Of a stretch of 44,137 nt of DNA, positions 1 through 44,137 are shown in pieces. How positions within the stretch are numbered: the stretch's first letter is position 1; the number at the start of each line of letters is the position of its first letter. Made by a program: the position numbers and the translations under genes. The DNA comes from a virus: the IMG/VR virus record IMGVR_UViG_3300010370_000002; one strand, written 5' to 3'. Under the pieces are notes generated by a model that ran no database searches, had not been told where the DNA came from, and was given only the letters and a program-made list of their open reading frames with translations.

Positions 1-123
1 CATCTGCAGTTCCAGTTTTAAATAAAGCAACTGTCATATTTTCATCTACATCCTGTCCCCAGTTTGCAACAACATCTATTCTTAAAAGTGAAGTTGCACT
101 TTTTGGGGTTATTGATATACTCA
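1..123. repeat. Terminal direct repeat, copy 1 (identical to 44015-44137); indicates a circularly closed or terminally redundant genome of about 44,014 bp
   Basis: Read directly: both copies run catctgcagttccagtttta ... ggggttattgatatactca. Confidence 0.9.
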
Positions 124-1156
124 TAAATTCTGTTCCTTCACCAATTTGCGGTATTGTATCATCAAAAGGTATATCACTAGCTGCTGCGGCAACTGCACCA
201 GTTGTGGCTGTAACTATTTGTAAAATTTCTAAAGTTTTAGTATTGTTAGCAATAACAATCCAATTAGCTAAATTTGAATCATATCTTAAAATTAAAACTT
301 GAGACGTCGAATTTAACGTAATTGTTGCCCCAGTTTCAATTTTTATATTACCAACTGCATTTCTAACATTTATTATTCTAGCTGCATTTTGTAAACGTAA
401 AAAAATAATTTGTCCATCTTGACCACTATTTATGGTATCTAAATCATCACTAGCTGTTGATCCTTCGGTGTCTATAATATATGAACCTGAATTATTAGTT
501 AATGTGACAACCCCCGCTGATATTGTCAAAGCTGTAGAAGTTCCTGATAAAATTGGAAGTGAATTTGGATTTAAAACAACTACATCAACGCCATCATAAG
601 TGCAAAAATATCTTTGATTTGCTTTTAAATCGCCAGCTTTTAAATTGACTTTTGTTCCTTGTTGTGTGTATTTTTTAAAATTTTGAGCAGTTAAACTATC
701 TACTGATAAAGTTGGATTATTTCCACAATCTGTGTGAATTTGTATAACAAATGTTTGTGCGTTATTATATGAAATAACTGTAGGATTTGCTAATAATGTA
801 TAAGCTGTTGAAGTTCCTGTTGTTAATCCCCAATATGAAGTTGGTCGAACATCAAAATCATTTAAAGATGCAATTTCAGCTGTTGCACCTACGGGATCAC
901 AAGTTTCTATTGTATTATCTAAAGAATCTTTAACAATCAATTTTAATTGTGATAAATCAGAATACCATATTTCTGGCAATCTTCCATTTGAATCAGATAT
1001 AACTGGATTAGTATTTGCTACAGTTAAATTAATATTTTGATATGTTGTTACTGGCGTTGTTGTTCCAGTTAAATAGAAATAATATTTATATCCTACTCCA
1101 ACAGCTCCTGCATTGGTAAATATTCTAGTTATTGGTTCATAAAATCTTTGTGCCAT
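1..1156 (-). CDS. Tail fibre / tailspike-like protein, N-terminal part. The ORF runs off the left edge and continues in frame into 43788-44014 across the junction (about 460 aa in total)
   Basis: ATG at 1156-1154 overlaps the upstream stop (TAATG). My translation starts MAQRFYEPITRIFTNAGAVGVGYKYYFYLTGTTTPVTTYQNINLTVANTNPVISDSNGRLPEIWY, a common fibre/spike N-terminus. No stop down to base 1. The Met of the 43788..44051 ORF equals base 37 and is in frame. Confidence 0.6.
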   Translation of the reverse strand, partial: MAQRFYEPITRIFTNAGAVGVGYKYYFYLTGTTTPVTTYQNINLTVANTNPVISDSNGRLPEIWYSDLSQLKLIVKDSLDNTIETCDPVGATAEIASLNDFDVRPTSYWGLTTGTSTAYTLLANPTVISYNNAQTFVIQIHTDCGNNPTLSVDSLTAQNFKKYTQQGTKVNLKAGDLKANQRYFCTYDGVDVVVLNPNSLPILSGTSTALTISAGVVTLTNNSGSYIIDTEGSTASDDLDTINSGQDGQIIFLRLQNAARIINVRNAVGNIKIETGATITLNSTSQVLILRYDSNLANWIVIANNTKTLEILQIVTATTGAVAAAASDIPFDDTIPQIGEGTEFMSISITPKSATSLLRIDVVANWGQDVDENMTVALFKTGTAD

Positions 1157-3234
1157 TATTCTAAATTTTCCTCGTTTTTAGGTTGTTCTGATACCATAGT
1201 TCTTGCTATTTGTGGTGATAATGTTTTTATAAAATTTCTTTTTTCTAAAAAATCTTGTATAAATTTTTGTATCAACCCCTTTTCTGTTTTGGTTTGGGCT
1301 TTTTTATAAACATTGTTTAATAAATTAACTGATTTTTCTGGATCAATTATAATATTTGCAAGTTCTTTAGCAGTTTGTTCATTTAAACCATAATACCTTT
1401 TTTGTATAGCATTTTTAGTCATTAATAATATGTCTGAAACACCAAAAGTTTTTGCATTAATTGCACCTTTAGCAATTTTGTCTAGTAATTGATTTTGTTC
1501 TTCTAAATTGAAATCAGTTCTTGAACCTCCTAAAACTCTTTGTTTAGTGTCAAAAACTCTTATTTCATCGTTAAGTCTTTTGGTAAAGTCGGTAAATTGT
1601 TTTGGGTTATCAAATAAAGCTTGTATTTTTCTTCTTTCTAATTGATTGCCAAAAATAGTTTTAGCAGGGTTTCTATCGCTTGATTTTGCGACCTTATCCA
1701 TTAAATAATCTTTTACCCCTATTTTATAGGCTTCTTTTTCTCCATCACTTAATTTGCTAAAAGCCCTTTTCACTTCTTCACCATTTCGGTATTGATTAAA
1801 TTTTAAACCTTCTTCTTGTGCGTTTTTTAAAGCCGTTTCTCCAGCATATATTTTATTTGCTTCTTTATACGATGGACTTGCTTTTTCTAAAATATCTAAA
1901 ACTTGTCTTTTTACTCCATATAATGCTTTTGATGTTGTAAAGTCTTGATTTTTTACTGCTAAATTTATGTCTCTATCTATCATTTCTTTAGCACCTTTTA
2001 AAACAACAAAACTATTATTAGAAAGTCTTGGGTCAACAAAAAGTGGCTCATTTTTTGCCATATTAACATACTTTGTAATATTAGGATTGTCGTATAATAT
2101 TTTTGGAGGTGCATTTTCTTTAACAATTTTTGTTAAAGGAACTCCAGTTGCTGGGTCTGTTAAAGCTTCTCCATTAGCGCCTATTATAGGTTTAGAAACA
2201 AATATTTTTTTAGGCTTTAATATTTTGTCTAAATATTTTTGCCCTTCAATTTCCGCTTGTTGATAAAGTGGAGCGGATATTTCTTTTCTTCTAACTATTG
2301 TATTGTCAAGAGTATCAAAATAATTTTCCGCACTTAAATTATTATTTATTATATCACCAACTCTTCTTGCTGAGCTTGCAGTTTTATTATTAATATAATT
2401 AGAAATAATTTTGTTGCTTCCTTGTGTTTTACCTAATATTCTTGTTAAACCTAAAATTGCTTCGTTACCTTGTTCAGGTAATGTAGTTATTCTTCCTTCT
2501 TGAATTTTGCCACCTAATTTTGTTGCTTCTTGTAATGCCTCTTCTGGCTTTAGAACTTTTGACATAATTGTTTCTGGCGTGGTTTTTTTAAATCTTTCTG
2601 CAGAACTTTTAATAAATGGTAATGATTTATCTATAGCTTGATTGATAATAGGTGTAGCTTTTTGGACTCCTCCACCTATCACACCACCAACAACTACACC
2701 TTCCGCAACATCTTTTAAAGTTTGTGGAATATTAGTAATATCTTCAGTTTCACCTAAGGCGGTTGCTCCACCTATCACACCACTACTTTTTACAGCAGTT
2801 CCAAAACCTTGACCAGTTAAACCAAGAGCTTTAAGACCTTTTCCAGCTACCCCAACATCAGAAAACACTTGCCCAGCAAAAGAAGTTAAAGGGCGGTCTT
2901 GTCTTGCTTTTTCCAACTTAGCTCTTTCAGAAGTTCTTGCTTCTCTGTAAAGATCGCCAATGTCTATGTTTTGAGTAGCTGCACCACCAAATAACTTAGC
3001 AACACCAGCGGCAATACCTGCTTTAATTTCATCGCCAAAGCCTAAAGGGTTAGTTGCGGTAATAAAGGCGGCTTCACCTATTGACATTTTAGGCGTAAGC
3101 CATTTTTCATCACCAGTAAGATAACCTGAGCTTAATAACTTTTGTTCTATTTGTTGTTTAGAAATACCTTCGGGAATATTTTTAACAATTCTACCATCTG
3201 GAAGTTTTAAATCTGGCATTATAAGGACCCCCAT
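1156..3234 (-). CDS. Large internal virion / DNA-ejection protein (P22 gp16-like position)
   Basis: 692 aa. Gly/Ala/Val-rich hydrophobic stretch (GIAAGVAKLFGGAA, GVIGGATALG, VVVGGVIGGG). Last of three consecutive ejection-type genes. Start overlaps the upstream gene. Confidence 0.5.
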   Translation of the reverse strand: MGVLIMPDLKLPDGRIVKNIPEGISKQQIEQKLLSSGYLTGDEKWLTPKMSIGEAAFITATNPLGFGDEIKAGIAAGVAKLFGGAATQNIDIGDLYREARTSERAKLEKARQDRPLTSFAGQVFSDVGVAGKGLKALGLTGQGFGTAVKSSGVIGGATALGETEDITNIPQTLKDVAEGVVVGGVIGGGVQKATPIINQAIDKSLPFIKSSAERFKKTTPETIMSKVLKPEEALQEATKLGGKIQEGRITTLPEQGNEAILGLTRILGKTQGSNKIISNYINNKTASSARRVGDIINNNLSAENYFDTLDNTIVRRKEISAPLYQQAEIEGQKYLDKILKPKKIFVSKPIIGANGEALTDPATGVPLTKIVKENAPPKILYDNPNITKYVNMAKNEPLFVDPRLSNNSFVVLKGAKEMIDRDINLAVKNQDFTTSKALYGVKRQVLDILEKASPSYKEANKIYAGETALKNAQEEGLKFNQYRNGEEVKRAFSKLSDGEKEAYKIGVKDYLMDKVAKSSDRNPAKTIFGNQLERRKIQALFDNPKQFTDFTKRLNDEIRVFDTKQRVLGGSRTDFNLEEQNQLLDKIAKGAINAKTFGVSDILLMTKNAIQKRYYGLNEQTAKELANIIIDPEKSVNLLNNVYKKAQTKTEKGLIQKFIQDFLEKRNFIKTLSPQIARTMVSEQPKNEENLE

Positions 3235-4367
3235 TCAATAACATTACTTTGATTTTCAGGTGCATTTCCTACATTTTGCATTTGAATACGCTGACCATTA
3301 TATCCAATACCTCTTTTTATTCTTTCAAAACCTAATTGAAGTATTCTTTGGTATTCTCTTGCGTTACGTATAAATTCTGCTTCACTTGTTGAAATATCCA
3401 TTGCAGAAGCCGCATTGGTTGCTGTTGTTCCTTCTAAATTTGATAAAGCACCATAACCTTGTAATTGTGAAATAGATTCAAGGAATTGCTTACCTTTTAA
3501 TTGATTGTATTTAGCCATAAATCCAGCCGCATCAGTTCCAGCAACTTTTCGAGCAAAAGGTTTATAGGTTGCACCAACAACATCTTTAAAACCTTCATGT
3601 TTTAACAAATCATCAACTAATTTAACAGTTGTTTGTGTATTTTGTTCAATTTGTGGTAATTTAGAAATTTGCTCTCCCCTAAATTGCCCTATTTTTTGTT
3701 GTTGCTCTTTAAATGCTCCAAGAGTCAATCCTTGTTCGCTTGCCATTTGTCTTTCTTGTTCGGCATTTAATAATTCGCCTCTTGATTTCATAATATCTAA
3801 AGCACCTTTTTGTAAATCTAGTTTGCCTTTTTGAATATCGATGCCAATTTTACCTTGTTGTAAACCTTCAGTTTTAATTTGTGCAGCTTGATATTGTTCT
3901 TTTAAATCCTGCTCTCTGCCTTTTAATCTAGAAGAAAGGCGTTTAAATTCAAGAATTGCTTCTGGTGATTTTTCCGATGGTAAAGGTAATTCTCTTCCTG
4001 TTGCTTCACGATATTCATTGTGCATTTGTTCCCATTTTTTTTGAGAAAAAGCATATTGAGGCATTGAAGCGTATGAGTCTAAAACTCTAGCTCCTTGAAT
4101 GTCAGAATATTCTTGTTGTTTTCTTATTCCTTCTGCACGAGTTGGGTTGTAGGCTGCAAGTTGGCGTAAAGCATTAGTATCACCCATCGAAGCAGTTTTA
4201 GATAAAATATTTTCTGCTTCCACTTGAGCTAATTTATATTTATTAATATCCATCTCTTGTTGAGCAGCAAGCATTTGTAATTGGTTAGCTCTTGCTTGCT
4301 GACCAAATTGGTATCCTCTTAAAATGCTACCTACATAATCTGGAACTTGTTGTTGAATTAAATCCAT
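3219..4367 (-). CDS. Internal virion / ejection protein, Gln-rich coiled coil (P22 gp20-like position)
   Basis: 382 aa with Q/E/K-rich heptad-like sequence; position in the module. Confidence 0.45.
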   Translation of the reverse strand: MDLIQQQVPDYVGSILRGYQFGQQARANQLQMLAAQQEMDINKYKLAQVEAENILSKTASMGDTNALRQLAAYNPTRAEGIRKQQEYSDIQGARVLDSYASMPQYAFSQKKWEQMHNEYREATGRELPLPSEKSPEAILEFKRLSSRLKGREQDLKEQYQAAQIKTEGLQQGKIGIDIQKGKLDLQKGALDIMKSRGELLNAEQERQMASEQGLTLGAFKEQQQKIGQFRGEQISKLPQIEQNTQTTVKLVDDLLKHEGFKDVVGATYKPFARKVAGTDAAGFMAKYNQLKGKQFLESISQLQGYGALSNLEGTTATNAASAMDISTSEAEFIRNAREYQRILQLGFERIKRGIGYNGQRIQMQNVGNAPENQSNVIEWGSL

Positions 4368-4369
4368 TT

Positions 4370-5116
4370 TTATTGTAAATTAGTATTCATTGTTCCCATG
4401 CCAGCATTTATAAATGCCCTAGAATTATATTGACCGCCACCAGTTGAAGAAAAGCCTGAAGGTGATTTTGGAATAGAACCCATGCCTTGTATTCCCATTC
4501 CAAGTAAGCTTCCTCCAATTTGACTTAATCCACCGCCAATAATGTTACCCATTTGAGCATCACGATTAGCCATAGCCATTCCTTGACCTAAAATACCTTG
4601 TTGTAATGCAGAAGCCATATTAGACCCTGCAAACAACTCTGCGTTACTCATTGATGTAGCGGCATTTTGCCCAATTCCTGCAAGTCCTTGTAAATATCCA
4701 ACTTGATTGCCAAATTCTTGAGAAGCTGTTCCTTGAGCAAATTCTTCTAAAGCTTTCATTGCTCCGCCTGATTTTAAACCACCTCTAGAAGCTAGTAAAT
4801 TTTGTATTGAGTTTTGACCTTGTTGTAATCTAAATTGGTATCCTGGGGATTGCTCTAAGCGATTTTGCACTGCCGTAGGATCGCCCGTAAGATATTGTTG
4901 AAGCAAGTTTAATCCACTTCTTCCTGCTTGTTCGTATGGTTGTTGATATGATATAGCTTTATCTCTACCTTGACGCATTTGTGCAAGGTAAGCATCCATT
5001 GCATTTGCTTGAGCTTTTGCTGCTTTTTTTGCTGATTTGTTAGCAAAATATCCTTGACCTATCATTCCGCCGCCAATTAATCCAGCACCACTAATTGCTA
5101 CAGTTGCAAAAGTCAT
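4370..5116 (-). CDS. Internal virion / ejection protein, Gly/Gln/Met-rich (P22 gp7-like position)
   Basis: 248 aa. N-terminal hydrophobic segment TVAISGAGLIGGGMIG; low-complexity G/Q/M C-terminus. Confidence 0.45.
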   Translation of the reverse strand: MTFATVAISGAGLIGGGMIGQGYFANKSAKKAAKAQANAMDAYLAQMRQGRDKAISYQQPYEQAGRSGLNLLQQYLTGDPTAVQNRLEQSPGYQFRLQQGQNSIQNLLASRGGLKSGGAMKALEEFAQGTASQEFGNQVGYLQGLAGIGQNAATSMSNAELFAGSNMASALQQGILGQGMAMANRDAQMGNIIGGGLSQIGGSLLGMGIQGMGSIPKSPSGFSSTGGGQYNSRAFINAGMGTMNTNLQ

Positions 5117-5589
5117 TTATCCTCCAATAAATTTGATTGAATCCATGACAGATCACTTTCATGGACTAATTCATTTTGTAAATCTTCTACTAAAGTGTGT
5201 TCGCTATGATGGATAGTTGACCAAATTGTTTCTTCGTGAACATAAATTAATCTTTTAGTTCCTGCTTTTGAAATCCAAGTTGCTGGGGCTTTAATACGAC
5301 TTACTCCATCTGGAGTCATAATTGATACATCGCCTTTAGATAAAATGCTTACATGATCAAAATTATGAACCTTTCCTGTTAAAAGTATATCTTTAGGAAG
5401 AGTGATTTGTCTAGTATATGTTTTATTGCAAATAAAATGCTCTAAAGGAAGTTCTTTTGCAGTTTGCTCAGAACCTTCAAAATAATTTTTTAAAAAATAT
5501 TCTGCCAATTCTATTTTTTCAATGTTAGAAAGAATTGATAAATCTTTATTGTATTTTTCAGCTATAGCGGGCAGATTGAAACAATCCAT
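5113..5589 (-). CDS. Hypothetical protein, possible small beta-barrel (cupin-like) fold
   Basis: 158 aa, ATGA-coupled to the downstream gene. Pattern TGKVHNFDHVSILSKGDVSI...GTKRLIYVHEETIW resembles a double-stranded beta-helix. Confidence 0.3.
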   Translation of the reverse strand: MDCFNLPAIAEKYNKDLSILSNIEKIELAEYFLKNYFEGSEQTAKELPLEHFICNKTYTRQITLPKDILLTGKVHNFDHVSILSKGDVSIMTPDGVSRIKAPATWISKAGTKRLIYVHEETIWSTIHHSEHTLVEDLQNELVHESDLSWIQSNLLEDK

Positions 5590-5671
5590 TATTTTGAGTC
5601 TCTAGTTTTTTACGCATCATTTACTCAAATATTACTTAATTATTGATTAAGTATTTTTAGTGTCAAGAAAA

Positions 5672-5941
5672 TTATTTCTTTTTTCCACCTTTTTTAGTTC
5701 CACATTTTTTCATGTGTTTCATTGATTGTTTCATTGATTTTTTTTCTGATTTTACTGGTTTCTTTTTCATAAATTGATTTTTTTGTAATTTAAATAAATC
5801 TTCTATATTAGCTTCTAGGATTATTTCCCCGCAAGCTAAAGGCGATTCTTTATCTGATTTTTCTTTAAAAAAATCTTGAAAAGATTCTGTATAAGAATTA
5901 CCCCAAAGAATTTGGAATATGTTTTCTTCTTGTTTTTTCAT
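5672..5941 (-). CDS. Hypothetical protein with Lys-rich C-terminal tail
   Basis: 89-aa ORF ending MKHMKKCGTKKGGKKK. Confidence 0.4.
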   Translation of the reverse strand: MKKQEENIFQILWGNSYTESFQDFFKEKSDKESPLACGEIILEANIEDLFKLQKNQFMKKKPVKSEKKSMKQSMKHMKKCGTKKGGKKK

Positions 5942-6097
5942 AAATTTATCCTTTAAATGGTTCGGGCATGACTTCCAATCTTTTTGCTTTGATTGTTGTT
6001 TTGCCTTCTAAAATTGCTTTTGCTATTCTATGCCAACCATCACAGATATAACCAGTATTATCAATAATTAAAATCATCAATTCTAATTGGTTTCATT

Positions 6098-6364
6098 TTA
6101 ACAATCCCATTTTTTTAATGCTAGTCCTTTTCGAGTTGGTTTTCCATTTTTGCTAGTTGGACCTTTAACTCCTGACATTCTAGCACAAAAAGATTTTCTA
6201 CGAGCTGCTGCTTTTGGGCTTTTTTGTGCTTGCTCTCTACTTACAGGAGGTTTTAAATTACTTCCAGTTGCATTATTATATTTTGCACGACCTTTTGCGG
6301 TAAGTCCTCCGCTTTTGGATTTTTCACCACGTCCAACGCTTAAACTAACTGATTTTTTTTTCAT
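6098..6364 (-). CDS. Small, very basic protein
   Basis: 88 aa, K/R-rich throughout, ends RKGLALKKWDC. Start overlaps the stop of the upstream 47-aa ORF (ATGA). Confidence 0.5.
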   Translation of the reverse strand: MKKKSVSLSVGRGEKSKSGGLTAKGRAKYNNATGSNLKPPVSREQAQKSPKAAARRKSFCARMSGVKGPTSKNGKPTRKGLALKKWDC

Positions 6365-6504
6365 TTTTTTGCAGTTTTTTTAGCTTGTTTAAAATTTTTA
6401 GCAGTAGGTGCACCTTTGCTTCCTACCTTACGCATTTTTTCACCAGAACCAGCTTTTATTCTTGCTCTTTTTGCGTGAATATTTGCATATAAACCTTTAG
6501 ACAT
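6361..6504 (-). CDS. Small, very basic protein (47 aa; below the ORF-track length cutoff)
   Basis: Hand translation: MSKGLYANIHAKRARIKAGSGEKMRKVGSKGAPTAKNFKQAKKTAKK, then TGA overlapping the next ATG. Confidence 0.45.
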   Translation of the reverse strand: MSKGLYANIHAKRARIKAGSGEKMRKVGSKGAPTAKNFKQAKKTAKK

Positions 6505-6506
6505 AT

Positions 6507-6641
6507 TTATTTTTTCTTTTTGGTTACGCCTTTAATTTTACCTTTATTTTCAGTAGCATAAAAGACCTTTTCGCCTTTTTTCTTGCCATATTCTTTCTGC
6601 ATAGCAGATTTAATTTTCTTTCCTTTAGCTGTTAGTGGCAT
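6507..6641 (-). CDS. Small, very basic protein (44 aa; below the ORF-track length cutoff)
   Basis: Hand translation: MPLTAKGKKIKSAMQKEYGKKKGEKVFYATENKGKIKGVTKKKK, then TAA. Confidence 0.45.
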   Translation of the reverse strand: MPLTAKGKKIKSAMQKEYGKKKGEKVFYATENKGKIKGVTKKKK

Positions 6642-6645
6642 ATAA

Positions 6646-6858
6646 TTAATTTAAGATTTTAGTTAATTCTCCGTCATTCTTAATGAAATAAATGATATTC
6701 TCAGGAATAATATTTAATTCTTTGTCTCCAACTTTAACATCAATATCAGAATTATAATGCATTGATGTTTTTGGCATATTGTGGCTTACGACTTCGCCAA
6801 GATAAATTTTATCCGTTTGAAAGTCTTTAAATAGAATTTTTTGACCTTTTTTTATCAT
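6646..6858 (-). CDS. Hypothetical protein
   Basis: 70-aa ORF, co-oriented and tightly packed in the late operon. Confidence 0.5.
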   Translation of the reverse strand: MIKKGQKILFKDFQTDKIYLGEVVSHNMPKTSMHYNSDIDVKVGDKELNIIPENIIYFIKNDGELTKILN

Positions 6859-6876
6859 ATCATTTACTCAATTAGG

Positions 6877-7092
6877 TTAATCGTAATTAGGAACAGGAAC
6901 ATTAATAAAATTATCTTTTGTTTCTGGTCTTGAATCAGGAATTTTTTGAGCTGGAGGATAAACAATCCCAGTATCCTGAGGTTGTCTTCTCCTCCAAACT
7001 TTTTTCCAAACTAATTTGCCGTCCCATTCATATTGACATTCTGAACGCCATTTTTTGAAGCCAGTTCTGTCGCATATTACTAAATAATCCAT
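6877..7092 (-). CDS. Hypothetical protein (Trp/Arg-rich)
   Basis: 71-aa ORF directly after the upstream gene. Confidence 0.5.
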   Translation of the reverse strand: MDYLVICDRTGFKKWRSECQYEWDGKLVWKKVWRRRQPQDTGIVYPPAQKIPDSRPETKDNFINVPVPNYD

Positions 7093-7093
7093 A

Positions 7094-7741
7094 TTAATTA
7101 ACTTGTATTAATAATTCGGCACCAGATGAATAGGAATTAATTTTAACACGCATAGCCATTGGCATAGTTGTATAATTACTATTTTTAGAAGTTGTTGCAT
7201 TTACAACATTACTATCATCTGAGTTTAACCAATTAAATGTTCTATCATCTTTTGATTGAACATTATCATTGGTTTGTTGAACTGTATAATTTATAGTCCC
7301 CGTTTTTATAAATGTCAAGCCAGTAATTCTTTCATTTCTGTCAGAATATGTCCTTTTAATGGGAATTATTTGCGAAATAGCTTCATCAACTGGACCAGCT
7401 TCAACATTTGTTGCAACCGCTCCACTTGCTGAAATTGTTTGAATAGAATAAAAATAGTTAGTAGTTTCTACAGTGTTATTGTTTGGTCCAGCTATAGTTT
7501 CGCTAATTGGAATAGTTTTATTTTTGTCTTCATAACCAGATATAACAAAATTAACACCAGATATGTTGCCAGTAGAACCAAAACCAATTTTTTTTGCAAA
7601 ACCATCAGGACTTACCCACTCACTATTTGTAACTCCAATTCCATTTAAATTAAAATTACCCGCAGATCCTAATGTTTGATTTTCAAAAACACCATTAGGA
7701 TCAACATCGGCTAAATCCATTTTGACTTCGATTCTTCGCAT
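7094..7741 (-). CDS. Virion structural protein, function unknown
   Basis: 215 aa, Asn/Thr/Ser/Gly-rich beta-type sequence, just downstream of the capsid genes. Confidence 0.4.
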   Translation of the reverse strand: MRRIEVKMDLADVDPNGVFENQTLGSAGNFNLNGIGVTNSEWVSPDGFAKKIGFGSTGNISGVNFVISGYEDKNKTIPISETIAGPNNNTVETTNYFYSIQTISASGAVATNVEAGPVDEAISQIIPIKRTYSDRNERITGLTFIKTGTINYTVQQTNDNVQSKDDRTFNWLNSDDSNVVNATTSKNSNYTTMPMAMRVKINSYSSGAELLIQVN

Positions 7742-7749
7742 GTTTGCTC

Positions 7750-8445
7750 CTATCTTTCTTTTGATACAAAAATATAATCAATAGACATAGTTTTAGCTAC
7801 AGCTTCGCCATTCTGAATACCAAAAGAAATTGTTAATTCTTCGTCGTCAGGTAAATTGGTTACAGCTAATTTACCAAGAATAGTTGGATTATTATTGTTT
7901 GTAGATGCTGCATAAACAATTTCACTTACACCATCATAATAAAAACCTACTGTTAAATAAGTATTATTAGCAACAGTTGCAATTGCAGTTGCAGTTGAAG
8001 CGGTTGAATCTTTAACAACTACAAAATCTAAATTAGCGTCTCCATCATCTTTTCTGAAATAAACACCATCAGTTACAGCTAATGGAGTAGAATCGGTAAT
8101 TTGAAGACCAATTATAAAATCTGATTCAGTTGCATCAGAAACAGCAAAGCGTGCTTTAAAAAATAATTTTTTGCCAGCTTCAAATTTAAATGATTCACCA
8201 ACTTTTTGCAAAGCGTTTAAATCATTATCTGCGGCACTATTTGTAAGCAAAAGAACGCCACCATCAACATTAGCTAAAGCTTGTGTTGCTCCAGCTTGTG
8301 TTTCGGTAACAGTCCAGTCACCTGCTGTATAAGTATCAAAATCATCAAAATAAGTGTGAGTTTGAGTAAAATCAGGTTGGATCAATTGACCCAAAATGTT
8401 TTGTGCGGTAATATTATTAACGCCTTTAGGAAAATTTGTAGCCAT
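7750..8445 (-). CDS. Virion structural protein, function unknown (possible head-associated beta-sandwich)
   Basis: 231 aa, alternating beta-strand pattern, immediately after the major capsid gene. Confidence 0.4.
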   Translation of the reverse strand: MATNFPKGVNNITAQNILGQLIQPDFTQTHTYFDDFDTYTAGDWTVTETQAGATQALANVDGGVLLLTNSAADNDLNALQKVGESFKFEAGKKLFFKARFAVSDATESDFIIGLQITDSTPLAVTDGVYFRKDDGDANLDFVVVKDSTASTATAIATVANNTYLTVGFYYDGVSEIVYAASTNNNNPTILGKLAVTNLPDDEELTISFGIQNGEAVAKTMSIDYIFVSKER

Positions 8446-8516
8446 AAATTTTTATAAATAATGTTGCAGGGAGAATTTCACTCCCTTTTACCCAAAATAT
8501 AGGACAACTGTTAAAA

Positions 8517-9422
8517 TTAAACGCCTTGTGAAGCAAAATAGCCACGAGGATCAGTAACGCCTACTGAATAAGAAGTCATAATTTTATATTTATGATCTCC
8601 TGATTCAAAAGCACCATCATTGCTAAATTCACCCTGAACGGCAGTGATCATTTTAGCACCTTCTGGAGCATCTGTTTTAATAAAATAAGCGTCATCAGAA
8701 GTTAAATGTGGATTAACTACAATTCCATTTGAAAACAAGCCCATATATTTTAAAGCATTAACATCGTTGTTAGCAGAACCAACACGAAGTTGAGATTCTA
8801 AAATACGAGTAGCTTCAAACATTAAGGCTGATGGGACTTGCAGTAAAATTGGTTTAATTTTAGCTTTAATTCCTCTATCATTATTAGTTTCTCTAATTTG
8901 AATACACAATTCTTCTAAAGCTTCCTCTGATAAATCAGAAGGAGTTGCTAAAGTATTAGAAAAGTTACCTGCACGGCTTGGGTGGTCAGTTGCAAAAAAC
9001 TTTTTATTATCGCCAAAAGTGTAGTTTGAATCAAAACCATTATTAAATAAATCAGCAACGTCTACTTCTTTAGTTTCGCGAAGTGAAGATGCTAAATATT
9101 CGTTACCTTTAGATACGACATTAAGATATTTGTTAAATTTACGAGCTTCCCAAGAAACTTGATAACCTAATGCACGAGTTCTTTGTTGGTATCTTGATAC
9201 ATAGCCTTGCGACATTGAATCATAATCAACACCAGCACCTTCGTTTTTAGTTTTTAAAAGACCAAAAGGTGAAATTAACACATCTTCGTCAAATTGTTCG
9301 TCTGTTGACTCCATTTTGACAAGTTTTGATGCTAAAAGATCATCTTCTGTATACGCTCCCCAATAAGTTTTTACTCCGGGTTTTAGAGCTTTTGGAATTG
9401 TTCCAGTTACTATAATAGACAT
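8517..9422 (-). CDS. Major capsid protein (HK97-like fold)
   Basis: 301 aa, downstream of portal and scaffold. Sequence character is typical of roughly 300-aa HK97-type coat proteins. A strong intergenic leader suggests high expression. Confidence 0.7.
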   Translation of the reverse strand: MSIIVTGTIPKALKPGVKTYWGAYTEDDLLASKLVKMESTDEQFDEDVLISPFGLLKTKNEGAGVDYDSMSQGYVSRYQQRTRALGYQVSWEARKFNKYLNVVSKGNEYLASSLRETKEVDVADLFNNGFDSNYTFGDNKKFFATDHPSRAGNFSNTLATPSDLSEEALEELCIQIRETNNDRGIKAKIKPILLQVPSALMFEATRILESQLRVGSANNDVNALKYMGLFSNGIVVNPHLTSDDAYFIKTDAPEGAKMITAVQGEFSNDGAFESGDHKYKIMTSYSVGVTDPRGYFASQGV

Positions 9423-9446
9423 AATTTTATATTTTTATAATTAATA

Positions 9447-10058
9447 TTAGATACCAGCAGTTGCGTTAGCTTCTGTGTGATTGTTAATTTTAACGCGCCA
9501 TTTAGCATGTTGACCAATAGCATTATCAGGGGCGTCGACTAATCTCAAAATTTTCAATTGAAATGTTGAGGTAGTTGCTGGAGTAGAAGTATCCAACTCC
9601 GCACCAGATAAACCAGTGATAGTTGAACCTGATTCAGCATAAACCAAATTAGCATTTAAACCAACAGAAGTTGCAGCTAATGCAGTTCCTGCGGTTTCTT
9701 CTTGAATTTCAAATTCTTGAAGTGGATTATCAGCAACAATAGCTACACGTTCAGTAGATGCTGGATTGTAAGCAGCATTTAAATTAGTTGGGTTAGCTAG
9801 AAAACCAATAATAACACCAGTAATAGCATTATTATCACCAGCAGTTGCTTTATTAATTTCAGGTAAAGAACCTGCATTAAAAGAACGACCCGCAGATGTT
9901 ACATTTACAGTATTAGATGTTCCAGTTTTTACAACTGGATCACCAATAAATAATGCAGTTGCATAGCTAGAAGGAATGTAGTAATAATTTTTAGGAATCT
10001 CTACAAAAGGAGAGTTCTTAACGGGTACTAATCCGTATGGAGTATTTAAATTTGTCAT
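9447..10058 (-). CDS. Head-module structural protein (possible decoration/cement protein)
   Basis: 203 aa, Ala/Thr/Asn/Gly-rich, directly upstream of the capsid gene. Confidence 0.35.
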   Translation of the reverse strand: MTNLNTPYGLVPVKNSPFVEIPKNYYYIPSSYATALFIGDPVVKTGTSNTVNVTSAGRSFNAGSLPEINKATAGDNNAITGVIIGFLANPTNLNAAYNPASTERVAIVADNPLQEFEIQEETAGTALAATSVGLNANLVYAESGSTITGLSGAELDTSTPATTSTFQLKILRLVDAPDNAIGQHAKWRVKINNHTEANATAGI

Positions 10059-10060
10059 AA

Positions 10061-10591
10061 TTATTTAATTAATTTTTTTTGATCTTTTACAACATAAGTC
10101 ATTGAACCTAAACCAAGATCTTTTCCTGAAAGTTTATCAATGTTTTCTTGTTGACGATTATTTATTTTATTTTGATTATCTCTTTGTATTTTTTCATTCA
10201 TTTCCTCAGAAATTTCCATGGCATACCGCATAAACGTTTCGCCCATTTTATTTTGACCACCTCTGATTGGAGCAATTTCTAATCCATTTTCATCAGTAGC
10301 AGGTTTATATCCTAAGTCGATTAAATCTTGTAATCGATTAGGAATATTACCAGAAACCCAACGCCTTATAAAACCTGCCTTTTTGGGTAAGTCTGATAAA
10401 GCACCATGTCTTTTTAGATATGTGCGTGGTTTTCTAATAAATTCTTTTCCATCTGGTAATTTTACAATTTCTACATCACGATTAGTAAGTCTAATTTCTC
10501 TATCATTGTAAGTAGAAACCCTTTCTTGTACGTGTTCTTTTGAATTTTCTCTATTTGAATCAATATTTTTGTTTGTCATAAATTTTCTCAA
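10061..10591 (-). CDS. Head-module protein, function unknown
   Basis: 176-aa ORF between the scaffold and capsid genes. Confidence 0.4.
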   Translation of the reverse strand: MRKFMTNKNIDSNRENSKEHVQERVSTYNDREIRLTNRDVEIVKLPDGKEFIRKPRTYLKRHGALSDLPKKAGFIRRWVSGNIPNRLQDLIDLGYKPATDENGLEIAPIRGGQNKMGETFMRYAMEISEEMNEKIQRDNQNKINNRQQENIDKLSGKDLGLGSMTYVVKDQKKLIK

Positions 10592-10594
10592 TTA

Positions 10595-11599
10595 TTAATT
10601 ATTAAAATAGTCATTAACAGCGTTTAGCTGCATTTGTTTTATTTGCTCAGATGTAAAATTATGCTTTCTTGCAAAATATTGACATGTTTGACGCACGTCT
10701 AAAGGTAAATCATTATAAGTATATTGTTTTTTACCAACATTTATGCCTCTTTTACCACTTTCTACACTCGGAGCTTTAGTATTATTAAATTTATCACTAA
10801 ATCTTAAATGAATTTCTTCAGTAACCATTTCTAATCTTTCATTAAGAGGAATGCGTTCTGATAAAGTGCTAAAATAAGTTTCTGCATATCCCCTCATTGG
10901 TGAATTTTCATAAAACCAAGTATTGTCTGGAATCCAATTATCAAATATTTTTTTATCTTCAGGCTGTATTTGTGATTTTGGTTCTTCTTGGATTTTTTCT
11001 TCAATTTTATTTTCATTAAAAGAAATTTTATTTTTTTCTAATTCATTTCTTTGCTTTTGAATTGCTCTAACCTTAGCAACATCACCCTCTAAAATTGCAG
11101 CCTCTTCTGCTTCGTCTAAAGATTGAAAGCGTTTTTGATTATTTTCTTCATATGCATATTTTTGCACGTTTAATATAACGTCCATTTGTTTTTGCATTTC
11201 CTCTAAGCGTTTCTCTAAAGCTGTTTTTTCGGCAGTTAGTTTTCTATTTCTTTCATTTAAAACAGGAGTTTCTTTTTCCTGAATTTCTAAAAATTCTTCT
11301 GCTGTTTTATGAGGTTTTGGCGTTCCATCTTTATACCTGCCTTTAAAAAATTTGCCAGTTCTCCAGCCACGATCCCAAGCTTCTTTTTCTGTATCAGTTA
11401 AAGTTTCATAAAACGCTTTTTCTTCGCTTTTTGGTGATTTTTCAACTAAAACATTTTCTTTTTCAAGCTCCTCTTCTTCCATTTCTTCCAAAATTGGATT
11501 AGGAGGTAATTTTTTATTTTGTTCAACTTTTGGTTCTTGCTCTTGTGCATTTAAACCAATATCAATATCTATTTCCTCAGAACGATCAATTATTTGCAT
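10595..11599 (-). CDS. Scaffolding protein (putative)
   Basis: 334 aa, highly charged E/K-rich with coiled-coil character, between portal and capsid. Confidence 0.5.
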   Translation of the reverse strand: MQIIDRSEEIDIDIGLNAQEQEPKVEQNKKLPPNPILEEMEEEELEKENVLVEKSPKSEEKAFYETLTDTEKEAWDRGWRTGKFFKGRYKDGTPKPHKTAEEFLEIQEKETPVLNERNRKLTAEKTALEKRLEEMQKQMDVILNVQKYAYEENNQKRFQSLDEAEEAAILEGDVAKVRAIQKQRNELEKNKISFNENKIEEKIQEEPKSQIQPEDKKIFDNWIPDNTWFYENSPMRGYAETYFSTLSERIPLNERLEMVTEEIHLRFSDKFNNTKAPSVESGKRGINVGKKQYTYNDLPLDVRQTCQYFARKHNFTSEQIKQMQLNAVNDYFNN

Positions 11600-11934
11600 G
11601 TTTCCTCATTAATTTGAATTGCTAAAATACTGCGATCAAGAATAATTCTATATTCTTTACCATCTTTGGTTTGATCTTTGCTTAATCTATAACCTTCGTA
11701 AGATGGAATTAAAATTTTATCACCAACTTTAGGTTTTTTCTTCCATTCTCTGTCAGTTCCTTGATCAAAAGCTTTTTCGCCAATATCAATAATTGTTGCT
11801 AGGGTTTTAGCTCCTTGTAAATCATCTTTGGCAGATTCAGGTATAATTATTCCACCAGCAGTCTTTTCTTCAACCACATCAGGCAAAATTAAAATTCTAT
11901 ATTCAGGAACACTGTAACCAGAAGTATTAATCAT
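11590..11934 (-). CDS. groES: GroES/Cpn10-like co-chaperonin
   Basis: 114 aa. RILILPDVVEEKTAGGIIIPESAKDDLQ...KVGDKILIPSYEGY...EYRIILDRSILAIQ aligns by eye with E. coli GroES [26 protein letters not shown]...KVGDIVIFNDGYGV...EVLIMSESDILAIVE. Confidence 0.75.
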   Translation of the reverse strand: MINTSGYSVPEYRILILPDVVEEKTAGGIIIPESAKDDLQGAKTLATIIDIGEKAFDQGTDREWKKKPKVGDKILIPSYEGYRLSKDQTKDGKEYRIILDRSILAIQINEETCK

Positions 11935-12196
11935 TCAAACCTCCTGCAAAACTCTTTAAAATTTTTTCTAAATCGTTAGGTTCTTGTGAATTTAATAAAT
12001 TGGCAATGTGATCAATAGCTTCACATCCACCAAAAACACTTAAAGCAATATCGTTTTGAAATTTTTCGTGTTTTATGTAATTGTGTGCGACACCATTTAA
12101 TAATTCAATGCGTCTTTGTAATAAAAAATTTTTAAATTGAATAGTTACTGGATTTTGAATCCAATCTTTTAACTCTTGCATTTGTATTTGACTCAT
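11927..12196 (-). CDS. Hypothetical protein
   Basis: 89-aa ORF between portal and the GroES-like gene, with overlapping boundaries. Confidence 0.5.
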   Translation of the reverse strand: MSQIQMQELKDWIQNPVTIQFKNFLLQRRIELLNGVAHNYIKHEKFQNDIALSVFGGCEAIDHIANLLNSQEPNDLEKILKSFAGGLND

Positions 12197-12199
12197 AAT

Positions 12200-14368
12200 T
12201 TACTCATTTTGATTAATATTATTATCAATAGCTTCAGGTTTAATTTCCTTAACTTGTTGATTCTCTAGCTTTGCTAGCTCTACTGCCGCTTTAAATTTTC
12301 TATCTTCTTTGCGGTCGTCCATTTCTTTTTGTTTTGTTTCGGCATCAATCATATTATCCAAAACATCAAGTTTTTCTTTAGTTTCAGCAATTTCAGTGTC
12401 TTTAACTAATTTACCTGCTTGTGCATAATTGACTAATACTTCGGAATCAGTTTTTGCCGATTCTTTTTGTAGTTTTATTTGCTCTAGTTCTAATTCAGCA
12501 GATTTGATTTGAACATTAGCTTGAATTTGCATGCGTTTAGTTTCTTCCTGTGCCATTGTTAATTGAACGGCAGGATCAGGTTGTGGTTGTGGTTGAATTA
12601 TAAATTTATCAAAATTTTCAATACCAGCTATTTCAAAAACTGTTTTATGCAACAACATTTGGTCAACATAAGGTGAATTAATAAAAGTCATCAAAAATTG
12701 CGCTTTTGCAAACTTTTGCATTGAGATCACATTTTCAGGATCTACAACTGGGACAATATCATAACCTTTTAAATCAAAATCTTCTTTAACATTTGGCGAT
12801 TCGTTCAATTTAATATCTAAAATTTCCGCATATTTCTTTTGAGACAAGTAAGTTGAATTTATTTCGTAGAATATTTTAACTTCTTGTTTTAACGAATTGT
12901 AAATTCTTTTAAATACACTCTTAAATTGTTTTTGCCCTTGTTCTGCCATGCCCATGTATGTAGTAGCGGCAATATTTCCAGCATTTTCACCAGTCAATAC
13001 ATCTCTTAAAGAAGCTAATTCTTTACCAGCATTGACCAAAAATTGCATTAAAACAAATAGGGTTTGCGATGGTTCAGCGTGTGGCAATGGAACGATAGCA
13101 TCACGAATATTTCCGCCGTAAGAATCAACCATTTTCCATTCAGACAATTTAAATGGCTTCATTCCACCAGAAATATTTAATGTTTTAGCAATAAATCCGC
13201 CACCTGTATTTTGTAAAGTTCCAGCATCATTAAGTTGATTAATATTTGAATTAATTGCGGAATTTATGTTATATAATAAATGTCCTAGTCCGATAGAGTA
13301 AAAAGATCCATCTGGTGAAGGAATAAAATTATATGCGGTAAAAAATTTTATTGGTTTAATTTTGATTATTTCTTGTTTTTTATTATACTTAACATCTTTT
13401 TCATTAAACCTTTTTACTAACTTTACTAATTTGTTTGTGGCTTTATGCACCACTGCAATATATGGTTCTGGGTATCCATCATTATCTAAATCAAAATAAT
13501 TATGTTGCTCTAAAAAAATAACCAAACCCGCTGATGCTTCATCACTTGTTTGTTTTTCATCGTTAGCATCAAGAGAATTATCAAAAGAGGCACTATCTTG
13601 GGCTTTTGGGTCGAAATCAAAATCAATGTAATCACCATTACGAATTGATGAAACAACATCTTGCGGATATTTTTCAATAATATGCGTAACTGGTGCATCA
13701 AAAGATGGGGCAAAATCGTTAATTATTAATTTATCGGGGTAAATTAAATCTGACTTTATGCATTGGTCATTATTGTCATAATAATTCTTTTTAAACATTA
13801 TCCCAAGCGTTGCTAAGCCCATAAACAATGCGTCCATGTCTTTTTCGTAATTCTCTATCTCTTCATTTAATTGATAGTTCATTACTGTTGCAACTCTTTG
13901 ACCTCTTTTAAGTTTAGCACCTACATTTTGAATTGCTGGTAAACCTGTTTCATCTAAAATAGCAATTGATCCATCTTCATTTCTCATTTCATTACCTTCG
14001 AGATCCTTCATCACTTCGCCATCATCATTGCCAATAACCTTGGCTTTTACAATATTACCATCTTTAAAAATTTCAGTATAACATTTTGCGGAAAATTCCA
14101 CGCAAGCTGTGGAAATTAAAGGAAACATTATGTTTGATGAGCCTTCAAAAGGAAATGAGCGTTTATCTCGAATAGCTAAAGTACACTTAACTAACTCTTG
14201 TAATACCTTTTGTTTTTCGCTTCTAGATTGCAAATCAGTGTTGTATCTTGTTAAGACTGTACTAGCAATAAGTGCCTTTGTTTGTTCCGACAATATGCTT
14301 GCTAGATTGTCAGTTGACAAAATAGTTTGAAAGTCAAGTTTGTCTCTTAAATCTTCTTGAATTAACAA
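12200..14368 (-). CDS. Portal protein (P22-size, with C-terminal coiled-coil barrel)
   Basis: 722 aa, immediately after the large terminase. Acidic FDLDNDGYPEPYIAV motif. Long E/K/Q-rich helical C-terminus. The start is the TTG chosen by the ORF track and is uncertain. Confidence 0.75.
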   Translation of the reverse strand: MLIQEDLRDKLDFQTILSTDNLASILSEQTKALIASTVLTRYNTDLQSRSEKQKVLQELVKCTLAIRDKRSFPFEGSSNIMFPLISTACVEFSAKCYTEIFKDGNIVKAKVIGNDDGEVMKDLEGNEMRNEDGSIAILDETGLPAIQNVGAKLKRGQRVATVMNYQLNEEIENYEKDMDALFMGLATLGIMFKKNYYDNNDQCIKSDLIYPDKLIINDFAPSFDAPVTHIIEKYPQDVVSSIRNGDYIDFDFDPKAQDSASFDNSLDANDEKQTSDEASAGLVIFLEQHNYFDLDNDGYPEPYIAVVHKATNKLVKLVKRFNEKDVKYNKKQEIIKIKPIKFFTAYNFIPSPDGSFYSIGLGHLLYNINSAINSNINQLNDAGTLQNTGGGFIAKTLNISGGMKPFKLSEWKMVDSYGGNIRDAIVPLPHAEPSQTLFVLMQFLVNAGKELASLRDVLTGENAGNIAATTYMGMAEQGQKQFKSVFKRIYNSLKQEVKIFYEINSTYLSQKKYAEILDIKLNESPNVKEDFDLKGYDIVPVVDPENVISMQKFAKAQFLMTFINSPYVDQMLLHKTVFEIAGIENFDKFIIQPQPQPDPAVQLTMAQEETKRMQIQANVQIKSAELELEQIKLQKESAKTDSEVLVNYAQAGKLVKDTEIAETKEKLDVLDNMIDAETKQKEMDDRKEDRKFKAAVELAKLENQQVKEIKPEAIDNNINQNE

Positions 14369-14450
14369 TTTTTATGTTTGTTTAATTGTTTCATCATTTA
14401 CTCATAATTTTGTTATAATTAACTATATTAAATTATTTGTCAATCATTTT

Positions 14451-15983
14451 TTAATATCCTGTAATTGAATTTCTATTTGAAGCGTTCATAAACTCATCAT
14501 AAGCCCATTCATCAACAAAACCATTCATATTCTGCGCTTCTTGTTCAAGCCTACCTTTTGATGCAACCATTGTCCTAAAGGCATCTGCACAATGATTTTC
14601 TACTCCCTTAGCTGGAGTATCTCCAAATGCTCCAATGCTTTCTATAAATTTCTTTTTATATCCTCGAAGTCTTGTTAATCCTAGTTCACATTTTTTTGCA
14701 TCAAACCAACAACGAGGAAAAAACATTCTGACATTGTTAATATCTCCGATTAAATCGTTTGTACGCTCAATTCTAGTGAATTTAAACCCAAATTCTTTTG
14801 CTGTGTTTAAGCCGTTCTGACCATCATGATATGCTCTTTTAGTTATGTCGTGCGGTAAGAAATGATTGCCGTAATTGTAGTTCTTTTCTTTTAACATTTT
14901 TAAATAAAAAGGTAGCGGTTCATCAGTCCATTCGTAGTAATCTACCAGCATGTAATCAAAGCCCTTTTTCTGAAAGAACCAGATCGCTGTGAAATCATCA
15001 AGCCCAATATCCCAAGCAGTATGAACAGGCAAAGAACCGTCAATGCTTACTCTCCCAATTTTTCCATCTTTTTCCGCCTTGATTAATTCTTTCGACCAGT
15101 AAGCCCCAATAATAGCTTTTTCAAAAGCTTCCTTGCTATTGCTCGGGAACTCTTGCTTCATCAACTCGCCTTGCGTCTCTTCCTTCTTGCAGTACCAAGC
15201 TTGTTGTTGTCTTGTCAGCTTAATTCCTTCAACCTCAAGCTCTGCGAAGTAATCAGCCTGCTTAGTTGAGAAGTTATAATCAGCGTCCATTTGGTATTTC
15301 TTATCTTTCCACCAGCCAAAGAAATGAAATTTCCAGTCAAGAAGCGTTAGCTCCTCTTTCATTCTTTGCTTGCGTTCAGCCACTTGGCATAAATTAAAGA
15401 AGTGACCACTTGCCCCTTGTGCTGTTGACTCGATTACTATTTGTTGGCCTTGGTGTACTGTGTTTAAGCTTCCGCTCATTATCTCTTCAGCTTTCTCGGG
15501 TGACTTCCTGCATATCTTGCCAAACTCTGTGATGTGTAAGCGTTGAACTGTTCCAGACCTTGCCGAAGTAGTAACCGAATAGCTCGAACCATTGCTAAAC
15601 CTCATTATCTCCGTTGAGTCAGTAAGTAGCTTTCTATGTTCTTTAATTTCTGGCGGCAATCTATCGTAAGCATATCTTACTTTGTCTCTAAGCAACTTCT
15701 TAGCATCTTCTAAGTCATCGCCGATTAATACGGCTGTGATGTTTGAGTTAAATAAGCAGTCATCTAAATAATTGATGCAGTAATAAGTAGTAATTCCAAG
15801 CTGGCGAGCTTTTAAGATGATATTAAGCGGGTGGGTCTCTTCTATTAGCTCGCTTTGTGCTTCGTTGCAAATAAATTTAAACTCTTTCCCGTTCTCATCT
15901 TTACAATAATACAAATTAGACATACGCCAAGCTTTATTCCTCAAAAGCTCGGCTAATTTTCTTTTTTTTTCTTCGTTAATCAC
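14451..15983 (-). CDS. terL: Terminase large subunit
   Basis: 510 aa. N-terminal ATPase region (ILKARQLGITTY P-loop-like) and C-terminal nuclease-like region (HTAWDIGLDDFTAIWFFQ). Sits between terS and portal. GTG start. Confidence 0.85.
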   Translation of the reverse strand: MINEEKKRKLAELLRNKAWRMSNLYYCKDENGKEFKFICNEAQSELIEETHPLNIILKARQLGITTYYCINYLDDCLFNSNITAVLIGDDLEDAKKLLRDKVRYAYDRLPPEIKEHRKLLTDSTEIMRFSNGSSYSVTTSARSGTVQRLHITEFGKICRKSPEKAEEIMSGSLNTVHQGQQIVIESTAQGASGHFFNLCQVAERKQRMKEELTLLDWKFHFFGWWKDKKYQMDADYNFSTKQADYFAELEVEGIKLTRQQQAWYCKKEETQGELMKQEFPSNSKEAFEKAIIGAYWSKELIKAEKDGKIGRVSIDGSLPVHTAWDIGLDDFTAIWFFQKKGFDYMLVDYYEWTDEPLPFYLKMLKEKNYNYGNHFLPHDITKRAYHDGQNGLNTAKEFGFKFTRIERTNDLIGDINNVRMFFPRCWFDAKKCELGLTRLRGYKKKFIESIGAFGDTPAKGVENHCADAFRTMVASKGRLEQEAQNMNGFVDEWAYDEFMNASNRNSITGY

Positions 15984-16109
15984 AAACAGTAATATATTGA
16001 CAATTTTGACTGATATTTTGACACACGTAAACCATTTTGCAAGTTGCTTGTGCGTTAGCTTCCGGCGCTTCCGGCGCTAAAAAAAAGATTAAAAAAAGTA
16101 ATATTTCTT

Positions 16110-16544
16110 TCATTTATTATTGTCAATTTCGCTTAATACTTCACCAAGCCAAGTGCTTGCAGTGCTTGTGTCTTTTACTTCGGCTTGAACTTTTGTAAAA
16201 TCACCAAATTTTTTAGGTTTTAGTTTTGAAGCAATCCATTTTCTGGAGTCAACTCTTAAGCGTGCTTGATTCACTGCCCCCGCGTCTATCTTGCCGAACG
16301 CGTCCATGGGCATTTCAGCATCGCATATTTCAGTTATTTCATCAGCAAATAGCTCCGCTTGCTCTTCTTTTGCGCGTGCGTATTGCTTGCTTAGCTCTTC
16401 ATTATTATTCAACCACTTCCAGACGCTCGTAAGATTCGGCATCTTCTCATCTTTGCATATTTTTCTTAATGATTCACCATTTGCGATTTTTTCGCATATT
16501 TCATCAAATAATTCTTGTGAAAATTTTACGCTGTTTTTTCTCAT
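16110..16544 (-). CDS. terS: Terminase small subunit (HTH type)
   Basis: 144 aa. N-terminal FSQELFDEICEKIANGESLRKICKDEKMPNLTSVWKWL...YARAKEEQAELFADEI is typical of HTH small terminases. First gene of the late arm. Confidence 0.65.
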   Translation of the reverse strand: MRKNSVKFSQELFDEICEKIANGESLRKICKDEKMPNLTSVWKWLNNNEELSKQYARAKEEQAELFADEITEICDAEMPMDAFGKIDAGAVNQARLRVDSRKWIASKLKPKKFGDFTKVQAEVKDTSTASTWLGEVLSEIDNNK

Positions 16545-16585
16545 TTTATTTGTATTTTGTTATTTTTACAATTTTTATCAAATTA

Positions 16586-16651
16586 ATTATGTAAACTTAT
16601 TTTGTCAATAGATTTCTTGTAAAAGATTATGTAAACTTAATTTTTGTTAAT
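16586..16651. repeat. Two direct copies of ATTATGTAAACTTA(N)TTTTGT(C/T)AAT, 40 bp apart, in the divergent control region
   Basis: Read directly at 16586-16609 and 16626-16651; the 14-bp core is identical. Confidence 0.7.
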
Positions 16652-17126
16652 GCTTACAATATCATTTTTTACTAATAAAAAAAAAGAAGCAAAAAAAAAT
16701 TAGGATGTGTGAGATGAAGAAAGAGCTTTTTATTTTTTCTTTTGTTTAACTAAACTATTTTTTGTTTAGTTTATTTATTTTGTTTTTGTTTTTTTGTATC
16801 TTACCATACTTTTTTCCTTTGTCAACTTATTTTTTTATCCTACTCTCTCTTGACTCCACAAGCATTTATATCAATTTGAGTCAATATTTTCAACACTTCA
16901 TTTTTTTTATTATTTATCTTGACACATTTTTTTATCATTTTCTTAACTTCTAATAGTTTTTATTAACTTTTAATTTTATCAATTTCACTTTCATTTTTTA
17001 ATCAATTTTATTTTAAAATATTTTTTTATTTTTTTTTCTTTTAATACCCGCCCCCCCCTGCCGAGACCTTGGGACTGTAGGCTTGTCTCAATTTGATTAT
17101 TGATTTAAATTATTTAATTTTATTGC

Positions 17127-17155
17127 TTGACTTATTGAATTAGCTTGTTTATGAT
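17127..17155 (+). promoter_or_regulatory. Sigma70-type early promoter: TTGACT - 17 bp - TATGAT
   Basis: TTGACT at 17127-17132 and TATGAT at 17150-17155, about 60 bp upstream of the first plus-strand ORF. Confidence 0.6.
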
Positions 17156-17197
17156 GCTTATTACAAATTAAATAAATCATTTAATTTAAATTTAATA

Positions 17198-17207
17198 TTA
17201 ACTTAAC
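17198..17207 (+). promoter_or_regulatory. Epsilon-like leader motif TTAACTTAAC, 10 nt upstream of the ATG at 17218 (one of at least 10 such leaders)
   Basis: Resembles the T7 gene 10 leader TTTAACTTTAAG; no GGAGG nearby. Confidence 0.5.
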
Positions 17208-17217
17208 TAAAAAAACT

Positions 17218-17526
17218 ATGACAAAACAAGAGCTAAGACTCATGGATCCACTCTATTATTATTATATTTTAGAAAATAATAATTGTACAAATAAATTCTA
17301 CTACAAAATTAACGCCCGCAATAGTTTTTTGAACAAACAAGATTTTAAAAACTTTATTAATTTTTTAAAAACTCAAAAAAAATTAGAGTGGAAATTAAAA
17401 AAGGAATGGTGCATATCCCCGGCAAATAAAAGGATTTTATGGATTGAATTTCAAGGCCTTTATGCTAATTTTTGGAATACTGGCAAAGGGTTAAAAGATT
17501 ACCGCAATTTATTTATAAACAATTAA
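17218..17526 (+). CDS. Hypothetical early protein
   Basis: 102-aa ORF preceded by the TTAACTTAAC leader. Confidence 0.55.
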   Translation: MTKQELRLMDPLYYYYILENNNCTNKFYYKINARNSFLNKQDFKNFINFLKTQKKLEWKLKKEWCISPANKRILWIEFQGLYANFWNTGKGLKDYRNLFINN

Positions 17527-17548
17527 TATTAACTTTAAAAAAAAATAT

Positions 17549-17836
17549 ATGAAAAATCTAGAAAAATATAAACAAGAATTATCTAAGCCTCATCAATCAT
17601 TCGAACCGCTAAAAAAATTAATCCAATCAAATTTAAGCGACATTGAAGTTGATCGCAATAATTCATCTGGATACCCTACCCATCCAGATTGGGACATTAT
17701 AATTAATAATAATAATGGCTTCATGGAATGGGGTAGCTACTTCCCGCAAGTAAGTATAACACACAAGCTTACTGGTCGCCGTGGTACTTGCACCATCTTC
17801 TTTGATAAATTGGCTTGCATTAACTATTACAATTAA
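17549..17836 (+). CDS. Hypothetical early protein
   Basis: 95-aa ORF preceded by a TTAACTTTAA leader. Confidence 0.55.
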   Translation: MKNLEKYKQELSKPHQSFEPLKKLIQSNLSDIEVDRNNSSGYPTHPDWDIIINNNNGFMEWGSYFPQVSITHKLTGRRGTCTIFFDKLACINYYN

Positions 17837-17870
17837 AATAAAAATTAATATTAACTTAACTAAAAAACAT

Positions 17871-18263
17871 ATGAAAAACGAACTTGATTTAAACGAAAAA
17901 AACGAATTAAAAGCAAACTTAAAAAAGAACTCAGCTTACAGCAATCTTTTAGCTTTGGCAAATAATGCTCGTTCACTCAAAGCAATGGATACCGACAAAA
18001 TCATCCCGAGACCTTTAAATTACTACATAAAACAAATCCACGGCTTAAGCGACGCTGAAGAGCTGGCCACTTACAAGGGCTGGTTGTCGAAGGGTTATGT
18101 CGTAAAAAAAGGTGAAAAGGGTTATTTATTCTTTTCTAGTCCGAAAATTATAAAAATAAAAATGGTTGATAATAATTGCCAGCCTGCCGGCGAGGAACTC
18201 GATAAAAGATTTTGCACGTGCTATTTATTCGCGAAATCACAAGTTGAGGAGTTAAAAAAATAA
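17871..18263 (+). CDS. Hypothetical early protein with ArdC N-terminal-like (ssDNA-binding, DUF1738-like) motif
   Basis: The ORF track starts at 17781. I prefer the ATG at 17871, which follows the TTAACTTAAC leader (17851-17860). ATYKGWLSKGYVVKKGEKGYLFF resembles the ArdC N-domain core. Confidence 0.35.
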   Translation: MKNELDLNEKNELKANLKKNSAYSNLLALANNARSLKAMDTDKIIPRPLNYYIKQIHGLSDAEELATYKGWLSKGYVVKKGEKGYLFFSSPKIIKIKMVDNNCQPAGEELDKRFCTCYLFAKSQVEELKK

Positions 18264-18315
18264 CTAAACAAACACCACGCCAAACCCGATTTTATTAACT
18301 TAAACAAAAAAATAT

Positions 18316-18558
18316 ATGAATATCAAATATAAAATAAATTGGTGCTTTAATACCGCTAAGGAAGCCGATAAAGCAATTGAAGCTTTGGGGGCTAAATCAC
18401 TTGACTATATTAGTTTTTATGACGATAGCAATAAATTAATTGAAACATATTCATCTATGCACACCCTACCTAATGGAGTCGCAGACTCTAGGACTAAAAT
18501 AGAAATTGCAAATCAATTTAAAAACGGCGCAAGTGTTTGTATTTTTGTCAGGACTTAA
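18316..18558 (+). CDS. Hypothetical early protein
   Basis: 80-aa ORF with a TTAACTTAAA leader. Confidence 0.5.
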   Translation: MNIKYKINWCFNTAKEADKAIEALGAKSLDYISFYDDSNKLIETYSSMHTLPNGVADSRTKIEIANQFKNGASVCIFVRT

Positions 18559-18644
18559 ATAATGAAACAAATAGAATTTAACTCGCACAAGCTTCAAGCG
18601 GTAATCGCTGATGTTTGGAATATTAACCATTAATTTAAAATATT

Positions 18645-18806
18645 ATGTCAACACTAGAATTTAAAAAAGGGCAATTAGTAATGCTTGCCAAAAATAATGA
18701 ATTTATTGGTTTTGTGGTTTTTTCTCACTACGAAAAAAAACACAAAAACGGCAAATATTGGTTCGATATTGACGGAAATAAATATTCAATTAACGATTTT
18801 GCATAA
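18645..18806 (+). CDS. Hypothetical small protein (53 aa, below the track cutoff)
   Basis: Hand translation: MSTLEFKKGQLVMLAKNNEFIGFVVFSHYEKKHKNGKYWFDIDGNKYSINDFA. Fills an otherwise empty gap; ATTAATTTAAAA leader. Confidence 0.4.
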   Translation: MSTLEFKKGQLVMLAKNNEFIGFVVFSHYEKKHKNGKYWFDIDGNKYSINDFA

Positions 18807-18825
18807 TAACAATTAATTTTAAACT

Positions 18826-19152
18826 ATGAAAAACGAAAAAAAAGAAAATATAGAGCTAATAATTTCACAAGAAATTTTTAAGCGAGAAATTGAAAGCATT
18901 GAAAAAATATTTGCCGATAAAGGCACGCTTAAAAATAATTTAAAATATCACAACGAGGCAATAAACGCAACATTAAAATCATTTTTTGATTTCGCTAATC
19001 AAGTTTTGCAAAAATGTATTGATGATAGTTTAAAAACTTATTTTGAGGTCCCTAGATTCTTAAAAATGAATTTAGAAAATTTTGTTGAAAGCTTTAATCA
19101 CAATTTACAGATTTTAAACGTTGCCGGACGATTAGTTAAATTTATGGATTAA
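18826..19152 (+). CDS. Hypothetical early protein
   Basis: 108-aa ORF. Confidence 0.5.
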   Translation: MKNEKKENIELIISQEIFKREIESIEKIFADKGTLKNNLKYHNEAINATLKSFFDFANQVLQKCIDDSLKTYFEVPRFLKMNLENFVESFNHNLQILNVAGRLVKFMD

Positions 19153-19194
19153 CTTTAAAGGCAAAATTTATTAATAACTTTAATTTAAATCTAT

Positions 19195-19380
19195 ATGAAT
19201 AAAAATAAAATAACTTACAGCGAAAAAAATAAATATGGGGCATGGATAATCCATTTTATCGTTAAAAACACTGAAAAACCCCACCTATTAAACCAAGAAA
19301 TAAAACGCCAATTCATGGGATACACGAAAAAAGACGCCCTAGAATTAGCAAAAAACGAATTGGTAACGGCTATTTACTAA
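19195..19380 (+). CDS. Hypothetical early protein
   Basis: 61-aa ORF. Confidence 0.45.
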   Translation: MNKNKITYSEKNKYGAWIIHFIVKNTEKPHLLNQEIKRQFMGYTKKDALELAKNELVTAIY

Positions 19381-19528
19381 CAACTTTAATTTAAAACTTA
19401 TGCAAGATTTACTTCAAAAAAGACCTCAAAATTGCACTACCTTTTTAAACCTGAAAAGGAGCAACCCAATAAATAAACTAATTTTTTGGGTCAAAAATAT
19501 TATTAACTAACTAATAACGGGGGCAATT

Positions 19529-20539
19529 ATGAACAAATTAATCGATATACAAATTTCAAACAACGAGCTTATTTTAAAATTTGATAACGGCGGTTATATT
19601 AAGGTGAATAATCTAGACTGCTTCAAAATAAGCGTTGGTGAATGCTCAAAAAAATTGAATTATTTTAAATTTTTTCAGACTTCTTTTTACGAAACCGACA
19701 CGTTTAATGACGATGTTAAATGGCTACTCGAAAAAAAACTGTTAGATTCTTTCGAAAAGGAATTAATGACAAAGGCAGAATATTCAAATATGGTGTTAGC
19801 TAAATTGAAGGGTGAGTTATTCACTTATGACTCACCCTATTATAATGACTCTTGGGACCCATACGAAAACCCTTACACTTACGATCATCAGTGTTTAATT
19901 TGTAGTAATGGAAAGGCAATTTTATTAGATTTATTAGTCGACTGGTGGTACGATAGCCCTTTTGACATGTTACAACGTGCATTAAAGATAATAAACGAGA
20001 ATTTCGAAGTCTATAATATTATTGAAAATCTTGAAAATTATGAAAATGTAAAACTTGAGTTGAAAGATGTTTTTATAGAGTTTCGCGAAATTTATGAGGA
20101 ACAACAGGCGAAAGAAAGAGATTTACAGCTGAAATCAGAAAAAAATCAAAAGTATATTCATATTTTAACGAACCAAGAGTTATTTTACAATAATCTTAAA
20201 AAAGAAGTTACGGCCAATGATTATGATTTGATTTTGTCGTATACCAATTACAATTTTGATTATTTAATTAATAACGAACTTGCAAAACCATCAAAAAAAC
20301 TAAGAGACTGCGTATACAAGTATCTTGATAGGCACATCACAGCTCTTTTAAGGTCAAAGGGTTTTGATTTATCGCTTTATGAAATTTTGTTTACAAATTT
20401 TAAAATAAGAAAATGTAAAAAATTATTGCTAAAATTTGATGCGGAACAAATTGGACCGGACCACGATAAATCTTGGCAAATTTCTAACTTTTCTTTTTCA
20501 ACAACTAACAACGGGGGCAATTATGAAAGAACTAACTAA
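19529..20539 (+). CDS. Hypothetical protein
   Basis: 336-aa ORF preceded by AACGGGGGCAATTATG (SD-like GGGGG). Confidence 0.6.
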   Translation: MNKLIDIQISNNELILKFDNGGYIKVNNLDCFKISVGECSKKLNYFKFFQTSFYETDTFNDDVKWLLEKKLLDSFEKELMTKAEYSNMVLAKLKGELFTYDSPYYNDSWDPYENPYTYDHQCLICSNGKAILLDLLVDWWYDSPFDMLQRALKIINENFEVYNIIENLENYENVKLELKDVFIEFREIYEEQQAKERDLQLKSEKNQKYIHILTNQELFYNNLKKEVTANDYDLILSYTNYNFDYLINNELAKPSKKLRDCVYKYLDRHITALLRSKGFDLSLYEILFTNFKIRKCKKLLLKFDAEQIGPDHDKSWQISNFSFSTTNNGGNYERTN

Positions 20540-20681
20540 AAAAGAAAAACATGTTTTGGCTAATAAAAAATATCGCGCAAAGAAACAAAAAGAAATAAAT
20601 AAAATTATTGTATTGAATAAACTTTACTTATTGATTATAATTCTTTTATCCTGTTTATTAATTATAAACAAAATTTATTAA
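20523..20681 (+). CDS. Small membrane-anchored protein (52 aa)
   Basis: I prefer the ATG at 20523, preceded by the same AACGGGGGCAATT string as 19529. Basic N-terminus followed by the hydrophobic segment LYLLIIILLSCLLII. Confidence 0.45.
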   Translation: MKELTKKEKHVLANKKYRAKKQKEINKIIVLNKLYLLIIILLSCLLIINKIY

Positions 20682-20700
20682 AAATTAAAAAGGAGAAAAA

Positions 20701-20949
20701 ATGAATTTATTTGAAATAATGGGAAATGTGGTAAAAAACCACAACGAAAATGCTGATAACATAACAAAAAGATATGTTGAAGCTCATCAAGTTAATATCA
20801 TTGAAAAGATTGATATTATTAGCGTTGCTTATCCAGAAGTGGCTAGGCACTTAGAGCGCTTAAATAATTCTAATAACGAGCAAGATCAAAACACAGCGCA
20901 AGATATTGCGAATTGTATTTGTGAATTACTTAACAATAAGGGGGAGTAA
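20701..20949 (+). CDS. Hypothetical protein
   Basis: 82 aa, AAAGGAG SD upstream. Confidence 0.55.
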   Translation: MNLFEIMGNVVKNHNENADNITKRYVEAHQVNIIEKIDIISVAYPEVARHLERLNNSNNEQDQNTAQDIANCICELLNNKGE

Positions 20950-21234
20950 ATGTATTTTAAAAATTATAAATCCGGAAAACTTTATCTTTTTAATTTTTAT
21001 AATAATAAAAGAGAAGACCTTTTAGAAGAATTAAAAAAGGTAAACAAAGAATTGTTTGAGGTGCAGGCTTTTTTAAAAAGTTATGAGGATGTTGAATCCT
21101 CAATTAAAAACGATAAAGAAGTTTTTAACGAATTACAAAAAAAAATGTACCTCGAACAACTTGAAAATTTACAGAGTCATCACGATTTTGTGAATTTTCA
21201 AAAAACAATCAAAGAATTATTAACATTAAAATAA
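20950..21234 (+). CDS. Hypothetical protein (coiled coil)
   Basis: 94 aa, GGGGGAG SD upstream. Confidence 0.55.
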   Translation: MYFKNYKSGKLYLFNFYNNKREDLLEELKKVNKELFEVQAFLKSYEDVESSIKNDKEVFNELQKKMYLEQLENLQSHHDFVNFQKTIKELLTLK

Positions 21235-21243
21235 ATAAAAACC

Positions 21244-21459
21244 ATGACAAAATATATTAAAAAAAACAATGACGGAACTTACGATAAAACAATAATCAAT
21301 TTTTTTATCAAAGAAAAATCAATTGCCAAAACAGTGTTTAAAATGAACCATGACCACGGCGTAATAATTTCAAGGGCTGAAATAATCAACCTTTTGAAAA
21401 ATACTGATAACGGACATTTAATCAAAACAAGAACAAATAAGAAAAAAAATGACCAATAA
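21244..21459 (+). CDS. Hypothetical protein
   Basis: 71-aa ORF. Confidence 0.5.
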   Translation: MTKYIKKNNDGTYDKTIINFFIKEKSIAKTVFKMNHDHGVIISRAEIINLLKNTDNGHLIKTRTNKKKNDQ

Positions 21460-21736
21460 CTTAAAAAAAATAATAAAAGCTTATTTAACGGTTATTTTTA
21501 TAGCCTTAGCGAGTTATTGCTGGCAAGGATATAAAAATAACTGCATGTCAAATAATAACGAGCTAATAGTTTTAGAAACTCAATTATTTGAGGCTAAAAG
21601 TATAATCGAGGATTTAAAAAGCCAGTTAGCTAATAACGAGCTGGCTTTAAAACAAGCGCACAATCAAATAATGAGCTTTAAAAGCAAATGTAGAGATTGT
21701 CAATTTTTAACTCAAAACCAAAACTGGGGGGAATAA
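21449..21736 (+). CDS. Hypothetical membrane-anchored coiled-coil protein
   Basis: 95 aa, N-terminal hydrophobic segment AYLTVIFIALASYCW. Confidence 0.5.
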   Translation: MTNNLKKIIKAYLTVIFIALASYCWQGYKNNCMSNNNELIVLETQLFEAKSIIEDLKSQLANNELALKQAHNQIMSFKSKCRDCQFLTQNQNWGE

Positions 21737-22170
21737 TGACTAAAATTTATAACACAAAACAAGAATTAATGTTTGAAGATGAGAGTTTGTCCTTAAAGGA
21801 GCTCGTAGAAAAGAATAAAAGCAATTTAAAATATGCGGATTTAAGGTTTGCGGATTTAGGGTTTGCGGATTTAAGGTTTGCGAATTTAAACGAGGCAAAT
21901 TTAGAGGGTGCGGATTTAGAGGGTGCGGATTTAAGGTTTGCAAATTTAGAGGGTGCGGATTTAGAGGGTGCGGATTTAAGGGATGCAGATTTAAGGGATG
22001 CGAGTTTAAGGGGTGCGGATTTATGGGGTGCAAATTTAAAAAAGGCGAATTTAAGTGGTGCGTGTTTATGGGGTGCAAATTTAAACTATGCCAGATACTC
22101 CTCACAAACAGTATATAGTTGTGGTAAAACTGTGGGAGAATTAGTAAAAAACGGAGGGAATAATGACTAA
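21736..22170 (+). CDS. Pentapeptide-repeat protein 1 (about 17 A(D/N)LXX repeats)
   Basis: I prefer the ATG at 21736 after the GGGGGGA SD. Sequence MTKIYNTKQELMF...YADLRFADLGFADLRFANLNEANLEGADLEGADL... Confidence 0.85.
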   Translation: MTKIYNTKQELMFEDESLSLKELVEKNKSNLKYADLRFADLGFADLRFANLNEANLEGADLEGADLRFANLEGADLEGADLRDADLRDASLRGADLWGANLKKANLSGACLWGANLNYARYSSQTVYSCGKTVGELVKNGGNND

Positions 22171-22790
22171 AATTTATAACACAAATAACAAATTAATGTT
22201 TCAAGATGATAATTTGTCTTTAAAGGAGCTAGTAGAAAAGAATAAAAGCAATTTAAATTATGCGAATTTAACCGGAGCAAATTTAACTGGTGCGGATTTA
22301 AATTATGCGAATTTAACCGGAGCAAATTTAACTGGTGCGGATTTAAAGGGTGCGGATTTAACTGGTGCGGATTTAAGGTTTGCGAATTTAACCGGAGCGA
22401 ATTTAAGGTTTGCGAATTTAAGGGGAGCGGATTTAAGTAGAGCGAATTTATTTGAGGCGGATTTAAGGTTTGCGAATTTATTTGAGGCGGATTTAAGGTT
22501 TGCGAATTTAACCGGAGCGAATTTAAGGTTTGCGAATTTAAGTGGAGCGAATTTATTTGAGGCGAATTTAAGGTTTGCGAATTTAAGGTTTGCGAATTTA
22601 ACCGGAGCGAATTTAATGGGAGCGGATTTATTTGAGGCGAATTTAAGTGGAGCGAATTTAATGGGAGCGGATTTAATGGGAGCGGATTTAAGTAGAGCGA
22701 ATTTAAGGGACTCGGATTTAAGGGAAGCGAGGTTATGGTGTGCAAATTTAGAGGGTGCAAATTTAGAGGATGCGGATTTAGAGGGAAGGC
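21833..22790. repeat. Coding tandem repeat with 15-bp periodicity (gcNgatttaNNNNNN), underlying the pentapeptide repeats
   Basis: Read directly, for example gcggatttaaggttt gcgaatttaaccgga repeated many times. Confidence 0.85.
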
Positions 22791-22846
22791 ATGTTAGGTA
22801 CTCCTCACAATTAGTAAAAAACGGAGGGATTAATGAACAAAAATGA
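22163..22846 (+). CDS. Pentapeptide-repeat protein 2 (about 35 A(D/N)LXX repeats), paralogue of the upstream gene
   Basis: 227 aa. The N-terminus MTKIYNTNNKLMFQDDNLSLKELVEKNKSNL is near-identical to protein 1. The start overlaps the upstream stop, with the SD inside the upstream codons. Confidence 0.85.
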   Translation: MTKIYNTNNKLMFQDDNLSLKELVEKNKSNLNYANLTGANLTGADLNYANLTGANLTGADLKGADLTGADLRFANLTGANLRFANLRGADLSRANLFEADLRFANLFEADLRFANLTGANLRFANLSGANLFEANLRFANLRFANLTGANLMGADLFEANLSGANLMGADLMGADLSRANLRDSDLREARLWCANLEGANLEDADLEGRHVRYSSQLVKNGGINEQK

Positions 22847-23003
22847 GAAATTATCGTTATTTTTACTTTGGTTGCTAGTTTTTTCAATCTTATTGGTCGC
22901 AACACAATTCAATTTTGTTAATAAATTACTTTTCGGGGCTTATAGCACGATAAGTTTATTATATATTGCGTTAAAAATAAAAGACTTGACAAAAAGAAAG
23001 TGA
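22833..23003 (+). CDS. Small two-TM membrane protein (56 aa, below the track cutoff), translationally coupled to pentapeptide-repeat protein 2
   Basis: Hand translation: MNKNEKLSLFLLWLLVFSILLVATQFNFVNKLLFGAYSTISLLYIALKIKDLTKRK. Preceded by the same AACGGAGGGATTAATG context as 22163. Confidence 0.5.
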   Translation: MNKNEKLSLFLLWLLVFSILLVATQFNFVNKLLFGAYSTISLLYIALKIKDLTKRK

Positions 23004-23013
23004 TGATTAAAAA
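22986..23013 (+). promoter_or_regulatory. Possible sigma70-type promoter: TTGACA - 16 bp - TAAAAA
   Basis: TTGACA at 22986-22991, weak -10 near 23008. Located in the last codons of the 56-aa ORF, as with the promoters at 27106 and 28946. Confidence 0.35.
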
Positions 23014-23039
23014 TAAATCAAACTTTTTTCATAGGGTTT

Positions 23040-23282
23040 TTTAGTTAAGTTGGGCAAAGGGGGAGTAGTTAACCCCCTTCGCTTTCTTATAGTAAGCTTG
23101 TTTAATAGACCGTTTTACAAGTTTACTATTGGCAAGCGAAAGTTGAGCGCTATTTAATCATTGAATCAATAGACAAAGATGAGTATGCTTGCCAGCACAT
23201 AAACATTTCGGGGGGGGATTGTTTATTATTTATGGTGAGGCTTGCCCCCCGCAACCTCACCGCCACGTTAGGGGAAGCAGAA
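23040..23282 (+). ncRNA. Structured, GC-enriched non-coding leader or small RNA upstream of the replication module
   Basis: Helices seen by hand: AAGGGGG/CCCCCTT (23057-63/23073-79); 13-bp inverted repeat ATAGTAAGCTTGT/ACAAGTTTACTAT (23089-101/23117-129, one mismatch); TGGCAAGC/GCTTGCCA (23130-37/23187-94); G8 (23210-17); GGTGAGG/CCTCACC (23234-40/23255-61) with C6 in its loop. Confidence 0.4.
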
Positions 23283-23483
23283 ATGCAACAAACACAGGAA
23301 ACAGTGATAAGCGAGATTAAGCGACAACAAAATAGACAAATTGCTAGAACTCTTGACGACTTGGCAGATTTAAAATTGCCAAAGCTTGTTGAAGAAAGAA
23401 TTAAGCAGGGATTCTATGACTTTGCGGATAATCTTATAAAATTAATACAGGACACTCAAAATGACAAATCAAACACAAAATAA
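23283..23483 (+). CDS. Hypothetical protein (66 aa)
   Basis: The track ORF starts at 23232 inside the structured region. I prefer the ATG at 23283 after GGGGAAG. Confidence 0.5.
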   Translation: MQQTQETVISEIKRQQNRQIARTLDDLADLKLPKLVEERIKQGFYDFADNLIKLIQDTQNDKSNTK

Positions 23484-24096
23484 ATCTTTTATCTTACATA
23501 AGGATAGTCTCTCGGTTTTGAATAAACTTTCTGACGAAGAAGCTGGGAAACTTTTTAAAGCAATTTTCAACTATCAATCTCAAAATATTTTACCCACAAA
23601 TAATTTAATTTCTATCATTTTTGAGCCCTTTTTAAATCAGTTTAAAAGAGACGAAGAAAAATATCAAAATGTTGTTGAGAGGAATAAAATCAACATTGCA
23701 AAAAGGTGGAATAAACCTAATACCAAAAATACCACTGGTAAAATTGGTATACCAAAAGATACCAAAAATACCGATAGTGATAGTAAGAATAAGAGTGATA
23801 GTGATAGTAAGAGTGATAGTAAGAATGATTTACCAATCTTTATAAATAAAGATTTATTTAATTCTTTTGTTGAGATGCGAGTAAAGATAAAAAAACCACT
23901 TACAGAAAAAGCAAAAGAATTATTGCTAAAAGATTTAACAAAGTTTGAAAATTTAAAAATTGGTAATGCTAACATAGCGCTTGAAAATTCTATTAAGAAT
24001 AGCTGGCAGGGAGTTTTTGAACCAAAACAAAATAACTTTACAAACAATGATACACCTAGTTTTTTAAGTTCATTTCAACACTTGAGGAATAAATAA
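23461..24096 (+). CDS. Replication initiation / helicase-loading protein (DnaD-like replisome organiser)
   Basis: 211 aa. N-terminal LSDEEAGKLFKAIFNY motif, a DSDSK low-complexity linker, and C-terminal FVEMRVKIKKPLTEKAKELLLKDL...SWQGVF resembling a DnaD-type domain. Directly upstream of dnaB. Confidence 0.5.
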   Translation: MTNQTQNKSFILHKDSLSVLNKLSDEEAGKLFKAIFNYQSQNILPTNNLISIIFEPFLNQFKRDEEKYQNVVERNKINIAKRWNKPNTKNTTGKIGIPKDTKNTDSDSKNKSDSDSKSDSKNDLPIFINKDLFNSFVEMRVKIKKPLTEKAKELLLKDLTKFENLKIGNANIALENSIKNSWQGVFEPKQNNFTNNDTPSFLSSFQHLRNK

Positions 24097-24097
24097 T

Positions 24098-25396
24098 ATG
24101 GAACAAGAAAATTTTAATCAAGAGCTAGAAGAAGCTATAATTGGCAATATTCTAGCAAATAACTTTAATTTGTTAAAATCACCAAATTTAGAAGCTAAGC
24201 ATTTTTATTTTAATGATTACAAATTAATATTTGAAGAAATCATTAAAAGAATTGGTGCGGGTGAAGTTGTTGATTTTAGAATTATTACAACATTTCTAAA
24301 AAACAATAGCATTAAAACAAGCATTGTTAAAGATTTAATGAACGCTACTGGTGGAATTTGTGATATGGAGTTTTATTCAAACGAAATTATAAGATTATGG
24401 CAAATAAGAGAGCTAAAGAATATTTTAAATGTTATCATAAACGAAAAAATAAGCGATTTTGATGCTATTAAAACAAAATTAGAGGGAGAGATAGCTGATA
24501 TATCAATAAACATGTCTAAACAGCCTAAAAAGATTGATAAAATTATTGATGATGTTTTATCAGTTCACCAAAAAGAATTGGTATTCACTGGCTTTGAAAA
24601 ATTAGATATTCTTACTGGTGGCTTTGAATTAGGAAATTTAGTAATAGTCGGGGGAAGACCTTCAAGCGGTAAAACTACATTTTGTCTTAACTTTGCTAAA
24701 AATGTTTCTCTAAATCATGGTGTTATGTTTTTTTCAATGGAAGTTTCCGACAAAAGCTTAGCGAGAAAGTTTTTAAATGAAACAACTGGTGTAAGTGCCT
24801 ATCGATTAAAAATTGGGGTAATATCCGAAGGCGACTCAATGGCTTTAGAAAATAACCGCCACACTTGGAAAAATTATAATTTAATAATCGACCAAGAAAA
24901 CGGTTTAACTATTTTGGCTATTAGAAGCAAGATTAAACGAGCAATGCTTAAATCTGATATTAAGATGGTTTGTATTGACTATTTACAACTTATCGCAAGC
25001 TCAAGTAAAGAATTTTCTAGAGAGCAACAAATATCAAGAATTGCGGAAGGCTTAAAGAAGATAGCAAAAGATTTTAATATTGTTGTTGTTGCATTATCGC
25101 AACTATCACGGGCTGGAGACGCAAGAGAAAATAAAAGACCAATCCTAAGCGATTTAAGAGACTCGGGAGCTATAGAACAAAATGCCGATATAGTTATGTT
25201 TACACACAGGGACGAGTATTTTTTAGAGCGTGAAAAAGTTCCTGAACACTCAAAGCATTATGCGGAATGGCTTGAATGTTATAACAATGCAAAAGGCTTA
25301 GCTGATATAATTGTTTCTAAAAATCGTGAAGGCGAATGCGGTGATATTAAATTTAGATTTAATGGTAAACAAAGTCAATTTTCGGAGGTAAAATGA
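24098..25396 (+). CDS. dnaB: Replicative DNA helicase DnaB
   Basis: 432 aa. Walker A GGRPSSGKTTF, Walker B-like MVCIDYLQLI, SQLSRAGD, LRDSGAIEQNADIV. Confidence 0.9.
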   Translation: MEQENFNQELEEAIIGNILANNFNLLKSPNLEAKHFYFNDYKLIFEEIIKRIGAGEVVDFRIITTFLKNNSIKTSIVKDLMNATGGICDMEFYSNEIIRLWQIRELKNILNVIINEKISDFDAIKTKLEGEIADISINMSKQPKKIDKIIDDVLSVHQKELVFTGFEKLDILTGGFELGNLVIVGGRPSSGKTTFCLNFAKNVSLNHGVMFFSMEVSDKSLARKFLNETTGVSAYRLKIGVISEGDSMALENNRHTWKNYNLIIDQENGLTILAIRSKIKRAMLKSDIKMVCIDYLQLIASSSKEFSREQQISRIAEGLKKIAKDFNIVVVALSQLSRAGDARENKRPILSDLRDSGAIEQNADIVMFTHRDEYFLEREKVPEHSKHYAEWLECYNNAKGLADIIVSKNREGECGDIKFRFNGKQSQFSEVK

Positions 25397-25614
25397 TTCA
25401 TATTAAAAACATACTCAATAAAACTATTAATGAAAGTAAAGCAAAATTCTATCATCACAATCGAGATATTTTTATTAAATATTTTGAGAGTATTCAACAA
25501 TATCAGAATTTAATTGAAGCTGGCAATTTCAAGAAAATGAATGATATTATCAAAGAAAAAACCGATTTTACTTTTGATAAAGTGGAAGAGGTTGTTAACA
25601 ACTTAAATAAATAA
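25393..25614 (+). CDS. Hypothetical protein
   Basis: 73 aa, ATGA overlap with dnaB. Confidence 0.5.
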   Translation: MIHIKNILNKTINESKAKFYHHNRDIFIKYFESIQQYQNLIEAGNFKKMNDIIKEKTDFTFDKVEEVVNNLNK

Positions 25615-25617
25615 ACT

Positions 25618-25932
25618 ATGGAAAAAAATATAGAACAAGATTCAATAAAAATAATTCAAAATGGGATTATGGAATGGCAACCGATCGAAACAATTCCCGA
25701 AGGTTACCTTGTTTTTGTTTGGCTAACTCTGAAAAATGATAAATTGTTGGACGAGCGAGGATACTTTTATAGTAGATTCGTTAAATCATGTAAAGACAAA
25801 AATTTTTGTTTTGGTTGGAGTACACTTTATTTAGATAATGTTGAAAAATCTTTATTTGAAAAAGGAGAGTTATATTTTTCACACTGGATGCCACTACCAC
25901 CTAAACCACCAATTATTAACTTAAATAAATAA
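25618..25932 (+). CDS. DUF551-like phage protein
   Basis: 104 aa. WQPIETIPEG ... SHWMPLPPKPP matches the DUF551 pattern. Confidence 0.55.
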   Translation: MEKNIEQDSIKIIQNGIMEWQPIETIPEGYLVFVWLTLKNDKLLDERGYFYSRFVKSCKDKNFCFGWSTLYLDNVEKSLFEKGELYFSHWMPLPPKPPIINLNK

Positions 25933-25935
25933 ACT

Positions 25936-26277
25936 ATGAAAATAACATCTTACGAAATTTCAAAAAAACTAAAAGAAGCGGGGTTTGAGGCTGAAACTGA
26001 TTTTTATTGGTATTGCTATGATAAAGGGCAAGAAATGAGACATATTGCAGATGCTGATGGCAAAGGTAATGTTAAAGCTTACGACCTCGAAACGCTACTT
26101 TATGCTTTGCCTAAAATTAACAAACAAGAATATCTTTTATGTAGTGGTGGAATTGTCTATTTAAATGATGATTATATTTCAGTTGGTAAAGAAAAAAACG
26201 AATCACTCGCAGATACCGCTGCACGCTTATTAATAAAGCTTTATAATGCTGGTTTTGTTAAATTTAAGGAGGAGTAA
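25936..26277 (+). CDS. Hypothetical protein
   Basis: 113-aa ORF. Confidence 0.5.
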   Translation: MKITSYEISKKLKEAGFEAETDFYWYCYDKGQEMRHIADADGKGNVKAYDLETLLYALPKINKQEYLLCSGGIVYLNDDYISVGKEKNESLADTAARLLIKLYNAGFVKFKEE

Positions 26278-26478
26278 GTGGGTAAAGAAGTGAAGTTATT
26301 AGAAAAAGATTATTTGATAAGACAACTCAAAGGAATGATTCTTATCTTAGAAGGAGATCCGATGGAGGGGAGGTATAACTCAGATTATATTGATTGCAAA
26401 TTTGAAAGAATTTTGTCAGGGCAAGGAATAAGATTTCATGCTTTGATTGAGGAACAACTAAACAACAAGGAGGAGTAA
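26278..26478 (+). CDS. Hypothetical protein (GTG start)
   Basis: 66 aa, AAGGAGGAG SD 4 nt upstream of the GTG. Confidence 0.5.
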   Translation: MGKEVKLLEKDYLIRQLKGMILILEGDPMEGRYNSDYIDCKFERILSGQGIRFHALIEEQLNNKEE

Positions 26479-26484
26479 ATAAAT

Positions 26485-26724
26485 ATGAAAAGCAAGCTAA
26501 AAAGATTTACGAGGTATTTTATGGATAAAATTTTAACTCAATGCGAAAAATGCAATGGTAAAGGCGAAATCACCAAAACTAATAAACAGAATTATGGAAT
26601 TTGGGGAATGGGATTTGCTAATTTAGTTGATTATCTAGCATCTGTGAGTTGGAAAGAAACTTGTGATAAATGTGACGGAAACGGCGTTTATTATATCAAT
26701 AAAAACAAAATAAAAAAATATTAA
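26485..26724 (+). CDS. Small zinc-finger protein with two DnaJ-type CxxCxGxG motifs
   Basis: 79 aa. CEKCNGKG and CDKCDGNG; AAGGAGGAG SD upstream. Confidence 0.55.
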   Translation: MKSKLKRFTRYFMDKILTQCEKCNGKGEITKTNKQNYGIWGMGFANLVDYLASVSWKETCDKCDGNGVYYINKNKIKKY

Positions 26725-26793
26725 CATGGAACCAGCAATTATTTTATTAGCTATATTTGTTTTAGCGCAACTTTCAAAATTAAATTGGTAGAT

Positions 26794-33608: not shown

Positions 33609-34591
33609 TGATTAAAGTTTTATCTTTATTTGACGGAATTTCAGGAGCAAGACAAGCTTTAAAGAATCTAAATATTGATTGTGAATATTATGCGTCAGAA
33701 ATTGACAAATATGCTATACAAGTAGCTAAAAAGAATCACCCTGATATTACACATATTGGAGATGTGAAAAACCTTATTTGTACTTTTGATAATTGGTTAT
33801 ACCCTAAAGATGCAAATGAGATTTTTGTTAATTTTGATTTATTAATTGGAGGAAGTCCTTGCCAAGATCTTTCAATAGCCAAAAACAATAGAAAAGGGCT
33901 TGATGGAGAGAGAAGCGGTTTATTTTATGAGTATGTAAGAATTTTAAAAGAATGCAAGCCAAAATTCTTTATTTTAGAAAATGTTGCGAGTATGAGTAAA
34001 GAATCTAAAGAATTAATATCAAAAGAACTTTTTAATATAGAGCCTATTTTGATTAATAGCTCTCTTTTGACGGCACAACAAAGAAAAAGATTATATTGGG
34101 TTGGAAAATTACAACAAGATGGTAGTTATAAAAAAATTGAAATATCGCAACCAGAAGATAAAGGAATTTTATTAAAAGATATTTTAGAAGACGGAGATAC
34201 AGAAAAACTAAAATCATATTGTATAACAGCAACATATTCCAGAGCTTGCCCTAAGGATTATTTTGAGCATGGTCAAAGACAGCTTGTATTTAAAAAGCCT
34301 GTCAAAGTTGGTCATTTTAATAAAAATGGTCAAGGAGATAGAGTTTACAGTTCAGATGGTAAATCAGTTTGCCTTAGTGCGAATGGTGGTGGAAGGGGTG
34401 CTAAAACTGGTTTATATGAAATAAAGAATATGGTTAGAAAATTAACACCAACTGAATGTGCTAGACTTCAAGGATACCCTGATTTCTATCATAATGGAAT
34501 TTCAAATTCTCAAGCTTATAAATGTTATGGAAATTCTTTTACAGTTCCAGTAATTAAACATATTTTACAACATTTATTTTTAGAGGTTTAG
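33605..34591 (+). CDS. DNA (cytosine-5)-methyltransferase, orphan
   Basis: 328 aa. Motif I LFDGISG, motif IV GGSPCQDLS, motif VI ILENV, QRKRLYWVG, TPTECARLQGYP, GNSFTVPV. Confidence 0.9.
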   Translation: MMIKVLSLFDGISGARQALKNLNIDCEYYASEIDKYAIQVAKKNHPDITHIGDVKNLICTFDNWLYPKDANEIFVNFDLLIGGSPCQDLSIAKNNRKGLDGERSGLFYEYVRILKECKPKFFILENVASMSKESKELISKELFNIEPILINSSLLTAQQRKRLYWVGKLQQDGSYKKIEISQPEDKGILLKDILEDGDTEKLKSYCITATYSRACPKDYFEHGQRQLVFKKPVKVGHFNKNGQGDRVYSSDGKSVCLSANGGGRGAKTGLYEIKNMVRKLTPTECARLQGYPDFYHNGISNSQAYKCYGNSFTVPVIKHILQHLFLEV

Positions 34592-34693
34592 TAGTAAAAA
34601 AAGAGTAAAAAAGACATAACAAAAGAGTAAAAACCCCTCTTAACCCAATAAAATCAAGCCTTCAGTTTTTTCGGATTTTTTTCAATAAATAAT

Positions 34694-34727
34694 AAAAAAG
34701 GGAAGCCCGCTATTGCTAAGACTTCCC
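34694..34727 (-). terminator. Rho-independent terminator of the late (minus-strand) operon
   Basis: On the minus strand: GGGAAGTC-loop-GGCTTCCC followed by TTTTTTATT, 45 bp after the last minus-strand gene. Confidence 0.5.
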
Positions 34728-34773
34728 AGTTCAATCAATAATTAAGATAATTATTGGTTTTTATTTTTCAATA

Positions 34774-35337
34774 CTAAAACGCATAGTTTGCGCTAATTGC
34801 AACGGCTCTTTCCATAAATATTTCTTTGGATTTAAAATAATAATCCATAGAAACGGAGAAATTATTGTCAATTAAATAGTAAATAGATGCTCCGGGAATA
34901 AGCATTGAGTTTTTCTTGCCACCTAACAAATTAGAGCCACTATAAATCTTTTCCTCGACCTGTACATTAGCCAAGTTAATTGTTGGCAAGAATTTTCCTA
35001 CTTGATAACCTAATCTAATAATATCAATTTTAGTATCAATTCTAGCGGTAGCTGGAAGCCCGCCTTGTCTAGTTAATACGTTAGCGGTTTGAGGTCTATT
35101 TAAAATTCTATTGGTTTGAGCAATCACATTAAATTTATCAACTTTTAATTGCAAACCAGTTTGTAAATCAAAATAGGTTTTAGTTTCAGTGATAAATTGA
35201 GGGTCTTGAATGTCTGGTGTCAATAATTGACCAGAGACCATAAAATTTACATCGAAGTCTTTAGTTATATTAATTGCATTTGCAGAATTTATTGCAAGCA
35301 AAGATAATAATAATTGTATAATAAATATTTTTTTCAT
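34774..35337 (-). CDS. Outer-membrane beta-barrel protein with signal peptide
   Basis: I prefer the ATG at 35337 (MKKIFIIQLLLSLLAINSANA signal peptide). Alternating amphipathic strands; C-terminal ...ISANYAF with a terminal Phe. Confidence 0.6.
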   Translation of the reverse strand: MKKIFIIQLLLSLLAINSANAINITKDFDVNFMVSGQLLTPDIQDPQFITETKTYFDLQTGLQLKVDKFNVIAQTNRILNRPQTANVLTRQGGLPATARIDTKIDIIRLGYQVGKFLPTINLANVQVEEKIYSGSNLLGGKKNSMLIPGASIYYLIDNNFSVSMDYYFKSKEIFMERAVAISANYAF

Positions 35338-35381
35338 TTTTTGTTTATGATTTGTTAATAAAAGGGTAGTGTGGTTAATCT

Positions 35382-35795
35382 CTATTTGCACCAATTTTTA
35401 TTTTTTTTATCGCCAAAATATGCAACAGCTAAATTTTTTTTAATTAATTCATCACCAACATTTAAATCATTGACAAATACTTTAGCGTCTATACGACCGC
35501 CGTATTTATCCCACTTAATATCGGTTATTTTTATAATTTTATTTTCAATAAGTTTTTTTGTTAATTCAGCTGCTTTTAAAGCTAAATCTTTTTCTTTTTT
35601 ACATTTACCCTTTTTTTCTGGCGTATCTATACCTAAGATTCTTACACTTAATCCTAACTCTCTAAGAATACTTGATTTTTCGCTTGTATCAATAACAAAA
35701 GTATCGCCATCAGTAACTCTAATTACTTTTTCAATAAAATAATTTTCAGCTTTGGCGGGTGATATTAATAGTAAGAAAATAAAGAATAAAATCAT
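35382..35795 (-). CDS. Secreted staphylococcal-nuclease-like (thermonuclease/SNase) protein
   Basis: VIRVTDGDTFVI...VRILGIDTPEKKG...DKYGGRIDAKVFV...LIKKNLAVAY are SNase motifs. The ATG at 35795 gives the signal peptide MILFFIFLLLISPAKA. The track start at 35837 is an alternative. Confidence 0.7.
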   Translation of the reverse strand: MILFFIFLLLISPAKAENYFIEKVIRVTDGDTFVIDTSEKSSILRELGLSVRILGIDTPEKKGKCKKEKDLALKAAELTKKLIENKIIKITDIKWDKYGGRIDAKVFVNDLNVGDELIKKNLAVAYFGDKKNKNWCK

Positions 35796-35796
35796 A

Positions 35797-36408
35797 TTAT
35801 TCAATGGTAATTTTGGATAAGTTAAACTCTTGGTCATTGTCGATTATGTTTAAAATTATCGGCTTTTTTTGAGTTATGTTGTAAAAATTATTAAAAGCCT
35901 TTGTACTATCAGCGAGCCAATATTTAAAACCATTAAAGTTTTTTACAAGTCTTGTTCCAAAAATAATACAGCCTTCAATATCATTGATAGAATTTCCAGC
36001 GTGCAGTCTTACGCCTTCTCTATTTTTAACTTTTAATACTAGGTACAAATCTTTTTTAAAACGTGGTGAATAGGTCATTTCGCATTTATAACGACCCGCT
36101 GGAATACAGCAAGATTCGTTTATGGTGGTGTTTGGTTTGTCGCTATAATTTGTCAAACCATTGAAATATTTTGGTCTTTCTAGTGTATAACAAATTGGTT
36201 TTTCGTAGTTTTTACACGCAAGAATAGAATCATTGCTTAAAGGATAATCATCAATTGTCGCTTTAAGTTTAATTTTTTGATAAAGCCTCCCAATTGTGGC
36301 ATCATTTCCTTGTTCAGTATAAAACCTGTACAAGTTAAATTCTAGCGGTTGTGATTTTTTTCTTATTTTATCTATTATCCACATTTTTTTCTGATTTAAA
36401 CCTTTCAA
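35797..36408 (-). CDS. Candidate endolysin: DUF5675-like / YkuD-like peptidase fold
   Basis: 203 aa. CCIPAGRYKCEMTYSPRFKKDLYLVLKVKNREGVRLHAGNSINDIEGCIIFG resembles the H...GN...GC core. Adjacent to the spanins. Confidence 0.4.
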   Translation of the reverse strand: MKGLNQKKMWIIDKIRKKSQPLEFNLYRFYTEQGNDATIGRLYQKIKLKATIDDYPLSNDSILACKNYEKPICYTLERPKYFNGLTNYSDKPNTTINESCCIPAGRYKCEMTYSPRFKKDLYLVLKVKNREGVRLHAGNSINDIEGCIIFGTRLVKNFNGFKYWLADSTKAFNNFYNITQKKPIILNIIDNDQEFNLSKITIE

Positions 36409-36655
36409 AACATTGTGTTTGCAAAGAGGATTCGATACACCCGCACTCTTTAATAGATTGTATTTGTATTAAAATTAATTTTATTGGTTTAAATTTTTGA
36501 TTGCCATATACTAACTCAGCATGTTTCCACGTTATATCTGGCAAATTCTCACAATAATTATTTGTCGCCAAATATTTGTTTGAGCAACCTATCGTCATCA
36601 TAATTAGTGCTAGACTCAATCCTTTTTTTAATAATTTCGACATTTTGTTTAACAT
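36368..36655 (-). CDS. o-spanin (Rz1-like outer-membrane lipoprotein)
   Basis: Signal peptide plus lipobox LIMMTIGC|S. The gene starts inside the i-spanin gene in another frame. Confidence 0.55.
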   Translation of the reverse strand: MLNKMSKLLKKGLSLALIMMTIGCSNKYLATNNYCENLPDITWKHAELVYGNQKFKPIKLILIQIQSIKECGCIESSLQTQCFERFKSEKNVDNR

Positions 36656-36836
36656 TTAAATTTTGATTTTTTACTTCTTCCTCGATTTTTTTATATTCAT
36701 CAATTTGTTGTACAAGTTTTTCAACTTCTTTGCATTTCCAATATAACAGAAGGCAAGCCATAATTAATAAAGTAATACGAGCAATTAGAATATATTGATT
36801 AAAGAAGTATTTTAATTTATAAATCAAATTTATCAT
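36558..36836 (-). CDS. i-spanin (Rz-like)
   Basis: 92 aa. N-terminal TM segment ILIARITLLIMACLLLYW followed by a charged coiled coil. Overlaps the lipoprotein gene by 98 nt. Confidence 0.55.
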   Translation of the reverse strand: MINLIYKLKYFFNQYILIARITLLIMACLLLYWKCKEVEKLVQQIDEYKKIEEEVKNQNLNVKQNVEIIKKRIESSTNYDDDRLLKQIFGDK

Positions 36837-37060
36837 TTTTTAAATAATCCTTTTATATCAATTATATTTGCACCTAAAATAGAAAGTTGCACGCCTGCAA
36901 CGAAAGGAATAAAGCCTGCGAGTAGGCGTACAACATCTCCTGTTATTTTTTCATCATGCACCATAGAAAACTTAAAAATTATTGTCAATACTAAAATTTC
37001 ATATAATAAGGCTAGTATAAATAATATTACTGAACCAACAATTTTAAGATTATTTTTCAT
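36833..37060 (-). CDS. Holin-like membrane protein (2 TM)
   Basis: 75 aa, two hydrophobic segments, basic C-terminus. Confidence 0.5.
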   Translation of the reverse strand: MKNNLKIVGSVILFILALLYEILVLTIIFKFSMVHDEKITGDVVRLLAGFIPFVAGVQLSILGANIIDIKGLFKK

Positions 37061-37367
37061 TTTTCATAATTTTTAAAATTAATTCCACAGAATTGACAAC
37101 ATTGTCAATCTTGTGGTTTACCTGCGTTATTTTCGCAAAGTTATCTAAATCTCTTTTTTGATTTTCCTTATCCATATTTTCCAGTTTTGTTTTTAAATCA
37201 GCGACAGTTGTTTTTAAATCTATATATTCATCTTTGGTTTTTTTGGTTTTGTACAATAGTTGTATTGCTTTTTTTAAGATAACAAAAGCAATCACTAATT
37301 TCACAACAATTGCGTAAAAACCTTCGCTTATGATTTGTTTTACAAGTTCCAAGAATTTAAAGTCCAT
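37050..37367 (-). CDS. Membrane-anchored coiled-coil protein (lysis cassette)
   Basis: 105 aa, one TM segment (FYAIVVKLVIAFVIL). Confidence 0.4.
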   Translation of the reverse strand: MDFKFLELVKQIISEGFYAIVVKLVIAFVILKKAIQLLYKTKKTKDEYIDLKTTVADLKTKLENMDKENQKRDLDNFAKITQVNHKIDNVVNSVELILKIMKNEK

Positions 37368-37605
37368 TTTTTAAAGCATTAAATTTTTGGTCAATGTATT
37401 CTTTTATTCTTGCTTCCGATGCGTTTATTTCGTTCTTAACGAAAATTCCCATATTTTCTTTGTTTTCGTAATCTTTTAGTTTAAAAAAATTTTTCGTGTT
37501 CTGTATTGCTAGATAAACAAAAAAACAAACAAATAACAATGAAAACTCTGGTGCTTGTTTCATTAAATTAAATATACTGATGAAATCCATTATTTTTTCC
37601 TCCAT
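37357..37605 (-). CDS. Small membrane protein (holin/antiholin candidate)
   Basis: 82 aa, TM segment PEFSLLFVCFFVYLAI. Confidence 0.4.
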   Translation of the reverse strand: MEEKIMDFISIFNLMKQAPEFSLLFVCFFVYLAIQNTKNFFKLKDYENKENMGIFVKNEINASEARIKEYIDQKFNALKNGL

Positions 37606-37976
37606 TTTCTACCACCGAATAAAACCACGGCAATATACATTGCCTTAGCTTTCCATGTAGGAACATTAAGACATCTTAATCCTTCGTAAAAAATAAAATC
37701 AGCATCACGGCGGGGCATATCAAAAGGACAAGATTTATTATATAAGAAATCATGTACAACGGCAATTTCTACACCTTTGTCAGTTGCAGAAAAAATAGAT
37801 TTAAATATAAAAGGAACGCTAAAACCATTGGTTATAAATCCAGCGGGTACAATGTAAGGGTTTGATAATTCCTGACCGCCGAAGGTGTGTTTATAAATAA
37901 AATCTTGTTCGACTTTAAAAACATCTTTTTTTATAGCGGAGAAAATTAATTTTGATTTTATTTCGCAGGCGTTCAT
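37590..37976 (-). CDS. DUF1353-family protein
   Basis: 128 aa. VPAGFITNGFSVP ... AVVHDFLY ... RRDADFIFYEGL ... AVVLFGG matches the DUF1353 pattern. Confidence 0.6.
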   Translation of the reverse strand: MNACEIKSKLIFSAIKKDVFKVEQDFIYKHTFGGQELSNPYIVPAGFITNGFSVPFIFKSIFSATDKGVEIAVVHDFLYNKSCPFDMPRRDADFIFYEGLRCLNVPTWKAKAMYIAVVLFGGRKWRKK

Positions 37977-37979
37977 TTT

Positions 37980-38732
37980 TTATTGAAAATTAATGTCAAT
38001 TTTATCAACTTCTTCGATAGTTTTAGCAGACAGTATTTGCTGTTCGATGATATCATAAAGTTTTTGACTTGTTATAACTCGATTAAAAATGTGCGAGAAA
38101 ATATTTTGAATGCTGTTAAAATCTAATAATATTGTAATGTCTTCACCATTAATTGTTTTGGTGCTGTAAGGAATGTTTAATTTCTCATTTATGTTAAAAT
38201 CAGAAGTTAAAGACAAATTATTTACTTTTGATTCTATTTCGTCATATATAAATAAATTTTTAGTATCGTCAGGAATTAATTTTATGTTTTCTAAAATTTT
38301 ACATAAAGTTTGAATATTTTCACATAATAATTTTATAGTAGATCTATTTTTTAAAAAAGAACCAACCGAAACAATAGTATCTGATGATCTTAATGAAGAG
38401 GTATCGCTAATTATAAAGACTGCATCTGTATATTTGATTGTTTCAAAATTTTGATTTATTTGTTTTACATTATGCAAAATATGAGGTTTTTGTAAAATTA
38501 AATTTAAATTATCTTTTAATTTAATGATTTTATCATTTTTCTTTCTTTCTAATATTTGCTCAAAAGTAAATTCCGGTTGAACATATCCGCCTTGTTCAAT
38601 ATATGCCCGAATATACGATAATTCTTGATTTGTTGGGTCATACGATGGGTTTCCTTCATATGGGATAAAAAACTGGTCGTTTAATTTATATCCTTTTAAA
38701 GATGTTAAATCTTGAACTGCTGTTATTTTCAT
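37980..38732 (-). CDS. Hypothetical protein downstream of the tail fibre (possible fibre accessory protein)
   Basis: 250-aa ORF; function inferred from position only. Confidence 0.3.
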   Translation of the reverse strand: MKITAVQDLTSLKGYKLNDQFFIPYEGNPSYDPTNQELSYIRAYIEQGGYVQPEFTFEQILERKKNDKIIKLKDNLNLILQKPHILHNVKQINQNFETIKYTDAVFIISDTSSLRSSDTIVSVGSFLKNRSTIKLLCENIQTLCKILENIKLIPDDTKNLFIYDEIESKVNNLSLTSDFNINEKLNIPYSTKTINGEDITILLDFNSIQNIFSHIFNRVITSQKLYDIIEQQILSAKTIEEVDKIDINFQ

Positions 38733-38734
38733 AT

Positions 38735-40654
38735 TTAATTATAATATTCGGTTACTTCAATATAGCCTGATCCACCAGCACCACCTGCATAGCCATTTGT
38801 TCCTGCTGTTCCTGCTGTTCCTGCTGCACCTACAGCATAAGAATATGTTGATGATGGTGAGGTTATAATTGCATCTACATAGCCACCAGCACCGCCTCCA
38901 GCTCCAGTAGCGTTAAGGCTAGTAGCATTTGTTCCTGCACCGCCTCCACCTCCGCCAGTGTTAGTTATTCCAGCAACCCCAGTTCCATTAGCAGGACCAG
39001 AAGAACCACCGCCACCTAATGGATTTTGACCACCTACAACTCCAATTTGATAGGATGATACTAAACTATAATTAGATCCACCACCAGTTCCTCCTGTTAG
39101 AACCGTTCCAATTGGTCCAGTTCCTAAAGAACCAGTACCACCATCACCTCCATTCAAACCTCCGGACGAAGAATACGTCCCACCAGTTCCTCCATTTGCA
39201 GTAATTAATGATGTTCCAAAAGTTGTGTTTCCACCATTTCCACCATTTCCACCTCCAGATGTTCCTGAACCTGAGCCACCACCGCCACCGCCTACGGCTT
39301 TAACGCGTATGTACAAAACATTGGCTGGTTTTGTATAAGTGCCCGAACCTGAGGTAAATTTTTGAATAGTTGGCGGTGTAAAACTAGCAAAACTTGGTAA
39401 TGAGCTTGCTCCATTTGATTTTAAATATTGACCGCTAGTTCCTGCACCAGCATTTTGCAAAGATCCGGTAGCTGTTGTTCCTGCACATACTACACCATAA
39501 GCAGTTGTTAAAGTTGTTAAACCCGTGCCTCCTTGAGGAACAGTAACTGCAGTATTATCAGTTAAAATTGTTGCACTAGCATTAGGTAATGTATAGGTTT
39601 TTTCTGTGGTAGTTGCACCTGTAAATTTTGTAAATCCATTTCCTGTGCCTCCAAAAGTTGAAGCAATAACTTGTGATAACGCCGCAGATCCATCAAAATT
39701 ATTTCCATAAATTGATCTTGCAGTTTGTAAAGTGGTTGCTGTTCCAGCATTACCAGTTATATTTGTTTGGTCGCCAGTGTTAGTTCCTGAAATTGTTGCA
39801 GAACTTGAAACAGTTAAATTACCAGATAAATCAATAGTTCTATCTACATCATTAACTTTTAAATTTAACGTCCGTGCCGCACTTAAAGTTTCATTTGGTT
39901 TTATGGTAAGCGCATTTGAAGTCGCCCCTTTAACCACTAAACCACTTTGATTTAATTGAATAGAAGTTATATCGGTGTTTGCTCCTGCTTCCGCTAGAGT
40001 GTAACTTTTATCTTGAAAAGTATATACTCTATTAGCAGTGTTAGCATGTGATGAAAATGTAGTATAATAACCACCATCATTTTTGTATTTAATATTTCCG
40101 TTGCTATCGGCAAATAAAGCTGAAAAGGCGGATGGGGGAGAGGCATCAGCAGATTGGTGTTTTAAATCAATATGTCCGTTACCAGCTGTTCCGTTTACTT
40201 GAAGTGCATTAACATCAACTTTACCAGCAACAATTAAGTTATCTGTTGTTTTATCATACGTTAAACCAGCATCTCCACCTATACTACCGCTATCATTAAA
40301 TTGGACTTGTGTATTTGACCCAGCGGCACTTGCGGTTATTGATAAATTACCAGATCCTAAAATTGAACTTGAATTTATTGTTTTAATATTTGTGCCAGAA
40401 ACTAAAGTATCTTGTTTTGCATTGAGGGCATTTTGAAGATCTGTTTGATTTGATAATGTTCCACCTATAGAACCCCATGACGAAGAATTGCTATCAACGT
40501 ACGATTTGGTAGCAGCTTGATTAGGCTCTGTTGGACTACCACTTAATATCAACGCACCAGTCATTGTGTCGCCTGCTTTTTTTACTGCTCCTATGTCATC
40601 AGCTGTAGGTTCGACACCTGACAAACCTTTGTAAAGGCTTGATAATCCTTTCAT
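38735..40654 (-). CDS. Tail fibre protein with glycine-rich C-terminal domain
   Basis: 639 aa. Ser/Thr/Gly/Asn-rich beta-type repeats. C-terminal third has GGGGGGSGSGTSGGGNGGNGG, GGTGG and GGGGGGAG runs. Confidence 0.7.
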   Translation of the reverse strand: MKGLSSLYKGLSGVEPTADDIGAVKKAGDTMTGALILSGSPTEPNQAATKSYVDSNSSSWGSIGGTLSNQTDLQNALNAKQDTLVSGTNIKTINSSSILGSGNLSITASAAGSNTQVQFNDSGSIGGDAGLTYDKTTDNLIVAGKVDVNALQVNGTAGNGHIDLKHQSADASPPSAFSALFADSNGNIKYKNDGGYYTTFSSHANTANRVYTFQDKSYTLAEAGANTDITSIQLNQSGLVVKGATSNALTIKPNETLSAARTLNLKVNDVDRTIDLSGNLTVSSSATISGTNTGDQTNITGNAGTATTLQTARSIYGNNFDGSAALSQVIASTFGGTGNGFTKFTGATTTEKTYTLPNASATILTDNTAVTVPQGGTGLTTLTTAYGVVCAGTTATGSLQNAGAGTSGQYLKSNGASSLPSFASFTPPTIQKFTSGSGTYTKPANVLYIRVKAVGGGGGGSGSGTSGGGNGGNGGNTTFGTSLITANGGTGGTYSSSGGLNGGDGGTGSLGTGPIGTVLTGGTGGGSNYSLVSSYQIGVVGGQNPLGGGGSSGPANGTGVAGITNTGGGGGGAGTNATSLNATGAGGGAGGYVDAIITSPSSTYSYAVGAAGTAGTAGTNGYAGGAGGSGYIEVTEYYN

Positions 40655-40734
40655 AAATATATAAATGTTTAGTCTATTCTACATTTACTCAGGAATAATA
40701 TTGATTATTAATGTTTTAGATAAATATTCAACAA

Positions 40735-41049
40735 CTATTTTAATTCTTGAAACATATTTTCAAAAAATGTGTGCCATTTGCTACTAAGTTTTTCTTGAGA
40801 AGATGGAATACCAAAAGATGCACCAGTTGTATTATAACTTTTTTCGAAAAAATTATACCAAATTTTATTAATATTTTTATTTTTATCAACTATGGGTTCT
40901 AAAACATTAGGTAAACCAATGTCTATTGCATAATCGGTTTTTATTACTGTTTTAATTTGTTGAAAAAAAGTATTCCATTCTGGCTTTATCATGCCGTTGG
41001 CTTCAACTGGCTGGATATTGTTTGGTATATTAATCATTTTCTGTTTCAA
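40735..41049 (-). CDS. Hypothetical tail-associated protein
   Basis: 104-aa ORF overlapping the end of the hub gene. Confidence 0.4.
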   Translation of the reverse strand: MKQKMINIPNNIQPVEANGMIKPEWNTFFQQIKTVIKTDYAIDIGLPNVLEPIVDKNKNINKIWYNFFEKSYNTTGASFGIPSSQEKLSSKWHTFFENMFQELK

Positions 41050-42448
41050 TTTCTACAAAACAACCAACAATTACAAATTTAGTTGGCTCACTGTAGTTTA
41101 ATTTTGCTATAAAAGAACGACCTTGTCCTATTTGCGTCCAAAATATTTCAGTCAAATAAGAACCTTCTGTTCCTACTGGTTGCCATAATTCATTACTAAA
41201 TGTTTTACCACCATCTATAGAAAATTTTCCCATAATTTGCGGATTTTGACCCTGACCAGTTGCTATTCCAACGCCTGTTTCCATACAAACTATAAATCTT
41301 GACATTGTCATTCTTGCAAAATTTTTAAACAATGTTGTTCCAATAACCTCTCTTTTAATTACTGCACCGTTTTCAGTATATAAATTGTCCTTTAATTCAT
41401 ATATAACGCCCGTTTCAAAGTCTCCAATTAAATTTTTATTATTAAAATTTATACAACAATTTGCTTTCCATCTACCACTTTTTCCTGCATTGTTAATGCT
41501 TTCCCTTTCGTGCCATAATTCTGTTGAAATATCATATTCCCAAGTTTTATTTGCCGTTGGAAAAGTAATGCAATAAAATTTGTGTCCTCCTAAAATATAA
41601 GTAAAAGCTATAGCATCATTTATTACTGCATATTCTTTAATTTCCTGCGATATTGGAAAAGTAGATATTTGTTTTAATTGGTATCCTATAGTTTGGTAAA
41701 TTATGCCATCATTACCTAAGAAAAAATATGAATTATCAAGAGTAGCTATTGAGTGTTTGGAAGCACAACCTTTTTCAATATAAACACCTTCTTTTCTTTG
41801 AAATAAAGGACTTCCTGATCCAGTATTATAATATACCTGAATTATGTCTTCTTTAAAAAACCAAAGTTCTAAATTATTTTGATAAACTCTAACAATTTTT
41901 GATGAATTAGCCTCAACAGTTGCCGCATTTAAAGCATTCCAATTTTCTGTTGCATTAACATTTGACCATTGAAATTCATTTGAATCTATTAAGGCAGATA
42001 TAGTAAACCCGTCAAGTGTTGTTATTGAGCCTGAATTGTTAAAATCTCCATCTGTTATTTGTAATAATGAGCCTGCAGAACTTGTACAATAATAAGTGAT
42101 ACCGCTTGGGAGTTGTATTGTAACTTGAGTTCCATTGTCAGTCATAATAACTTGTCCTACTTGACTTGTTATTTCACCAATTAAAGTTGTTGTTTTGCTT
42201 GTGTCTACTTTAAAAACTTTGTTTCCTGCAACAACAAATAAATCTCCAGCCATTACGTGCATTCCGTAAATAGGCAAAGAAACTGCAGTATCTAACCAAA
42301 CATCAAATCCTGCTGTTCCTAACACCATATTTGGAAATGCACTGGTTTGAGGTGTTATTTCAGCATAACAATTAACTAACCGCTCTGCAGAAACTAAACC
42401 ACTTTTGCTTTTATATGAATTTACGCCAAAATGTATTTGTTGTATCAT
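41030..42448 (-). CDS. P22 gp10-like tail hub protein
   Basis: 472 aa (P22 gp10 is also 472 aa). N-terminus MIQQIHFG...LVNCYAE...GTAGF and C-terminus ...FSIDGGKTFSNE...FVIVGCFVEIE parallel P22 gp10 MPIQQLP...LPVNMLA and ...TLSGCQIRLE by eye. Confidence 0.55.
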   Translation of the reverse strand: MIQQIHFGVNSYKSKSGLVSAERLVNCYAEITPQTSAFPNMVLGTAGFDVWLDTAVSLPIYGMHVMAGDLFVVAGNKVFKVDTSKTTTLIGEITSQVGQVIMTDNGTQVTIQLPSGITYYCTSSAGSLLQITDGDFNNSGSITTLDGFTISALIDSNEFQWSNVNATENWNALNAATVEANSSKIVRVYQNNLELWFFKEDIIQVYYNTGSGSPLFQRKEGVYIEKGCASKHSIATLDNSYFFLGNDGIIYQTIGYQLKQISTFPISQEIKEYAVINDAIAFTYILGGHKFYCITFPTANKTWEYDISTELWHERESINNAGKSGRWKANCCINFNNKNLIGDFETGVIYELKDNLYTENGAVIKREVIGTTLFKNFARMTMSRFIVCMETGVGIATGQGQNPQIMGKFSIDGGKTFSNELWQPVGTEGSYLTEIFWTQIGQGRSFIAKLNYSEPTKFVIVGCFVEIETEND

Positions 42449-43398
42449 TATTTGTACAAATTATAAGTTGGGACAAAATAAATTGAATCCTCTCTATCAT
42501 ATCCTTTTAAGTTACGCAACATTTCGTCGTATGTTCTTTTAATTTGTTCGGTTTTTGTTTTATCTATTGAAAAATCGTAACATAAACGAGAAGCTAAGCC
42601 AAAAGCTAAAGTTTCAGCCCATTCAATAGGAAAATCAGGGTTGTCATTTCCTGTATTAAAATCAAAAAACATTTTTTGAAATGTAAATTTGATTGTATTA
42701 GAAGCATCACTTGGGGCTTGATACAAATAAATAGTACCTGAATTTAATTGTTTGTCATAATAAAATTGAGTTGGTTGACCAGCTACAGTTTTTTGAGCTA
42801 AATTAAAATAATCATTTCTAGCTAATTCATTTAAAGGGGTATCGTAATTTGATGAATCTCTGCGCCTACAAGATGTTATTGCTTCGGGGCGTGTAATTTT
42901 AGTTTGATAAACATAAATAGTTGCTCCGCTTAATACATTGTTTGTCAAAGGAGAAGTTAAAGTTATTGTTGTTCCCGCTATATTAGAAATTGTTGTCCAA
43001 TGTAGATTGCCATTATCTTGCATTATTCCTATATTATATCCAATAGTAAACCCACTTGCACTAGCAACTACAACTGAATTTGCTCCACTTGTTGCTGATG
43101 CACTTGTAGTTGTTTGGACAAATGATTCTGTTGCGTTAGCGGTTGCACCATCTAAAATATAGCTTTCTTGACCTACTTTTATAAATAAAGTTCCTTCAGC
43201 GTATTTCCAAAGATAAACACCTTCACTTTTTAAGCCTTTGACATATAAATTTAATGCTTCTGATGCTTCATTAATTTCTTCTGCTGTTAAGTCTCTTCCA
43301 CGAGTCTTAATTCCTATAATTTTATAAGCACGATTAATTATATCGTTTCTTGTTTGTGAAAATGTATTTGTTCCTGAAACACTCATGTTAATCAACAA
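42448..43398 (-). CDS. P22 gp4-like head-to-tail adaptor with a roughly 150-aa central insertion
   Basis: 316 aa. N-terminal TRNDIINRAYKIIGI...LTAEEINEASEALNLYVKGL parallels P22 gp4 TKGDLVRAALRKLGV...VEPQSMQDAVDDLEAMM. C-terminal WAETLAFGLASRLCYDF parallels gp4 SAVFHNLACRIAPDY. Confidence 0.5.
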   Translation of the reverse strand: MLINMSVSGTNTFSQTRNDIINRAYKIIGIKTRGRDLTAEEINEASEALNLYVKGLKSEGVYLWKYAEGTLFIKVGQESYILDGATANATESFVQTTTSASATSGANSVVVASASGFTIGYNIGIMQDNGNLHWTTISNIAGTTITLTSPLTNNVLSGATIYVYQTKITRPEAITSCRRRDSSNYDTPLNELARNDYFNLAQKTVAGQPTQFYYDKQLNSGTIYLYQAPSDASNTIKFTFQKMFFDFNTGNDNPDFPIEWAETLAFGLASRLCYDFSIDKTKTEQIKRTYDEMLRNLKGYDREDSIYFVPTYNLYK

Positions 43399-43786
43399 AA
43401 TTAATATTAATATTATCTAATTCAATCAAACTATTTGCATTATTAATAATATCTTGTAATAATCTTGCATCTGCCCTATTTTTTAAAATATTTTGTGGTA
43501 TGCTATTTAAATTACTTGGATCTAATGATCTTATAACATACCAATCAGTATCTTTCAAATAATTTAAACATATATTTTTTTTTATAATTTTCTTTTCCTC
43601 TAATTCTATAATATCAAATTTTGAAGTTATTTGATCCCATGTAGGTTTTATAAAATCAGTGTTTTCCCAAACTAAACCATCTATTGGATTTGCCCATGGC
43701 GTAAGGTCTTTTTTAGTTTCCCAATAAATAAAACCACCCTTTATGTTTGGATATATTAATTTTATTGCCTTTATTACTTTTGACAT
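43388..43786 (-). CDS. Hypothetical tail-module protein
   Basis: 132-aa ORF overlapping the adaptor gene start. Confidence 0.45.
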   Translation of the reverse strand: MSKVIKAIKLIYPNIKGGFIYWETKKDLTPWANPIDGLVWENTDFIKPTWDQITSKFDIIELEEKKIIKKNICLNYLKDTDWYVIRSLDPSNLNSIPQNILKNRADARLLQDIINNANSLIELDNININFVD

Positions 43787-43787
43787 A

Positions 43788-44137
43788 TTAATCTTGTATT
43801 TCAGTTATTATAATTCTCGATGCCATAGAACCTCCTAATTTTCTTGCACTCATAACGCCATTCAAAGTTATTGTTCCACCACTACCAGTATTACCGCCAG
43901 CACGAACTGTAAATGTTAAAGTTGATAATGTGCTTGGTCTTATTAAATGATTGAATGAAGTAATTCCACTATATGCTAAAGTTGCTGATGGAAATATTGA
44001 AACCGAGGCTAAAGCATCTGCAGTTCCAGTTTTAAATAAAGCAACTGTCATATTTTCATCTACATCCTGTCCCCAGTTTGCAACAACATCTATTCTTAAA
44101 AGTGAAGTTGCACTTTTTGGGGTTATTGATATACTCA
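43788..44137 (-). CDS. C-terminal part of the junction-spanning tail fibre/spike ORF (44015-44137 duplicates 1-123)
   Basis: The ORF track lists 43788..44051 from an internal Met. The frame stays open to the right edge and matches the frame of 1..1156. Confidence 0.6.
   Translation of the reverse strand, partial: SISITPKSATSLLRIDVVANWGQDVDENMTVALFKTGTADALASVSIFPSATLAYSGITSFNHLIRPSTLSTLTFTVRAGGNTGSGGTITLNGVMSARKLGGSMASRIIITEIQD
44015..44137. repeat. Terminal direct repeat, copy 2 (identical to 1-123)
   Basis: Same 123-nt string as the window start. Confidence 0.9.

Follow-up and report, generated by a model that had tools for sequence, protein, structure and literature searches.

A repeated leader at the gene junctions of a 44-kb phage as a candidate signal for translation without Shine-Dalgarno pairing and a site of cassette exchange

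In the freshwater phage DNA analyzed here (IMG/VR record IMGVR_UViG_3300010370_000002; 44,137 nucleotides, hereafter the window), a short leader motif precedes 13 of 76 genes, i.e., a minority of the genes of the genome. We propose, with about an even chance of being right, that this motif is a portable translation leader that is independent of the Shine-Dalgarno (SD) sequence and doubles as a cassette junction. The role of the motif copies in recombination is shown by comparison with related phage genomes, while their translational role is suggested by their position, their mutual exclusion with the SD sequence and a comparison with the likely host.

Results

The leader core consists of (T)ATTAACTTAA followed by an A-run, lacks G and is found only on the coding strand. 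Its start is 18-25 nt, mostly 21-22 nt, upstream of the ATG, and this spacing is consistent both for the first gene after a promoter and for operon-internal genes (Table 1). Given the sigma70-like promoter upstream of the first copy, which has a homologous counterpart in relatives (TTGACT-17-CATAAT), the motif sits within a 5' leader or a polycistronic RNA. The first-pass annotation had named eleven sites with TTAAYTTAA and no GGAGG, and had placed the motif 8-14 nt before the ATG at eight of them. All eleven exist and none contains GGAG or GAGG. We measured 7-14 nt at seven sites, while the TTAATTT-type words ahead of 18645, 18826, 19195 and 19400 are only 4-6 nt from the ATG; TTAAYTTAA gives way to TTAACTTTA or TTAATTTTA at 17549 and 18826. 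It should be noted that the ORF at 19400, with only 26 codons, is doubtful as a gene. To the named sites we added those ahead of 25618 and 25936 and a degenerate copy at the major capsid gene.

Table 1. Positions of the leader copies and associated elements in the window
Position	Strand	Element	Sequence	Downstream start and remarks
17127..17155	+	Sigma70-like early promoter	TTGACT-17-TATGAT	Upstream of first motif-led ORF
17196..17217	+	Leader	TATTAACTTAACTAAAAAAACT	ATG 17218 (102 aa ORFan)
17527..17548	+	Leader	TATTAACTTTAAAAAAAAATAT	ATG 17549; exact TTAACTTTA (T7 epsilon word) inside
17849..17870	+	Leader		ATG 17871 (ArdC-N-like ORF)
18293..18315	+	Leader		ATG 18316; preceded by C-rich element ACACCACGCCAAACCCG
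18621..18644	+	Variant leader	TATTAACCATTAATTTAAAATATT	ATG 18645
18808..18825	+	Variant leader	AACAATTAATTTTAAACT	ATG 18826
19174..19194	+	Variant leader	ATAACTTTAATTTAAATCTAT	ATG 19195
19380..19399	+	Variant leader	ACAACTTTAATTTAAAACTT	ATG 19400
25598..25617	+	Junction copy	ACAACTTAAATAAATAAACT	ATG 25618; overlaps last codons of upstream ORF
25914..25935	+	Junction copy	TATTAACTTAAATAAATAAACT	ATG 25936; with 25598..25617 brackets ORF 25618-25932
27740..27784	+	45-nt junction cassette, terminator-like hairpin plus motif	GCTCGGAAAGACGGGC (hairpin)	ATG 27785
28279..28321	+	Second copy of hairpin-plus-motif cassette		ATG 28322
29000..29030	+	Leader	TATTAACATTAACTTAACTTAAAATAACTAT	ATG 29031 (Sak-like ssDNA annealing protein)
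9423..9446	-	Degenerate copy	TATTAATTATAAAAATATAAAATT	Major capsid gene (start 9422)

The abundance of TTAAYTTAA in the whole window is unremarkable (20 vs. 12.2 +/- 3.4 in shuffles), and the whole-window count of ATTAACTTAA with one mismatch is also within or near the shuffle range. What sets the motif apart is where it stands and on which strand, rather than how often it occurs. By these two measures the motif is indeed commoner upstream of starts than elsewhere, which is the check that the first-pass annotation had proposed. Eight of the 14 copies of ATTAACTT in the window are 21-24 nt ahead of a same-strand start, where only 1.5% of positions qualify, and ATTAAC, the most enriched upstream k-mer of the window, is found at -35..-1 of 16 of 74 genes compared to 1.6 expected (p = 4e-12). 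Across the phage family, this placement holds for 35 of 75 non-redundant copies, with a spacing peak at 21-22 nt, while seven control words of the same composition scored 0-2 each; an eighth, AACTTTAT, which overlaps motif variants, scored 8/46. Expectation maximization (EM) on the phage family against a genome-wide background collapsed to a diffuse TTAAnTAAA and was confounded by upstream stop codons. A three-frame stop element was also considered and rejected, as by eye only two frames contain a TAA within the core, and the stop codons actually used by the upstream genes are 5' of it.

The proposal that the motif stands in place of the SD sequence was borne out, as the two are mutually exclusive: an SD sequence is present in none of the 13 motif-led genes and in 27 of the 63 others (36 without; Fisher p = 0.003), and GGAG, GAGG, AGGA and GGGG were all absent from the 13 leaders. 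The start regions of the motif-led genes are also the least structured, with a minimum free energy of -0.8 kcal/mol, compared to -3.9 for genes with SD sequences and -2.5 for genes with neither. SD sequences are concentrated where genes abut or overlap (gaps of <=4 nt; 42% in the window and 45% in relatives), whereas the motif is concentrated at spacers of 16-60 nt (42 and 23%, respectively). The split between motif and SD sequence tracks junction architecture, not early genes. The GGAGG-type sequences listed previously for the "middle" genes were confirmed, but the suggestion that the two signals separate temporal classes was not: junction architecture fits, and the late major capsid gene of relatives also has the motif. 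In 15 of 15 distinct relatives, the major capsid gene, an instance of high-expression use, is preceded by TATTAAY and a G-free A/T spacer, with no SD sequence; relatives carry TATTAACTTA at the position of the degenerate copy. TATTAAY is kept among phages whose TerL proteins are only 72-94% identical, while the spacer drifts.

Comparison with relatives, among which the early region is mosaic, revealed that homology blocks end at motif copies. ORF 25618-25932 is missing in a 91-100% identical phage of the metagenome-assembled genome (MAG) G001, and the gap lies exactly between two junction copies. The cassette at 17845-18335, common with L028, has the motif at both ends: its left leader is also the left end of the cassette in L024, L025 and L030, and the homology to L028 stops about 20 nt past ATG 18316. 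At 17549, a 36-nt match to L017 and L031 covers the junction only. The two hairpin-plus-motif copies are direct repeats flanking ORF 27785-28276; a terminator-like hairpin is found at these 2 of the 13 window junctions (27740 and 28279), is absent at the others and recurs at some junctions of relatives. In related freshwater phages, the motif precedes 25 unrelated protein clusters, and most motif-led genes have no Pfam or PHROG family. As read from these comparisons, the motif copies are crossover points at which gene cassettes are exchanged.

The precise cassette indel, the motif-bounded homology blocks and the junction-only matches are also what would be expected if the copies were recombination junctions only, i.e., homogenized linkers whose sequence has no role in expression because any G-free A/T-rich spacer is translated in the host. 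Members of junction pairs are identical over 21-45 nt, which is expected from recent copying and is not evidence of selection on the short motif, and lineage L044 has a different homogenized junction word, as expected from concerted evolution by recombination. A scan of IMG/VR with TATTAACTTAA-N8-13-ATGAA matched at least 117 stretches of DNA, of which 80 were listed; among the matches listed, wide distribution was not found, as nearly all were single and chance-like and the multi-copy contigs were relatives of this phage. The rarity of the full motif ahead of host genes (see below) also fits. This explanation is nevertheless unlikely, given that TATTAAY survives at the orthologous capsid junction while the spacer drifts, that AAC is found in the same register in host genes, where cassette shuffling does not apply, and that the exclusion of SD sequences is strict.

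It is very unlikely that the motif is a -10-only promoter, in which TAACTT would be the -10 hexamer and every gene would be transcribed separately, with a leader of 5-10 nt. In T4, many small genes are likewise preceded by early or late promoters, TAACTT has A2 and T6 of the -10 box, the copies at 27740 and 28279 directly follow terminator-like hairpins as in the mobile cassettes of T4-type phages discussed below, and a constant spacing before the ATG would go well with near-leaderless mRNAs. A -35 element, however, is missing: the TTGACA matches of 35 junctions did not, at their best, surpass those of random positions, there is no information content upstream of the core, and a sigma70 consensus scan gave matches at shuffle level, none of which was junction-specific. 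Clear TTGACA-17-TAnnnT promoters exist elsewhere in the phage, with the first copy about 40 nt downstream of one, and ahead of the capsid gene the motif is found mid-operon. The early ORFs showed no recognizable domain of a sigma factor, RNA polymerase, nuclease or RNA-binding protein, nor was a phage sigma factor or RNA polymerase detected.

Two CRISPR arrays of G001 contain spacers 100% identical to 18440-18468 and 10039-10068 of the window, which makes G001 a likely host, as a MAG linked by spacers and not a proven host. Its 16S rRNA is alphaproteobacterium-like and ends in CCTCCTTA (...ACCTCCTTA), so the anti-SD is kept. With gene starts called naively as the first ATG, which applies to all G001 leader counts, SD-like words were found ahead of only 7-8% of 299-442 genes; the ribosomal-protein operon is mostly without them, and the leaders are G-poor (G falls to 6.7%). 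ATTAA, TTAAC and AACT are enriched at -25..-11, even for genes at least 60 nt from any neighbor. AAC peaks sharply at -19..-17 (28 genes vs. a mean of 10.7 per position; Poisson p = 8e-6), and the genes of this peak have phage-like flanks, such as ATTAACTTAATA, in the register of the phage motif. The leaders of fusA, groES and groEL contain ATTAAC, AACAAATTAAT and AACTTAAAT, and G001 also encodes an S1 protein with six domains. The full motif is rare ahead of G001 genes, as a loose pattern matched 27 of 482, and EM on the G001 leaders yielded only a weak, 4-bit AAWTT-type motif. A generic host signal would thus need far less uniformity than the phage core shows.

Such stereotypy would also suit an mRNA site recognized by an RNA-binding protein or endoribonuclease, whether of the phage or of the host (i.e., a RegA-like repressor or RegB-like or RNase E-type cleavage) that co-regulates or inactivates messages. 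In many accessory early genes, the motif is located where a ribosome would bind, early ribosome-binding sites are the targets of RegA and RegB in T4 (for RegB, PMC1702504), and the phage has many ORFans of unknown function. We consider this explanation improbable, as no RNA-binding or nuclease domain was recognized in the early ORFs, the motif-led late capsid gene of relatives is a poor fit to early shut-off, and host genes show a similar register.

The first-pass annotation had also linked the motif to the T7 gene 10 epsilon enhancer. As originally defined, epsilon acts by complementarity to 16S rRNA (E. coli nt 458-466). An exact TTAACTTTA occurs once in the phage leaders, and the words at other sites are one base off. 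We scanned the G001 16S rRNA with three forms of the motif, with Watson-Crick and G:U pairing, against shuffled motifs. The best Watson-Crick matches were 6-7 nt long and were equalled by 50-96% of shuffled motifs, those with G:U pairs were 9-10 nt long and were equalled by 12-33%, and no pairing to the 3' tail of the G001 16S rRNA was found. Moreover, the region of E. coli 458-466 is absent from alphaproteobacterial 16S rRNA, the pairing model failed in E. coli (PMC8748333), and epsilon acts jointly with an SD sequence, which the motif lacks. An enhancer that pairs with 16S rRNA outside the anti-SD is thus highly improbable; the likeness to epsilon is one of sequence only. As a whole, the interpretation in the first-pass annotation is partly supported.

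Discussion

In the explanation that we prefer, gene junctions carry a portable cassette of about 20-45 nt. Its parts would be a hairpin or C-rich piece, which is optional, then the core (T)ATTAACTTAA, a spacer rich in A and free of G, and the ATG. In the RNA, the cassette would form an SD-independent initiation region, with an unstructured A/U-rich leader and AAC at about -21..-16, that recruits the host 30S subunit, most likely via ribosomal protein bS1 or another platform contact. Most mRNAs of the host are themselves without SD sequences. The phage would use the motif wherever a gene stands apart from its upstream neighbor, and SD-like sequences at abutting or overlapping genes, where initiation would be coupled to termination. 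At the DNA level, as the comparison with relatives shows, the same 20-45 nt ahead of many unrelated genes means that the copies also act as homology for recombination, by which ORF cassettes are inserted, deleted and exchanged. This exchange could be driven by two proteins of the phage, a Sak/Rad52-like annealing protein and a RecE-like exonuclease.

The closest known counterparts at the DNA level are the PeSLs (promoter-early stem-loops), which T4-type phages carry as mobile regulatory cassettes (Arbiol et al., 2010, PMC2839356; Comeau et al., 2014, PMC4122927). Like PeSLs, the element is a repeated intergenic cassette from upstream stop codon to downstream start codon, is clustered ahead of ORFans in a hyperplastic early region, and mediates gene insertion, deletion and replacement between close relatives. 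As for the stem-loop of PeSLs, a terminator-like hairpin is part of two copies, which stand on either side of one gene as direct repeats, and is absent from the other window copies. Unlike PeSLs, it has neither a sigma70 -35/-10 promoter nor an SD sequence, its conserved part is the untranslated leader itself, and it is found in a phage of roughly 44 kb with a Sak/RecE-like recombination module rather than in a T4-type myovirus.

At the RNA level, the element resembles ribosome-binding regions of the A-rich, non-SD kind, as in "group B" genomes (GeneMarkS-2, PMC6028130) and in Flavobacterium johnsoniae (PMC6847099). The anti-SD is likewise kept in the G001 16S rRNA although few genes have SD sequences, and the signal is likewise G-poor and A-rich, at a short fixed distance to the start of first and internal genes. 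In contrast to group B, to which only 2% of Proteobacteria belong (PMC6028130), the 16S rRNA of the putative host is alphaproteobacterium-like. Having a C at about -17, the core ATTAACTTAA of the phage is also far more specific than an A-run, and at -22..-12 it is further upstream than the Bacteroides motif, with its spacing of roughly 9 nt. Nor does the motif precede the majority of genes, the general signal of G001 being only a weak AAWTT or AAC.

Like T7 gene 10 epsilon/Enh (UUAACUUUA), the motif is a near-identical 9-nt A/U-rich word in the leader of a highly expressed or early phage gene: UUAACUUUA is exact at 17529-17537, and the one-base variants TTAACTTAA and TTAATTTAA are found at other sites. 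Epsilon, however, augments an SD sequence that is absent here, while the phage repeats its word at more than 10 junctions, where it doubles as a recombination point. A/U-rich and ACA/CA-type enhancers are bound by protein S1 in E. coli (PMC2176067, PMC3879156). They too are unstructured and A/U-rich with interspersed C, are upstream of the start and raise initiation independently of SD pairing; unlike the motif, they add to an SD sequence and have no fixed register. We know of no recombination role described for them. The motif, like T7 epsilon, probably acts as an unstructured S1-binding site.

A more specific and more tentative proposal, which we think unlikely as stated, takes the AAC-centered leader (UAUUAACUUAA, whose C is about 17 nt ahead of the AUG) for a sequence-specific and SD-independent start-site signal at a fixed register. 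It would be read by a non-SD alphaproteobacterial ribosome via bS1 or another platform component; in the phage, the signal would have been narrowed down to a consensus and turned into a mobile expression adaptor for newly acquired genes.

Start-site choice without SD pairing has been studied mainly in Bacteroidetes and cyanobacteria. The motif is a compact and highly stereotyped candidate for such a signal, about 11 nt long and fixed in its register; a faint version of it is found at the same position in genes of the likely, CRISPR-linked host. With the motif at spaced junctions and SD sequences at coupled ones, a single phage genome also provides a natural experiment. The concept of modular shuffling by mobile regulatory cassettes is extended from promoter-terminator units (PeSLs) to a candidate translation leader, and such a translation-leader cassette would explain how foreign ORFs can be plugged into an operon and expressed at once.

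Genome Organization and Form of the Leader

The phage genome (~44 kb, 31% G+C) carries its late genes on the - strand, while its early and replication arm encodes a DnaB-like helicase, a Sak-like annealing protein, a RecE-like exonuclease, a dUTPase and a methyltransferase. Within the Sak-like gene, 124 nt (29380-29503) share 86% DNA identity with the Lactococcus P335-group phages Tuc2009, TP901-1 and bIL285; such nucleotide-level conservation across very different hosts is unusual.

Features of the phage genome (window coordinates) and CRISPR arrays of its putative host, G001
Feature	Position	Strand or remark
Major head protein	8517-9422	-
Degenerate motif copy	9423-9446	5' of capsid gene
GroES-like	11590-11934	-
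Portal	12200-14368	-
TerL	14451-15983	-
TerS	16110-16544	-
Sigma70-like promoter, TTGACT-17-TATGAT	17127-17155	5' of first early ORF
Early and replication arm	17218-34591	+
CRISPR array, contig C91	L099:5821-6155	36-nt repeats, spacers ~30 nt
CRISPR array, contig C25	L107:434-742	36-nt repeats, spacers ~30 nt

The first-pass annotation proposed that a T7 epsilon-like leader replaces the Shine-Dalgarno (SD) sequence at a set of genes. All of its sites were found in the window, none of them with an SD, and two further sites (25618 and 25936) had been overlooked. The ORFs so led are for the most part ORFans. The common core is better given as (T)ATTAACTTAA, with variants ATTAATTTAA, AACTTTAATTTAA and AACTTAAATAAATAA, followed by an A-rich, G-free spacer; nearly all sites contain AAC, its first A at -21 to -18. 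At longer junctions, a C-rich, G-poor element, ACACCAC(R)AARCC(Y), lies 4-8 nt 5' of TTT-ATTAACTT (window 18268-18292 and junctions in loci L024, L031, L147, L165 and L182).

The abundance of TTAAYTTAA is unremarkable for A+T-rich DNA (20 copies versus 12.2 ± 3.4 in shuffles), as are the counts of ATTAACTTAA with one mismatch allowed (24 versus 21). The motif word is nonetheless concentrated upstream of starts: ATTAAC tops the enrichment in the -35 to -1 regions of 74 genes (16 versus 1.6 expected, p = 4e-12), and in 8 of its 14 copies ATTAACTT is found 21-24 nt 5' of a same-strand start, where qualifying positions make up only 1.5%. The signal is real, and positional rather than abundance-based.

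The Leader in Related Phages

Among TerL-anchored loci taken from IMG/VR, the early arms of L017, L024, L028, L030 and L031 carry the same leader, with seven sites in L031 (e.g., ATATTAACTTAAAAAAACAAAAT-ATG). When non-redundant copies were pooled across the family, 35 of 75 ATTAACTT copies were located 16-28 nt before an ORF of 40 aa or more, with a spacing to the start of 21-22 nt in 21 cases, and the ORFs behind the copies fell into 25 unrelated protein clusters. Seven of eight permuted control words yielded 0-2 matches each; the eighth, AACTTTAT, which overlaps motif variants, yielded 8 of 46. The major capsid gene of all 15 distinct relatives is preceded by TATTAAY and a G-free A/T spacer without SD, the spacer sequence varying by drift. 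Among the matches listed in a pattern scan of IMG/VR, multi-copy contigs were solely relatives of this phage.

In L044, a more distant lineage, the junction is another one, TCAACTAAAnCAAAACTAA, but equally homogenised, which suggests concerted evolution of junction sequences inside each genome. This G-free junction lies 5' of early ORFs in the - strand early arm (L044:330-8746).

Junction Architecture

The motif and an SD never precede the same gene (13/0 versus 36/27; Fisher p = 0.003). SD-like words occur at abutting or overlapping genes (gaps ≤4 nt; 42% of window genes, 45% in relatives) and the motif at spacers of 16-60 nt (42% in the window, 23% in relatives). The genes previously credited with strong GGAGG signals are nearly all stop-start coupled (e.g., GGAGTAA-ATG). 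Because the split tracks junction architecture, and because capsid genes also carry copies, the proposal that the two signals separate early from middle genes is rejected.

A second repeated word, TGAGTAAATGAT(G), a possible late regulatory or stop-start signal, precedes late-arm genes (- strand starts 5589, 6858, 12196, 14368 and 40654); L041 and L044 among the relatives have it too. GAGTAA is enriched upstream of starts (6 versus 0.5 expected).

Start Signals of the Putative Host

The nearest genome compared was G001, "MAG: Proteobacteria bacterium WB5_3A_111" (1.4 Mb, ~34% G+C), whose 16S rRNA looks alphaproteobacterial to us. Spacers in its CRISPR arrays match window 18440-18468 and 10039-10068 with 100% identity, and others are near-matches to ~35255-35285 and 32830-32859, so G001 or a close relative is likely the host. 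Phage-only contigs in G001 are 91-100% identical to window parts. One of the C91 spacers corresponds, in reverse complement, to TTTTATTAACTTAACTAAAAAAAACTTA, the junction motif itself.

Despite a CCTCC anti-SD in its 16S rRNA (3' end ...ACCTCCTTA), SD-like words precede just 7-8% of G001 genes (299-442 genes), and the majority of its ribosomal-protein genes (e.g., the L087 operon) lack SD. The few SDs present are commoner at overlapping junctions (14% at gaps ≤4 nt versus 4-9% at larger gaps). G in the leaders falls to 6.7% in -30 to -1, and ATTAA, AATTAA, TTAAC and AACT are enriched at -25 to -11, also in genes at least 60 nt from their neighbours. AAC forms a sharp single-position peak at -19 to -17 (28 genes versus 10.7 per position; Poisson p = 8e-6, about 3e-4 when corrected for 37 positions) with phage-like flanks (e.g., gattAACttaataag, tacAACttaaaaaaat), and fusA, groES and groEL have leaders of this type. 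The full phage motif is rare before G001 genes, and expectation maximization on the leaders gave nothing beyond a weak motif. Such a low-SD profile with a CCTCC anti-SD in a small genome is unusual among Proteobacteria, of which the non-SD "group B" of GeneMarkS-2 takes in only 2% (PMC6028130).

Pairing, Promoter and Structure

True epsilon pairing is hardly credible: complementarity of the motif to 16S rRNA is no better than that of shuffled motifs. According to published work, the epsilon pairing model failed, alphaproteobacterial 16S rRNA is without the anti-enhancer region, and the enhancer was dispensable in Agrobacterium (PMC8748333). A -10-only promoter is very unlikely, as no -35 element above random was found 5' of the motif, the columns upstream of the core are unconserved, and canonical promoters are present elsewhere in the phage. 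Of all start regions in the genome, those with the motif have the least structure, as expected for an S1-loading or standby site, and G001 encodes a six-domain S1 protein. A regulator or RNase site at these regions appears improbable.

Recombination at the Junctions

Comparative evidence shows that motif copies act as recombination junctions. A near-identical phage in G001 (contig C134, 91-100% identity) lacks ORF 25618-25932, a 104-aa ORFan, with breakpoints exactly within AACTTAAATAAA..ATG, the junction repeated on either side of the ORF in the window. The window has a segment in common with L024, L025, L028 and L030, at 85% identity, that starts with the motif at 17845 and ends ~20 nt past the next motif-led ATG (18316). 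Its ORF comes directly after the early promoter in those four phages; in the window, two extra motif-led ORFs intervene. Over the same stretch, matches of L017 and L031 are confined to the 36-nt junction 17521-17556 and a relic gene end. Two hairpin-plus-motif copies of 43-45 nt form direct repeats on both sides of ORF 27785-28276. The same crossover and cassette behaviour is known for PeSLs, the mobile promoter-early stem-loop cassettes of T4-type phages (PMC2839356), which, however, have a promoter and SD; the junctions described here have neither.

A relic ORF of 23 codons (MKQIEFNSHKLQAVIADVWNINH) at window 18562-18633 has 80-86% nucleotide identity to L017, L024, L028, L030 and L031, where this stretch seems to code for the C terminus (..AVIAEVWNIN in L017) of an upstream gene; in the window it resembles the 3' remnant of a gene that has been replaced.

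A recombination linker only would account for these exchanges and is unlikely, if less so than the other alternatives; we infer a translational role from the register, SD exclusivity, capsid-gene use and host start-site statistics. This is a real element, specific to this group of phages, and there is about an even chance that it is both a translation leader, portable and independent of SD, and the crossover point for cassette exchange.

What the first reader, a model, noticed from the sequence alone, without database searches (positions are those of the whole stretch)
21736..23003. Tandem pentapeptide-repeat proteins plus a coupled two-TM peptide: candidate DNA-mimic or counter-defence cassette
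Seen: two adjacent paralogous genes (144 and 227 aa) consist almost entirely of A(D/N)LXX pentapeptides, about 17 and about 35 repeats.
- They share near-identical N-termini (MTKIYNT..LMF.D..LSLKELVEKNKSNL) and C-terminal LVKNGG(N/I)N tails.
- Each tail's codons (AACGGAGGGA) form the SD for the next gene, so three ORFs are translationally chained.
- The third ORF is an unannotated 56-aa, two-TM protein (22833-23003).

Established: pentapeptide-repeat proteins fold into right-handed quadrilateral beta-helices. The best-studied members (Qnr, MfpA, AlbG) mimic B-form DNA and act on DNA gyrase. Protein 2 is Qnr-sized.

Inference: in a phage early region such proteins could modulate host topoisomerase. 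They could also act as DNA-mimic decoys against restriction or other DNA-sensing defences. The 15-bp in-frame periodicity makes repeat number easy to change by slippage or recombination.
Basis: partly seen in the sequence, partly recalled or inferred. Interest (0 to 1): 0.7.

Follow-up and report, generated by a model that had tools for sequence, protein, structure and literature searches.

The report
Hypervariable phage pentapeptide-repeat gene cassettes
Two adjacent early phage genes encode plain beta-helix (pentapeptide-repeat) proteins that are optional, movable cassettes whose number, length and surface differ between otherwise near-identical phages, which looks like an arms race, but their target is unknown and they are not Qnr-type gyrase protectors.

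Summary
PRP1 (21736-22170, 144 aa) has 18 perfectly in-register A(D/N)LXX repeats and PRP2 (22163-22846, 227 aa) has 36. A 56-aa membrane peptide follows, and each gene's tail carries the Shine-Dalgarno site for the next gene. AlphaFold2 gives confident uninterrupted beta-helices (pLDDT 92.6 and 86.7) with a beta-hairpin/helix N-cap and a disordered tail.

The "three-gene cassette" reading fails. In close relatives whose flanks are 97-99.8% identical, the membrane peptide is chained directly to the upstream gene g95 with no PRP. The same site holds 0, 1 or 2 PRPs, and a PRP also occurs at a second junction (g82|g94). Each cassette ends in a copy of the local SD-stop junction.

Twelve distinct complete alleles (18-36 repeats, net charge 0 to -15) are block mosaics. 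The buried Leu is invariant and the buried Ala is 97% conserved. Surface positions are highly variable.

Qnr and MfpA membership fails on curated HMM cut-offs, on the missing loops and on the missing dimerisation helix.

Best reading (about 0.4): dispensable early cytoplasmic binder or decoy proteins that evolve in conflict with a variable host factor, acting as host-range or counter-defence accessories. Function is untested. PRP genes in phage early operons are already known (P22-like phages L and ST64T, orf232).

The parts
21449..21736 (+). g95: 95-aa protein with an N-terminal hydrophobic anchor, a coiled coil and a C-terminal CxxC motif. It is the conserved backbone gene whose SD-stop junction is the insertion site (site B).
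   Evidence: It is 100% identical in L001 and L017. Homologues in L004, L005 and L009 are followed by peptides of about 55 aa with two hydrophobic segments, without PRPs. In L017 and L039 it is chained directly to TM56.
21720..21739 (+). Junction copy 1: AAAACTGGGGGGAATA|ATGA (g95 tail, SD, stop and start).
   Evidence: The same string joins g95 to TM56 in the empty site of L017.
21736..22170 (+). PRP1: 144 aa. N-cap residues 1-30, 18 pentapeptides (residues 31-120; nt 21826-22095), then the tail YSSQTVYSCGKTVGELVKNGGNND.
   Evidence: AF2 pLDDT is 86.7. The same allele occurs in L038, and in L001 and L033 with one C-terminal residue changed.
22148..22166 (+). Junction copy 2: AAAACGGAGGGAATA|ATGA (PRP1 tail and PRP2 start).
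22163..22846 (+). PRP2: 227 aa. N-cap residues 1-30, 36 pentapeptides (residues 31-210; nt 22253-22792), then a disordered tail VRYSSQLVKNGGINEQK.
   Evidence: AF2 pLDDT is 92.6 with an uninterrupted helix. Its first three quarters or so are replaced in L001 while the flanks stay about 99% identical. Its last 85 aa were recovered independently in L041.
22818..22836 (+). Junction copy 3: AAAACGGAGGGATTA|ATGA (PRP2 tail and TM56 start).
22833..23003 (+). TM56: 56-aa basic peptide (pI 10.1) with two hydrophobic segments. It is the last gene of the operon and a backbone gene, not PRP-specific.
   Evidence: The exact sequence is on at least 20 contigs. It follows g95 directly in L017 and L039.
23057..23079 (+). 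GC-rich hairpin AAGGGGG-N9-CCCCCTT followed by a T-rich stretch. It is a candidate terminator for the operon.
   Evidence: It is conserved in L001. The consensus scanner did not call it because the loop is 9 nt.
20935..20949 (+). Site A, empty in this window: the g82|g94 junction AATAAGGGGGAGTAA|ATG. Relatives L017 and L037 carry a PRP cassette here that ends in a copy of the same string.

Best explanation
The window carries two members of a lineage of minimal pentapeptide-repeat proteins that, on these scans, was found only on phage-like contigs. Each has a beta-hairpin plus helix N-cap, an uninterrupted right-handed quadrilateral beta-helix (4.5 coils in PRP1, 9 in PRP2) and a short disordered tail. 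Neither has a signal peptide or a hydrophobic segment, so both are cytoplasmic. They are made from the far end of the first rightward (early) operon by translational coupling.

They are not a fixed module with the membrane peptide. They are dispensable gene cassettes that sit in SD-stop-start junctions of the operon: site B between g95 and TM56, and site A between g82 and g94. Each cassette ends in a copy of the junction it occupies, so gain or loss is precise and keeps the coupling.

Across a natural population of near-identical phages, three things vary: cassette number, repeat number, and the solvent-exposed residues. They change by block-wise recombination between alleles and between the two paralogues. 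The phage's own Sak-like annealase and RecE-like exonuclease probably assist this, with the conserved N-cap and tail serving as homology arms. The buried Leu and Ala that build the fold stay fixed.

Inferred function: rigid rod-shaped binder or decoy proteins that engage a variable host factor early in infection. The factor could be a defence or other nucleic-acid-handling protein, or a host sensor that the phage must escape. That would make them host-range or counter-defence accessories rather than housekeeping genes.

Shown here: fold, coupling, accessory status, insertion sites, mosaic hypervariability with a conserved core. Inferred: early expression, the recombination engine, binding to a host factor, and counter-defence.
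For: Fold
- PF00805 at E = 2e-47 and 2e-76.
- AF2 pLDDT of 92.6 and 86.7, with strands every 5 residues.
- Foldseek top hits are PRP solenoids and HetL.

Context
- The plus-strand block 17.2-34.6 kb holds an O-like initiator, DnaB, a Sak-like SSAP, a RecE-like exonuclease, a dUTPase and a methyltransferase. Structural genes lie on the minus strand.

Accessory and mobile
- Site B holds 0 PRPs in L017 and L039.
- It holds 1 in L030, L035, L037, L044 and L048, and apparently in L047, where the gene is cut at the contig end.
- It holds 2 in the window, L001, L033 and L036.
- Site A is filled in L017 and L037.
- Flanks are 97-99.8% identical.
- The junction is duplicated at every cassette end.

Hypervariability
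- Between the window and L001, PRP1 is about 100% identical. PRP2 diverges from its second codon, with indels of 15, 45 and 90 nt, then returns to about 98% identity.
- The L030 allele keeps PRP1's first 135 nt and its tail, but has a different centre.
- There are 12 distinct complete alleles of 18-36 repeats. Painting with 30-mers shows patchwork sharing, including PRP1-PRP2 exchange and swapped tails.

Constraint
- In 88 distinct 15-nt units, Leu is 100% conserved and Ala 97% conserved, the latter with synonymous GCG/GCA/GCC variation.
- Surface positions carry 3.4, 2.9 and 2.0 bits of entropy.
- No allele has a stop codon or a frameshift.

Real alleles
- Identical alleles come from independent samples and assemblers.

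Outside hints
- In the P22-like phage ST64T, the PRP gene orf232 lies in the early left operon between ral (anti-restriction) and gene 17. It differs by one 15-bp repeat between the more than 99.9% identical phages L and ST64T.
- Two Staphylococcus phages bred for wider host range both acquired mutations in their PRP gene (PMC8065394).
Against: - No experiment or homology links these proteins to any defence or anti-defence system. PADLOC gives no hit and all matching PHROGs are of unknown function.
- Hypervariability in a 15-nt tandem array could largely reflect high recombination and slippage rates rather than selection.
- Some alleles could be metagenome-assembly chimeras. Many contigs break inside the array.
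- The proteins lack the C-terminal domains that most phage PRPs carry, so they might be truncated remnants.
- Several loci were fetched by exact identity of g95 or TM56, which biases the flanks towards identity.
Confidence: 0.4

Rival explanations
1. Qnr/MfpA-type topoisomerase modulators. The beta-helix mimics a DNA segment, binds host gyrase (GyrA or GyrB) and adjusts supercoiling for phage replication.
For: The fold class matches that of MfpA, Qnr and AlbG. PRP2 is about the length of a Qnr monomer, the proteins are mildly acidic, and the cassette lies just upstream of the replication module. Small phage-encoded gyrase inhibitors do exist, such as Igy and Gip (PMC10886550).
Against: - The curated HMM cut-offs are missed by a wide margin: Qnr 72.9 against 240 bits, MfpA 67.1 against 360.
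- There are no loops and no C-terminal dimerisation helix. The review read describes both as typical of this class.
- Gyrase is a conserved target. These proteins range from 4.5 to 9 coils and from net charge 0 to -15, are absent in some near-identical phages, and are hypervariable on the surface.
Confidence: 0.1
2. Neutral or selfish repeat cargo. These would be truncated remnants of longer phage PRPs (N-cap, repeats and a C-terminal domain). They would persist and vary only because 15-nt arrays recombine easily and always stay in frame.
For: - The cassettes are dispensable (0-2 copies).
- Relatives with the same N-cap (L018, L020, L028, P0116) carry an extra Cys-rich C-terminal domain of about 65 aa that is missing here.
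- The PRP tails look weakly like the start of that domain.
- Unit-wise slippage cannot break the reading frame.
Against: - Buried positions are invariant while surface positions vary. Ala codons vary synonymously, and there are no stop codons in 88 distinct units even though many codons are one step from a stop.
- The N-cap and tail are kept at about 100% identity.
- The SD-coupled arrangement is preserved at both sites.
- Both proteins have confident folded models.
Confidence: 0.2
3. Superinfection exclusion or phage-versus-phage competition. The PRPs, possibly together with the membrane proteins g95 and TM56, would block incoming DNA or the proteins of competing phages.
For: - The cassette is chained between two small membrane proteins.
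- In ST64T the PRP gene sits beside gene 17, which the record labels a superinfection exclusion protein. The phage L paper says the early left operon of P22 carries sieB, which L lacks.
- Variable accessory genes are typical of inter-phage conflict.
Against: The PRPs have no effector domain and no membrane segment. The link with g95 and TM56 is not conserved: the site-A cassette lies three genes away, and g95-TM56 exists without PRPs. No integrase or repressor was found among the ORFs scanned, so there is no sign of long-term prophage expression.
Confidence: 0.1
4. HetL-like regulatory binders for host takeover. The beta-helix would sequester a host peptide or regulator rather than a defence protein.
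For: The best natural structural match is HetL (3du1, E = 2.9e-14). By sequence the proteins resemble cyanobacterial-type "ideal" PRPs more than Qnr or MfpA. That HetL acts through protein or peptide binding rests on my own knowledge.
Against: The HetL equivalog cut-off is not met (137 against 260 bits). A takeover factor aimed at a conserved regulator should not be dispensable or hypervariable.
Confidence: 0.1

Closest known systems
orf232 of the P22-like Salmonella phages L and ST64T (early left operon pentapeptide-repeat gene, function unknown)
   Same: Both are phage-encoded PRPs in an early accessory operon. In ST64T the gene lies between ral and gene 17. Repeat number differs by a 15-bp unit between genomes that are more than 99.9% identical. 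The window phage also has a P22-type head-closure (gp10-like) protein.
   Different: orf232 has a helical ..ILEEHKVWI.. N-cap and a C-terminal domain of about 85 aa. The window proteins have a beta-hairpin/helix N-cap and only a 17-24-aa tail. Here there are two tandem copies, two insertion sites and extensive mosaic alleles, not a single-unit indel.
Qnr, MfpA, AlbG and McbG (pentapeptide-repeat factors that protect gyrase from topoisomerase poisons)
   Same: Right-handed quadrilateral beta-helix built from A(D/N)LXX repeats. PRP2 is similar in length, and the proteins are mildly acidic.
   Different: Family HMM cut-offs are not met. There are no loops A or B and no C-terminal dimerisation helix. 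The genes are dispensable, of variable length and hypervariable. Sequence identity in the structural alignments is 21-26% to MfpA and Qnr and 12-15% to AlbG.
Cyanobacterial "ideal" PRPs (HetL/All3740, Np275/276, Alr5209) and the synthetic beta1 solenoids derived from them
   Same: These are the closest matches by sequence and by structure. They share long uninterrupted arrays with Leu and Ala at the buried positions.
   Different: Those are cellular or designed proteins, not phage cassettes. The HetL equivalog cut-off is not met. The Alr5209 model's cut-off is passed by PRP2 only by summing three repeat stretches against a 113-position model. There is no evidence of a shared function.
DNA-mimic anti-restriction proteins (T7 Ocr, ArdA)
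   Same: Early phage or mobile-element proteins proposed to act as decoys for DNA-binding defence enzymes.
   Different: The fold is different. The charge density here is low: about -0.02 to -0.05 per residue in the window proteins, and reaching 0 in one allele. The PRP DNA mimics McbG and QnrB did not inhibit BREX in the one published test found (PMC7261183).
Other phage PRPs (Rheinheimera Barba gp043, Twort-like and P100-like myovirus PRPs, and PRPs with a DUF5758 C-terminal domain)
   Same: PRPs occur in 470 of 50,697 phage records, all with generic names, and among many BFVD models. They often sit among small early genes.
   Different: Most carry an extra C-terminal domain such as DUF5758 or the ..AGC..T..EW.. 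domain. The LKELVEKNK-type N-cap lineage of this window turned up on only 14 metagenome loci, 1 IMG/VR contig and 1 MAG contig.

Membership tests
Pentapeptide-repeat protein family (Pfam PF00805) | Tandem A(D/N)LXX pentapeptides above the Pfam gathering score. | tested here: met
   158.6 and 251.1 bits against a cut-off of 20.2. There are 18 and 36 in-register repeats.
Pentapeptide-repeat protein family (Pfam PF00805) | Right-handed quadrilateral beta-helix fold. | tested here: met
   AF2 pLDDT is 92.6 and 86.7, with a strand every 5 residues. Foldseek matches PRP structures at E = 1e-14. These are predictions, not solved structures.
Qnr family (NCBIfam NF033086) | Score above the curated equivalog cut-off. 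| tested here: not met
   PRP2 scores 72.9 bits and PRP1 31.7 bits against a cut-off of 240.
Qnr family | Loops that interrupt the beta-helix (loops A and B) and a C-terminal helix that mediates dimerisation. | tested here: not met
   The register is unbroken over residues 31-210. The model has no loops, and residues 211-227 are disordered. The features themselves are as described in PMC10886550 and from my own knowledge of the QnrB1 structures.
Qnr and MfpA | Binds gyrase and protects it from quinolones, or inhibits supercoiling. | not testable with these tools
   Needs supercoiling and MIC assays with the unknown host's gyrase.
MfpA (NCBIfam NF000349) | Score above the curated equivalog cut-off. 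| tested here: not met
   67.1 and 38 bits against a cut-off of 360.
DNA-mimic decoys (Ocr and ArdA type) | A dense, conserved array of surface carboxylates that imitates the DNA backbone. | tested here: inconclusive
   Net charge is -7 in 144 aa and -4 in 227 aa. Alleles range from 0 to -15.
Known anti-phage defence systems (PADLOC-DB 2.0) | Match to any defence-protein model. | tested here: not met
   PRP1, PRP2 and TM56 have no hits. g95 has only a chance-level PglZ hit, E = 0.0047.
Phage PRPs with a C-terminal domain (DUF5758 type, orf232/Barba type, L020 type) | A globular C-terminal domain of 65-120 aa after the repeats. | tested here: not met
   The tails are only 24 and 17 aa. Pfam shows no DUF5758. 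Alignment of the tails to the C-terminal domains is ambiguous.
Diversity-generating retroelement targets | A nearby reverse transcriptase with a template/variable repeat pair. | tested here: not met
   No RT domain was found in about 28 window ORFs scanned with Pfam or PHROGs. The variation consists of block mosaics, not point changes. The window ORFs left unscanned are nearly all under 165 aa.

The most novel reading that the evidence does not exclude
The cassettes form a natural, recombination-driven combinatorial library of beta-helix binders. Conserved N-cap and tail sequences would act as homology arms. The 15-nt repeat modules would be shuffled between alleles and paralogues, perhaps by the phage's own Sak/RecE-like system. 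Whole cassettes would hop between SD-stop-start junctions. Together this would give a phage population a rapidly changing repertoire of counter-defence decoys, a phage analogue of variable repeat-receptor systems and a new anti-defence protein class built on the pentapeptide fold.
Probability: 0.15. Interest if true: 0.75.

Novelty: new variant of a known kind. Interest (0 to 1): 0.5.

Why it matters
Pentapeptide-repeat genes occur in about 1% of sequenced phages (470 of 50,697 records), often in early accessory operons, and I found no assigned function for any of them. This locus offers a clean natural experiment. Near-identical phage backbones carry 0, 1 or 2 cassettes at defined junctions, with many mosaic alleles that keep the fold but change the surface.

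If the variation tracks host-strain or defence content, it would identify a new family of host-range or counter-defence factors. It would also show how tandem 15-nt modules plus conserved ends can generate binder diversity. If it does not, the locus is still a well-documented case of precise gain and loss of repeat-gene cassettes at translational-coupling junctions. It is also a warning against annotating phage PRPs as "Qnr-like resistance genes".

Tried and rejected
- Megablast of 21000-24500 against INPHARED found no match.
- The whole-protein homology search was swamped by generic PRPs, and the window's own proteins were not on record.
- An exact tail pattern and an N-cap profile in IMG/VR each returned only L001.
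- The genome-contig scan returned a single contig, from a MAG labelled only "Proteobacteria bacterium". The host therefore stays unknown, and no cellular source of this PRP lineage was seen.
- PADLOC gave nothing. Rfam gave only the tRNA.
- The promoter and terminator consensus scans were at chance level: 45 promoter-like sites against 37.5 expected, and 5 terminator-like sites against 3.7.
- I considered a DGR or a shufflon as the engine of diversification. No reverse transcriptase, invertase or integrase turned up in the ORFs scanned, and the variation is block-wise.
- I considered that the tails are truncated C-terminal domains of the L020-type PRPs. The alignment is suggestive (A-x4-T-[IV]..; GK-x-[VL]GEL) but not significant.
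- Literature searches for a characterised phage PRP function found none.
- I could not compute surface electrostatics because model coordinates are not exposed.
Full report
**1. Observation**

The ORF map and the sequence confirm three plus-strand ORFs at the stated coordinates.
- PRP1 is 21736-22170 (144 aa). After a 30-residue N-terminus it is a perfectly in-register array of 18 L-x-x-A-(D/N) units.
- PRP2 is 22163-22846 (227 aa) and has 36 such units.
- TM56 is a 56-aa ORF at 22833-23003.
- Pfam PF00805 scores E = 2e-47 for PRP1 and 2e-76 for PRP2. TRF reports arrays of period 15, 30, 45 and 60 nt.
- The first 93 nt of the two genes, which encode the N-cap, are 84/93 nt identical. Both end in LVKNGG.
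- The tails carry GGAGGG 5-6 nt before the next ATG, and the genes overlap by 8 and 14 nt.
- The upstream gene g95 (21449-21736) is chained the same way, so the chain has four genes. Similar junctions occur elsewhere in the operon, for example at g82|g94.
- TM56 has one strong and one weaker hydrophobic segment and a basic tail. Its exact sequence is a called gene on at least 20 public contigs.

**2. Genome context**

The window looks like a whole phage genome of about 44 kb at about 31% G+C.
- The minus strand carries the terminase subunits, portal, a head protein, a P22-gp10-like head-closure protein and a tail-fibre-like gene. The nearest cultured phages infect Xanthomonas, Rhodoferax and Vibrio, at about 33% protein identity.
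- The plus-strand block from 17.2 to 34.6 kb carries small unknown genes, then a DUF6291/O-like initiator, DnaB, a Sak-like annealase, a RecE-like exonuclease, a dUTPase and a DNA methyltransferase.
- The PRPs lie at the far end of the first tightly packed plus-strand operon.
- Downstream come a conserved GC-rich hairpin (23057-23079) and a structured 230-nt spacer.
- No integrase, reverse transcriptase or invertase was found in the ORFs scanned.
- The host is unknown. One related contig is binned in a MAG labelled only "Proteobacteria bacterium".

**3. Structure**

AlphaFold2 predicts the same architecture for both proteins (PRP2 pLDDT 92.6, pTM 0.85; PRP1 pLDDT 86.7):
- an N-cap made of a beta-hairpin (residues 2-15) and a helix (20-26);
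- an uninterrupted beta-helix;
- a low-confidence tail.

There are no protruding loops and no C-terminal helix. The top Foldseek and sequence matches in the PDB are the synthetic "beta1" solenoids and cyanobacterial PRPs such as HetL. MfpA, Qnr and AlbG rank lower, at 12-26% identity. BFVD holds many uncharacterised phage PRPs.

**4. Relatives, the decisive evidence**

Loci were fetched in four ways:
- through the neighbouring initiator protein;
- through an N-cap profile in metagenomes;
- through the same profile in genomes;
- through exact look-ups of g95 and TM56.

They yielded a population of phages whose flanks are 97-99.8% identical to the window. At the g95|TM56 junction (site B) they differ as follows.

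| PRPs at site B | Loci |
|---|---|
| 0 | L017, L039 |
| 1 | L030, L035, L037, L044, L048; apparently also L047, where the gene is cut at the contig end |
| 2 | window, L001, L033, L036 |

- In L017, g95 runs straight into TM56 through the string ...AAAACTGGGGGGAATA|ATGAAC. The same string precedes PRP1 in the window. Each PRP ends in a near-copy of it, AAAACGGAGGGA(A/T)TA|ATG.
- L017 and L037 carry a PRP with the same N-cap at a second place, between g82 and g94. Those two genes are adjacent in the window (20949|20950). That cassette ends in a copy of the g82 junction, AATAAGGGGGAGTAA|ATG.
- The PRPs are therefore dispensable cassettes bounded by duplicated SD-stop junctions.
- TM56 belongs to the backbone with g95. 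More distant relatives (L004, L005, L009) also keep a g95 homologue followed by peptides of about 55 aa with two hydrophobic segments, and no PRP.

**5. Hypervariability**

- Between the window and L001, PRP1 is essentially identical. PRP2 diverges right after its start codon: the N-cap is 64/93 nt identical and the body carries indels of 15, 45 and 90 nt. It returns to about 98% identity for its last 200 nt or so.
- The single PRP of L030 keeps PRP1's first 135 nt and its tail, but the 17 repeats between them are different.
- I found 12 distinct complete alleles: 144-227 aa, 18-36 repeats, net charge 0 to -15.
- Painting each allele with 30-mers from the others shows patchwork sharing. This includes blocks exchanged between PRP1-type and PRP2-type genes, and swapped tails in L036.
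- In the 88 distinct 15-nt units, the buried Leu is invariant. The buried Ala is 97% conserved and its codons vary synonymously (GCG 45, GCA 35, GCC 5).
- The three exposed positions carry 3.4, 2.9 and 2.0 bits of entropy. No unit contains a stop codon.
- Identical alleles were recovered from independent samples and assemblers. Many contigs also break inside the array, however, so some chimeras cannot be excluded.

**6. Comparison with known families**

- The curated NCBIfam cut-offs for Qnr (72.9 against 240 bits), MfpA (67.1 against 360) and HetL (137 against 260) are not met.
- The Alr5209 model's cut-off is passed by PRP2 only by summing three repeat stretches.
- PADLOC gives nothing, and all matching PHROGs are of unknown function.
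- Many phage PRPs carry C-terminal domains: DUF5758, the domain of ST64T orf232 and Barba gp043, or a Cys-rich domain in L018, L020, L028 and P0116, which share the window's N-cap. The window proteins have only short tails.
- PRPs occur in 470 of 50,697 phage records, always with generic names.

The closest documented analogue is orf232 of the P22-like phages L and ST64T. It is a PRP in the early left operon, lying between ral and gene 17 in ST64T. Its only difference between those two more than 99.9% identical genomes is one 15-bp repeat.

Two further hints from the literature:
- Two Staphylococcus myoviruses bred for wider host range both mutated their PRP gene (PMC8065394).
- The PRP DNA mimics McbG and QnrB did not inhibit BREX (PMC7261183).

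I found no paper that assigns a function to a phage PRP.

**7. Interpretation**

Shown:
- the fold (predicted);
- the translational coupling;
- accessory status;
- two insertion sites with junction duplication;
- mosaic, length-variable alleles with an invariant core.

Inferred:
- The proteins are made early, in the cytoplasm.
- They act as rigid binders or decoys against a variable host factor, or are themselves under pressure to escape host sensing.
- The phage's Sak/RecE-like system, using the conserved ends as homology arms, drives the shuffling. Relaxed recombination by Rad52-like phage recombinases is the subject of PMC3945230, which appeared in the list and which I did not read.

A conserved target such as gyrase fits poorly with genes that are dispensable, of variable length and hypervariable. 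Without loops or a dimerisation helix, the proteins also lack the features of the Qnr class. Generic DNA mimicry is weakly supported because the charge is modest and not conserved.

A neutral or selfish reading remains a serious rival, since 15-nt arrays recombine easily and stay in frame. The contrast between core and surface, and the preserved ends, argue for selection on a folded, expressed protein.

**8. Verdict**

- The "PRP plus coupled TM peptide cassette" and "Qnr-like" parts of the interpretation are not supported.
- "Counter-defence or host-interaction accessory" is plausible and now testable, but unproven.
- I rate this a new variant of a known, uncharacterised kind (phage early-operon PRPs), with moderate interest of 0.5.

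Noticed in passing
window 23004-23290: The spacer between TM56 and the replication genes folds strongly as RNA (MFE -83.9 kcal/mol, z = -3.46, no shuffle as stable). It has GC-rich hairpins, for example GGTGAGG..CCTCACC near 23236-23263. The stretch from TM56 through g83 that contains it is about 99% identical in L017 and L030. It has no Rfam match. It could be an origin or a regulatory RNA.
   Followed up: partly
L031 6415-7563 (the same contig as L017, JACCDO010117569.1): A close relative encodes a 382-aa protein with about 22 tandem CTF(K/D)TGxx octapeptide repeats, a different solenoid-like repeat gene. It sits in the replication module and is absent from the window. In the stretch of that relative that was fetched, no match to the window's DnaB was found.
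   Followed up: no
window 21449-21736 and 22833-23003; L004, L005 and L009: g95 (membrane anchor, coiled coil and CxxC) and a peptide of about 55 aa with two hydrophobic segments form a conserved pair at the end of the early operon, even in distant relatives. Their function is unknown. Superinfection exclusion or a lysis-timing role are guesses.
   Followed up: partly
window 23461-24096: The DUF6291/O-like initiator is itself mosaic among relatives (47-96% identity). In several of them the adjacent DnaB stays 83-99.8% identical, and in others it is replaced by a helicase only about 36% identical.
   Followed up: no
window 29031-29762 and 30324-31334: A Sak-like single-strand annealing protein and a RecE-like exonuclease. 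They are a plausible engine for the short-homology recombination seen in the PRP cassettes.
   Followed up: no
L018, L020, L028 and L015 (P0116): PRPs with the same N-cap carry a conserved Cys-rich C-terminal domain of about 65 aa (..LLRCxLLNxxSFYFMAGCFSGTEQELKEKV..) that has no Pfam match. Repeat numbers range from about 10 to about 35. This is an uncharacterised domain family.
   Followed up: partly
window 21740-22105, 22167-22760 and 22303-22905 (minus strand): Long minus-strand ORFs of 121, 197 and 200 aa across the arrays. They are reading-frame by-products of the 15-nt repeats, not genes.
   Followed up: yes
window 27659-27734: tRNA-Leu(TAA) in the early block. It could help with host assignment.
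   Followed up: no
L051 1329-2306 (Rheinheimera phage Barba20S gp041): This gene, annotated "pentapeptide", actually consists of NTG(N/D)x repeats (Pfam Pentapeptide_2 type). It lies about 700 nt upstream of a true PF00805 PRP, so this is another phage with paired repeat genes in an early-like region.
   Followed up: no
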